From: Sphyrna mokarran
Lineage: Eukaryota
DNA length: 64,000 bases
Direction of reading: 5' to 3'
Assembly: GCA_024679065.1 (NCBI GenBank)
Contig: JAGIQG010000040.1
Coordinates: forward strand, 4,154,001-4,218,000
A program made the position numbers and the translations under genes. The first letter of the stretch is position 1, and each line of letters begins with the position of its first letter. Shown piece after piece: positions 1 through 64,000 of the stretch. Below the pieces are notes generated by a model. The model ran no database searches, had not been told where the DNA came from, and was given only the letters and a program-made list of their open reading frames with translations.

Positions 1-2650
1 CTAATGTCGAACAACAAATTTCAGGACCAGCTATCGTCACATCCATCAATCCATTCACTGATTCCTCAAATAAAACATTCAGGCACCCAAATAACGTTCA
101 TCCCTATATCAAGAGAAGCAATTCGTTATTTTTTGTGTAGATGATGATGCAATATTAATGCCAGTGGACAGTAATGCAAAAGCCCAAGCCAGAGATGTAG
201 GAACACGAGATTAATTGCGATCATGGCAGCTGGTGGAATTTGATTTCAATCAATAAATCTGGACTCATACTTACAGTGACCAGATTAACCACTCTGATTC
301 CCCAATCAAGGAAATCTACCCTCCTTACTTGTAACTCCAGATAGACAGCAATATCCGTAACTGGACAATGCTTTCTGAGATGCCCAAGTACACCAGTCAG
401 TTGAAAATAAATTAAGCACAGAAAACAAATGTTTTTTCAGAGACTCCCACATCCCATGGAAGAATAAAGTGAAATAAAACACAAGCAGACTTGTTTATGT
501 AGTTTAAATTATATCACCTCTCTGAATCAACTCTCACAATCTGCCTGTATTTACTTCTATGCACCGATCATTGTGTTTGATGTATTGGAGAGATCATCAT
601 TGTTGCTAATAAGGTGCCAGAGAAGTTGGTTAGCCTTCTGTTCCTAAGAAATAGGAATCATTCATGTAGGGTTTATAACTTTAAAAATCATTAAGTTGCC
701 TCCAGTACTGTTGCTGGACAGATTTGTTTATAAATAAACCCCATTGATAATGCTAAGAGTTTGAAGTTGGCTTGCAGCCAAGTGCTCAGCGCTGAGGAAA
801 CAGATCTTCGAGTTTCTGAACAAACACCCTCAGATGCTTCCTGGAAATATCTTCGGGTAGTTGGCAGCAGGCTGGACTGCTGCCAAATACTGCATGGGAC
901 AGATTAACGTGAATATTAAGAATAAAACGAGACTTAACCAGTTATACAATAAATGATTGATTCCCACAAGAAAGACGCCTTTTAAATTGCATTCATTCCA
1001 AGCAAATATTTTAAATGAATGCACGGCTCATTATGTGACCAAACAGTGTCAGAAACTAGAAAATTTGTAGGTGCTATTCAATTGTATAACTTCCAAATAA
1101 ATGTCCTTTCAACAATTAAAACCACTTTTTGAGCGACTTCGTGAAGTGCACGAAAGACATGTTGATGTCCCCAATCCCTCAGTCCAATAACATCAGTGTA
1201 ATGGAGCAAAAATGAAAATAATTAAAAGCAAAAACAGTCGCATAACTGCCTTGAACAACGAGGATTCCTGGAATACTCTCAGTCTTCTGCCCCTTATTAA
1301 AAAAAAAGTCTCTTGTACCTGAGTGCCATGTTCTGTTGTGCAGAATCATCTGATTTCGATTATTTAACAGTACCTCTCAGATCTGCCAATCTGTAAAGAA
1401 ATGACCAGTTCATAACCTAGTTCAACCAAATTAAAATATTTATTCTTGTGTTATTGTGCAATATGTCGCAAAATCCTGATGTCTGTGCTCCCATTACTAG
1501 TGAATGTTAGGCAGCTAGTGACTAATAAAATGAGCTGCAATAATTTGGATGCTGATTTTCCTTGTCCATTTTGATTCATTACATTCTCTGTCAAGTATCA
1601 ATTTCAATTTATATTTCTCTGTTAACTCAATTAATTATAAGCGAACCAGATTTCTTTTACCGTTAATTTTCACAGGGTCAAGGGACTTCTGGAGAAATAT
1701 AAGGTGTAACATTGTATCATGTGACATTTTCTTTTTTTAAAATTCATTCGTGGGCGGCACGGTGACACGGTTGTTAACATTTCTGCCTCACAACGCCAGG
1801 GACCCGGGTTCAATTCCCTGTTTGTGTCTCTGTGGAATCTGCACATTCTCCAATTGTCTGCCTATTTACTCATACGGGCCAAGAATTTACTGCTTAGGCT
1901 GATTGGCGATGACAATTTGTCCCGTGGTATCAAGGAAATTAGCAAGGAATATAAGAGGGATGATGGGCATAGGGCGTGAGTGGGAATGGTGTTCGACCCG
2001 ATTGGCCAAAAAGCCTTCTTCTGCTCTGCAGAGACTCTATGGACCTGGGTGCTGCTGGATGATCAGCATTTATTACCCACCCGTTATCCGAGGGCAGCTG
2101 AGAGCCAACTACAGTAAATAGACTCTGGATTCACATGCAGGCCAAACCAAGTAAGGGCAACAGATTCCCTTCGCCAAAAGACATTAGAGAATCAGATAGA
2201 TTTTTACACAATCAGCAACGATACCATGTTCATAAGTAGATTCTTAATTCCAAATGTTTTTATTGAATTGAAATTCCACCTTCTGCCGTGGTGGGAATCG
2301 AAGCTGGGTCCTGACATTAGTTGAGATTGTGGATTAATTGTCTAGCGATAAAAACATTAGACCATTGTTTCCATTCTTCTTATATCGAGTCCCAAGTAAC
2401 AGTGATAGCTATCCACACCTGAAATACAATAAATCAATAACAATTTCTCTAATGAATTATATTTTTGCTGCGATATGTTAGAGACACAGAATTATTGCAA
2501 ATCAGATCGGCGTTTTTACCCTCATAAGGCAATGTCATCTTATTTATGTCTATTCCCTTGTGGAGAGATGGATAAATGAAGAGACTTAATTTACAATGAA
2601 TTTTTTTTTTACATAACAGAGGCTCAAATGCAATTTCACCTCTTAGACCA
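1..2650 (+). repeat. Diverged duplicate of the VH 5' flank (paralogous to ~8845-10810)
   Basis: Collinear matching blocks, e.g. aatccattcactgattcctcaa (~49) vs aatccattcaatgattcctcaa (~8890); tccagtactgttgctgg (701 vs 9440); ttattcttgtg.tattgtgcaat (1440 vs 10180); agtgatagc.atccacac (2401 vs 10516). Confidence 0.8.
1751..2040 (+). mobile_element. tRNA-derived SINE (shark HE1-like)
   Basis: 5' gggcggcacggtg...gcctcacaacgccagggacccgggttcaattcc with pol III A/B-box-like head; absent from the paralogous flank; family recurs throughout the window. Confidence 0.75.
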
Positions 2651-3104
2651 GGAGAGGCATGACAATGGATCTGACTGTTATTGCCTCAGCATTAGTCTAT
2701 CTCTGAAATATCAAAGTGTCAACAATCAATTCATCGGGAATAATCCTCTGGGTTTATGATTTACTTGATTTGGTTTCAGTTGATTTATTATTGTCATGCT
2801 TATTAATACACAGTGAAAATTATTGTTTCTTGTGCACTATACAGGGACAGCATACTGTTCATGGAGAAAGAAACGGAAGAGTGCAGAATATCGTGTTGCA
2901 GTCGTAGCTAGGATGTAGAAAAAGATCAACTTAATGCCAGGTAGGTCCATTCAAAAGTCTGATTGCAGCAGGGAATAAGTTGTTTAATAATCAGTTTGTA
3001 CGTGCCCTCATACTTTTGTATCTTGTTCCCGATATAAAAAGTTGAGAGAGTATGTACAGGGTGTGTGGCGTTTTGTTTTCACCTTTTAAAAAATACTTTT
3101 GCAG

Positions 3105-3545
3105 GTATCGAATGGGTGGTTATATTGACTCAGCCAGAGGCAGAACCCTGAGGCTCCCTGACACTGAGCTGTAAAGCCAATGCGTTGATATTGGCAGCAA
3201 CTGGATGTCCCACAGATCCCTGGACAATGTTTATAGTGTCTTCTTCAGAGGATTGTCTTGGATCAACAGATAATTCCTCTGCCCTAGGGATTCAAAATCA
3301 ATTTACTCCTCCCAAAGACACTTAACACACATTTTGAGTCCAGATGACCCTTTGTCAAAGCTTTGTCAGAAGGTCATCTAGACTTCAAACGTCAACTCTT
3401 TTCTCTCCTTACATATATTACCAGGCCTGCTGAGATTTTCCCGGCATTTTCTCTTTTGGTTTCAATTCCCGAATCCGGGGTAATTTACTTTTGTCCCTCA
3501 AACAACATCGTCTGTTTGGAAGTAACGTGAAAATCGAATGTTCCT
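3105..3545 (+). pseudogene. IGHV: Decayed IgH VH pseudogene lacking leader and RSS, interrupted by an insertion at ~3325-3497
   Basis: Acceptor ttttgcag then ttgactcagccagaggcaga, identical to the functional VH; ggctccctgacactgagctgtaaa; aaagacactt...[insert]...tcaaacaacatc; deletions and frameshifts. Confidence 0.8.
3325..3497. mobile_element. Fold-back repeat element inserted in the pseudo-VH (same family as 7595-8110, 35065-35160, 51740-51970)
   Basis: gtccagatgaccctttgtcaaagctttgtcagaaggtcatctagac hairpin plus cctgctgagattttcc motif shared with other copies. Confidence 0.6.
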
Positions 3546-4439
3546 ATCTTCCCCCTGTCTGTCCTACAGTTCCACTGTGAAGAATGTGATGTTTCGCCAC
3601 GACTGAAATTGCCCAGTTGTATCAAAGCTGCTACTGGAAAGTCAAACAATGAAATCATCCAGAGGGCAGATTTCAACAACGTGGCTCACAATCGCCTTCT
3701 CAGCAGGGACAATTAATATTCGCTTTGGCAGTGATGCTCACATCCAGAGGATCAATAACAACAGTGCAAAGTGCTGCAGATTCCGGAAATCGAAAACTAA
3801 AACAACAGAAGTGCTTCTCAGCATCTCAATGGACATCAGCAGAGAGAGAACCAGATTCACATTTAAGATCGATGCAAAATCTCTTGATATAATTATGAAG
3901 AGCAAGGCTATCCTGCCCAAATCCTACCCAAACCCTCATCCTTCAAATAAACTCGCAAATTTGTCACATCTTGGTTTGTGGAGGGAAGTTGTACGCAAAT
4001 TCCAATATTACAGCAGTAACTAAATTCAACAAAGGTACATCAGTGAGCTTCAAGAAGGTCGGCACGGCACGAGAACGGATAAGGTGATCCATAAATGTAA
4101 GTTCCACCAAAATGAAAGTTGTAATTCTTTGGTTGCTCTAAGATTAATCTGAATATCGCCGCTCTTCTGCCTGATCATAGCAGCATAAAATCATTAACAT
4201 CTCTACAGTTCAAAGGGAGACCAATCCGTCCAGCAGTGGTTCTTCAGCAGAGAACCTGGGCCCAGTCTTTACCGTATCCCGACAATGACACATATTCACA
4301 GGTTAACCCCACGATCCTACACATCGTTGGACACTGACAGGAAATTTCGCATAGGCAATCCACCGTGGGCCTCGGAAGGATGCTTTGCTGGATAGCTGGT
4401 AAAGACCTGATGAACCGAATGATCCCCTTCTGTACTTTA

Positions 4440-4650
4440 GGGATTCTATGATTCTAAGTTGCACATTACTGGACGCTAAGCGGCAATTTTCACAGCCAAT
4501 CCACCTAAACTGCACATTTTGGGACTGTGAAAGGGAACCCGGAGGAAACGCACATGGATATGGTAGAATGTGAAAATCACACACACAGTTTCCCAGGGTT
4601 GGAATCGAACCCATTTCCCTGTCGCCTGTGAAGCAGCAAAGCTAATTGTA
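4440..4650 (-). mobile_element. tRNA-derived SINE, degraded
   Basis: Reverse complement of the SINE body: gccaatccacctaaactgcacatttttgggactgtgaaagggaacccggaggaaac. Confidence 0.65.
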
Positions 4651-6852
4651 TCTTTTAGTGATAACCACACTGGGTTTTATATTCTCCCTCGTGTGAGTCT
4701 GATCACTATTTATGAAGGAATGCTTCAGACATCAGATCTGTTTTTTTTTATTTGACTAGTTTAGTTTAAACAGATTAAATTTTCAATCAAATTAACATTC
4801 AGTGGAATATCTGCCTGTTCATATATGCTTTATTAATTGTGACATCAGAACTTTCAGAACTAATTCTGAAATGGAATGTACCTTTTTTTAAGTAAATACA
4901 ACTGGTATAATGAATGTTCAAAAAGTTTCTATTCATTTTGAACCATCTGTTAATTTTCTTAAAATAAACCACTATTTTGAATTGAAATTGATCAACAAGT
5001 GACGGTTTATTTGGTTTTGCAGTTATGAACATTTCACTGTAAACAGTGAGGTATTTATGTAAATAAATGCAAAAATAGAAATTCCGAATTAGATTGTTGA
5101 CTACAAAGACACAACAAATATTTCCCCACCAACATAGCACAAAAATAGAGACAGCCATGCAAATCAATCAACGGATTCCAGTAATGATCGTTTTTCAATA
5201 TTATTTATTAATAATAAATATTATTAGAAGTTAGGTGAGGAAAAACATCATGATGATATCTATGTTCAGAATTAGGAAATAATCCCTCTGATCCCGAAAT
5301 ATAATGACACGGCAAATGTGTTTGTGTTAAATTCCTGTGTTGCATCTCTTTCTCTGAATTTCTCCTGTCTAGTTCTATGTCTTGTCTCTTCACGTCTTCA
5401 CTCCCCAGCATAAAGTCAATATCTGTGCAATGTATAATCTCAGCCAGAGTTATAGGTTTCTGAAAGAATTCAATTCAATAATCTAGGATCCGTGAGTGAA
5501 ATTTACTCTAAATAATCCCTTGAGCAGTCTATGAACTTGGAATATCTGATGCATTTTCTGCCATATTCAACCTCGGTTGTACCTAGTGATGGGACTGGTT
5601 CAAAGCCCATGACATTTACAGACGGCCGTCTTTCCCATCAAAAACCTATAGGACAGTAGTAACATGGGGTTAGCTGCAAGATGCAAAATTCCCTCCGCAT
5701 TGCCAAATTAAACACTCCCAAGGCAGGAATAGCATGAGTTACATTCAAAGTGAATCTCCCTCTACATTATCGAAATCAAACATTCCCAGAAGAGTATACA
5801 GTGGTGAATGTTCTGAGGGAGTAAGAACTAAGAAACGGCCTCTTGTCAGATTACCATAAACATGATTAAGGGCAGCCGTAACTTAGAAATTATAATATTA
5901 ACAGGGCCTCTGTCTCGTATATGAACAGCTGAAATTGAGCCCAGTGTAGGAAAGAACTTAAATGGAACCTTCTGGAATGTGATCCGGGCAGAGCCAAGTG
6001 TAACACAGACAGAGCCAGAGGTGAGTTAAATATAAGCAGAGATATGATATGTTTAATATTCCTTCTATGATTTTACGTTTCTATTAAGTCAACTTGCGGT
6101 GCCAAACCATAATTTCCTTTAAGAATGTGGTGGCAAGCTTTGGGAAGCTTGAGGGTGGGGTGTTCTTCAAGACAGCTACTTTTTCCAGAATGGTATTGAA
6201 CTTTTTGAGTGGCACAAATCAGGCAAGTAGAGAATATTCAAACAGCTTTGTTGAAACAGACTTGGTGGGAAGATGGGCCTGTTCATTGCTGCACTGTGCT
6301 TTTCTCTTTGCTCATATTCCTCACTATTGCCTTGTAGATGATGGATAGGGTTTTGGAATTCAGGAGATGACCTGTTCGCCGCAGAACTCCTGGCATCTGA
6401 TCTGCTCTTATAGCCACATGATTTAAATGCCTGTTTCAGTTCAGATTTTCACGAAGCATAATGCCCAAGATGCGGATAGTGAAGGATTCTGTGCCAGTAG
6501 TGCTACTTACTATCAAGGAAGATGTTTGGAATCTCCCTTATCATCAAAATCCTACAGACTTTGGCGTGCTGACGGTATTGAATTCTTAGCGAGATTGACC
6601 AAAGTATGTTAAAGATATGGACACATACGGAACATGGAGAAGTCGTTGGCTGGATTTAGTGTTCCAACACAGTCACTACGCTGCATATCAGGAACACCCA
6701 ATCTGCAAGCAGATGATGCATTTTAAGTGCGACCTAGCAAATATCTTCCCCAGGATGCAATGACAGAGATATTTCTGAAGCTGGAGCAATGTTTTTCATT
6801 GACTTACTTTGCAAAAATTGTGATCAACTTGAATCATTTATCTTTTGTGGAA

Positions 6853-7155
6853 TGGCGGGTGCCAATTTGGCAAATGGTTGCCTCACAGCGCCAGGACCAG
6901 AGTTCGGTTCCCGGCTTGGGTCAGGGTCTGTGCGGAGTCTGTAAACTCTCCGTGTATGCATGGAATTCTTTTGGGTGCTCCACTTTTCTCCCACAATCCG
7001 AAAAGGTATGCGGGTAAAATGCACTGGCCAGGCTAAATTCTCCTTCACTGCGCCTGAACAGTCGCCGCAATGTGGCGACTCGGGGATTTTCACAGTAACT
7101 TTATTGCAGTGTTAATGTGAGCCGACATGTGACATTAATAAATAATCTTTAAACT
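6853..7155 (+). mobile_element. tRNA-derived SINE
   Basis: gcctcacagcgccaggaccagagttcggttcc head; tail cagtaactttattgcagtgttaatgt...aataaataa shared with the 53790 and 62190 copies. Confidence 0.75.
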
Positions 7156-8844
7156 TTAAATCTTCCAGCAGACAAGGAGAATACCATGCATGTTCAGAAA
7201 AAAAGTAATTATTTTCCCCAATGACCGCCCATTCACAACTCAACGAATGCATCCACCAGTTCTCATTCATTCATAAAGATATTTAACATTACCTTATGGA
7301 TGGTGGGCATACTGTCTAGGCCAGTATTTATTCCCCATTGCTAATTGCATTCTGTAAATTGGTGGGGAGCCGCCTTCTTGAACTGTTGCGAAACTTTCAG
7401 TGTAGGTATTCCCAGAATGTTGTTAAGGAGGGTGTTCACGAACCCCAACCCAGTGACAGTATAGGAACGATAATATATGTTCAAATCAGGTTGATGAGAG
7501 TCTTGGAGTGGGTTTGTTCCAATTCACCGATTATCATCAGTTCTTATAGATAAACAATTATTTCATCAATTATATTCAGCATTTTAGGAAAAAAAACAAA
7601 ATACTGCTGATCCTGGAAACTGAAACAAAAAACAATACATTCTGAAAAATCTGAACAGGTCTGACAGTACCAGTGGAGAGAGAATAGAACCATCATTTTG
7701 AGCCAGGATGACACTTTTTTATTTGGAGAAATTTGAAGAGGATGATTAAACTGGGAAATGATGAGGGCGGATAGGAATTACAAAGTTTTTTTAGGATATA
7801 GTTAGTGATTGAGGCGTTGATTAGGTTAGTTAGGGTGGAGAAGTTGACTATAATATTTGGGATCGGTATGTGAATTGACGTAACTTATATGTGGCTTGAA
7901 ATTGTATATATTATTAAACACTAACTGCTTAAACTTTTCACAGCGAAGTTATGCAGATTCTCTGACACCTTGTTAGAAATAATGATGATCTCTCCAAAGC
8001 ATCAGAAATACTCTGCCGAAGCGTCATCCAGACACGAAACATTGGCTCTATTCTGTTTCCACACATGCTGTCAGACCTGCTGCAATTTTCCAGCATTTTC
8101 TGTTTGTTTTCAATATTTCATTCTATACAACATGTAATTGTAATTGGCTTCGCATGATTTATTGGTATTAACATTTATTCAAAATATTGGTTTTTCTGTC
8201 ATGAAGGAATAAAATCTGTCCCAGAATTCAGTGAGGAATGGAATTAATTCAGACCGAGAACAATAAACAGTTACCCAGCAGCCTCTGCGCTTCATTGCCA
8301 TGTAACCACCTCCTATCACATAGAAAGCCCTTTTACATAGTTGGAGTATGTGATGATTTTCAAAATGATGATATAAATAAAACTACCTGTACCTCATGTG
8401 AAGTTACTGTATCTTTAAATCCCGATTCGTTATTACAATGTTTTGGAAAGTAACTTGAAGTTGTCCAGAGATTATCACAATATTTATGATTCTACGTTAT
8501 TTACTTTGCACCCTATTCCCATCACTAATTTGGGTAAGGACATGTTGAGTGATTTGTTGTAAATGAAAGAACCGCATGTTTCAAATATTACAATCCTCCC
8601 TCCTCAAAATAATCATGTTCCCTCTTTACATCTTGGATATGAAGATTCAGCATCAGTAGAGAAATGAACCATCCGAGCCGCAGGATTATCTCGTCCTTCT
8701 CTCCATGAGGATAAGCTTGCTAACTCCCGTTAAACTCGGGATGGATTTCACCCAGGCATTCTGGAAGAATTGGAGGTATTAGACTGACACAAATGGAATA
8801 AAGGAGCTGATTCAACTTATGGAATAATCAAGCACAAATATGTA

Positions 8845-10810
8845 AATATAGAATAGCATCTTTCAAAGACATCTATCAATGCATCAATAAATCCATTCAA
8901 TGATTCCTCAATCAAAATATTCAGGCATCAAACTATCATTCAACCAACCATCATTATTTTAAATGTCATTCATTCCCGTATCAACACAGTCATACATTTA
9001 TTGTTTGCGTAGATTGTGACATAATATTAGTTTATTTGATCCAGTGATCCAGAGGCCCAGGACAATGATGTGAAGGCAGAGATTTAATTCGGGCCATTGC
9101 AGGTGGTAGAATTTGAATTTAATTAATAGATCTTGAATAGATACTAATGGTGACCATTAGAATCTCTTTGATTCCCCAGTGGAAGAAATCTGCGATCACT
9201 ACCTGGTCGCACAAGATATGAGTCCAAACGGACAGCAAAATAGCTGACTCGTGCATGTTCCTGTATCTTCTCTCTGAGACAACTTTCAGTTTGCCTGTAA
9301 TTCTTTCTATCCATCTATCAAAATATGCTGAAAAATCATCATTGATGCTAACAGGGTGCCAGAGAAACTGCATGACTTTCCTTTCTTTCAAGATTGGAAA
9401 AATGGTCTGGATTTACAACTCCAAAAAAGTTAAATTGCTTCCAGTACTGTTGCTGGGTAGATTTGTTTATAAATAGTTCTCATTGATAACTTGAAGGGTT
9501 TTAAGTTGGCTTGCAGCCTAGCGGTCAGTACTGAGGAAACACATCTTTGATCTACTGCACAAACACCCCCAGATGTTTCCTGTCAATAACTTGGAGCATT
9601 TGACAGTAGCTTGGATTGCTGCCAAATACTGTGTGGGACAGAATCGCGTGAACCTGAATGAAAAAAATAGGATTCAGTCTTTTAAACAATAAATGTTTCA
9701 TTCCCACAAGACAGACAAATTTTAAATCATAATCATTCTAATGAGTTATTTTCATTCAATGTCCTGTTCATTATGTGAATAAATAATATCACAAAACAAT
9801 AAAGTGATCAGATGTTTTTTTATTTGTATAACTTTCGAGTCAATGCCATTCCAATAATTAAAGTCTGTTTGTTACGAAATGTTTATTATGAAATGCAAGA
9901 GAGATGTTGATGGTATCATTTCCCAGTGAATTGAAATCAGTGCAATGGCATAAAATAATATTAAAGCAACATCATAAAACTGACATGAACAACGGAGATT
10001 CCTGTAATATTGTGAAAGTGCTGCACCCCATTTAAACAGCAGCGTCTTTTGTACCTGGTTTGCACCGTGTTCTATTGTACAGTATAATCTGATCTCTGCT
10101 GTTGAGAAGTTCCTCTCATAGCTGCCAGTGAGTGGAGAAATGATCAGTTCATAACTTGGTTCAATGGAAGATAAAACGTTTATTCTTGTGATATTGTGCA
10201 ATGTGCCGCAAAATTCTAACAGCCTGTGTTCCTAATATCAGCGAATGTTCGACAGCCGGTGGCCAAGAGAGCTGCAATGATTTGGCTGCTGAAGGAGAAC
10301 TTTAATGATCTCTGTGTCCGTTCCGATTCATGAACTTCTCAATCAAAAATCGATTTAATTTTATGTTTCTCTGTCAACTCACTATTTAAATATCAGGAGG
10401 GGGAATTCTTATTATTTTAAAAGGGTTATCTTCGAGATTGGGGCAGTTTGACAAATATAAGGAGAAACATTGTGTTGTCTAAGAGTTTCTTCTCATCTCC
10501 AAACACAAATTGTATAGTGATAGCCATCCACACTGTAAATAGAATCACTTTGAATGTTCCACGCATTTAGTTACGGAAATCGATAACAATTCTTCCGATA
10601 AATTATGCTTTATTATTGTAATGTGACAGAGACCCAGAATTGCTGCAAAATAGACTGACGGCCTCTTTATTTTGGGTTATTTCATATTTTTTAGATTTGT
10701 GTTCTTATTAGGGGCGTGGTAATAAAAGTACCATATTTACAATGAAATTAGTTTTTTAAAAAATAAAGAAATGATGAAGTGCAATATCACCAACAGACAT
10801 TACAATGAAC
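8845..10810 (+). repeat. VH 5' flank, paralogous to 1-2650
   Basis: Collinear similarity to the window start. Confidence 0.75.
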
Positions 10811-10980
10811 ATATCCAGCCAAACACTACCCCGACACGGATAACATGTCCATTTTAATATTAACCTATTGTAAATCTGGGAGTCTGTTCTGTTGGGGGTG
10901 TGGAAGGTGGGACGTGGATCGAGTCGCCGCCTCCAGCAGGGAATCAACAGGCGGCGCCCGGAAAGCCGCCCCCTTTTGCT

Positions 10981-10996
10981 GGGTATTTAAATACCC
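10981..10996 (+). promoter_or_regulatory. Probable VH TATA element (TATTTAAAT) inside a perfect 16-bp palindrome
   Basis: GGGTATTTAAATACCC ~100 nt upstream of the leader ATG, preceded by a GC-rich stretch. Confidence 0.55.
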
Positions 10997-11082
10997 CTCA
11001 CTGGGACCGCAATCCAACAGTCCGGGAGCTGGTTTGTTCACGGAATTCCTGACACAAACATTTCCCTCAAATAACCAGAAAG

Positions 11083-11128
11083 ATGAGGTCAGCGATTTCT
11101 CTCAGTTTGTTGCTGACTTTCCTATCCG
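11083..11128 (+). CDS. IGHV: IgH leader exon (MRSAISLSLLLTFLS-G)
   Basis: ATG, hydrophobic signal peptide, phase-1 donor G|GTGAGT matching acceptor ttttccag at 11267. Confidence 0.93.
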
Positions 11129-11267
11129 GTGAGTAGTTTTTTTTTGTAATTGTCCAAGTCTCTCACTGTTACTGTCTCAATCTCTGTTGCCAAGTCAGCA
11201 ATCAGACTTTGATTAATCCTGAAAAAACCAGGATTAATCCACGGGGTTTTTTGATCTATTTTTCCAG

Positions 11268-11572
11268 GTGTCCAGTCGGAGGTTGTGTTGACTCAGCCAG
11301 AGGCAGAGACCGGGCTTCCCGGAGGCTCCCTGACCCTGACCTGTAAAACCAGCGGCTTCAATCTTGGCAGCTACAGCATGTACTGGGTCCGACAGGTTCC
11401 CGGACAGGGGCTGGAGTGGTTGTTGCGGTACTATAATTCATCCAGCAACAACTACGCCCCAACGATTAAGGATCGATTTACTGCGTCCAAAGACACTTCA
11501 AACAACATCTTCTCATTGAAGATGACGAGCCTGAAGACCGAAGACACCGCCATCTATTACTGTGCAAGAGAC
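11268..11572 (+). CDS. IGHV: Germline VH exon ([15 protein letters not shown]...TC...[12 protein letters not shown]...DTAIYYCAR)
   Basis: Open frame with invariant Cys/Trp/YYC of an Ig V domain, followed by an RSS. Confidence 0.97.
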
Positions 11573-11611
11573 CACAGCGAGAGGAACCAGGGATGCATCC
11601 GGACAGCAACT
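11573..11611 (+). other. VH 23-RSS (CACAGCG-23-ACAGCAACT)
   Basis: Heptamer directly after CAR-D; 23-nt spacer; nonamer 6/9 to consensus. Confidence 0.8.
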
Positions 11612-11979
11612 GCTCGAAAGGGGGTTCCGCAACTTGCATCGTAAGCTGAAGGTCAGTATCTGTTTTAAATACAATAATAATGACAGTGATTAGAACCAAA
11701 ACACAAACCAATTCTGACAAACGCAACTTAGTGAAAATTAAACATTAAACCAAAAAAAAACAGACTTAATGAGCTGAGATTTTCACTCTGTTTATATTTA
11801 CTGTTAACAGTTTCAGCAGTTACACACCTGGATATAATGTTCATTTACTATTTTTGATACTTACAGGAGGTGCTTCTAGATTGTGTTTTGTAAACTGCTG
11901 CATAAATTATAAATTAGATCGAAATAATGTTCTATTTGAAGTAAATATTGAGCGGCAGTACTGAACAGAGAGTGAGTGC

Positions 11980-12059
11980 AGTTTTTGTGCGGGTGTGTGT
12001 CACTGTGATACAGCAGTGGGTCACAGTGCTGAGCACAGCGATATCCTCATACAAAAACC
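11980..12059 (+). other. D1 segment (12008-12021, ATACAGCAGTGGGT) with 5' 12-RSS and 3' 22-nt-spacer RSS
   Basis: AGTTTTTGT-12-CACTGTG / CACAGTG-22-ACAAAAACC. Confidence 0.93.
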
Positions 12060-12371
12060 TCAGGGAAAGAGATTGTTCAAATTGGTAATCAATGCCACAG
12101 CAGGATTTCCAAACTAAACGAGGCTTCAATGAAATAATGTATCGAAGTAATATTAGTTTGTAAAAAGTATCAAAATCTTCCCGTAAAATCTACATTGACC
12201 GATGTGCTAAACCTACACATAGAGTTTAAAAGCAATCCGATATCCTTTATAAATATAATGACCAGATCAGGCTGAAATAACACACTCATTCGCTCAGGGA
12301 TCAGGTAGAATCAGGTTTTTGAGAGAGCAGTGGAATTAAATCTCTGTATTTTACAGTTAGCAGGCGGGCAC

Positions 12372-12439
12372 AGTATTTCACATGCTGTGTCTCACTGTGA
12401 TATCTGGGTGGCACAACAGTTACTGTCAATACAAAAACC
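12372..12439 (+). other. D2 segment (12400-12411, ATATCTGGGTGG) with 12/12 RSSs
   Basis: AGTATTTCA-12-CACTGTG / CACAACA-12-ACAAAAACC. Confidence 0.85.
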
Positions 12440-12766
12440 TCTCAGCAATAATTCACCGAGGCTGGGGCAGTGCTCTGTTTTACAATCCAGCATTATTTAC
12501 AATGCTGTTCTATTTATGTACCAGCACTACAAAAGTAGCGAGAATTAAGATGGAAAATTTATGATAACTATTTGATTATCAGTTAGTGTTTTCAATAACT
12601 TGATCATGTGATCCTCTGTGAAATATAAAACATTAAGGTTATTTATGTGGAGCGAATTGTATCCACCAGTGCAATAATAATTCCATGAAAATGCAGTGAT
12701 TTACTTTACCTCTGGGTTGTGAATTTTTTAAATACTGATGGATTTCTGTCTATGTTGTGCAGTGAT

Positions 12767-12805
12767 GGTTATTGTATGATCCAGCGGAGAGAATGTGACA
12801 CTGTG
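12767..12805 (+). other. JH 23-RSS
   Basis: GGTTATTGT-23-CACTGTG. Confidence 0.92.
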
Positions 12806-12853
12806 ATGTCATGGGCTACTGGGGACAAGGGACCATGGTGACGGTGACTACAG
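12806..12853 (+). CDS. IGHJ: JH segment (VMGYWGQGTMVTVTT)
   Basis: WGxG motif; phase-1 donor AG|GTAAG compatible with CH1. Confidence 0.96.
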
Positions 12854-15800
12854 GTAAGAACCATACATTTATTCAGTCAGTGTTTAATTTGAGTTTTTTT
12901 TTATATTTTTCTCGATTTTATTAATTCACTTGTTCACTGAAATGTGGTTGGTGGATTCTGTGCTGAAAACCTTTACAATATTTCATGTGCTCCTGCTTAA
13001 AATGGGGATTATATAATTCTATTGTTATTTGCTAAAAGTTAATACTGAGTGATTCCGTTTCTTGTTGTGATTTGGTGTTTATTTGCTGAGGACAGTGTGC
13101 GGCTGGGTTACTTTAAATGTTAAACAGTTCGGTGTTTCTGCAACGTTTAATCTCGGTGACATCTAGTGGCTGCAAGTTGCACCATCTACTCCACAAGTGT
13201 TTGAAATCTAACCTAATCTTAACAAAATGCGTTAAAGTTTCTACATTAATGTCATGAACATGTTCCACTTAATCACAAGGCTGGTTATTGTTATATTATT
13301 GTTGTACTTATTATGATTATTAGTTAGTTTGGTGATGGGTGGATTGGCTGGATTTTAAATTGAGATTTTCTGCCAATGTGAAATTTGATTCTGTTGAAAC
13401 TGTAGAATTGAGCGGCTTCTGCATGAACTGGGTGTCAGTCCCTCAGTGATGCATTTTTCTGGTGAGGAGACTGTCTGTCTAGGTGACATTGAATAAATAA
13501 AATTTGTGAAATGTTTTGGCGATTCTGCATTGTTCACACTCCGTGATACTGAGCTGTTATACAGTTTATGATTGAATATAAAGTCTGCGGGTTTTAAACT
13601 ATTTGACGGATGCCTGCACACAGAAATCAGGCTTTATTGAGTTTGTATTTTATAAATTATAACTGATAATTGCTGTTAAACCAAATCACAGTTTATGCCA
13701 CTCGTCTAAAACTTGGTTTGTCACTGCATTTATAATTTGGGATACATGCAATGATTTCCCTCGGTGGCACCAGATGGCTGCAGCTTTTACTATCCAAATG
13801 TTTAAGTGTGTTTGAAATCTGTTTGAAATATGACCCAATATGAATAAAATGTGGTAAAGTTTCAATGTTAATTTGTTTGACATATTCCACCTCCTCGCAA
13901 TGCTATTGCTCTCATTCCAGATTTCTGTTTAGTTTAGCCATTCCTATATTTGGTGAAGAGCTGGTTTTCTGGATTGGATATTGAGATTTTCTTGCAATGA
14001 TATTTTTGATTTTGTTGGACGGATAATTGAGTTGAGGGTCCATGAATCGGATCCATTCCCTCATTGATGTGTTTTGGTGTGTTTCTGTTGAGGAGGTTCT
14101 GCTGTTCTGTCGCTGTGAATGTTTATAGTGTGTGAAATGGTTTGATGTTTCAGCATTGTTTCTGCATTGTTTAAACTCGGTGACACTGAGCGGTTACATG
14201 TTTTCTGGTTGAATGCAAACAATCTGTGAGTTTAAAAATCCTTATAGGGAGAAAACACACAAGTTTTGGGGAAAAATAAAGATACCACAGCATTTTTATA
14301 AACTGTAATTAACGTTTACAAATTAAAATAAATCATGACATACAACGTTCATTCGGACACTAACTCGTTGCTGTAACTAAAAACTTCTCATTAACAAGTT
14401 TAATGGTAAAATGAATATAAAGCAAACATTTTTAAATCGGTAATATAACTCCATATTCAACAAAGACTATTTTATATTAATATCATTATTCATTAATCCC
14501 TCCTAACACACAACTAACATGACCAGAAACGTTTCTAGGCTGGAAATATCTTGTGATAATTCTAAAAACTATTTCAATGATAACAAGCTGTTTCCAAACA
14601 GCGCTCAGTTCAACAAGATATTCTGCGTTAATTGTTATATCCCGATGAATTTCGCATTCACTTAAATCTGAGTTTTGGAGAATAAGGCTTTGCTATTTGG
14701 CAATTTTTGTCTCCGATTAGTACATTTTTTTTTCTGTGCAAGCTCAACATTCCTTCCAAATAATTAGTAATTAATCGCTAATCACATCTCAAAATTTGTG
14801 AAATTGTTTCTCAATAGTTTCTGTATTTTTTTTAACCTCTGTGATCCTGAGCGGTAACTCTTTTTAAACAAACTGCGTTTAAAAATCCTTGTCAGAATAA
14901 AACAAACAGGTATCGGAAAAACATAAAATAAGTTAGAGCATTTCATTCATGATAACCGACTTAAGATAAATCGATTATAATTCTTACTGCGTCGCTATAT
15001 TTTTGTTAGGGATGTTATACTACCCTGAATTTGTTACATTTTATATGCTCATTTTCAGAAAAAAAATGCCCAGTTTTCGAGATTTGAGACAGACAGGGAG
15101 AAGTAGATAAACTTCGAAGAGGATTTTGAAATGAATATCAGTTTAATTTAAAATAAGTTATTGATTTTGTTGTCGTAATGTGACAATTGATCAATTAGAA
15201 TCCCACATTTTGAATGAACTTGACAGAATGAACGCAGTTTTCTGACAGGTGGAATTCGCTAACACTAAGCAATTGTTCATATAATCGTGTTTGTATTGTC
15301 GTAAGGTGCCAACAGAAACTGGCTAGAGATTGACAAGTTAATACTTGAAATTCAAACAGATTAATTTATATAAAAGTATTATAATAATATTATAAAAATA
15401 ATATTTGCCCCGCTCTTAGTAAAAACATCCCGTCTCATTACTGCTGAACACAGAATAGGATTATTGGATGAATAAATGACAGAATAGAAGCATTGATTCT
15501 ATTTGAACATTATGTTTAATTCCTATTAAATATTATATTGAAGAAAAAGTCTCGAGTTATTTTGTGCATCATGTTTCAGTGTTGCACAAGATTTGAATCA
15601 ATTGTCTTCATTGAATTTTTCATTGTTTAATTCAGATTTTCTTAAATTAAACGATATGTTCAGTAATTAAATTGTTTGGATTGTCTAAAGTATTAAATCT
15701 AAGAAGCTGTTTCATCGATCTCAAACTGCCGGGCCTTACAATAAATCCAAATTCATGCATTTTTAACGCGTTTGTAGTTTATAATAAGACATCTGGAATA

Positions 15801-16268
15801 AAAGTGGAAATGAAAACATTACAATGTGATTCGATTTAAACAAATAAATTACAGATGTCTGAATATTTCCACTCAGTAATTTGAAGTTTATTGTTTAAGA
15901 TTTAGTTGGAACCTAATTACCTCACAATGTTCCAGGAAAAGGCGAGTTTTGAATGAATGAAAACTAATTTTATTACGGAGTACAAATCAATAAAAGAAAA
16001 CTAACTGCTAATTAACAATAACAATATTGGTGCTATTAATTTAAAACAAAAGGCTTGAATGGTGTACTGGCGTGTAAAATATCATCCGTTTTAGAGAATG
16101 TTTAATTATACCGAAAATAAATTCAGAAACAAAACATTACTCAGCTATGCTCAGCTCGATAAATTATTTTGCCTTGATTATTTTGTTGATTACATTTAAT
16201 TAAAAAATTAGATCGGATCAGAAACTGATTTTCAATGTAAATGTTTCTTGTTAGTTTAATTCTTACCT

Positions 16269-16378
16269 TGTCACTGCATCTCTTTTAGGGACATTGAACA
16301 GTTACTGTGTCACTGCATCTCTGTTAGGGACATTGAACTGTTACTGTGTCACTGCATCTCTGTTAGGGACATTGAACT
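16269..16378 (+). repeat. 39-bp tandem repeat, ~2.8 copies
   Basis: tgtcactgcatctctgttagggacattgaactgttactg at 16269, 16308, 16347. Confidence 0.9.
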
Positions 16379-17010
16379 ATCCAGAATCTGTTTTTTAATT
16401 GCTCATTTTCAGCGAAATTACATTTTACATTGTTTTCGAGAGATGATACAGACAGAGATAAATAATTAAAAGTCAAAGGGAGTTTTCAAATGAATATCAG
16501 TTTAATGTAAAATAAGTTATTGATTATCTGTTGTTGTAAGTTGACCATTGATCAATAAGAATACAACAGTTTGAATGAAATTTACAGATTGAACATAACA
16601 AGCTGCTGGGAACTCGACTGTTGCACCGTTTGTGTTTGTTCTGTTTCTGTGCGCGTGGTCACTGTGTTGGGACCAGGAATCTCCCTGACTGGTTGTAAAT
16701 CTTTTGGTTCCTTCTGCTGTATTTCGGGAAGTGAAGTTTGACTTATTTCTTCAATACGCTTATATCTGTGAGAAATGTGACAGTTTGACTTGATATTTGA
16801 CTCGGTGTCTCAGAAATGAGATCCCTAAAGCATATTGTGACCAACAGAGAGAGCAGAAGCTTCAGACGTACAGGGAGAATTGGGTGATTTTTAAGCAGTG
16901 ATGTACCTTGGGAATTTCGATGAGCGAATACAATGTGAGATTTACTATATGGTGCCTCATAGTACAGCGGTCCCTGACCTGTTCAGTATGACAGTTGAAG
17001 GGTCAAATTC

Positions 17011-17018
17011 ATTTGCAT
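17011..17018 (-). promoter_or_regulatory. Perfect Ig octamer (ATTTGCAT) in the J-C intron
   Basis: Exact motif; function inferred only from position. Confidence 0.4.
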
Positions 17019-17382
17019 CTTACTTTAATCTTCTAAAGAGTTTAAGAGTCATTTGCTCGGCCTGAATTTTTAATCTTCCCTAATTGTTCCTTCACAAAGT
17101 GTTGGTATGAAGTAACCTTGAATAATTGCAGTTCATATGTTGCAGGCGTTCGCTGTGCTTAAGGCAGGAAGTTCCAGGATTTCGTCCCAGCGACTATGAA
17201 TGAACTGAGATGTTGTTTCATGTCGGGATGGTGTGTGTTGTGGAGGGGAGATTGCAGCTAATAGCGTCTGTATGTGGCTGCTGCCCTTATCCTGTTAGGA
17301 TGTAAAGGTAGCGGGTTTTGACAGTGTATTCTATGGAGCCTTGGTGAGTTGTTGCAGTACATGTTGTATATAATACACTGCT

Positions 17383-17510
17383 GACATTGTATATGGAAGA
17401 GAAGGAAATGGTTTAGTTTGGAGGGGCATTGCTTTTTATATTGGTCGGCGCAACATCGAAGGCCGAAGGGCCTGTTCTGTGCTGTAATGTTCAATGTTCT
17501 ATGTTCTATG
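17383..17510 (+). mobile_element. 5'-truncated CR1-like LINE 3' end with 8-bp target-site duplication
   Basis: Ends in (TTCTATG)n; ACACTGCT at 17375-17382 and 17511-17518; near-identical to 19514-19627. Confidence 0.8.
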
Positions 17511-18113
17511 ACACTGCTTGTTAGTAATGGAGACAGCGAATAGGATGGTTTTGCCCTGTATTGTGTCAAATTTGGTGAGATTTTACAAGTTTCGCTCCTT
17601 AAGGGAAGAGAAAATTATTCAGTTGTGACTGACTTGTGAAACATTTAAATGTTTTTCCAACCCTTGCCCCACAGCCCCTATTGTGCTCATTTGTCACTCC
17701 CACTTACTGTATGTGTGTAGTGAGTGTGCTTTTCCAGAAAGAATCAGCCAGATAGAGACTTACACACATCACACACACATAAATACACACATACACACGG
17801 TCAAATTCTCTCACACATGCATAGGCACAATTACTTTTTTCACTCATCGACATCTTTCTCCTACATTCTCTTTTTCTCACGGTCCAAATAATCTCTCGCA
17901 AACACAAATACGGATATACAAATATACATTGCACACATTTTTCTCACTCACACGCAATCCCATGCACACTCATGAATATATTATTTTGCTTTTCAACAGG
18001 CAAACTTTCCCCTCTTGCAAACGGAGCCCACTGTCTCACATATGTGCAAACGCAATCTATCACTCACAGGTACCCTGACACACACATTCACCCTCTCCCT
18101 CTCTCTCTCTTAG

Positions 18114-18144
<31 letters not shown>

Positions 18145-18194
18145 CTCACACACTTTCCATCTCACATTCAGCAGAGTGACTGTCCTTGGCATCA

Positions 18195-18495
18195 TAGAAT
18201 AGAGTCATAGGATCCTACAGTGGTTAAGGAGGCCACTCAGCCCATCCAGTCTGCATCATCAGCAATTTCACCAAAGACCTATCCCCATAACCACATGTAA
18301 CTAGTCCCCCGACACCATGGGGCAATTTATCATGGCCAATCCACTGAACCCGCACATTTTTGGACTGTGGAAGGAAACGGGAGCACCCGAAGGCCACCAA
18401 AGCAGACACAGGGTGAACTTGCTGACTCCACACACAGTGACCCATATCGGGAATTGAACTGTGAGGCAGCAGCGCTAATCACTGTGTCACGGCGT
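18195..18495 (-). mobile_element. tRNA-derived SINE
   Basis: Reverse-strand SINE body and head (gggaattgaactgtgaggcagcagcgctaatcactgtg). Confidence 0.7.
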
Positions 18496-19089
18496 CCATA
18501 TCACCCCCCCTCCAAAAGAAAAAATATTTGAATGAGGGTGGGATCGAGGAGCCCGAGTAAAACTCAAGTGAATAAGTTTCGGTGGAAAATTCTTCTCTGT
18601 TTGGAGTAATATTTAGCACAAAGCAAGATGGTATTCGTTGTTGGAGGTCAAACATCTAAGTTGAGATATCACTGCAGGAGTTCGGCAGGGGATTGTTCTG
18701 GGACCAACAATCTTCTACTGCTTCATCAATGACATATTTCATCCAACATGAGGTCAGAAGTAGGGATTTCCATGTGTTACACCGGACACAAAGACACAAT
18801 AAATAAGAATGGACTTGGTTGAGACTAAGACCGCCTGGCTCCCCAGTACTGGTGTAAACTTGCTGTTTGATTCCTGTGTGACCCTAGTTTTACTGTAAGC
18901 TTCCCTCCCAGCTCCATCAGTCTGTCTATTTGTTCACTGATTCCTGTTTCTTTAAAAAAAGGCACCGACATTAAAGCAGCTGCCCGGTGATCTGCACGGA
19001 TTCCTGACTTTACACAGCCCTGTTACTGAAAGCGGATCAATGTAGAGAATCGGGAAAAGATCGATGGAGAGGAAGAGGAGGAGGAGGCT

Positions 19090-21370
19090 CACTGACTCTC
19101 TCACCCTCACCCACACTTACTCACCCTCAATCTCTCATCCTCACTCAAAAAGACTCACTCATTCTCATTAACATAACTTTCCTTGCTGACACATTGTCAC
19201 TCACTCACTCTCATTCATTCACCCGCACACACTCATCCTCACACACTCATCCCCACTCACTCATCCCCACTCACTCATCCCCACTCACTCATCCCCACTC
19301 ACTCAACTTTACACATCCCCACTCACTAGCCTTTTTCCTAGGATGGTGAAAGCTAGCACGAGGGGACACAGCTTTAAATTAAGGGGTCATAGTTATAGGA
19401 TGGATATCAGAGGTAGGTTCTTTACCCAAAGGGTGGTTCGGGAGTGGAATGCCCTGCCTGCAGCAGTTGTAGATGCGCCAAGTTTGGTGGCGTTTAAGAG
19501 GTTAGTTGATAAGTATATGGAAGAGAAGGGAATGGTTTAGTTTGGAGGGGCATTGCTTTTTATATTGGTCGGCGCAACATCGAAGGCCGAAGGGCCTGTT
19601 CTGTGCTGTAATGTTCTATGTTCTATGTTCACTCATCCCCACTCACTCATCCCCACTCACTCATCCGCACTCATTCATCCCCAATCACTCAACTTTACTC
19701 ATCCCCACTCACTCATTCCCTCTCACTCATCCTCACAGACTCACTCTCACTCATTCTCACTCAAGTTTACTCACTCATCTTCAGTCACTCACCTTTGTTC
19801 ACTCATCCACTCTCACACACTCACCCTCACACACTCACCCCCACACATTCACCCCCACACACTCACCCCCACACTCTCACCCACACACACTCACCCCCAC
19901 GCACACTCACCCCCACGCACACTCAACCTCAGGCACTCAACCTCAGGCACTCAACCTCAGAAATTCACTGATCCTCACCCTGAGTCATTCCCCCTCATAC
20001 ACACACTCAAAATCTCTCACTCATATTCGCTCACTCACTCTCATCCATCCTCACTCACTCACTCACACTCACTCACATACCCTCATTCAACTTCATTCGT
20101 TCAACCACCATCATATACCCTGATTCACTCATCCTCACACCCTCACTTACTCACTCACATTCACTCACTCACCTCCATTCACTCAGCCTCATACCCTCAC
20201 TCATGCACCCACATTCACCCACTCATACGCACTCACCCTTACACACCCTCACTCACACGCCCTCATTCAGTCACTGTCACTCCGCCACCCATTCTCATAC
20301 ATCATCACTCACTCAACCTCACTCACTCAACCTCACTCACTCAACCTCACTCACTCAACCTCATTCACTCTACCTCACTCACTCAACCTCACTCACTCAA
20401 CCTCACTCACTCAACCTCACTCACTCAACCTCACTCACTCTACCTCATTCACTGACTTACAGCTTCAGTCAGACACCAACATTCATACTCACCTTCATTC
20501 CCTTATCCCACTAGTCCACTCTCACTCACCCAGTTTCACTCACTCTCACTCACCCTCACTCACCCACCCCATTTACCCACTCTCACTCACCAGTCTCACT
20601 CGCTCTCACTCACCCCCACTCATTCACCCCAATGACCCACCCTCACTCATCCAGCCTCACTCTCACTCACACTCACTCACTCACTCACCTATCTACCCTC
20701 ACTCACCCATACTCACCCCCACGCTCTCAAGCTCAATGACCCTCTCTCTCACACACTAATGCCACCGCACCCATTCAAACTCAGACTCAGGCACCCACAT
20801 TCACTCACACACCCTCACATACTCACCATCACTCAACTTCACGCACCCTAACTCACAGATCCTCAATCACTCACCCTCTCTCAAACGCCTTCACTCACTC
20901 ACCCTCATTCTCCCACCCATCTGCATTCATTCTCCCTCACACACTCTCACACACCACCCTCAATAACACACCCTGACTCACTCACTCTCACTCCTCACTT
21001 ACTCAGTCACATTCACTTCCTCATCCTCATTCAGTCACTCTCACTCAGTCTCACTCACCCACCTCCACTAACCTTCACGCATCCTCACTCACTCTTTCTT
21101 TCATTCTTGCTTATCTACACTTATCCAGCCACCTTCACTCACATTCAGCCACCTTCACTCACCTACCCTCTCTAACACACCCTCATTTACTCACTCTCTC
21201 TCATCCTCACCCACAGTTACTCACCCACAATCACTCATCCTCACTCAAAGAACTTCACTCACTCATCCTCACTTACCCACCTTCCGTCACTCATACATCA
21301 TCATTCATCCAATCTCACTCATTCAATCGCTCACCCTCACGCACTCACCTTCTCTCACTCGCACTCACTG
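19090..21370 (+). repeat. Long degenerate (CACT/CACTCAT)n low-complexity tract, almost G-free on the + strand
   Basis: Direct inspection; interrupted by a LINE fragment at ~19329-19627. Confidence 0.9.
19329..19627 (+). mobile_element. CR1-like LINE 3' fragment
   Basis: Encodes TRGHSFKL...FFTQRVVREWNALP, typical of a CR1 ORF2 C-terminus; (TTCTATG) tail. Confidence 0.85.
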
Positions 21371-21439
21371 AATCTGTGTAGGGAGGTCTGCAACGAGAGA
21401 GAAGAAACATCCCAACTGGCAGTTTGGCGTTTAAATATA

Positions 21440-22100
21440 GGAGCTGCCCTGGGAGTGCAGAGAGCGGGAGGGAATCGGTAGGGTCTCGGGGCCAGGAACA
21501 ATAGCAAAGAGCACTCACAGAGCAGGCGGGGGGAAGGCAGAGAGCCAGGGGAAACAGCAGAGAGCTGGGGAAAGGGCAGAAAGCCGGGGGAAGGGGCACA
21601 CAGCTGAGGAACAAGGCGAAAAGACGGGAGAAAGGGCAGAGAGAGAGGAGAAAGGGCAGGGAGCAAGGAGAAAGGGCAGAGAGACCAATGAAAGGGGAAA
21701 GAACTGAGAGAAAGGACAGAGATGGGAGATAAGGTAGAGAGACCAGGAGAAAGAGAAACAGCCAAGAGAAAGGGCAAGGAGGCAGGAGAAAGGGCAGGGA
21801 GGTAGGAGAAAGGCAGGGAGCCGAGGGAGAGGGCAGAGAGCGCAGGGGAAAGGGCAGAAGAGTCAGGAGGGAAGGTCAGAGAGCTGGGGGAAAGGAGAAA
21901 GAAGGTAGAGAGCAGGGACAGAGGGCAGAGAGCCGAGGGAAAGTGTAAGGGGCAGAGGGCATAGAACTGGAGAGAAGTGTAGAGAGCCAAGTGGAAATAC
22001 AGAGAGCTGGATGAAAGGGGTAAAGAGCCACTGCTAATGGCAGAGAGCCATGGGGAAAGGGCAAAGAGCTGGGAACATGGGCAGAGAGCTGGTGACAAAT
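21440..22100 (+). repeat. Purine/G-rich degenerate repeat (GGGCAGAGAGCTGGGG-like units)
   Basis: Direct inspection. Confidence 0.85.
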
Positions 22101-23045
22101 GGGCGGAATGAGGAGGTTCAAAATAGAACTAGCACCACAATCAGATCATGTGTAATCTTATTGAATGATGGAAGAGATTTCAGGGCCCGAATGGCCAACT
22201 CTTGCTATTAATGTATGATCCTTCAATTAGTCAATGTTGCATTTATTTGAATTTGTAATCACAGTTAGAGTTTCCTGATCAGTCAGTAAATATTCATTCC
22301 GGAGGTATCTTTGATGCAAAGTCACTAATCTTCGTTTTGTGGAGCAATTATTTGAGGTAGGAAGGGGCATCAATCAGTTTGAACATAGGCAGTTTCCAAA
22401 ACTTAGTGTGAAGATGTTGACGTTAGGTTGGTGTGGGCACAGTAAGGATTCTCACAACACCAGGTTAAAGTCCAACAGGTTTATTTGGAATCGCGAGCTT
22501 TTGGAGCTCCCTCATCAGGTGAGTGGATGATATGAATGAAGAGACAACTCGTCCATCACAAAGTGCTGTTGTTCGGGAAATAAATAGTTGTTGCAATAAT
22601 GGAGAATTCTTTGCTCTTCTCTGTTAATCCAATGAATGATATATCATTTTGAGACTATCAGAATGTGTTTTTCCCTTCCTAATTTGATAGAAGTGGAAAC
22701 AGGGATATGAGTTTCTATAGAGATGACGATTCCCAAATGATAGAAGTAACACAATTCAAAGGTGGATGTGGTTTTAATCGGGAATATTAGGATAAATTCA
22801 TAATTCTAATCAATGTTCAAGATAGAAGCATAGAAAATAGCATCTGGAGTAGGCCATTCGGCCCTTTGAGTCTACTCCACCATTCACTTGGGTCAGAATT
22901 CATCAATATCCTGATCATATCTACTACCCATATTCCTTTAACACCAGGAGCTATATCTAATACAAATATCTTTGTAACAACATGTTTGATGACTTAATAA
23001 ACGCAAATAAGAGTCTAACTTTTTCAATCTCCTGTTCTTACCCAG

Positions 23046-23345
23046 CGACACCATCTCCGCCCACTCTCTACAGCCTGGTGTCCTCCTGTGATCAACACAG
23101 CTCCGACGGTTCCGTCATCTATGGATGTTTGGCGATGGATTACTTTCCAGATGTCTCCAAACTGACCTGGAAGAAAAATGGGCAACAGATCACCACTGGG
23201 TTTAAGACTTACCCGTCAGTGAGAAACACGAAGGGAACCTACACCCTGAGCAGCCAGTTAACCATCCCCGGCTCAGCGGGACAATGTCCCAGAATTGACT
23301 GTGAGGTTCGACACAGCGACACAGTCAAGAGTGTTGAAATGCAAT
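23046..23345 (+). CDS. IGHM: IgM C-mu1 exon
   Basis: Acceptor cccag; [15 protein letters not shown]...GCLAMDYFP...W...TYPSV...CEVRH; donor T|GTAAG. Confidence 0.93.
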
Positions 23346-23554
23346 GTAAGTGTTGTGTAGCTAGTGTAAAACAAAAACGCTGTGGAAATCCTGTGTAGGG
23401 CCTTGGTTGTAATTCATTTAAATAGATGTGCATAATCTGGACCCATGGATTGTCCCGGTTAGTGTCTGTTGACTGCAATTGAGTCAGTAATGTAGAAAGA
23501 AGTGTGATTGATCAACATCTTCTGCACGAAATGACGAATGTGTGTTTTCTGAAG

Positions 23555-23869
23555 GTCCTAAGGATGATATCCACCCAACTGTTATCCTCATCGTGAGTTC
23601 CAGTGAAGAAATCACATGCAGGAAATTTGCAACCATCGTCTGTTCAATCATCGACTTCTATCCAAAGTCAATGACGGTGAATTGGCTGAAGAATGGAAAA
23701 CACATAGATTCAGGAATTGTCACCTCTCCCGCCTACCAAGTGAACGGGAACTTCTCGGCCAGCAGTCGGCTGACGGTCTCTTCTGGGGAATGGTTCAGTA
23801 AAGCGGTCTATAGCTGCCAAGTCACTCATCAAGGATTCACTCAGAGTCAGAACATCAGCGCATCACAGG
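23555..23869 (+). CDS. IGHM: IgM C-mu2 exon
   Basis: Acceptor ttttctgaag; [10 protein letters not shown]...WLKNG...YSCQVTH; donor G|GTAAG. Confidence 0.93.
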
Positions 23870-24707
23870 GTAAGAGACTCAAAACGAGGATAAAATATAC
23901 CGCTCTGATGTTAATCGGAATTAGGATCTATTAAAATTAGTACAAAGCATCGAACAATTTCTAATTTACTGACATGTGTATTGCTGCATTAGGGCAGTTT
24001 CCCATTCAGAATTTCATCTCAACAGCAATTTTCGTTGTCTCTTCATGAGATGTGCATTTATTTCCCATCCCTGGGGAGGGGCACTTAAGTGTCAACCACG
24101 TTGCTGTGGATATGGAGTCACATACATGCCAGGCAAGATAAAGAGAACAAATTTACTTTTCTAAAGAACATTCGTGAACCAGGATGGGCTTTTACAACAA
24201 AGACCTCATGATGATCATTTGACTTATAATTATGGATGTTTATTAAATTCATGTTTCACCATCTGCAATGGTGAGATTCGAATCTATTTCTCCAGAGTCC
24301 TTGCTGTCGGCTAGTGGCCTTGCTGTCAGCTTTTTCCTGAGACAGAGGGTAAGATTTGGAGAGGCAGTAGGTATCGGACTGTTTCACAGGTCACAGCACA
24401 GGGAGTAAAACATTAGAAAGTGCATCCACCCCATTTATAAACCAACTGCCAGTACTTTGTTCCTGAGTTTCGGCATTGTTATATTTGTTTGGGAATGCTA
24501 CAATGCTGATCCATGAGAATGATACTGTTGCTAAAATACTTCAATGAAGAGAATAATTTCACACAGCAAGCAGGTTTTCCATCCCCTATAGAGGTTGAAA
24601 TGTGATAGAGATTGATATATCTCAGGCAACTTTGTCTCCTTCAGTCTGAGTACTGCTGTCCTGCTTCTGAAGGGGAACTAGGGTTGATTTTCATTTGTCA
24701 TTTACAG

Positions 24708-25016
24708 ATTCTTCCCAGTGCCATGTTTCCACAGTGACGATACGGCCGCCCCCAATAGAGCAGGTCTTACTGGAGGCGACAGTGACCTTAACCTGCATCA
24801 TTTCCAATGCTCCTTATGGAGTCAACGTGTCCTGGATCCAAGACAGGAATTACCTGAAATCAGAGATTGCAGAAAAGCCCGGAGAGGATCCTGACAGCGT
24901 GATCAGCAACTTAAACATCTCGACACAATCCTGGCTGAGTGGGATTGTGTTTGAGTGCGTGGTGAGCCATCAGGATCTGCCGACTCCTTTAAGAAAATCT
25001 ATCCACAAGGAAACAG
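24708..25016 (+). CDS. IGHM: IgM C-mu3 exon
   Basis: Acceptor tttacag; [17 protein letters not shown]...[14 protein letters not shown]; donor AG|GTGAG. Confidence 0.94.
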
Positions 25017-25029
25017 GTGAGCTGAGAGA

Positions 25030-25755
25030 TTGAAGCAGTAAATGTAGCGTCAACGGCAGGGTTCTGAGGAATGTGGAGGAACAGAGAGAATCTTGGGGTT
25101 CACATCCATCTCTGAAGGTTGTCACTCAAGCGGATAGATCCGTGAAGAAGGCTTATTTTGTGTTCGCGTTTATTACCAGCGGGTTTGAGTTTAAGAGCCG
25201 TGGGGTTATGCTGCAACTATACCGGACCACATTTGGAATATTGTGTGCAGTTCTAGTCGCCTCACTGTAAAAAGCATATGGAAGCATTGGAGAGAGTGCA
25301 GAGGAGATTTACCAGGCAGGTTTGGAGGGTAGGTCTTATGAGGAAAGGTTGAGGGAGCTGGGGCTTTTCTCTTTAGAGCGGAGGAGGATGAGAGGCGACT
25401 TAATGGAGGTTTATAAGATGATGAGGGGGATAGATAGAGTGGACATGCAGAGACTATTTCGTTGGGCGGATGTAGCTGTTACGAAGGGGGCATAACTTTA
25501 AAGTTCATGGTGGGAGATACAGGGGGGGTGTCCGAGGTAGATTCATTACCCAGAGAATGGTTGGGGTGTGGAATGCACTGCCTGCTGTGATAGTGGAGTT
25601 GGACACTTTAGGAATTTTCAAGCAGTTATTAGATAGGCACATGGAGCACCCCAGAATGATAGGGAGTGGGATAGCTTGATTTTGGGTTTGGACATAGCTC
25701 GGCACAACATTGAGGGCCGAAGGGCCTGTGTTATGCCGTACTGTTCTATGTTTCT
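25030..25755 (+). mobile_element. CR1-like LINE fragment
   Basis: Degenerate CR1 ORF2 C-terminal motifs (gagagagtgcagaggagatttaccagg; [20 protein letters not shown]) and ttctatg tail. Confidence 0.85.
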
Positions 25756-26225
25756 ATATAAATGCATCACAGTGAGTATCTCCAGTGGCAAATTCAATAT
25801 TCAGTATTCAGAGCAGTAATGGTCTCCCGTTGAATGGAAACACGAATAACTAAAAGACATTGGGCCGGTCGATATTTTTACGGGGAAGTTTGATGTGTTG
25901 ATGGTTGAAAAGTGAACTGAAGGCGATGTTTTTGGGTTTAGATCGAAAAAGAAGGAAGGAGCCTGATGTGGAGCATAAAACCAGAAAACCAAAATGAAAA
26001 GTAGATCAGTTGAGCCAAATTCTATGCTGTAAACTTGCTGAAATTTTCCAGTCCAACCCCATAGTTATTTGAGAAAACAATTGGAAAACCTCCCCTCCAA
26101 GCTGGAAATCAAAAATGGAAACATTTAAAATCAAAAGAGAAGCCCATTTTCCTGATATCTAACCAGCGGTTTGATTGTCTCCAGAATCCTCCAGTTTATT
26201 GACATTTATTGTACATTTTCTGCAG

Positions 26226-26617
26226 ATCCAAATCCGCGAGAACCGATCGTCTCTGTCCTCCTGCCCTCGGCAGAAGAAGTCTCCGCTCAGAGATTCGTCT
26301 CCCTCAGCTGCTCAGTGAGACGTTTCTCCCCCCCAGAGATCTTCGTCAAGTGGACCATCAACGACAAGCCGCTGAATCCCAAGAACTACAGGAACACCGA
26401 GGTGGTGGCGGAGAACGACAATAACTCCTTCTTCATGTACAGCCTCTTATCCATTGCAGCAGAGGAATGGTCCAGCGGCGCTTCTTACTCCTGTGTGGTG
26501 GGACATGAAGCCATCCCCTTGAAGATCATCAACAGAACGGTTGACAAATCCAGCAGTAAACCCAGTTTTGTGAACATTTCTCTTGCACTGATGGACACTG
26601 TTAATTCATGTCAATGA
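26226..26617 (+). CDS. IGHM: IgM C-mu4 exon plus secretory tailpiece ([19 protein letters not shown])
   Basis: Acceptor tctgcag; [11 protein letters not shown]; tailpiece with N-glycan sequon and penultimate Cys. Confidence 0.96.
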
Positions 26618-26644
26618 GAAGCACTCGGTTACATTAAAAACCTC

Positions 26645-26650
26645 AATAAA
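26645..26650 (+). terminator. Poly(A) signal of the secretory mu transcript
   Basis: AATAAA ~28 nt after the stop, with a second one adjacent. Confidence 0.75.
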
Positions 26651-27689
26651 AATAATAAAATCTTTTTCTTCTAACGATAAACGAAATTCCCAATTCCTTA
26701 ATTGATTGTTTTCCAGTTTTTCTTCCTTAGATATCTTTAGTTTGAGTCAGATATTGTCAGGTCTCTGGCCCAAGTCTTGTTGAGCCAGTGCGCCCAGCTC
26801 AGTACACCCAGATACAGTAGACCACATTCATTACAGGATTCTGCAAAATATCTTCACCAACTTTCCTCCCGCTGAGGAGGAATCAGACAATTTCAACAAA
26901 CACAATATTTAGATCTCGGTGTTCCTGCTTCTCTCATTGTCCATGTCTTTATCCATTAATGTCAGCTTTAAGCTGCTGCACCAAACCCACTGGGAACTGA
27001 AGTGAGGGTCACACAGAAACATAGAGCAACAATCCCCCAGTCAGAGAGAGGGAGAGTGAAATTGTTAACATACCGGATTCCCACTCACCCAACAAAGAGA
27101 ATGGAGAAGCAATAGCTAACAAATGCAACACCACTTCCTCAATGAAAATTCCTCAATGAATGTCATTATTTATCCACTGCACCTTCACCTCCTCAGTGGT
27201 TAGAACCATTAGGGACTTTGCTTCACTGGGTAGAGAGAGCTCACTCTCCTCCCTCTCCCCAAGTAACGTGTTTGGAAGGGAGCGGCTCCCTACAATAAGG
27301 ACTCAGTTGTTAACAATACAAATTAACTTCCGGTTTGCTTGCTGCAGATTTGGAAATATCATTATTTTAATCAGTGTAATATATATACTTTTGCAGCATA
27401 ATTTTAAAATATTTCAAAACTCTTGTTCCTGTTAAAGATTTGTTGGCATTGATTTCCCTTAACACAAATTTAAACAGGTGATTAAATCCTCCCCGGTTTT
27501 TACTCTTCTGTCCCTGAGGTTTGTGAGGTGCATGAATGAATGATTTCACTCGTTCTCCTGATACCACCGTGCCACTCACATAAAATAAATTTATACCGCA
27601 AACACTGAAAATATGTTCCCTTATCCGTATAGACTGGATCATGTTCAATTAATGATTACCGATGAAACTTGGAACAACAGTTAAAAAAT

Positions 27690-28114
27690 ACACACACTGA
27701 TAATACTGTACAAAACTGTCACAATTATAAATACACATATAGGCGTTCACACACACACACATTGACACGAATGCACAAATACACGCACAACTACACATAC
27801 TCATACATATGCACACAACAAATACAGAAAGATACACACACAAACTCATGCACATACCCTCCACACACACATACATATACAGAAATATGGGCGCACATTC
27901 AAATACAGACACAGAATCACACTAATGCACATCACACACAATAAAGCATAGATAGGTGCAAATACATATTCACGGACCAGAATATAAGCAGAAACGAACA
28001 CAAACAAGCACGCTCACACAAATAGACTCGTGGACAACGAACAAAGATACACGCATACGCAAATATACACAGGCAAATACACCCATTCACAGGCTCACAC
28101 ATACACATTATCTT

Positions 28115-28157
<43 letters not shown>

Positions 28158-29060
28158 TGTGCACACACCTATATTCGCACATGCACACATCAACACGTAG
28201 GCACAAGAGCAAAAACGTGCACACAAATTATCAAATATGTAAAAACGCACACACATACACGCAGGCAAACACACAAGTATGCACACACCTTTGCAAAAGT
28301 AACTAGGTACACAGACCAGAACATAAACATACATATGCATACACACAATAAAAACAGATACACACGCATTCAGGTCCACACACCTATACAAACACACACA
28401 TACATCCAAACAAATAAATGTTATCACACGTTCACGCTCATAGAAATATAGACAATAGGGACACACAATGTTAGACACATTAACACTCATACAGCGAAAT
28501 ACACATACACATATTAACAGACTCCATAGAGATGAAGATAGCAAAACATTTTCATGCAAATATGTGGATGCAAGCATTCACATGCTCACACTGAACAGAA
28601 CACCATAACACACATTACCAGACCGAAGAGACATCGTAGCACACGTTACTACACGTGGAAACATAAGCATATATTATCACATCGTTATAAATAACTAGCA
28701 ACGCGGATGTACATGCACTAACATGTTGACAGATAAGCAACAAACAGACGGAGGAACAGACACACACAGAAAGGGAAGGAATAATTACACGAGTGACAGA
28801 AATTAACACATTGAAATAGGCAGGAACACGTGCACACGTTAAGAGTGGTATTAATAAATATACAGAGATTTCACACAGTAATAGTCATATATTCACAAAG
28901 TCAGGAGAATAAAATATATATACAGATGCAGACACACAACTGCACAAATCAACAAACACGGGCAAATGAACATGTACATTAACCCCGATACACACATATT
29001 AACTCAGAACCAAAGATTAATGCAGACCATGAGATGCCCATACACACACACACAAACGCA
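27690..29060 (+). repeat. Degenerate (CA)n/(CT)n microsatellite-rich tract
   Basis: Direct inspection. Confidence 0.85.
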
Positions 29061-29625
29061 AATTCGTAAATACAAACGGCAGATAAATGATGAAAGTAAA
29101 ACTTAAAGATGAATTTTAATGAACATATCCACCGACAACTATCCCAATCTACATTGCATCGACAAATACTTTGAGAAACTGAATTAAGCCAGAGATCTAT
29201 TACCATTTCCACCATAAATAAGAAAAGATCATAAACTACATCCCAGCTCTTAAACAACAGCATTCACAGTTTATAGATCAGTCACCATCAACAATCACTG
29301 ATCAGTGAACATCCCTCAATATCAGTCATAACATTCTTCAATAAGGGATGGTGGCAAATAGTTCAGAAATGAACTGACACTCAAAAAACATCTTCAGTGC
29401 TTTCTGACATGGACTGTCCAAGGAATATCAATAAATATCAGGTGTGAAAGTAATTACAGAGATCGGTTACTGAGTGTCCTGAATTTAACAGCAGACAAAC
29501 ATTGAAAATTATACAAGAGAATGAATTAACAGCTTATGAAAGAGAACAAGGAAAAGAAAAATAACAATAAGATTCCCTGGATCAATAAAGTAATCGAATT
29601 TCATTTCTTGGTCTCTGTCCCCTAG

Positions 29626-29753
29626 ACCCCACCGATCGGATCTGGATTGAAGACAATGAGGATGATAACAGCAACATCTGGACAACCGCTTCCACATTCA
29701 TCGTCCTGTTCTTCCTGAGCATTTTCTACAGCACCGCAGTCACTCTGGTGAAG
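29626..29753 (+). CDS. IGHM: IgM TM1 exon ([42 protein letters not shown])
   Basis: Acceptor cccctag; acidic spacer and CART motif WTTASTF...YS; donor AAG|GTGAG; missed by the ORF track. Confidence 0.96.
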
Positions 29754-29892
29754 GTGAGATGATTCAATTCACTCACATTTCAAACTGGCAGAATGGATTT
29801 GAAAATCTCTCCATGTTTCACTGATTAAAAACTCCAATATTACTGTCCTGCATCATAAACATCTCCTTCATTATTGTATCTTTCTTTTACAG

Positions 29893-29901
29893 ATCAAGTG
29901 A
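29893..29901 (+). CDS. IGHM: IgM TM2 exon (IK*)
   Basis: Acceptor ttttacag then ATC AAG TGA; AATAAA at 29986 and 30335. Confidence 0.88.
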   Translation: MK

Positions 29902-31339
29902 TGGGTTGAATTTTGGACGCTACAGATTTCCCTCAGCTGATTACCGAGATCTCTGTATACAATATCTGCTCTTGGTGACTCTATCAATAAAATTCTCTCA
30001 GTTTATCATTCTGAATCTGTAACTGAAGCAATCAAGGACATTATTTCAGGTTTCAGTGTGAAACGTACCGCATTTTTTGTTATAAAGTAATTATGGTTAA
30101 TAGTTACCCCATAGTTTAATTATCATGTATAAATAAGAAACGTTTCTCACTCCTTATTCTTAATTATTCTTTCTTTAAGGTCCTGTTTTCAGTTTCTGAT
30201 GTATGTAACATATGTACAAATATTGACGGATTCCATGTGTGTGTGTTCTGTTCTCAATGTGAAGCTCAATCATTATATTCACTTTTCTAACTTTAAAAGA
30301 TAATGTCGCTATAAAATATTCTCTGAATTTTTAAAATAAATACTGAATGAAAATTTAACCATCTCTGGCTTGGCTTAATTCCGTTTTCCAATACTCACCA
30401 ACTCCGCTCCATTTTCCCTATTCCCGGATTCCCCCCCTTGCCCAGACAAGCATCTTCTCCCAGTCACGGGGGGGATGTGGTTAAACTCAAGGCCGTTCAG
30501 TGAAAGGGTCACTCCGCCACCCAGTAGCCAATCTGTGTAAAGACACCCTCATCTCGGCCTTTTTTAAGATGAAACCCAGGGACTGAATGAGTGAAGAATG
30601 AGGAGAATCTCGGTGATTTCACTCATAAACTGATCTGTCACTGACCGAGTTTCAAATAATTCTAAAAAGCAAGGGCTTTGCTTCATCAGAGGCCGATGCA
30701 GGGTAGTGTGTGGCAGAAGATAGATTCCTTACCCCTTAAAAACACTATCAGGGTCGCTGCAGCCTGGGTTAACAGTGTGAATCTCTCTATATTTTGTCCG
30801 GTGAAATACTTACATGCCACAAGCTAGATAGAGAACATATACAGAGCACAGACGCAAACCATGGGGTGAAACCAAGAGACTGGGGTGTATTTCACATAAG
30901 CACATTCTAGATTATAAATCTTCAAAGTGTTGTGGGATAATTTGAGATGACCAATACTGTCTTTAACTACAGACAAAACTCACGAGGCAGATATCTCAGT
31001 GTAAGGAGGAAACATTTATTTAAAACAAAAACACAAAAAAGCAGCTACTTGGAGATGAGCAAAAGGGTTTATGTAGCTCTGGAACAGAGCGGCAGAACAT
31101 TTCCGATGCATCTAACATCTACCATCAATAACAGATCAATTATAGATCTCGTACCGATCATTTCGGCCTCTTGTTAGTTTAAAAGTCAATTACATTCGGT
31201 TAACACACATCGATAATAATTCCTGACAAGTTGTTCTGCATTTTACAACACAGAACAATGATATCTCAATCGTCTACTTAAACCGGAGGCTGAATCATCT
31301 GTAATCAGTATCTGGGAGAATCAGGAAGATGAGATAGAG

Positions 31340-32040
31340 TCAGAAAGTCACAAAGGTTTACAACATGGAAGCAGGTCTTTCGGCCCAACATGTTCATGCC
31401 GTTCTTTTTTTAATGAGTGAGCTAGTCCCAATTGCCCGCTTTTGGCCCATATTCCTCGATAGCCATCTTTCTCATGTAACTGTCTAAGCGCTTTTTAAAA
31501 GACAAAATCATACTCTCCTCTTACTACTACCTCTGGCAGCTTGTTCCAGACACTCACGGCCCTTTGTGTGAAAAAAAATGTCCATCTGGATCCTTTTGTA
31601 TCACTCCTCTGTCACCTTAAACCTATGCCCTCTAGTATTAGACTGTCCTACAGTTGGGAAAATATATTGACTGTCTAGCTGATCTATGCCTCACATTATT
31701 TTATAGAACTCGATAAGATAACCCCTCAGCCTCTTACGCTCCAGGAAAAAAAAGCCCCAAGTCTATCCAATCACTCCTTATAACTCAAACCATCAAGTCC
31801 CAGGAGCATCCTAATAAATCATTTCTGCACTCTTTCTAGTTTAATAATATCCGTTCTATAATAGGGTGACCAGAACTATACACAGTATGTCAGTGTCTTG
31901 TACAATTCCTGTATTCAGTGTTCTGACCAATGAAACTAAACATGTCGAATGCCTTCTTCACCATCATGTCTACCCGTGACTCCACTTTCAATGAGCTCTG
32001 ACCATCTACCCCTAGATCTCGATGTCTGTAACTTTCCGGA
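31340..32040 (-). mobile_element. CR1-like LINE fragment
   Basis: Reverse-strand CR1 motifs (gaccagaactatacacagta; ccttcttcacca; ctctggcagcttgttccagacactca). Confidence 0.75.
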
Positions 32041-32559
32041 ACGCCCTACCATCTTGGTGCTCTAGTGATCCGTGTTCGGCCCTTGCAGGTTCGCAGGCTG
32101 GTTTCGATATGTTAAAAATTAATCTTTTTGGTAAGCAATCCTGAATTACTTCCTGGCCGGAAGCATCTCAGTCAGCATCAGTGGAGTGAGATTTGTAGTT
32201 TTGCTTCTAAGCTGGAAATGTCACATGGGTAACAGGCTGAGAACAAACACAGACAGTGAAAGGCAGTGATAGGACGCAGACAGTTGCTCGAGAAATTTAA
32301 CCTGAAGCTATGAGGCATCATAAGGACCATTCTATTGCATTCAATTTTGCTGCATCTCATTGCATTCAAAAATCAGTGTTAGTATCAATCTGTGAAGAAC
32401 CATTTTGTGGTAAATCTGATGAACGACATTAACTTATTAGCATCAATGGACCGCGGTTTCCATCCCCAAGTTGAATGACATTATTTTTACACTTTGCTGC
32501 TTTTCTGGAAGAACTCTAGTTCTCCATTCTCCGGTAGTGTCGCCATTACAGTAAATCCC

Positions 32560-33180
32560 ATAGTACTCAGTGAATGGCAGAACCATAAAGAGTATTGATA
32601 GGCAGAGGGATCTGGGTGTACATGTACCAAGGTCACTGGGTGTGGCAACGCAGATGGAGAAAGTAGTCAAGAAGACAAACATCATGCTTGCCTTTATCGG
32701 CCAGGGCACTGATTTTAAAAATTGATAAGTTATGTTGCAGATTTATACTACCTCAGTTCAGCTGTGCTTGGAATATAGTGTTCTATTCTGGTCGTCACAC
32801 TACCAGAAGGATGTGGAAGCTTTGAAGAGGGTACAGAAAAAATTTACCAGGATGTTGCCTGGCATTACCTATGAGACGTTGGAGAAATTTGATTTGTTCT
32901 CATCGGATAGACGGAGGTTGAGGGGTGACCTGATAGAAGTCTACAAGATTATGAAGGGCAAGGACAGAGTGGATAGCCAGAAGCTTTTTTCCCAGGGTGA
33001 AAGAACCAATTAGTAGGGACATAAAGTGCGAGGGGCAAGATTTAAAGGAGATGTATGAGATCTTTTTGGCTCAGAGGGTGGTGGCTGCCTGGAACTTTCT
33101 GTCGGGGGAGGCAATGGAAGCAGAGACGATTTAAGGGGCATCTTGACAACTACATGGATAGGGATTGGAATGGAGGGATA
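32560..33180 (+). mobile_element. CR1-like LINE fragment
   Basis: ORF 32732: LEYSVLFWS...VQKKFTRMLPG...RRRLRGDLIEVYKIM. Confidence 0.85.
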
Positions 33181-33989
33181 TGGTTCCTCTGCCTTTGGTT
33201 TTTAATTCAGACTTTTTATTCACCAAAATCAAGTTTCTCCTTTAAATTGTCATCTTTAGGTCGAACACAAGTGACTGCTTCAGTCAATGACAACAACGAT
33301 TACTGTTCACTGGAACATGAAATCAACAGTGAGCTGAAATCGTCCTGCAAGCTGCTCATGTGGCATTTCCAGTTTCCAAAACCCACCAAATTCATCACTC
33401 TGGCTTCTGTAAAATTTACAAGGTAACACGCAACAGGCATTCATCGCGGACAGTGACTGGCACAAGTCAGTGAGCACTTAATATCTGCTTAATAAACGGG
33501 ACAATCAAGCTTTCCACAAAGGTGAATACATCTGAGATGTATCAACCGGGAATATCTTTTCCGATAACCTCTCAGTTTAAGAGAGCATATATATATTATT
33601 CTGACTTTGCCAACAGGCCTATGGAATTTATTGGATAGATTGTCCAAAGGCCAGCGCAGGCATGCTGAGCTGACTGGTTTCCATCTGTGTGTATCATTCT
33701 GCAAAACAGTGAATCAGGGAGAGACAGAACGAAAGAGGAACCAGTGACTGTGCGACTGAACCCAGTCAGAGACGGCACCATCAGGGGAAGAGGAGAGAGA
33801 GGAGACAGTATAAAAGCTTCTAAATATTTGTGTAGTCCTACAGGAGGACTTTGAGGAATTTCTGCTACAATTTGCGTTTTTTTAAAAAATTAATTTACCG
33901 CAATAGCTAACAATGTTATTTTATATTCACTTTTTGAGGTTACAATGGCACTGTTGTTAACCACCATTCCTTGCGGATGTGAAAGTGCT

Positions 33990-34335
33990 CTATTCACTCT
34001 ACGTGAGCCCAATGCGCAGGCGCGGCGCTGTATCTGGGGCATGCGCAGTGACAGTTTGCTCGGAGTCCTGCGGGTGCGGGAGACGCTTCTTTCGGCGGGT
34101 GAGAGTCGGTGGGGCGGAGGGAGGAATGGAGCCGGGAGCCGGGGTTGGGGAGAGAGCGGAGGCTTCATCAACACCCGCTGTAGGACGCAAGGTCCGAATG
34201 AGAGCCTGCGGGTCCCGGGTTTGCGGCTCCGGGGATTTTATCCGGGATCCGGCCCAGGGCCGCGGCCGCCATCTTTGTTCAGCGGGAGGGGGGCAGAGCG
34301 CATGCGCGGCCAGTGGGCGGGGCTACAGGGTTTGG
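33990..34335. promoter_or_regulatory. CpG-island promoter (NRF1, YY1, GC-box motifs), probably for the ZNF gene at 36604
   Basis: High CpG density; GCGCATGCGC 34298; CCGCCATCTT 34266; GGGCGGGG. Confidence 0.7.
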
Positions 34336-34349
34336 GTGACGTGGAGAGA

Positions 34350-34950
34350 GAATGTTTGAGTCATTGACTGACAGGGAGGGTTAATGGATACTCCCTTTCC
34401 CCAGGGGGGAAGGTGCTGCAGGGGGAATGTTTGAGTCATTGACTGACAGGGAGGGTTAATGGATCCTCCCTTTCCCCAGGGGGGAAGGTGCTGCAGGGGG
34501 AATGTTTGAGTCATTGACTGACAGGGAGGGTTAATGGATACTCCCTTTCCCCAGGGGGGAAGGTGCTGCAGGGGGAATGTTTGAGTCATTGACTGACAGG
34601 GAGGGTTAATGGATACTCCCTTTCCCCAGGGGGGAAGGTGCTGCAGGGGGAATGTTTGAGTCATTGACTGACAGGGAGGGTTAATGGATACTCCCTTTCC
34701 CCAGGGGGGAAGGTGCTGCAGGGGGAATGTTTGAGTCATTGACTGACAGGGAGGGTTAATGGATACTCCCTTTCCCCAGGGGGGAAGGTGCTGCAGGGGG
34801 AATGTTTGAGTCATTGACTGACAGGGAGGGTTAATGGATACTCCCTTTCCCCAGGGGGGAAGGTGCTGCAGGGGGAATGTTTGAGTCATTGACTGACAGG
34901 GAGGGTTAATGGATACTCCCTTTTCTTGGGGAAGGTGCTACAGAGGGTAT
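34350..34950 (+). repeat. 75-bp minisatellite, 8 copies (last degenerate)
   Basis: aatgtttgagtcattgactgacagggagggttaatggatactccctttccccaggggggaaggtgctgcaggggg at 34351+75n. Confidence 0.97.
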
Positions 34951-35994
34951 GTGCGGCCATTCAAATAACAGAATTAAAAACATTATCAGAATTAGGAGCA
35001 GGAGGAGACTATTTGACCCATCAAGGCTGCTCTACCACTCAATAAACTCATGGTTCATTTGCTCAAGAAAATGCTGGAAAATCTCAGGTATGACAGCATC
35101 TGTGGAGACAGAATAGAGCTAAAGTTTTAAGTCTGGATGATCCTTCATCAGAGCTCATGTATTCATTGTCATAACTCAATTTTCCTCCAGCTTCCCTAAC
35201 CCTTAACTCCCTTGTCGGTGAAATGGTGAGAACACAGTCTTAAATATACTCAATGACCAGTCTGTACTGCCCACTGGGGCAGAGAATTCCACGGGCTACT
35301 GGACATCTGAGAGATGCAATTGCTCCTCATTTCTGTCCCTTTTTTTAAACAGCCCCTGCATTTTTTGATTCCCTGTTGAAGGGAAACATCCTTTCAGCAT
35401 TTACCCTGTCAAGCACTCTCAGAATTATAGATGCTTCAGTAAGATCTCCTCTCATTTATCTAAAATCCAATGAGTACAGACACACCTTATCAACCTTTCC
35501 TTAATAAACAAACTCTTTTATGCCAGAAATTATCTTAGCGCATCTTGTCTGAACTGCAACCTATGTCAGCATTTCAATCTAAAATAATCCTGTGCTAGGA
35601 AACAGGAGGACAGGATGTTATGAATTTATATTCTAGATTAACTAATGGATTTTGGAAACTCCTTTTATGGTTAGAAAGGGAGGATTTATACACAGCAATC
35701 TCAAACCAAGAAAAATGTTTATCTCCTAATCTCTAACCACTGTTGACACATGGCTGCTGTAATCTCCTTTCACAGGGAATTAGAAGATTTAAAGACTGCA
35801 GTCGTTCTCTGACTCCAGTGCTCCTGGCATCTTTCCAGCTGAAAACATTCTCAGGAGGAGCAGGTGGTTTTAAATTTGAAAACAGTGAAATTATTCCACA
35901 GGTGAGTATTATTGTGCATTCATCTACAGTTTAAAGTTTTTAGTGCTTTGCTGTGTTGTCTGAGAGAGGTTTCATGGCTCTGGGACTGGTGTGA

Positions 35995-36150
35995 TTCACC
36001 AGTGAGTTCACGCTGGGCAGAGGCTGTTCACCTGCCCTGTGAGTGGGAAGGAATTCAGTCGGTCATCCTCCTGCCGAGACACTAGTGAGTCGACAAGTGG
36101 TTACGGGGGTTGGATTCTGCTGCTAAATCACATTCAGGATTGAACCATGT
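35995..36150 (+). pseudogene. Remnant of a ZNF 3' end (last finger plus family post-stop motif)
   Basis: ccagtgagttcacgctgggcagaggctgttcacctgc...ggttggattctgctgctaaatcacattcagga. Confidence 0.6.
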
Positions 36151-36603
36151 TCGTTCATTGAATCACTGATGCAGACTTGATGGGCTGAAACACTCTGCAC
36201 TGTAGGGGTTCCATGGATTCTTAAAATTCTGTCCGAATTGAACATGATTCCACTATTTCTGATTTCCATACATCTGGAGATGAATTCCACCCTTTTGTGA
36301 GCATTTTGATTGATTTGCTGTCTTGCAATGATGTTCCAATTTCATTATTCACTCTAAGTCAGTGAGGAAAGAGTGTTCCACAGCAATTAGAATTGTCTGT
36401 TTTCAGTTTCTGAGTTGTATTGACAGTGGTGACATTTGTAACCTCTTTTTACAGGATATTAAAAGGGGAGGATTTGCCATGAGAAATCTCAAACAAAATT
36501 TCACATCAAACTTTGACAGAATCACTTGTTAGGACGGGAAAAATCATCGCCCATTTTATCATCAGTGTGACTGGAAAAGCACCGAGACGCAGAAACCCAC
36601 ACC

Positions 36604-37536
36604 ATGGGAAAACCGTGGAAATGTGGGGATTGTGGAAAGGGATTCAGATCCCCATCTGAGCTGGAAACACATCGACGTAGTCACACTGGGGAGAGGCCAT
36701 TCACCTGCTGTCAGTGTGGGAAGAGATTTACTAATTCATCCGACCTGCTTACACACCAGCGAGTTCACACTGGGGAGAGGCCGTTCATCTGCGCTGATTG
36801 TGGGAAGAAATTTAGTATTTCATCCAACCTAATGAGACACCGTCGAGTTCACTCTGGGGAGAGACCGTTCATCTGTTCAGTGTGTGGGAAAAGGTGCAGA
36901 GATTCGTCCACCCTGCTGGCACACCAGCAAGTTCACACCGAGGAGAGGCTGTTCACTTGTTCTGAGTGTGGGAAGGGATTCACTCGGTTATCCAGTCTGC
37001 AGAGACACCATCGCGTTCACACTGGGGAGAGACCATTCACCTGCTCAGAGTGTGGGAAAGGATTCAGGGATTCATCTGATCTGCTGGCACATCAGCGAGT
37101 TCACACTGGGGAGAGGCCATTCATCTGCTCTGTGTGTGGGAAAGGATTCGGAGATTCCTCCACCCTGCTGACACATCAGCGAGTTCACACTGGGGAGAGG
37201 CCATTCACCTGCTCCAATTGTGGAAAGGGATTCTCTCAGTTAGCCAACCTGCTGAGACACCAGCAAATTCACAGCGGGGAGAGGGAGAGGCCTTTTACCT
37301 GCTCAGAGTGTGAGAAGGGATTCAGTGATTTATCTACCCTGCTGACACATCAGCGAGTTCACACCGGGGAGAAGCCATTTACCTGCTCCATGTGTGGAAA
37401 AAGATTCAATCGGTCATCCAACCTGCTGACACACCAGCGAGTTCACACTGGGGAGAGACCATTTACCTGCTCTGACTGTGGGAAGAGATTCACTCAGTCA
37501 TCCCACCTGCTGAGACACCAGCGGGTTCACAAGTGA
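36604..37536 (+). CDS. C2H2 zinc-finger protein, 11 fingers
   Basis: Tandem CxxC..HxxxH with TGERPF linkers; Kozak accATGg; upstream acceptor tttttacag ~36454. Confidence 0.9.
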
Positions 37537-38299
37537 TGACAGTGGTTGGATTTGGCTGTTAATCATATCCAGGACTGAAGTATTTTCATTCTAACAGTTG
37601 GTGAAGTGGGAGAGTCAGAGGGTTTCTTACTGTTGGACTGGCCAGTCTCTCAATTTTCATTCCAGTGGCTGATTCCCTTTGAGCGAGGGCACACTCCCAC
37701 TGAAATGATCCACAAAAGCAGATGTCAGATGAGACTGAGATGAAAAAATTCTTAACTCAAAGGGTAGTAAACTTTTGGAATTTTCTACCACAGAAGGCTG
37801 TGGAATCCAAGTCACTGAATATGTTCAAGGAAGAGATAGATTTTTTTTTACATTTTAACGGCTTCAAGCAGTATGGGGAAAATATGGCATTGAGATAGAG
37901 GATCAGCCATGATCATATTGAATGGTGGAGAAGACTCAAATGGCCTGATCCTAGTTTCTATATTATACATTAATATTATTCTGGATAGTAAACAGTTTTT
38001 TTCCTACACTACAGGTCCCTTGTCCCTTTATCCCTCCTCATTCAGAGGTTAGCTGCACTCTGAACAGTCTTTCTTCACTGATTTCTCAGCTGCTCTCATT
38101 GCCTGTCCCATCGAGAGGCCACTCCACATTCTGATATTATCTATTTCTGCCATCTTGGGTCTTCCTTGTACACGTTTTCCAGGTGTTTGTCTCACATTGG
38201 TCAATAAAACTGCTTTTCACCGGGATGCTGTGTTACAAGTCTTTGTATTAGCTAAAATTTTAGCAATACTTCATCTCTGAAAGAAACCCTGTAACAACC

Positions 38300-38490
38300 C
38301 TGAACATCACTGGCCTTTGAATGTGGAAGGAACAGTGTTATGTTTATTCTGTCCACAGGAAAAGATTTCAGATATAATTGTGACTGGAAAAGCACCAAGA
38401 CACACACACACCCTAGTGAGAGTGTTCCAGTGAACTGAGTGTGGAGATTTTAACCAGTTACACAGCCTGAAAATACATCACACTATAAGG
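38300..38490 (+). pseudogene. Remnant of a ZNF exon 5' part
   Basis: gtgactggaaaagcaccaagacacacac...ttacacagcctgaaa matches 44500-44660. Confidence 0.55.
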
Positions 38491-40687
38491 TAAGTAAATG
38501 GGAATGTGGGAATGATAAAATATAATTTGGGGAAAAAGATTGTCCACATTGTTGGGATGAATAGAAAATTAGCATTTTATTTAAATAGAGAGGCTGCAGA
38601 ATTCCACAGTGGTCGCCTTAATGAGGGATATACTCAGCATAACCACTGTGACTGTGTCCTGTCCATGTACAGCTGCATTGTAAGGCCAGGATCATCTCTG
38701 AAGGAGTTGCCAGTTTGTCCCTTTTCCTCAGAGCCTTCAGAATTATAGAATGATGACAGCAAATAAAGAGGTCATTCAGCAAATCATGTTCACACCCACA
38801 TCAGCTTTCTGAGAGAGTGACACAGCCAGTCCCATTCCCCAGCCTCTGCCTCATTGCTCCTGACCTCTCCCTCAATCACTCCCCCTCCTTTCCCTCGGTC
38901 ACTCCCCAGCATGTCCCCCGGTCATTGCACAGCCTTTGTCTCGTAACCCTGAAAATTTTTTCTCTTCAGATAACTATCTAGTTGTGTTTTGAAATCGTCT
39001 GAACCTTCTTCCATCTCACACTGGGTCAGTGCACGCCAGGTTCTAACCACTCACTCTGTAAACAGGATTTCCTCAGGTCACCATTGCTTATTTCACAAAT
39101 TGCCTTTAATCTGTGTCCTCTGCTTCTTGACCTTTTTGCTGCTCAGAATAATTTCTTCTTATCTGCTCTGTCCAAATCCTCTTGATTCTGAATAGTTCTA
39201 TCGAATCTCCTCTTCTGTATAGAGATCAGCCCCAGCTTTGCCAGTCTACCCTCATAACTGAAGTTTCTCATCCCTGGAACCAGTCCCATTAATTTTTTCT
39301 GCATCCTCTACAGTATCGTCCTCTCCTTCCTATTGTGATCTATCCGGAATTGGCTACATTTCTCTAGTTGAGGCCAAACAATGTTTTATTCTGGTTTATC
39401 ACAAGTTCCTTGTTATTCTTGGGTATTTGGACATCAGCCTTTCTCCTATTAATATACAGCAGCCTTATGGGTTGTGGTCACACATTTGAAAGAGTTACCC
39501 ATCATCGCCACTCCCCTCTCCCCAGAGCTCTGCTAACTTTATCTTCAACTGGAGGTCCAATTCACTTCGGAAAGAGATATCTGAATTTGCTTCCATCCCC
39601 TTTCAGGCAGAACATTTCCAGAACAGAATTAATTGAGAAATGAATGCCCCCGGTGGGTTTTTCCCAGTTATTTGATGTGACATACTTAATTGTTGATCAT
39701 CTGTTAAAGACATTTCCAGAGCAGATTTAAGGGAAAATGTTCATGATATCTTAGAGAGGAACTACACGAAACACTGTTTGTTTAATACTAAGCTGATTTA
39801 TTTGATGTATTAAAATATTAACTCGTGTAATGTAGCTGGAGTTTATCAGCAACATAAGTCAGAATTAATATGATTCAATCCTAAACATGATCAACAGCAG
39901 CAACAAAAGCAGAATCCAACTCCTCAATAGACTGTCTGAGAGTGAGTGCAAACTCGATAGGCTGAACGGCCTCTTTCTGCATTGTAGGGGTTCTATGAAA
40001 AGTAAACTCGAGACTAAAATAAATAAAGATTTTTCAGCTAGTCACTGATCAGCCTTTTCCATTTTCCTGAAGTTACCTTTATAATTATTTATCTCCTAGA
40101 TTTGATCAATTAGACATTGATTGCACTGTGATAAATTATCAGTTTGATACAAATTAATAAATCATGTCTTACTTTATAGTTAGATGATGCAGTGACCAGA
40201 ACTGTGCTCAGTACTCTAGCTATGTTCTAACTTATCTTTTATCAAGTTCTAACATAATCTCCCTCCTCTTTTATTCCAGGCCTCAGACAGGAAAGTGTCC
40301 CAAATGTCTTCTTGACCATTTGATCTCATGTACAGCCATTTTCAGGAATCAGTGGATATGCACTCCAAAGTCTCTCTGTTCCTCTATAAAATTTTCAACA
40401 TCATCCCATGTATTGTTCATTCCCTTACTTTGTTTACTCTCCCAAATTCAAGCTCTCTCTCTCTCATCCAAATTGAATTCTACTTGCTATTTTTGTGTTG
40501 ACTAACCCCACCCCCGCTGCCAGTCCATTAATATCTTCCTGCTGACCACAATTATTCCTCATTGTCAACCATGTCAGCATCTTTTATATCAGACAAACTT
40601 AGTAATCATTTTCCATACAGTTAAGTCTAAATTATTACATAACAGAACACTGTGGAACATCACTGGAAACAAACATCTAGCCATCAT

Positions 40688-41205
40688 TCAGTCCTGGACG
40701 TGATTAACAGCAGCAATAACAGCAGAATCCAACCCCTGCTGTCGCCTGTGAACTTGCTGGTGTTTCAGCAGGTTGTTTGACTGAGCGAATCCCTTCCCAC
40801 ACATGGAATAGTTGAAGGTCTTTCCCCAGTGTGAACCCGTTGGTGTTTCAACAGATTCTGTTTACTTTTAAATCTTCTCACAATCAGAACATTCAAAAGG
40901 TCTCTGATCAGTGTGAACAAGTTGGTGTGTAGTCAGGTGGGATGACTGAGTGAATCTCTTATCACACAGGAGGCAACTGTAAGGTCTCTCTCCAGTGTGA
41001 ACTCGCCGGTGTATCAGAAGGTCGGATGTATCAATGAATTCCTGACAACACACAGGGCAGGTGAACAGCCTTTCCCCAGTGTGAACTCGATGGGTCCCAG
41101 AAGGTGGGCTAATCGCATGAATCCCTTCCCACAGAGAGAGCAGGTGAACGGCCTCTCCCCAATGCGTGCGTGCTGGTGTTTCAGAAGATCCTTTTTGCTT
41201 TTAAA
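40688..41205 (-). pseudogene. Truncated, frameshifted ZNF; near copy of the 3' half of the 58486 gene
   Basis: [46 protein letters not shown] vs the same in ORF 58486; frameshifts; 5' part replaced by LINE fragments. Confidence 0.88.
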
Positions 41206-41600
41206 TGTTAGGCTAACTATCCGATAATTTTTCATCTGCTGCCTCACTCCCTTCTTAAACAGCAGTGTCACATTAGCTACTTTGCAGTCTTCTGGGACCC
41301 TCCCTGTCTCCATGTGATTAACAAGTGTTCTTTATTGCAAAGGGAACAGGATGTGAAAACGGGGATGCTATACTGCAGTTGTAGAGGGTGTTGGTAGGGC
41401 CACATCTGGAATATTGTGCAGTTTTGGTCTCCTTATTTAGGATAGGAAATGGTTCACTCGACTGATTTCTGGGATGAGGGGCTGTGTCAGAAGGAAATAT
41501 TAGACAAATTGGGCTTATATCTATTGAAGTTCTGAAGAATGAGGCAATCTTATTGAAATGTTTAAGATCTTGAGGGGACTTGACAGTGTAGATGCTCAAA
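41206..41600. mobile_element. CR1-like LINE fragments in both orientations
   Basis: Minus: VPEDCKVANVTLLFKKG...NYRIVSLT; plus: ggccacatctggaatattgtgcagttttggtctcc. Confidence 0.7.
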
Positions 41601-42137
41601 AGGAACTTACGCACATTTGGGATTTTAAAATGATTCATTAGAGATAAATCCAACTCAGACATATGGAATATGTTTTGCTCTCTGTGTTCCCCCACATCTA
41701 TAAATCCCCGTCCCACAGCCTCTCCCTCCTTCATGGGCTGAAATCCAAACCAATCTCATCATTTCTTTCCTACACTCTGTTTTCTCCCTCCCTCTCTTCT
41801 GTCTAGGTTCAGTTCTCCAGACTCCTGTTTGCAGACTGACAACAAGATCAATAGATCTTAACTGGACTAGTTTTATATTCCAGATTTATTAATTGTGTTG
41901 AAATTCTGCCATTTTTGATTGTGGGATTTGAACCCATGACTCCACAGAATTAGTCTGGGCCTTTGGATTATTGTTCCAGTGGTATTATTACAACACCACT
42001 ATGTATATCTTTAGGTATGTGTATATGACATGTATATGAGACACAGATGTATGAGATATATCATATCTAAATAAACAAACTCAAATGATCAGAATGAGCA
42101 TGGTTTAGTCTGATTAACAGCAGCATTACCTCTGCAG

Positions 42138-42755
42138 TCACTTGTGAACTCGTCCATGTGTCAGCAGGTTGGATAACTGAATGAATCTCTTCCCACACTC
42201 AGAGCAACTGAATGGCCTCTCACCAGTGTGAATTCGCTGGTGTGTCATCAAGGCAGCTGACTGAGCAAATCTCTTCCCACACACAGAACAAGTGAATGGC
42301 CTTTCACCAGTGTGAACTCGCCGGTGTATCAGCAGTTGAGATGATTGAGTGAATCCATTTCCACACTGGGAGCAGGTGAACGGTCTCTCCCCAGTGTGAC
42401 CTCGGTGGTGGACGGTGAGGGCAAACAATTGCCTGAACTTCTTTCCACAGAACGTGCAACTGAATGGCTTCTCTTGTGTGTGAATTCGCTGGTGTGACTG
42501 GAGGGTGAATAACATAGTGAATCCCTTCCCACAGACAGAGCACAAGAATGGCCTCTCACCAGTGTGACTGCGTCGATGAGTTTCCAGCTCCGATGGGTAA
42601 TTGAATTCCTTCTCACATTCCCCACATTTCCATGGTTTCCCCATGCTGTGACTGCGTTTGTGTCTGGACAGGCCGGATGAATGGCTAAAGGCTCGTCCAC
42701 AAATAGAACACGAGTATAGTTTCTCGGTCGTGTGAATGGTGCTATTTGGCTCCAT
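42138..42755 (-). CDS. C2H2 zinc-finger protein, 7 fingers (start MEPNS)
   Basis: Finger repeats; first ATG at 42755. Confidence 0.88.
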
Positions 42756-43224
42756 GTTCAAATTCTGATGACAGTCAGGTGAGAATAGATCAAGCAATCT
42801 GTCGTATCATGAAATTAGATTTAAAATTTGACTGCAAATCTCTCCATCGAATCCTTGTGAAATGGAACAGAAAACAAGTGTGAAAGAACTGTAAATTCCT
42901 GTCAAACACTCTCCCCCCTCCCTGGGTTGAAATCCAAACCCATCTCGCCATTTCTTTCCTCCACTCCCAGTTTTCTCCCTTCTTCTCTTCTGTCTGGGTT
43001 CAGTTCTCCAGCTCCCGTCTGCAGACTGACAATAAAACCAATGGGTCTTATTAGGGGAATTGGGGCCTCCAGCGGGTGTTTGTGAATCCTCCCCGCCCAC
43101 CTCCCAGGGTTTCCTTCCTTCCTTCCCAGAGATCAGAGTCCTCATTGATTTGAGGCTAAAGCGTAAGCTCTTATTTGTTGTCCCCCTCCCCCATCCTCTG
43201 ATGTGAACCATCCTACAGTGGCTG

Positions 43225-43869
43225 AACCAGGATGGGGCCGTTAACCTGCGCCTGTTCCCGGGAGGGATGGAGAAGCCCCGCAGCTGCAAACCAGGGAGCT
43301 GACAATGATTCAAAGTGTTTCCAGACCTTCCGAACCACCGCCTAACGCTGACTCCGCTTCTCCGGGACAAACAAGCACCAAGGGACAGCAATGACATTGC
43401 GCATGATCCACATCACAATGCCCGGGGACTGGTTGACGGCAGCTCTGGACCAATAGGAAGAGGGGGCGGGGCTGGAGGTCTGATCGGGAGCGACTTGTCC
43501 TCCAACCAATCGGACTGAATGAGGGGCGGAGCAGGGGAGGGGGAATTGAGCTGCTGGTCGTCCAACCAATCGGAATGAATGAGGGGCGGAGCGGGAGGAT
43601 TGAGTGGCTGGTCCTCCAACCAATCGGAGTGAACGAGGGGCGGGGCTGGAGACCAACACTCAGAAGAAACCCGGTGAATGTGGAGCAAACGTTGCAGCAG
43701 CGGAGGGGGAGGCGCTGGAACCGGCGGCTGGATATTGGGGAGGGTCTGGAAACACTTTGTGGATCGGCAAACTCTTCAGAATCATTGTCAGCTCCCTGGT
43801 TTGTAGCTGCGGGGCTTCTTCTCCTTCCCTCCCCGGGAACAGGCCCAGGTTAACGGCCCCATCCTGGTT
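43225..43869. promoter_or_regulatory. Bidirectional CpG-island promoter cassette 1: inverted arms 43225-43331 / 43739-43869 around a CCAAT+GC-box core
   Basis: Lies between divergent ZNF genes; ccaaccaatcgg at 43502, 43562, 43616, each followed by GGGGCGG. Confidence 0.8.
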
Positions 43870-44099
43870 TGGGAGCTGAGCATGCGCAGTGCCTGGAGAC
43901 AAACGGTAAGGAGCTCGAGCGAGCGGGTTTTAAATGGAGATTTTTACAAAGACCGAACGCGAATCTAGAGCCCGAAATAAAACCGGAAACGTAGATGGAG
44001 TTGGCGGGTGGGTGGTGAGGCTTTATAAACACCCGGTGTCGGCTACAAACCCTCAATTTGTGAAAAAAGTTCCTCGGGCCTTCCAAAAGCTTCAGTCCC

Positions 44100-44200
44100 G
44101 AGTTCACATCCGCCATCTTTATCAGGGTCCACGCACTGCAAAGCGCATGCGCATCCGCCATCTTTATTGAGGGTAAATTGGAACAACGCATGCGCAGCCC
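44100..44200. promoter_or_regulatory. YY1/NRF1 motif cluster
   Basis: CCGCCATCTT at 44110 and 44155; GCGCATGCGC 44143; ACGCATGCGC ~44186. Confidence 0.55.
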
Positions 44201-44717
44201 CCGCAGTTCTAGGGGATGAAACCAAATGAATATCCCACAGGGGATTAAAAAAATCAGAGATGGAGTTTGTTATGAAATCAATGTGTTGTTGTAAAATTGG
44301 AATTTAGGGTTAAAGCCAACAACATAATACCATTAATACCATTGGGGAACAAGAGCAGAAAAGCTGTTCCTTAGAAATTAGACTTGTCAGGACTGACAAT
44401 AGTTTTGTAAACTCCTTTTACAGGATGTCTGAAGAGGAAGATTTACAGTCAGAAAAATGGAACCAAGAATTAACAGTCACTCGATTCACCAGCATCTGAA
44501 CACCATCAGCCTTTGAATTTCGAGTGTGGGAAAAGATTTCAAATATCAGTGTGACTGGAAAAGCACCAAGACACACACACACACACACACACACTCAAGA
44601 GAGAGCTTTCCAGTAAATTGACTCTGTAGCCAGATTCACAGCCTGAAAAAACATTACACCAATGAGAATCTACACATGTGTTGTGTATGTGGAGGAGACT
44701 TCAATTAATCATCCAAC

Positions 44718-45251
44718 ATGGAGAGACGTGATGATACTGATACCATAGAGAAACCGTGGATATGTGGGGACTGCGGGAAAGCATTCACTTGCCCATCTAA
44801 ACTGGAAACTCATCGACGGACCCACACTGGGGAGAGACCCTTCACCTGCCCCGTGTGTTGGAAGGAATTTACTCAATCATCCTGCCTAACATTACACCAG
44901 CGAGTTCACACTGGACAGAGACCATACACTTGCTCAGTTTGTGGGAAGGGATTTGTCCAGATGTATAACCTACAATTACACAGGAGAGTTCACACTGGGG
45001 AGAGGCCGTTCACCTGCTCCGTGTGTGGGAAGCGATTCATTAATTCGTCCAACCTTGTGACACACCAGCGAGTTCACACTGAGGAGAGGCCGTTCAGCTG
45101 CACTGACTGCGGGAAGAGCTTCAGACATTCATCCAGCCTCAAAGCACATCAGCGACTTCACACTGGGGAGAGACCATTCACCTGCTCAGAGTGTGGGAAG
45201 GGATTCACCACCTCCTCTCACCTGGTGACACACCAGCGACTTCATGAGTGA
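44718..45251 (+). CDS. C2H2 zinc-finger protein, 6 fingers
   Basis: Finger repeats; paralogue of 54318-55019 ([36 protein letters not shown]). Confidence 0.9.
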
Positions 45252-48027
45252 GTGCAGGGAGTGGGATTCTGCTGTAGCTGCTATTAATCACATCCAGGAG
45301 TGAGCCACATTCATTCTGGCATTTGAGATTTGTTTCTGTTGATGTTACTAATCCCTCTAGCTGGACGCAGGTTAATATTCTCGATCTAGAACTGATTGTG
45401 TTTTCGAGGATGCTACTTCCTTTTAAGAACCGCTGTCTGTGATCTTTCCCCATCATTCAGGAACTCTCATCACATCCTTTACAGTGGAGAAAGAGGCCAT
45501 TCAGCTCATCAAATCGGCACTGACTCACTGAAAGAGCCTAATCCCACTGCCCTGCCATAACCCCTGTGACCTTGCACATTCTTTCTTTCAGAAAACAATC
45601 CAATTCTGTTTTGAGTACCTTGGTCAAACCTGCCTCCACTTCCCTCACAGGAAGTTTATTCCAAACTCCAGCCGCCCATTTACCCCTCTACCACGGCTAC
45701 TTTCGCAGCCAGTTATTCCTGGAGAGGGAGCATGCAGTGTCCATGGGCACAGTTGACACTTTCCGTGCCCGTTGGGAACCACGGGCTAGGGTGCATTATT
45801 GACCCTAATAATCACATTTTAATTTGATGTTTTCAAGTTTCCTGTATACTTTGGTGTGTTCCTCCTCCTTTTGGGGAGCTGCCCTTTTTACTTTGTCCTG
45901 ATTTAACTTGAGTTTGTTTATTTGGTTTGACCTTAAAAGAAGCCAACCACCCACTCGGTGAAAATAGTTTTCCTCACTTTGAGTCTTTTTTCCCCATTAA
46001 TGCAGGTGTGTGCCCTCTGTTTCTTCGTATTCTCTTGGTGGGAATATTTTATCACTATTTCACTGCCCAATTCCTCAGGATCTTGAATTCCTCTATCAAT
46101 CTCCTCTCAACCATCTTCAATCAGGCAATTAATGTTTATTTCTTCTGATATTAATAATCTCTGTATCTGGACAGAATTTAATATCCTGACGTCTGTTAAA
46201 TAAATCAGCTTTGTTTCAAACACATAGTGTGTCAAATCCTTGATTTCTTCAAGATTAATTGATGTCCTTTTTTTTCTCCTTTCTAACTCTAGATTATTTC
46301 AGACTTTCAGTTACACATTTTTTAAAACTTTATTTATTATTGTCACATGTATTAGCATACAGTGAAAAGTATTGTTTCTTATTGACAAACCCCAGCTCCC
46401 TATACCTTTCAGAATATCCCTCCCAGTCTTGAGATCTAGGGAAGTTTTCAGTATTTAAAACAGAAAATACTGGAAATTATAATCCATACTTTTCCAAATG
46501 TCAGTTGGTTGTATCTCAGATATTAGTTTTTCCCTACCACCGATGTTAAGCTGATTGTTCTGTAATTGCTGTGTTTTTGAATAGGGATATAATATTTACA
46601 TTTTCTGTCCTTTGTCACCATGATTCTATAAGGAAGATTGTGGTCAGAGCCTCCACAAGCTCCATGTGAAAGATGCTATGTAACAGAGTACAGCAGTCCC
46701 TCAATGTCAGACTGGAGTGTCAGCCTAGATAATGTGCTCAGCTTGATGAGTATTTCCTGTTATTGATGTGGATCATTCACAAACAATGGACTCTGATGAT
46801 GTCATCCAGTCCTGCTGCGATGATGTCATAGAGACTATTACATCACAGCGGAGCCTTAATGGTGAAAACAGTTTTGTTCCAGATGGGAGGTGATGGTCAA
46901 TGGTATTATCTCTAGATTATTAAACCATAAACTCAGCTAATGTTCTGAGTTTTAAATCCCACCATAGCAAGTGATGTAATTTGAACAAAGAACAAGAAAA
47001 AAGAAAATTACAGCATAGGAACAGATCCTTTGGCCCTCCAAGCCTGCACCTACCATGCCTCCTGTTTGAACTAAAAAACCCGTCTGGGGACCAGATCCCT
47101 CTATTCCCATCTTATTCATGCATTTGTCCAGGCACCCCTTAAGTCACTATTGTATCTGCTTCCACTACCTCCTTAGCAGTGAGTTTCAGGCATCTACTAC
47201 CCTCCGCATAAAAAAAACTTGCCTCATGCATCTAATTCAATAAAAACAACTGAATTCAATGAAAAAAAAATCAGAATTAAGAATCTACTGCTGACCATGA
47301 AACCATTGTCAATTGTCAGAAAAAAATCATTTGGTTCAGTTAAGTAAAAAATAGCGTTTATTTATTAGTCACAAGTAGGCTTACATTAACAGTGCAGTGA
47401 GGATACTGTGAAATTGCCCTGGCCGCCACAATCCAGCATTTGTTTGAGTCAATGCATCTATCCAGCATGTCTTTCAGATTGTGGGAGGAAACTTGAGTAC
47501 TTGGAGAGGTACTCAAGAGAGTACCATGATCTCTATGCAGAGATCATGCAAACTCCACACAGGCAGTGACCCAAGCCGGCAATCGAACCCCTGGCGCCAT
47601 GAGGCAACGGTGCTAACCACTGTGACACCCCATGAATGTCCTTTTGGGGAAGGAAATCTGCTCTCCTTACCTATCAGGCCTACATGTGACTCCAGAGCCA
47701 TAGCAATGTGATTGACTGTCAACTCCCCTCTGAAATGGCCTAGTAAGCCACACAGTTCAATGGCAAATAGGGATGGGCAATAAATGCTGGCTGTGCAATG
47801 ACTCCCACGTTCCACAAATGCATAAAAAAATCCCCACTGTTTAAATTCACATAGTCATTCTGTCTCCTTTTGAAACTACCACTCAATTCACCAGTTTAAA
47901 AAAAAATCAGAATTTAACCACAGAAATTATTTTATTTTCTCAGATTTTCTTGACATATCAATAGAAATGGGCATCAATGAACATAATTCATTCCTGGATG
48001 TGATTTATAGTAAAATCCAGTCACTGA

Positions 48028-48291
48028 TTATTTGCGAACTTGCTGATGACTCATCAGGCTGGATGAGCTAGTGAATCTTTTCCCACACACGAAGCAGATG
48101 AATGGTCCCACCCCAGTTTGAATTCGCTGGTGTCTCTGCAAGATGGGTGACCGAGTAAATCCTTTCTCACACTGCAAACAAATGAATGGATTCTCCCCAG
48201 TGTGAATCAGCTGGTGTGCATGCAGTTGACATAATTGTCTAAACCCAGTCCTGCAGTGAGAGCAGCTGAATGGTCTCTCATTGGGATGCAA
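48028..48291 (-). pseudogene. Orphan three-finger fragment just 3' of the 14-finger gene, no ATG
   Basis: CSHC/CLQC/CFVC fingers, two with a lost terminal His; different frame from the upstream gene. Confidence 0.7.
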
Positions 48292-48329
48292 TTAACAGTA
48301 GCAATAACAGCAGAATCACATTCCTGTGA

Positions 48330-49535
48330 TCACTGGTGAATTCGCTGGTGTCTCACCAAGTTGTGTAACTGGGTGAATCTCTTTCCACACATTGAACAAG
48401 TGAACGGCTTCTCCCCACTGTGAACTTGTTGGTGCCTCAGCAGAATGGATGACCGGGTGAATCCTTTCCCACACTCAGTGCAGGTGAACGGTCTCTCCCC
48501 AGAGTGATTTCGCTGGTGTGCGAGCAGAAGTTTTCTGCTTTTAAACCTCTTCTCACAGTCAGAACATTTGAATGGTCTTTCATTTGTGTGAACAAGTTGG
48601 TGTGAAGTGAGAGAGGATAAACAAGTGAATCCCTTCCTGCACACAGGGCAGGTGAACGGCCTCTCCCCAGTGTGAATTCGCTGGTGTACAGTGAGGTCCC
48701 CTGATCGCCTGAAGCCAGTCCCACAGTGAGAACACGTGAATGGCCTCTCATCAGAGTGAACACGCCGATGGTGACGCAGTTCCTCTGAACTTTTATAGCC
48801 CTTGCCGCAGTTTGGGCATTTAAACAGTCTCTCTTCAGTGTGAACACGTTGGTGTTTCTGCAGGTTGGATGATCGGTTAAATCCCTTCCCACATTCAGAG
48901 CAGGTGAACGGCCTCTCTCCAGTGTGAATGCGCTCATGTGCCACAAGGTGAAACGATGTCCTGAACCCCTTCTGGCAGTGGGAGCAGCTGAACGGTGTGG
49001 AACCAGTGTGAATGTACTGATGCTCCCGCAGTGTGCGTGGAGTTTTAAAACTCTTTCCACACTCAGAGCATTTAAATTCTCGCTTGTCGGTGTGAACACG
49101 CTGGTGTCTCTGCAGGGCAGAGAAATCTGTGAATCCCTTCCCACACATGGAGCAGGCGAATGGCCTCTCCCCTGTGTGAACATGCCGATGTATCAGCAGG
49201 GCTGATGACTGAGTAAATCCTTTTCCACATTCAGAGCAGGTGAACTGCTTCTCCCTGCTGTGAATGCGCTGGTGTATCAACAGACCAGCTGACTGTGTGA
49301 AACCCTTCCCACACACAGGGCAGCTAAAAGGTCTCTCTCCAGTGTGAATGCGTCGGTGACTTTCCAGGTCAACTGGGTAATTGAATCCCTTCCCACAGTC
49401 TCCACATTTGTACGGTCTCTCCCTGATGTGACTGCGCTTGTGTCTTGACAGGCCAGATGATCGTTTGAAGCCTTTTCCACACACAGAACATGTGTACAGT
49501 TCCGCCCCACTGTAAACGGTGCTTTTTTCTTCCAT
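48330..49535 (-). CDS. C2H2 zinc-finger protein, 14 fingers (likely start MEEKS; ORF 5' of ~49642 is probably intron)
   Basis: Finger repeats; acceptor tcatttttcag on minus at ~49642. Confidence 0.9.
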   Translation of the reverse strand: MEEKSTVYSGAELYTCSVCGKGFKRSSGLSRHKRSHIRERPYKCGDCGKGFNYPVDLESHRRIHTGERPFSCPVCGKGFTQSAGLLIHQRIHSREKQFTCSECGKGFTQSSALLIHRHVHTGERPFACSMCGKGFTDFSALQRHQRVHTDKREFKCSECGKSFKTPRTLREHQYIHTGSTPFSCSHCQKGFRTSFHLVAHERIHTGERPFTCSECGKGFNRSSNLQKHQRVHTEERLFKCPNCGKGYKSSEELRHHRRVHSDERPFTCSHCGTGFRRSGDLTVHQRIHTGERPFTCPVCRKGFTCLSSLTSHQLVHTNERPFKCSDCEKRFKSRKLLLAHQRNHSGERPFTCTECGKGFTRSSILLRHQQVHSGEKPFTCSMCGKRFTQLHNLVRHQRIHQ

Positions 49536-50939
49536 GTTCAAAGGCCGATGATATTTAGATCCTGACGAATCGAGGCACTCTATAAGATTTTGATGTGATC
49601 CTTGATTCACAATCGTCTGTAATTCCTCACCTTCTAATCCCCTGAAAAATGATGTGAAAACAGAAAGAAGGAACCATGAGAGACAAGCTATAAACACACA
49701 GAGGCAAGATGTGAAATTAAGTTGTATGAATCTGATAAATTATGGGATTGGGAATGAGAAAAGGGTTATGAAAACTGCTGGATTGTCATAAAGCTTCAAA
49801 CTGTTCACCAGTGCACTGAGGGAAAGGAACCCTTCATCTCTTCAGAGCCCACAATAAGAATCCAGCCTTTATGCGTGAAGAGGGAGAGGTCAGAGAGAAA
49901 GGTAACGGAAAGAGATTTTATACATCAGCAACTCAACCAGGATTTTGGCAGAATCTCCCAAACGCACGGTCTTTCCCACCTGGAAGTACCACAGCAGCTG
50001 GGACATGGGAAAATCACGCAACTCCTTGACTTGGACAAATATCACTGTCCCTTCAATGTGACTGGGTTAAAATCCTAATACAGTTGCATTGTGGAAGCGC
50101 CTTTACTACATGGACTGCAGGGGTTTAAGAAAAAGGCCAACTATCACAATCACAAAGGACAACTGGTGATTGGTAACATATCACTGTCAGTGCAGAATAG
50201 TAGTTCAGCTTAGTAATCTGGGCCTTGTGAGTAACATCCTCATCCTAAGAAGTTTTATTTTTTGCAAATCTATATGAAACCTGCAATAAGAGAAAACCCA
50301 TGACCACTACAATCTAAAAGGACAAAGACAGTGGACAGGTGGGAAAACCACCATTTGGAAGTCCTCCTCCAAGCCACTCACTACCCTGATTTGGAAATGT
50401 GTTGCCATTCTTTCAATGTCATTGAATCAAAATCCTGGAATTCCCTCCCTAGCAGCATTGTGGGTGTACCAACCACATGGACTGCAGCGATACAAGAAGG
50501 CAGTTCACAAACACCTTTTCAAGGACAATCAGGGATGGGAAGTAAGTGCTGGTCTAATCCAATGACACCCATCTCCATTGAATGATTTTGAGAAATGACC
50601 TGGAATGTCAGTGAGAACACAATTCTGATCATTACTAAGTGAAATACTTCACTCAGTCACATCACTTTCTGAGTTTACTTTTGACTGGAGCTCTTGAATT
50701 CCGCTGTTAATTGCTGCTGCTTTTGGAACACATTTGGGCATTTTGCAATTCTCCACTCTATTCCCATTCCCCTTCTTTCTGATGGGTAATGAAGGATCTG
50801 TGCACATAGATTTCCGTATAACTTGGTTCCTCCTTTAATTAATTTATAGAACCCGCCCCCGTTCCCCAATCTACACACAACCGTGAAAACATAACGAGCT
50901 CCTAATAATGACTTTCAATGGCAGAGTCCTGACCCAGCA

Positions 50940-51330
50940 TTCCCCGCGGTGCTGAATGTCTCCTATTCACACCAGCGGCCGGCACTGCACAGGCGCACTA
51001 ATCCCCTATTGGAGCATGCGCACTGTCAGTAATGGCGATAGTAATGGCTCTGTTTTTGCCTCTTTGCAGCTGGGAAGGGAGAGAAAATTCTGAGGGAGCG
51101 GGCTCTGGATAAGGAGAGTTTCTAAATACCTGGCGAGTGCCCCAAACCGCGATTGAGACTCTCCCGTGTTTGCAGCTCCGGATCTTTTCCTCTCCGAGGC
51201 CCAAGACCAGACTGACGGCTACCATCTTTGTTCAACGAGAAGCGCATGCGCGGGGTACTCGACGCAACAATACGGAGGGGCGGGGCTAAGATTATTCTCT
51301 TCCCACCGGGTCCTAGTGTCCGGTACAGTC
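50940..51330. promoter_or_regulatory. CpG-rich promoter paralogous to 33990-34335
   Basis: gcatgcgcactgtcag; ccatctttgttca; GCGCATGCGC 51242; ggggcggggcta, in the same order as at 34 kb. Confidence 0.65.
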
Positions 51331-51739
51331 ACCAGTTAATTCGATTTTTCAACATTTCCTCCCAGTTTCAGGCTGCAGCTGATGTTTTGCAAGGTTGATA
51401 ATCTACCTCAACTCCACCTCCCCATATTGCTCAGTTTCTCTTTGTACCCAAATATTTATCAATCTTTATCTTAATTACATTCAATGGTCGAGCATCCACT
51501 GCACCCTGAGAAAGAAAATTCCAGACATTCACAACTGAATGAAGAACTTTCTCCTCATTTTAATCTAAACAGTTGACTCCTTATTCGGAAATTGTGACCC
51601 CTTATTCCAGATTCTCCAGTCAATGGAAATATTTTCACACCATCTAACCTCTCAGGCCCACGAAAAACCATGTAGTCTAATTAGATCACAGCTCATTTTT
51701 CTCACCACCATTAATTTGATTCTAGTCTAATTTCATAGA

Positions 51740-51970
51740 TAAAAGCAAAGTACTGCAGATGCTGGAATCAGAAACAAAAATAGAAAATGCTGGAAAATCT
51801 CAGCAGATCTGACAGCATCTGTGGGGAAAGAATAGAACCAACATGTCGAGTCTGGATGGCTGTCCATCAAAACTCAGAAAGGGTCATCCAGATTTGAAAT
51901 GTTGGCTCTATTCTCTCTCCACAGATGCTATCAGACCTGCTGAGATTTTCCAGCATTTTCTGTTTTTTTT
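51740..51970. mobile_element. Fold-back element with ~85-bp imperfect inverted arms (possibly Penelope-like termini)
   Basis: agaaaatgctggaaaatctcagcag.tctga.agcatctgtgg vs ccacagatgctatcagacctgctgagattttccagcattttct; class assignment uncertain. Confidence 0.65.
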
Positions 51971-53789
51971 ATTTTACAAGTACCATGTTACCAAGTCCCT
52001 AACAATAAGATTTCTAATATTTCACCTACAACTGATGTTAACTGTTCTAGATCCCCCATTTTCTCTCCTTCTACTTTCTGGACTAGTGAGGTTAATGTTT
52101 GTTAACTTATGATCCTTGGGAAGTGTTCTAGAGTTTAAGGAATTCTGGAAGATCAAACTAAAGCAGCAATTATTTCTGAAGCTCCCTCTTCTAAATCCCC
52201 AAGATGGAAGTTGTCTGGTCCAAGGAATTTGTCACCATTTAGTCCCATTAATTTCTGCAGTCTCTATTTCTAGAAGACCCTCATTCTTATTCCACAAGCG
52301 AGTGTGAAACCTGTGTTTCCAAAGCCACCACAGCTTTAGACTTGTGCAGCTCCCACCATTAATCAATCAAACCCATTTTGATGGGAATTAAATGGCTTGT
52401 TTCAGTTTTTAAAACTTTTATTCACATTGCACTTGTCAGAAAGGATCATTCAATTCACAACTTTTCTGTAAAATTCCATAAAATGATGTCAGAATTTGTC
52501 TATCTGTTTTTTTCATTATTACTGAGATTTGATGAACTGCATTACAACTCGAACAATATTGGATTGGTGACAAATGTTTAAAAATGGCTCTTTCTTGTAT
52601 TAAAGTTCCAGTCCCCTTGCACTAACCCTTTGGTTCCTCATTATTAGAATTTTTCTTTTGTCTTCTACCATGAAGACAGATAGATAGGGTATTTGTTGCA
52701 TTTCTCTGCCATTTCCTTATTCCCCATTATATTTTCCCTTTTATCTGCCTCTCATAGAGAATGTTTACTTTCACTCACTTCTCCCTATTCACATGCCTAG
52801 TGAAACATTTAAAACTCTACTTTGTAAACTCTTACTGGTCTATCCCTAAAAAGGGAATTGAGCTCAGAAGTGATTTTACAACAGTTTATTGAGAAGGAAC
52901 ATTTAAAACAAGATGCATCAGTTAAACAGACAGGAAAAGTACCTGACCTGTGAGAGAGGTTTACAAATCCCAGAGGACAAGCAGATGACTGAAGCCAAGT
53001 GAATGTTGATGTCCATAGCTGATATCTATGGAAAGTTCACTTCAATGACCCTGATTGTCGATGTTGGGGAGAAACCAGTTAATTTGAAACCTCTTTGCTC
53101 TTGAGGGCCTATTTTAACCTTTACATGTAGTTAGCTACCATAAGAACTAATGGTATCGGGGTTAAAAATGTCTTGCTTCACGGCTTGTGTTAGACACAGG
53201 TCCTTGGCAGGGAGAAAGCTTGCCATGTTTGTTAGCTGGGACAAGCTTTCTTCCGAAGTCAGAGGAAGGGCTTTTTCTATAATATTCCATCAGTATGCAA
53301 AAATTTTATAAGGCTATTAGATGGTGATTTTTTTCCAATCTGTTACTTGGATTCAACTTATCGCCATTCCTGTGCTGGCACTGCAGGGGCTGAGTGCATT
53401 ATTGACCTTAATAATCATATTTTAATTTAATGTTTTTAAGTTTCCTTTGTACTTTGATTTTGTTTGGGCTGTTCCCCTCCTTTTGGGGAACTGTCCCTTT
53501 CACTTTGTCTGATTTAACTTGAGTTTGTTTATTTAGTTTGACCTTAAAAGAGGCCATTCCTGTGCTGAGAAAATTTCTGTTCCAAATTTAATGGGTGACA
53601 TTTGGAGACTCTTGATTCTCCACCAATTTCCCATTCCCCTTCTTTCTGATGGATAATGGCAGCGTCACTGTGTGTAATGTGCAAGTGAGTAAGAATTCTC
53701 AGTAAGGATTAATCAGCACTTTCTAATTGGAGATGTTCATCAGTGCAACCTCTCAGATACTGAGTAGCAGAATTCGGGCCAAGATCAGT

Positions 53790-54092
53790 AGGGGGACACG
53801 GTAACACAGTGGTTCGCACTGCTGCCTCACAGTGCCAGGACTCAGGTTCCATTCCCAACTTGGGTCACTATTTGTGTGGAATCTGCATGTTCTCCCCATG
53901 TCTGCATGGGTTTTCTCCAGGTGCTCTGGTTTCCTCACACAGTCTGAAAGACGGGCTGGTTAGGTGCATTGGCCATAGTAAATTCTCCCTGTGTACCCAA
54001 ACAGGCGACTGGGGTATTTTTTTTTTTACAGTAACTTCATTGCAGTGTTAATGTAAGTCTACTTGTGACACTAATAAAGAAACTTAACTTAA
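53790..54092 (+). mobile_element. tRNA-derived SINE
   Basis: cacggtaacacagtggttcgcactgctgcctcacagtgccagga head and family tail. Confidence 0.75.
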
Positions 54093-54317
54093 ACAATTTG
54101 AGATTGAAGTAAAAGTTATAAATCTTGTTGTAAACTCATTTCTGATGGACAGCAGTAACTGCAACCCCAGAAGCACAATCACCTCTTGATCCAGAATATT
54201 AACCTCCAGCCGAGTTATTGGCTGTATTAACATCAGCAGAACAAACTCCTGCTGTCAGAATGAAAGGACCTGGTTGCCATTAACAGCAGCAATAACAGCA
54301 GAATCCAATCCCTGCCG

Positions 54318-55019
54318 TCACTTGTGAACTCGCTGGTGTTTCAGCAGCTGAGATGAATCAATGAATCCCTTCCCACACTCGGAGCAGGAGAACGGCCTCT
54401 CCCCAGTGTGAACCCGTTCATGTCTCAGCAGTTGGCATGAATCAGTGAATCCCTTCCCACACATGGAGCAGGTGAATGGCTTCTCCCCGGTGTGAGCTCG
54501 CTGGTGTACCGTGAGACTGCCCGAGTGTCTGAAATTCTTTCCACAGTCAGTGCAGCTGAATGGTTTCTCCCCGGAGTGAACTCGCTGGTGTTTCAGCAGA
54601 GTGGACGAAAGTTTAAAGCTCATTCCACAGTCAGTGCAGCTGAATGGTTTCTCCCCGGAGTGAACTCGCTGGTGTGCCACTAGGTTCGAGGAATTAATGA
54701 ATCCCTTCCCACACACAGAGCAGGTGAACGGCCTCTCCCCGCTGTGAACCCGCCGGTGTAATGCTAGATTGTATGACTGAATGAACCTTTTCCCACACAC
54801 AGAGCAGCTAAACGGCCTTTCCCCAGTGTGAACACGCTGGTGTAACGCTAGGTTGGATGACTGAGTGAAATCCTTCCCACATATGGAGCAGGTGAAGGGT
54901 CTCTCCCCAGTGTGGGTGCGTCGATGAGTTTCCAGTTTGGATGGGCAAGTGAATGCTTTCCCACAGTCTCCGCATATCCACGGTTTCTCTGTAGTATCAG
55001 TGTCTTCATGTCTCTCCAT
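54318..55019 (-). CDS. C2H2 zinc-finger protein, 8 fingers
   Basis: Finger repeats; internal finger duplication [13 protein letters not shown] x2. Confidence 0.9.
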
Positions 55020-55479
55020 GTTGATGATCAGATGAAGCCTCGTCTAAACATACAACACGTGTACATTTCCCCTCACTGAATGGTGATGTTGTTTCAGGCT
55101 GTGTAACTGTTTAAAGCTCTTTCCACAGTTCACTAGAACACTCTCACTCGGGTGTGCATGTGTCTCAGTGCTTTTTCAGTCACACTGATGTTTGAAATCT
55201 TTTCCCACAGAGAAAACAAACAAACATTTCTCCTTCCACATTCCAAGTATGATGATATCCAGGTCCTCGGAATTGAGTGATTCTGTCAGATCTTGATGTG
55301 ATGTTTAGTTTCAGATTCCCCCATCTGCAATCCTCAACTTTAATACCTGTAAAAACCATCAAAAAAAGTCATTACTGACAGTCCGTGATAGAAATTCTAA
55401 ACAGACAATTCTAGTTTCTTCGCAATTTTTTTCCTCTCAAACCCCCAGAGTTGCAGATTCCCATCCCACACACTCTCCC

Positions 55480-56240
55480 TTAAAGTTTATTAATTAGTCA
55501 CAAGTAAGGCTTACATTAACATTGCAATGAAATTCCCTTCATTGCCAGCACCTGTTTGGATCAATGCACCAAACTAGCACATCTTTCCAACTGTAGGAGG
55601 AAACCGGAGCATCCAGAGAAAACCCATGCAGACACAGAGAGAACATGCAACTCCACACAGTGACCCGAGCTGGGAATCAAACCCAGGACCCTGGCACTGT
55701 GAGGAAGCAGTGCTACCCACTGTACTACCATGCCACCCCTACTAAGTGTACTGAGATGATTTATGACATTTTAAATAGAAATTATTATTGGCTTTAACTC
55801 TGACCTCCTGTTTTATAAACAACCTATGATTTCGCAACAAACATTAGCTCTGATGTTTTGTTTGTTGATGGCTAATCCATTTGGTTTTGCCTTTTGTAAA
55901 GATGGCCAATCTTAATGTCTAAGAATGTAGCCTCGCAAATTGAGGGATTAAAATCACAAGTAAGCTTATATTAACACTGTAATAGAGATACTATGATAAT
56001 CCCCTCTTGCGACATATCAGTGCCTATTCAGTTACACTGAGGGAGAATTTAGCCTGGCCAATCCACCTAACTAGCACGTCTTTCAGACTGTGGGAGGAAA
56101 CCGGAGCACAAGGAGGAAACCCACGCAGACACGGGGAGAATGTACAGCCTCCACACAGACAGTATCCCGGGCTGGGAATTGAACCCAGCTCTCTGGCGCT
56201 GTGAGACAGCAGTGCTAACCCACTGTACCACCCTGCCCCG
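55480..56240 (-). mobile_element. Two SINE copies (~55480-55740, ~55950-56240)
   Basis: Reverse-strand SINE motifs gggaggaaaccggagca...gctgtgagacagcagtgctaac. Confidence 0.7.
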
Positions 56241-56395
56241 AGATCCAGCATCTGGCCGACACCAGAAGCCTCACCCCCCGGATCCATTTATGTTTCCGGT
56301 TTGATTTCGGGCTGTGGATCCGCATCATTTAAAATTCCCATTTAAAACCCGCTGGTTCCAGCTCCTCACCGCCTGCGGATCCACAATGTTTCCAA

Positions 56396-57160
56396 ATCCT
56401 CCAGTGGCTGAGCCAGGATGTTGTGCCGTTAATCTGGGCCTGTTCCCGGGAGGGAAGGAGAAGCCCCGCAGCTGCAAACCAGGGAACTGACAATGATTTT
56501 GAAGGGTTTGCGGATCCACAAAGTGTTTCCAGACCCTCCGAGCCACCGCCTAACGCTGACTCCGCTTCTCCGGGACAAACAAGCGCCAATGACAGCAATG
56601 ACACTGCGCATGATCCGCATCACAATGCCCGGGGACTGATTGACGGCGAGTCCTGACCAATAGGAAGAGAAGGCGGGGCTGGCGGACCGAGCGGGAGCAG
56701 CTGGTCTTCCAACCAATCGGAGTGAATGAGGGGCGGGACTGGAGGACCGAGCTGGCGCGAGTAGTCCTCCAACCAATCGGAGTGAATGAGGGACGGGGCT
56801 GAAGGATCGAGCGGGTGCGGCTAATCCTCCAACCAATCGGAGTGAATGAAGGGCGGAGCTGGAGGTCTCACCAGGAGCGGCTGGTCCTCCAACCAATCGG
56901 AGTAAAGGAGGGCGGGGCTGGAGACCAACACTCAGAAGAAACCAGGTGAATGTGGAGCAAACGTTGCAGCAGCGGAGGGGGAGGCGCTGGAACCGGCGGC
57001 TGGATATTGGGGAGGGTCTGGAAACACTTTGTGGATCGGCAAACCCTTCAGAATCATTGTCAGCTCCCTGGTTTGTAGCTGCGGGGCTTCTCCCTCCCTC
57101 CCTCCCTCCCGGGAATAGGCCCAGGTTGACGGCCCCATCCTGGCTCAGCCACTGGAGGAT
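56396..57160. promoter_or_regulatory. Bidirectional promoter cassette 2: inverted arms 56396-56539 / 57011-57160; four 60-bp CCAAT+GC-box units
   Basis: ccaaccaatcggagt at 56709, 56769, 56829, 56889; between divergent ZNF genes. Confidence 0.82.
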
Positions 57161-58485
57161 GGTTCACATCAGAGGATGGGGGAGGGGGACAGTAAATAAG
57201 AGATTACACTTTGGCCTCAAATTAATGAGGACTCTGATCTCTGGGAAGGAAGGAAACCCTGGGAGGTGAGCAAGGAGGATTCACAAACACCCGCTGGAGG
57301 CCCCAGCATCCCCAATAAGACCCATTGGTTTTATTGTCAGTCTGCAGACAGGAGCTGGAGAACTGAACCCAGACAGAGGAGAGGGAGGGAGAAAACTGGG
57401 AGTGGAGGAAAGAGAATTGTCTGTTCATTGTTTCTATTGTGAGCTGATTTTTAAAATTGTTTTTACACACAGTTACAATTTGACGATTAACACACAGAAA
57501 ATTTAACCCCAAGAGAAATATTTGTCTCTTTGTAATTTATATTCTGCATTGGTTGTAATTTTTTTTCGTAAACAGAGATTACAGCTTTCCGGAAAGATTA
57601 AATGGATTGAAGTTTTTTTTCCCTATAGAGCAGTGATCTGATAGAAGTCTTTAAAATTATCAGTGCCTTGGAGAAATGTGGAGAGAATGCTTCCACTTGT
57701 GACAGAGTCTAAAAGGAGCAACAATCAGTAAACAAACAGTCATAAATACTAGATAGTTACTACCAAATCCAGGCAGGCAATAAGGATAAATTTCTTCACT
57801 CTCGGGTTTAGAATTACCAGAGAAATGAGTTGAGGAAATTGCTGAGATTGTTTGTTTCAAAAGGAAATGGGAGAAGCGCACAAGAGAAAAAGAAATAGAA
57901 AAATCAACTGAAAGACTGAGATGAGATACATGGGGCAGGAGAAGATGTGTCAAGTATAAAGAATTAAACTGATTTGTTTGAGTCTTGTATATTCAAAGTA
58001 ATTCAATATAAACTCCTTTTCCAGAATATCTGCAGACGGGCGATTCAAACCAAACCTCTCAGGATCTGACAGTGTCACACAATTCTTCAGGATCTGAATA
58101 TCAAAGGCCGATGAATGTGGAAGGAGAAATGTTTGCCTGTTTTATCTTTGGGAAATTATTCAACATCATTGTGACTGGAAAAGCCCCGAGACTCAGACAT
58201 CTCCATTATTTTTCCCCAGCTGGAACAGATCTTTAACCAGTCAGAGTGAAAAGAAATAACGCATTTACATCAGGTAGACACCGTACTCGTGTTCTTTGTG
58301 TGGACCTGGTTTTTAACTGATTGGATAACCTGGAGAGACATGAGGACACTTGCATCGTGTGAACAAGGAGCAGCAACAGGCCATTCAGCCCCACAGGCCA
58401 GTTCCACCATTTAATAACATCATGGCTGATCTGATAGTCAGCTTGAATCTGCATTCCGCCTACGCCCGATAGCCTGTCAATAATC

Positions 58486-59634
58486 ATGGAGAAACCGTGG
58501 AAATGTGCGGACTGTGGGATGGGATTCAATTACCCATCTGAATTGGAAACCCATCGACGTATTCACACTGGGGAGAGACCATTCACCTGCTGTGTGTGTG
58601 GGAAGGGATTCACTCAGTCATCCAGCCTGTACACACACCAGCATGTCCACACTGGGGAGAGGCCGTTCACCTGTCTTCAATGTGGGAAGGGATTTAATGC
58701 CTTGTCAAACCTCCGGACTCACCACCAGGTTCACTCTGATCAGAGACCGTTTAAATGTTCCGATTGTGAGAAGAGCTTTAAAAGCAGAAAGGATTTATTG
58801 ATTCACCAACGCACTCACACTGGGGAGAGGCCGTTCATCTGCAACACGTGTGGGAAGGGATTCACTCAGTCGTCCCACCTCCTGACACACCAAAGTGTTC
58901 ACACTGATCAGAGACCATTTAAATGTTCTGACTGTGAGAAGAACTTTAAAAGCAGAAAGGATTTACTGATTCATCAACGCACTCACACTGGGGAGAGGCC
59001 GTTCATCTGCCCCGTGTGTGGGAAGGGATTCACTTGTTCATCGCAGCTCCTGAAACACCGATTTGTTCACACTGATCAGAGACCTATCAATTGTTCTGAA
59101 TGTGAGAAAACGTTTAAAAGCAGAAAGGATCTTCTGAAACACCAGCACACTCACACTGGGGAGAGGCCGTTCACCTGCTCTCTCTGTGGGAAGGGATTCA
59201 CTCGATTAGCCCACCTTCTGAGACACCATCGAGTTCACACTGGGGAGAGGCCGTTCACCTGCCCTGTGTGTTGTCAGGAATTCACTGATACATCCGACCT
59301 TCTGATACACCGGCGAGTTCACACTGGAGAGAGACCTTACAGTTGCCTCCTGTGCGACAAGAGGTTCACTCAGTCATCCCACCTGACTACACACCAACTT
59401 GTTCACACTGATCAGAGACCTTTTGAGTGTTCTGATTGTGAGAAGAGATTTAAAAGTAAACAGAACCTGCTGAAACACCAGCAAGTTCACACTGGGGAAA
59501 GGCCGTTCAACTGTTCCATGTGTGGGAAGGGATTCGCTCAGTCAAACAACCTGCTGAAACACCAGCAAGTTCACAGGCGACAGCAGGGGTTGGATTCTGC
59601 TGTTATTGCTGCTGATTATCACGTCGAGGACTGA
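58486..59634 (+). CDS. C2H2 zinc-finger protein, 13 fingers plus C-terminal tail RRQQGLDSAVIAADYHVED
   Basis: Finger repeats; internal two-finger duplications (SDQRPFKCSDCEK.FKSRKDLL). Confidence 0.9.
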   Translation: MEKPWKCADCGMGFNYPSELETHRRIHTGERPFTCCVCGKGFTQSSSLYTHQHVHTGERPFTCLQCGKGFNALSNLRTHHQVHSDQRPFKCSDCEKSFKSRKDLLIHQRTHTGERPFICNTCGKGFTQSSHLLTHQSVHTDQRPFKCSDCEKNFKSRKDLLIHQRTHTGERPFICPVCGKGFTCSSQLLKHRFVHTDQRPINCSECEKTFKSRKDLLKHQHTHTGERPFTCSLCGKGFTRLAHLLRHHRVHTGERPFTCPVCCQEFTDTSDLLIHRRVHTGERPYSCLLCDKRFTQSSHLTTHQLVHTDQRPFECSDCEKRFKSKQNLLKHQQVHTGERPFNCSMCGKGFAQSNNLLKHQQVHRRQQGLDSAVIAADYHVED

Positions 59635-60114
59635 ATAGTGTCTGGTTACCAGTGAGGTTCCACTGTTTTGTGATATATATCAATGACTTAGACTTAAATG
59701 TAAGGGTTATAATTCAGTTTGTAGACGATACAACAATTGTATTTGTGTTTAACAATCCAGAAGAAAGCTGTGGACTGCAGGAAGATATCAGTGGGCTGGT
59801 CAGATAGACAGAAAAATGGCCCATGGAATTCGATCTGGAGCAGTGAGAGAGAATGAATTTGGGACATTAGACAAGACATAGGAATGAACAATAAAGGGGA
59901 TGATGCTGAGAATTATAGAGGATCAGAGAGAACCTGGAGTTAATATCCAGGCATCTGTGAAGGAGGCTGGGCAGGTAGATCATCAGATGTAGGAACAGAA
60001 TTAGGCCATTGAGTCTGCTCTGTCATTCAGTCAAGGCTGATGAGTTTCTCAATCGGGTGGTCAAGAAGACATTTGGCCCACGCCTGGTATATAAGAGGAG
60101 GGAGATTATGCTCA

Positions 60115-61180
60115 AACTGAAGCAGAGAGTGGGAATAAATGGATCCTTTTCAGAGCGACAAGCAGCGATTAGTGGGTACCACAGGGTTCAGTGCTGCAAC
60201 CCCAGCTGTTCATAATATACATCAATAATTTGGATGAAGGAATTGAATCTAATATCTGCAATTTTCAGATGACACTAAGCTGGGTGGCAATATGTGCTGT
60301 GAGGAGGATCCTAAGAGGCTACAGGGTGACTTGGACAGGCTGAGTTGGCAGATACTTGGCAAATGCAACATAATGTGGATAAATGTGAGATTATCAACTT
60401 TGGTGGCAAAAACAGGAAGAAAGATTATTATCTGAACGGTGGCAGTTTAGGAAAAGGGGAAGTGCAGCGTGAGCCGGGTGTCATGGTGGGACAGTTGCTG
60501 AAGGTTGGCACGCAGGTACAGCAGGCAGTGAGGGAAGCTAATGGCACGCTGGCCTTCATAGCAAGAGGATTTGAGTACAGGAGGAAAGATGTTTTGCTGC
60601 AGTTGTACAGAGCCTTGGGGAAGCCACACCTTGAGTATTGTGTGCAGTTTTGGTCTCCTGGACTGAGGAAGGACGTTCTTGCTATTGAAGGAGTCCAGTG
60701 AAGGTTCACCAGACTGATTCCTGGAATGGCAGGACTGACAAATAGAGAGACTGGATCGACTGGGTTTGTACTCACTAAATTTAGAAGAATGAGAGGGGAT
60801 TTCATCGAAACAGATAAAATCCTGATGGCACTGGACAGGCTAGCGGCAGGAAAAATGTTCCTGAATTTGGGGAAGTCCAGAACTAGGAGTCACAGTCTAA
60901 GAATAAGGGGTAAGCAATTCAGGACTGAGATAAGGAAGAACTTCTTCACTCAGAGTTGTGAACCTGTGGAATTCTCCACCACAGAAAACTCGAGGACCAG
61001 TTTGTGAGATATATTCAAGAGGGAGCTGGATGTGGCCCTTATGGCTAAAGGGGTCAATGGGTCTGGAGAGAAATGGGAGTGCGATATTGAAAGTGTGTGA
61101 TCAGCCATGATAATGAATGGTGGAGCAGGCTCAAAGGGCTGATTGGTCCATTCCTGCACCTATTCTCTATGTTTCTATAT
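60115..61180 (+). mobile_element. CR1-like LINE, RT C-terminal region, degraded
   Basis: DDTKLGG; WQMQHNVDKCEII; PHLEYCVQFWSP; ttctatg-like tail. Confidence 0.9.
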
Positions 61181-61194
61181 TTATATAACGATTC

Positions 61195-61830
61195 TTAGAA
61201 ATCATAGGAGGAGGCCATTCGGCCCATCAAATCTGCACTGACAACAATCCCACCCAGGCCCTATCCCCGTAACCCCATATATTTACCCCTCTAAATTATG
61301 CATCAGGGCAATTTAGCGTGGTCAGTCCACCTAACCTGCACATCTTTGGGCTGTGGGAGAAAACTGGAGGAAATCTATACAGGGATCTATACTGTAAACT
61401 CCCCACAAACAGTGACCCAAGCTGGGAATCGAATCCGGGTCTCTAGAGCTGTGAGACAGCACTGCTAAGCACCCTCGGCACCTGGAGGAAACCCATGCAG
61501 ATACAGAAAGAACGTGCAACCAGTCACCCAAAACTGGAATTGAACCGGATCCCTGGCATTCTGAGGTAGTGTTACCCACTGTCCCACAGCTCTCTATGTG
61601 AGTTTGCACATTCTCCCTGTGTCTGTATGGGTTTGCTTCGAGTGCTCCAATTTCCTCCCATATTCCAAAGATGTGCAGATTAGGTGGATTGGCTGTGCAA
61701 ATTGCCTCTTATTGTATGGGTTAGGGGAATTAATGCGGTTAATACATGGGGTTAGGGGTCAGCCTACGTAAGAGTCGGTGAGACTCAATGGGCTGAATGG
61801 CCTCTTTCTCCACTGCAGTGATTTTTATAA
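61195..61830. mobile_element. Nested SINE fragments in both orientations
   Basis: Family motifs on both strands. Confidence 0.6.
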
Positions 61831-62189
61831 GAAACATTATTTAGTATTTTTGAACCTGATTCAGCATACCCACTCTTCACAGCACATAAATTTTTCGTTA
61901 AGATTAATTGTTCCTTTATAGCCTGTGTTGTTCTGAATGATGACTTTATCCCAAATCTGCCCTAACCCTCCTGTTGGTTCATTTACTGAAACAAGGATTT
62001 TAATGGTCACAATCCCTGTTTGCTAAGTTATTCCTTTAGCCCTACGATTGCTGTGAATTGCTGTCACATCTCAGTGAGAAATGTTGATCTGTTTGTTCCA
62101 CACCCCCAGGGCTCCATCAGTTTAAAGCCACTAACAGAAAGATCCAGTTTTCTCCTGGAGTTTGACACAAAGCAGCTTTCACAATGAAG

Positions 62190-62450
62190 GCAGCACTGCT
62201 GCCTCACAGCGCCAAGGACCCAGATTCAATTCGCAGCCTGGGTCACTGTCTGTGTGGAGTTTGTACATTCTCCCCATGTCTGTGTGGGTTTCCTTCGGGT
62301 GCTCCAGTTCCCTCCTAGTCTAAAAGACGTGCTGATAAGGTGCATTGATCCAAACAGGTGCCGGACTGTGGCGTCTAAGGAAATTTTACAGTCACTTCAT
62401 TGCAGTGTTAATGTAAGCCTACTTGTGACTAATAAATAAACTTTACTTTG
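62190..62450 (+). mobile_element. tRNA-derived SINE
   Basis: gcactgctgcctcacagcgccaaggacccagattcaattc; family tail. Confidence 0.75.
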
Positions 62451-62484
62451 ATGAAGAGTTTCAGCAGGTGAGGGAGATCTGGGC

Positions 62485-62605
62485 TCAGCCTCGCTCCTCA
62501 TTCACTCCGATTGGTTGGAGGACCAGCCTCTCCCGCTCTGTCCTCCAGCCCCACCCCAGCCGTCAATCAGTCCTGGACATTGTGATGTGGAGCATGTGCA
62601 GTGCC
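62485..62605 (-). promoter_or_regulatory. Third, partial copy of the CCAAT promoter core
   Basis: cctcattcactccgattggttggaggaccagc and gccgtcaatcagtcc...cattgtgatgtgga are reverse complements of the core. Confidence 0.65.
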
Positions 62606-63349
62606 GATACTGGAGTAATGTTGTTGGAGGGAACTTCAGAGTGATTCAGATTCAGAAACTGGAGGTGAGCGGGGAGGAATGGAGCCAGTAATTGGATTTG
62701 AAAGGCTAAATAAACACCCTGTGTAGGCTGGGAATGTAGAATTGGCAGCTATAGATCCCCTGTTTGCATTGTTCGACCGCAGTTGCATTTCTATAGCAAC
62801 TTTCAGAACCACAGGATCTTCAAAAGCATTTTACAGCCAATGAAGTACATTTGAATTGTAATCTCGATTTAAGAAACTATAGATAGGTCTGGGTAATCAG
62901 ATTTTAGTTTAAACCATCAATCACTTCATACTCTATTCACTGTTACAGGTAACAATGTCAAGGAAACCAATTTGATCATGTGGCTTTCTGTAATCTCTCC
63001 ATGTTCTGTAACTTTTCTTCGTTAAGTCTGCATTTGTTTTGTATTAAAAGCCAGTTATGAGACAGATGATTATTCAGTGATGAACTTTGATTAGGTTATT
63101 ATTGATGAATCAAAGTAATAGATCATTATATTGTAACTTGCGTTTACATAGCATCTTACACATCCACAGGAAGTCCCAGAACATTTTACAGCCATTCTGA
63201 AGTGTAGTCACTGTTGTAATTTAGGGAATGTGGCAGCCAATTTACAGACGGCAAGAGCCCATGAACAATGTCCGTTGATGTGTTTTTAATGATGTTGGTG
63301 GATAGATATTGGCCTGCACTCAGGATAATTCCCCTGCTCTTCCTCAATA

Positions 63350-63560
63350 TACTGGGCGTGGGATACTTGATAAAGTGGATTCAAAATTGGCTCAGTTGTA
63401 GGAGGCAGAGGGTGATGACAGAAGGATGCTTTAGTAATTGGAGGCCAGGGTCCAGTGACATACACCTAATATTTATTATTTATATAAATGATATAGATGA
63501 CTATGTGGCGGATAGGATTGATAAGTTTGCGGATGACACAAGAATTGGCCAGGTGGTCTG
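63350..63560 (+). mobile_element. LINE RT fragment
   Basis: WIQNWLSCRRQRV...FIIYINDID...KFADDTRI. Confidence 0.8.
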
Positions 63561-64000
63561 CCCAAGACCCAGAGAACTACAAAAGGTCGTGAATGGAGCC
63601 TAATCCATCAGCAAATCAGTCTCCCATCCATTGACTCTGCTACACCTCCCGCTGCCTCGGCAAAGCGACCAGCATAATTAAGGACCTCGTGTACCCTGGA
63701 CGTTCTCTCTTCCACCTTCTTCATTCGGGAAAAAGATACAAAAGTATGAAGTCACGTACCAACTAAGAACAGCTTCTTCCTTGCTACTAACTGACTTTTG
63801 AATGGACTTACCTCGCATTAAGTTGATCTTTCTCTACACTGTAGCTATGACTGTAACACTATATTCTGCAGTCTCTCGTTTCCTTCTCTATGAATGGTAT
63901 GTTTTGTCTTATAGTGTGACAATAATAAATCAAATCAAAACAAAATCAGTGAGGGTGAGTGTCTTGGCTCCAGGAAGAAATGATCAAATGGGCAGATTCA

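What the first reader, a model, noticed from the sequence alone, without database searches (positions are those of the whole stretch)
42950..57412. Flipped promoter cassette: an inverted-repeat-bounded bidirectional core sits in opposite orientations between paralogous ZNF pairs
Seen: two head-to-head ZNF pairs are inverted paralogues. 44718(+) matches 54318(-), and the [18 protein letters not shown] genes 42755(-) and 58486(+) correspond. Flank A (42950-43224) is the reverse complement of 57161-57412, and flank B (43903-44000) is the reverse complement of 56282-56372. Yet the cores (43332-43738 and 56540-57010) are in the same + orientation, so the core is reversed relative to its genes. Each core is bounded by ~110-150-bp inverted arms. 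A diagnostic base (gcagctGcaaa in both left arms, gcagctAcaaa in both right arms) travels with the core, which places the exchange in the outer arm. By eye the cores are also more alike than flank B. Inference: recombination or gene conversion via the arms has flipped an asymmetric (all CCAAT on one strand) promoter. That could switch which ZNF is favoured, as a fixed historical event or a recurrent flip-flop.
Basis: partly seen in the sequence, partly recalled or inferred. Interest (0 to 1): 0.8.

Follow-up and report, generated by a model that had tools for sequence, protein, structure and literature searches.

The report
Flipped promoter core between paralogous ZNF pairs
Two inverted copies of a head-to-head zinc-finger gene pair share a promoter cassette whose central part is reversed relative to its genes, most likely a single old inversion between the cassette's own inverted arms and not an active switch.

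Summary
blastn shows flank A and flank B inverted between the two loci. The 406-470-bp CCAAT/GC-box core, with its 123-150-bp inverted arms, aligns only in direct orientation.

New points:
- The block of flank A plus arms plus core is multi-copy: about 4-10 copies at 85% likeness or more in raw reads of the same species. It is also present in another species.
- This block is 94-99% alike between the two loci. Flank B is 83% alike and the ZNF exons 79-84%.
- In a probable RNA run the arms and flank A are covered and the core is not, so the arms look like palindromic first exons.
- The arms now share perfect blocks of only 24-27 nt. They are poor substrates for frequent recombination.
- No TSD, transposase or RNA family was found.

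Best reading: a small palindrome nested in each arm of a larger inverted duplication, whose spacer was inverted once and later patched by gene conversion. A recurrent flip-flop and any effect on expression remain untested. I could not fetch the other family copies, and read laying allows a single call. Interest is moderate.

The parts
42138..42797 (-). A1: C2H2 poly-zinc-finger ORF, ATG at 42755 (L1, A side)
   Evidence: ORF list. Pfam zf-C2H2 with 7 stretches and no effector domain. Own-locus contigs of run X2 at 42000-42390 and 42669-42907 have 1 other letter each.
42950..43209 (-). Flank A of L1: probable 5'UTR and first-intron region of the A gene. It belongs to the multi-copy block.
   Evidence: Inverted match to 57161-57417, 240 of 254 identical. 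Raw-read depth is 19-31 against about 3.6 for single-copy bins.
43210..43332 (.). L1 left arm. It carries a private 20-bp deletion after 43310.
   Evidence: Four-arm alignment. Against the reverse complement of the L1 right arm: 101 matches, 4 mismatches, 24 gap nt.
43333..43738 (+). L1 core: core-left (43333-43440), a CCAAT + GC-box array of 54-60-bp units (43440-43643), and core-right (43642-43738).
   Evidence: Direct match to 56541-57010 only. CCAAT at 43450, 43506, 43566 and 43620; GGGGCGG four times. Run X2 depth is 1.35-6.
43739..43867 (.). L1 right arm
43868..44045 (+). Flank B of L1: 38 nt with a GCATGCGCAGTGCC motif, a GT donor-like site at 43906, then intron-like DNA. Single copy.
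   Evidence: Inverted match to about 56240-56395, 91 of 110 identical over 43870-43999. Raw-read depth 3.7. Run X2 depth is 0 at 43989-44339.
44718..45251 (+). B1: C2H2 ZNF ORF (L1, B side)
   Evidence: Run X2 contigs at 44745-44977 and 45293-45467 have 0 other letters.
54318..55019 (-). B2: C2H2 ZNF ORF (L2, B side), paralogue of B1
   Evidence: 44714-45207 vs 54530-55023 is 82% inverted. Pfam.
56240..56395 (-). Flank B' of L2. A SINE-like copy (56018-56237) cuts it short on the outside. The stretch 56373-56402 repeats the arm's inner end.
56396..56540 (.). L2 left arm. Its outer 16-17 nt match the arm-proximal end of flank A.
56541..57010 (+). L2 core: same + orientation as the L1 core, with four array units
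57011..57160 (.). L2 right arm
   Evidence: 133 matches and 9 mismatches against the reverse complement of the left arm. About 145-bp stem in the DNA fold.
57161..57417 (+). Flank A' of L2
   Evidence: Homology ends sharply at 57417 (L2) and 42950 (L1).
58486..59634 (+). A2: C2H2 ZNF ORF (L2, A side). It lacks the first finger of A1 and sits 1.07 kb from flank A'.
43638..43819 (+). Near-identical direct tract (partner 56910-57091) spanning core-right and the inner right arm. Candidate recent gene-conversion tract.
   Evidence: 99%. The 2 differences in 182 nt are at 43672 and 43773. Fisher p = 0.018 against flank A and 0.006 against the rest of the unit.
62480..62680 (-). C3: armless relative of the core with one CCAAT unit and core-left, followed on the + strand by a GCATGTGCAGTGCC motif and a GT donor-like site
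41698..41860 (-). Partial direct copy of distal flank A, upstream of a third A-type ZNF remnant
   Evidence: 82.4% to 42889-43050 and 86.4% inverted to 57417-57316.

Best explanation
The thing is a nested palindrome. Each locus is a head-to-head pair of effector-less C2H2 zinc-finger genes.

What the cassette looks like:
- A non-transcribed, CpG-rich core lies between the two genes. It holds an array of 54-60-bp units, each with a CCAAT box and a GC box. These are NF-Y-type and Sp1-type sites; the factor names are recalled, not tested.
- The core is bounded by 123-150-bp inverted arms. The arms appear to be the transcribed first (5'UTR) exons of the two genes.
- The two loci are themselves arms of a larger inverted duplication (about 40.3-45.3 kb and 54.3-59.9 kb).

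What happened (inferred):
- In one lineage of the family the core was inverted by an exchange between its own arms. The exchange could have been an intrachromatid crossover, a gene conversion or a template switch.
- The arms, with the start sites, stayed in place. The array is almost equidistant from both arms, so the flip was probably near-neutral and became fixed.
- Gene conversion keeps flank A plus the cassette far more alike than the genes. It has since acted at least once in the new, direct register.

Shown versus inferred:
- Shown: the anatomy, the orientation, the identity levels and the copy number.
- Inferred: that the arms are transcribed, the order of events, near-neutrality, and which locus flipped (not resolved).
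For: Orientation:
- Flanks are inverted and the core direct, and no inverted match covers the core.

Arms:
- They are significant inverted repeats.
- The sites that separate left-type from right-type arms (G/A at alignment column 107 and the indel pattern at columns 73-88) travel with the core. No arm site travels with the flanks.

Identity strata:
- Flank A 240/254, left arm 115/123, core-left 101/107, right arm 124/129, core-right 96/97.
- Flank B 91/110; ZNF exons 79-84.5%.
- Flank A differs from flank B, p = 0.0006.
- A 182-nt tract has 2 differences.
- A similar tract exists in the inverted register: 221 nt at 97% (40873-41093 vs 59226-59446) inside an 84.5% alignment.

Family:
- Raw reads of the same species give depth 14-37 over 42936-43871, against 2.3-5.1 in seven single-copy bins.
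- Depth drops back to 3.7 at 43872-43988.
- A second species also holds the block.

Transcription pattern in run X2, which is probably RNA:
- Depth 36-82 on flank A and the left arm, 16.7 on the right arm, 1.35-6 on the core, and 0 at 43989-44339.

Symmetry:
- The array lies about 118 nt from the left arm and about 96 nt from the right arm.

Precedents, from passages I read:
- Spacer or arm inversions by intrachromatid exchange in palindromes are rare compared with conversion (PMC3723533).
- NF-Y acts in either orientation (PMC1802594).
Against: - No independent read or contig was shown to span flank, arm and core at either locus. The listed contig pieces break at the repeat borders. The assembly's orientation therefore rests on the window alone.
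- The B-side junction of L2 is not what a clean crossover inside the arm predicts.
- The arm evidence for the exchange point is one SNP plus one indel pattern in a GGGA-rich microsatellite-like stretch.
- X2 is only guessed to be RNA. Depths over the cassette are family-wide sums, not locus-specific.
- The 2/182 tract was picked after looking, and purifying selection on a promoter element could also produce it.
- One event is the minimum needed. With 4-10 family copies unseen, more events cannot be excluded.
Confidence: 0.6

Rival explanations
1. The core was not inverted in place. It was copied in parallel register: gene conversion or a double crossover templated by another cassette (L1, L2 or a third family member). 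The inverted arms let two oppositely placed cassettes pair head to head, so the recipient gets a core reversed relative to its own flanks.
For: Conversion clearly acts here in both registers: 182 nt with 2 differences in the direct register, and 221 nt at 97% in the inverted register. The block of flank A plus cassette is homogenised relative to genes and flank B. L2 carries the family-majority letter at 10 of the 12 cassette-block sites (42981-43773; 43590 left out) listed where L1 differs; 43053 and 43058 are unclear. I read this. The 17 nt of flank-A-type sequence on L2's B side would fit a tract that ran past the arm.
Against: Core-left (94.4%) and the arms (93.5-96%) are no more alike than flank A (94.5%). 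A recent L1-L2 copying of the whole core is therefore excluded. An older one cannot be told apart from an in-place inversion. No donor locus is in hand.
Confidence: 0.2
2. Recurrent flip-flop: the cassette toggles repeatedly, in evolution, between individuals or in somatic cells. This would re-weight expression of the two divergent ZNF genes.
For: The architecture allows it. The family has several copies in at least two species. One arm site (alignment column 37) is locus-specific, A in both L1 arms and G in both L2 arms, which hints at arm-to-arm exchange within a locus. A same-strand CCAAT array can bias the direction of a bidirectional promoter, 3.5-fold in Mrps12/Sarsm (PMC1802594, passages read).
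Against: The longest perfect arm-to-arm blocks are 24 and 27 nt. That is well below what efficient homologous exchange is recalled to need in vertebrates. No raw-read joint for a flip was listed: X23 shows 0 reads at the 43333/43738 joint. Only about 3 in 100 of that run was read, giving depth about 3.6, so this is weak. The contig joint in X1 and X3 is explained by L1's private 20-bp arm deletion. The array is nearly symmetric between the arms.
Confidence: 0.1
3. The arms plus core form a TIR-bounded mobile element that inserted independently, in either orientation, into the two loci.
For: Long terminal inverted repeats and several copies in the genome.
Against: There are no matching target-site duplications at either locus. 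The 8 nt outside the arms differ (read). The multi-copy, high-identity block also includes flank A, which lies outside the inverted repeat, and ends at 42950. Both loci share flank A and flank B, so the cassette predates their duplication. The cassette ORFs have no Pfam domain (0 families for 2 of 2 ORFs). The armless relative C3 shows that the core is a ZNF promoter type.
Confidence: 0.03
4. Assembly artefact: the core orientation at one locus was mis-set when near-identical inverted arms were resolved.
For: No listed independent contig bridges flank, arm and core. The region is rich in paralogous repeats.
Against: The cassette is only 660-770 bp, and the arms differ at several sites and by a 20-bp indel. 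The window has no gaps. The two cores differ by 33 substitutions and by unit number (3 vs 4 array units), so neither is a copy-paste of the other. That a single long read would span the cassette is my inference; the sequencing technology is unknown to me.
Confidence: 0.05

Closest known systems
Spacer or arm inversion in genomic palindromes by intrachromatid exchange between inverted arms (for example human Y palindrome P6; PMC3723533, passages read)
   Same: A unique spacer lies between inverted arms. The arms exchange sequence. Inversion is a rarer outcome of the same intermediates that give conversion. The event leaves the outside flanks untouched.
   Different: The scale differs greatly: arms of 123-150 bp and a spacer of 406-470 bp here, against about 110-kb arms and a 46-kb spacer. 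Arm identity is 94-96% here, against more than 99.9%. The spacer here is a promoter and the arms are probable first exons. The comparison here is between paralogous loci, not between alleles.
NF-Y-driven bidirectional promoters with same-strand CCAAT arrays (mouse Mrps12/Sarsm; PMC1802594, passages read)
   Same: Head-to-head genes, an array of CCAAT boxes mostly on one strand, and GC-rich sequence without an obvious TATA box. In that paper the array sets both the level and the directional bias (3.5-fold).
   Different: Here the boxes sit in tandem 54-60-bp units between long inverted arms, and the intergenic distance between ATGs is about 2 kb. No binding or reporter data exist, and the factor names are recalled.
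Bacterial invertible promoters (invertons such as fimS or hin; recalled)
   Same: A promoter-bearing segment bounded by inverted repeats is found in both orientations relative to the flanking genes.
   Different: No recombinase gene is nearby. The arms are long and diverged, not short recombinase sites. No evidence shows both states at one locus. The promoter is bidirectional, so a flip does not switch a gene off.
Concerted evolution of 5' regions in tandem ZNF clusters and inverted segmental duplications (general knowledge; no paper read for it here)
   Same: The promoter and first-exon block is much more alike than the coding arrays. There are short near-identical tracts inside diverged alignments.
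   Different: Conversion here works in two registers, direct and inverted, because the block is itself palindromic.

Membership tests
Inverted-repeat (palindrome) spacer inversion | Unique spacer bounded by two inverted arms | tested here: met
   L1 arms E 5e-31. L2 arms 88% over 152 columns. DNA fold z = -18.8. The core has no inverted self-match.
Inverted-repeat (palindrome) spacer inversion | Spacer reversed relative to homologous outside flanks | tested here: met
   Flanks A and B are inverted and the core direct between L1 and L2.
Inverted-repeat (palindrome) spacer inversion | Breakpoints inside the arms (chimeric arms) | tested here: inconclusive
   One SNP and one indel pattern travel with the core, and none travel with the flanks. 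The B side of L2 has 17 extra nt of flank-A type and a 30-nt inner-end copy outside the arm.
Inverted-repeat (palindrome) spacer inversion | Both orientations at one locus, or several independent events | tested here: inconclusive
   The only arm joint (43333/43738, contigs of X1 and X3, 0 raw reads of X23) is ambiguous, and raw depth was only about 3.6. The other family copies could not be fetched.
Bidirectional CCAAT/GC-box promoter | Divergent genes sharing one short intergenic region | tested here: met
   A1 ATG is at 42755 (-) and B1 ATG at 44718 (+). B2 is at 55019 (-) and A2 at 58486 (+).
Bidirectional CCAAT/GC-box promoter | CCAAT and GC boxes in the shared region | tested here: met
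   The 25-nt unit pattern matches 8 times against 0 expected. Motif map.
Bidirectional CCAAT/GC-box promoter | Transcripts start on both sides and run outward | tested here: inconclusive
   Run X2 depth is high on the arms and flank A, near zero on the core, and 0 in the B-side intron. X2 is only guessed to be RNA, contigs cannot show starts, and cassette depth is family-wide.
Bidirectional CCAAT/GC-box promoter | NF-Y/Sp1 binding and reporter activity in both directions | not testable with these tools
   Needs ChIP, EMSA or dual-reporter assays.
TIR DNA transposon / MITE | Target-site duplication flanking the terminal repeats | tested here: not met
   The 8 nt outside the arms differ at both loci (read).
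TIR DNA transposon / MITE | The mobile unit is delimited by the repeats | tested here: not met
   The multi-copy, high-identity block runs from 42950 to about 43870. It includes 260 bp of flank A outside the repeat.
Recombinase-driven invertible promoter (inverton) | Site-specific recombinase gene nearby | tested here: not met
   The four gene-pair ORFs are C2H2 ZNFs and two of the cassette ORFs have no Pfam family (6 proteins; ORF list); the other ORFs in 40-60 kb were not scanned.
Recombinase-driven invertible promoter (inverton) | Both orientations present in one population of molecules | tested here: inconclusive
   as above.

The most novel reading that the evidence does not exclude
The cassette is a eukaryotic counterpart of an inverton. 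Across the shark ZNF cluster, and possibly between individuals, the palindromic first-exon arms repeatedly flip the asymmetric CCAAT array. Each flip would shift the expression balance between the two divergent ZNF genes, giving a fast, reversible way to retune a rapidly evolving transcription-factor family.
Probability: 0.08. Interest if true: 0.85.

Novelty: new variant of a known kind. Interest (0 to 1): 0.4.

Why it matters
If the flip is a fixed, single event, it still provides a rare natural experiment. The same bidirectional promoter sits in both orientations between paralogous gene pairs in one genome. Comparing A:B transcript ratios at the two loci would test directly whether a same-strand CCAAT array sets promoter direction in vivo.

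It also shows that inverted-repeat-mediated spacer inversion and two-register gene conversion operate at sub-kilobase scale inside vertebrate gene clusters. Standard synteny or structural-variant pipelines would miss such events.

If the flip recurs across the family, it would be a new kind of regulatory variation in vertebrates. A library search for 'invertible promoter' plus 'vertebrate' returned 5 papers, none of which, by title and abstract start, describes one in a vertebrate genome (listing only).

Tried and rejected
1. Fetching paralogous loci through the ZNF protein. There were 3271 proteins with E <= 1e-20 among 8000 scored candidates. The best identity among the 120 listed was 63%, with no near-identical paralogue, so the route was too unspecific and I dropped it.

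2. Using spurious ORFs across the cassette as handles for other copies. This gave 1 hit among 4 candidates: P0121, 98 aa, 77% identity. It starts inside the arm and says nothing on core orientation.

4. The search for related loci with the alignment of the two cassette ORFs and P0121:
- Viral contigs: 39 pattern matches, 0 confirmed.
- Metagenome contigs: 379 pattern matches, 0 confirmed.
- A 25-nt CCAAT-unit pattern in metagenome contigs: 0 matches.
None of these collections is expected to hold shark DNA, so the blanks mean little.

5. Earlier-findings look-ups by place, sequence and words. Only title lines of related notes came back, with no sequence.

6. Polarising the flip with the armless relative C3. 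C3 matches the core through core-left. Beyond that it has only weak matches to flank A (18 nt; E 0.025 against L1, 0.18 against L2) and to flank B (27 nt, E 0.001; 35 nt, E 0.067). Which locus is derived stays open.

7. My early idea that the GCATGCGCA-type motif marks the start site is rejected. Run X2 depth is low there and high in the arm.

8. The Fisher tests used 1 difference in 182. The tract has 2.

9. The last comparison (core vs the reverse complement of the core) crashed, because the alignment had no overlapping columns. I rely for the absence of an inverted match.

10. Rfam gave 0 matches over 40000-64000.

11. The third protein search, the representative search, the atlas and structure prediction were not used. 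The cassette is non-coding, and one search showed that the protein collections hardly hold it.

12. Supplements of papers were not consulted.

Full report
OBSERVATION

I call the two loci L1 (42950-44045) and L2 (56240-57417). blastn of 42000-45500 against 54000-59800 gives two kinds of match.
- Inverted: 42950-43320 vs 57417-57041 (89.5%, E 6e-135), and 43739-43999 vs 56539-56283 (79.6%, E 5e-46).
- Direct: 43210-43651 vs 56396-56864, and 43457-43867 vs 56724-57143 (E 6e-105 and 5e-136).
- No inverted match covers the core.

The repeat finder had already shown the same picture (direct families D9, D10, D13, D14; inverted pairs I18, I24). The flank swap around a same-strand core is therefore real, and the window has no N.

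The anatomy I use:
- L1: flank A 42950-43209, left arm 43210-43332, core 43333-43738, right arm 43739-43867, flank B 43868 to about 44045.
- L2: flank B' about 56240-56395, left arm 56396-56540, core 56541-57010, right arm 57011-57160, flank A' 57161-57417.

The arms are significant inverted repeats:
- L1: E 5e-31.
- L2: 88% over 152 columns.
- The L2 cassette folds as DNA into a stem of about 145 bp at -238.5 kcal/mol, against -141.2 +/- 5.2 for 20 shuffles.

The four flanking ORFs are plain C2H2 poly-zinc-finger proteins without an effector domain. B1 and B2 are 82% alike over 494 nt, and A1 and A2 81.6% over 158 nt, both in inverted orientation.

One correction: the CCAAT boxes are not all on one strand. 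It is 4 of 5 in L1 and 6 of 7 in L2. Each core has one reversed box next to the right arm.

WHAT THE CORE AND ARMS ARE

The core holds tandem units of 54-60 bp, each with a CCAAT box and a GC box. There are three units in L1 and four in L2, plus a leading CCAAT and GC box in each. A 25-nt unit pattern matches 8 times in the window against 0 expected: 7 on the + strand inside the two cores, and 1 on the - strand at 62495-62519.

That last match belongs to an armless relative, C3 (62480-62680). It has one unit and the core-left sequence. On the + strand these are followed by a GCATGTGCAGTGCC motif and a GT donor-like site. The core is therefore a promoter type of this ZNF family with an intrinsic polarity, not a foreign element.

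Laying four runs on 42000-45500 at 85% likeness gave the main new facts.

First, copy number in raw reads of the same species (X23):
- Summed depth is 14-37 in the eight bins from 42936 to 43871.
- It is 2.3-5.1 in seven single-copy bins (42000-42116, 42702-42935, 43872-44105, 44223-44339, 44574-44690).
- Flank A plus arms plus core therefore exists in roughly 4-10 copies. Flank B is single-copy (3.7).
- Contigs of the same species (X1) show 317-1372 against about 50-66. Contigs of a second species (X3) show 368-2776 against about 55-64. Both agree.

Second, at 12 listed sites in this block (42981-43773, 43590 left out) nearly all family depth carries a letter other than L1's. I compared these with L2 by reading. 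L2 has the majority letter at 10 of the 12 (42981, 43016, 43157, 43162, 43177, 43215, 43226, 43249, 43479, 43773). The sites 43053 and 43058 are unclear. L1 is thus the more private copy.

Third, run X2 has 98 Mb of contigs and is labelled only 'RNA?'. Its coverage:
- It covers the ZNF exons of this very locus: contigs at 42000-42390 and 42669-42907 with 1 other letter each, and at 44745-44977 and 45293-45467 with 0.
- Depth is 0 at 43989-44339 and 1.35-6 over the core.
- Depth is 36-82 over flank A and the left arm, and 16.7 over the right arm.

If X2 is RNA, the core is untranscribed promoter and the arms are the first exons of the two divergent genes. This matches an earlier unchecked note from the same chromosome piece (s1-887855, title line only).

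IDENTITY STRATA

- Flank A: 240/254 (94.5%).
- Left arms, direct register: 115/123.
- Core-left: 101/107.
- Right arms, direct register: 124/129.
- Core-right: 96/97.
- Flank B: 91/110 (82.7%); it differs from flank A, p = 0.0006.
- ZNF exons and downstream DNA: 79-84.5%.

The high-identity block coincides with the multi-copy block and ends sharply at 42950/57417. I read this as concerted evolution of a promoter and first-exon unit inside an older inverted duplication.

Within the block, 43638-43819 vs 56910-57091 has 2 differences in 182 nt. This gives p = 0.018 against flank A and 0.006 against the rest of the unit. itself used a wrong count of 1. The tract was chosen after looking.

A tract of the same kind exists in the inverted register: 221 nt at 97% inside an 84.5% alignment. 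Conversion therefore seems to act in both registers.

Core-left and the arms are no more alike than flank A. The flip is thus at least as old as the roughly 5% divergence of the block, and the near-identical tract is later.

MECHANISM

The minimum history has four steps:
1. An old inverted duplication of the head-to-head pair.
2. Homogenisation of flank A plus the cassette.
3. Inversion of the core through its arms.
4. A later short conversion in the direct register.

Arm sites:
- Those that separate left-type from right-type arms travel with the core. They are the G/A site and the indel pattern at alignment columns 73-88.
- None travels with the flanks.
- One site is locus-specific (column 37).
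This fits an exchange in the outer arm, but it is thin evidence.

On the B side of L2 the picture is not clean:
- The inverted repeat runs 16-17 nt further out than in L1, with the letters of arm-proximal flank A.
- It is then followed by a copy of the arm's inner end: 27 of 31 columns match, and 0 of 1000 shuffles reach the score.
- L1 has an unrelated 38 nt at the same place.
Either the event was more complex, for example template switching at a CCTCC microhomology, or L1's B side was rewritten later. I could not polarise this. C3 matches both flanks only weakly.

Present-day arms share perfect blocks of only 24 nt (L1) and 27 nt (L2). From recalled knowledge of homology requirements in vertebrates, that makes frequent homologous flipping unlikely now.

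The flip leaves the arms in place. The array lies about 118 nt from one arm and about 96 nt from the other. A passage in PMC1802594 notes that NF-Y acts in either orientation. Together these make the event plausibly near-neutral. The same paper, however, shows that a same-strand array of four CCAAT boxes biases a bidirectional promoter 3.5-fold. A directional effect therefore cannot be dismissed.

At L1, own-locus X2 contigs have depth 4.3-8.5 for A1 and 20-27.9 for B1. The matching numbers for L2 could not be obtained.

RIVALS

- Transposon. There are no target-site duplications. The repeated block includes flank A outside the inverted repeat. Both loci share both flanks. The cassette ORFs have no Pfam family. 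Rejected for these loci.
- Assembly artefact. No listed independent contig bridges flank, arm and core, so this is not formally excluded. However, the two cores differ by 33 substitutions and by one array unit, and the arms are distinguishable.
- Recurrent flip-flop. The only strand-changing joint at the arms (43333/43738) appears in 1 contig of X1 at depth 35.6, 1 contig of X3 at depth 564, and 0 raw reads of X23. Any copy whose core-left abuts an arm lacking L1's private 20-bp deletion would produce that joint. It therefore does not report orientation relative to the flanks. Raw coverage was only about 3.6.
- Parallel-register copying from another cassette. This is a variant of the best explanation and cannot be separated from it here.

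COMPARISON WITH WHAT IS KNOWN

It works like spacer inversion in genomic palindromes, where inversions are the rarer outcome beside frequent arm-to-arm conversion. In the human Y palindrome P6 there were 3 inversions against 56 conversions (PMC3723533, passages read). The difference is scale, about a thousand times smaller here, with a promoter as spacer and first exons as arms.

It resembles bacterial invertons only in outline. No recombinase gene turned up among the six ORFs scanned, and no evidence shows two states at one locus.

A search for 'invertible promoter' with 'vertebrate' found 5 papers, none of which, by title and abstract start, describes one in a vertebrate genome (listing only). 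Searches combining bidirectional promoter, inverted repeats, inversion and zinc finger genes, and shark with zinc finger expansion, listed nothing that describes this structure. I saw listings only, and supplements were closed.

VERDICT

This is a real, neat and probably fixed micro-inversion of a bidirectional promoter core inside a homogenised, multi-copy palindromic cassette. It is a new variant of a known kind of rearrangement, of moderate interest. Its value is as a natural test of promoter directionality, and it leads to a family-wide orientation tally that I could not run.

Noticed in passing
window 33980-34930: A CpG-rich promoter-like stretch with GCATGCGCAGTG and GCCATCTT motifs is followed by about ten tandem copies of a unit of about 61 bp. 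It lies upstream of another ZNF ORF (36604-37536 +).
   Followed up: no
window 19000-21000: Extreme GC skew (-0.41 to -0.87) at about 50% GC, and AT skew +0.35 at 21001-22000. This is a strongly strand-asymmetric stretch.
   Followed up: no
window 40873-41093 and 59226-59446: 221 nt at 97% in inverted orientation inside an 84.5% alignment (40353-41209 vs 59949-59109). It looks like a conversion tract between a third A-type ZNF remnant and the 3' part of A2.
   Followed up: partly
window 45780-45945 and 53384-53556: Direct repeats of 85-96% lie in the 3' flanks of B1 and B2, although those genes are inverted relative to each other. This is either a shared mobile element or a second local orientation discordance.
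   Followed up: no
window 47356-47500, 53806-54011, 55562-55734, 56018-56237, 62192-62347: Five copies of a SINE-like element, about 80-83% alike. The copy at 56018-56237 cuts L2 flank B short. The naming is from recall only.
   Followed up: no
window 57418-58485: A2 is separated from flank A' by 1.07 kb, against about 0.2 kb in L1. It has only a decayed remnant of the N-terminal exon and first finger near 58100-58200. Its ORF restarts at MEKPW.
   Followed up: partly
window 56373-56412: Outside the L2 left arm lie a 30-nt copy of the arm's inner end and then 16-17 nt of flank-A type. This may be a footprint of a template switch at a CCTCC microhomology.
   Followed up: partly
window 51772-51970: A self-complementary stretch of about 200 nt (81%) lies in the spacer between the two loci.
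   Followed up: no
window 44106-44222 and 44457-44573: Raw-read depth rises to 14 and 22 inside the B1 intron region, so there are further repeated pieces. The first holds a tandem GCGCATGCGC + GCCATCTTTAT motif pair.
   Followed up: no
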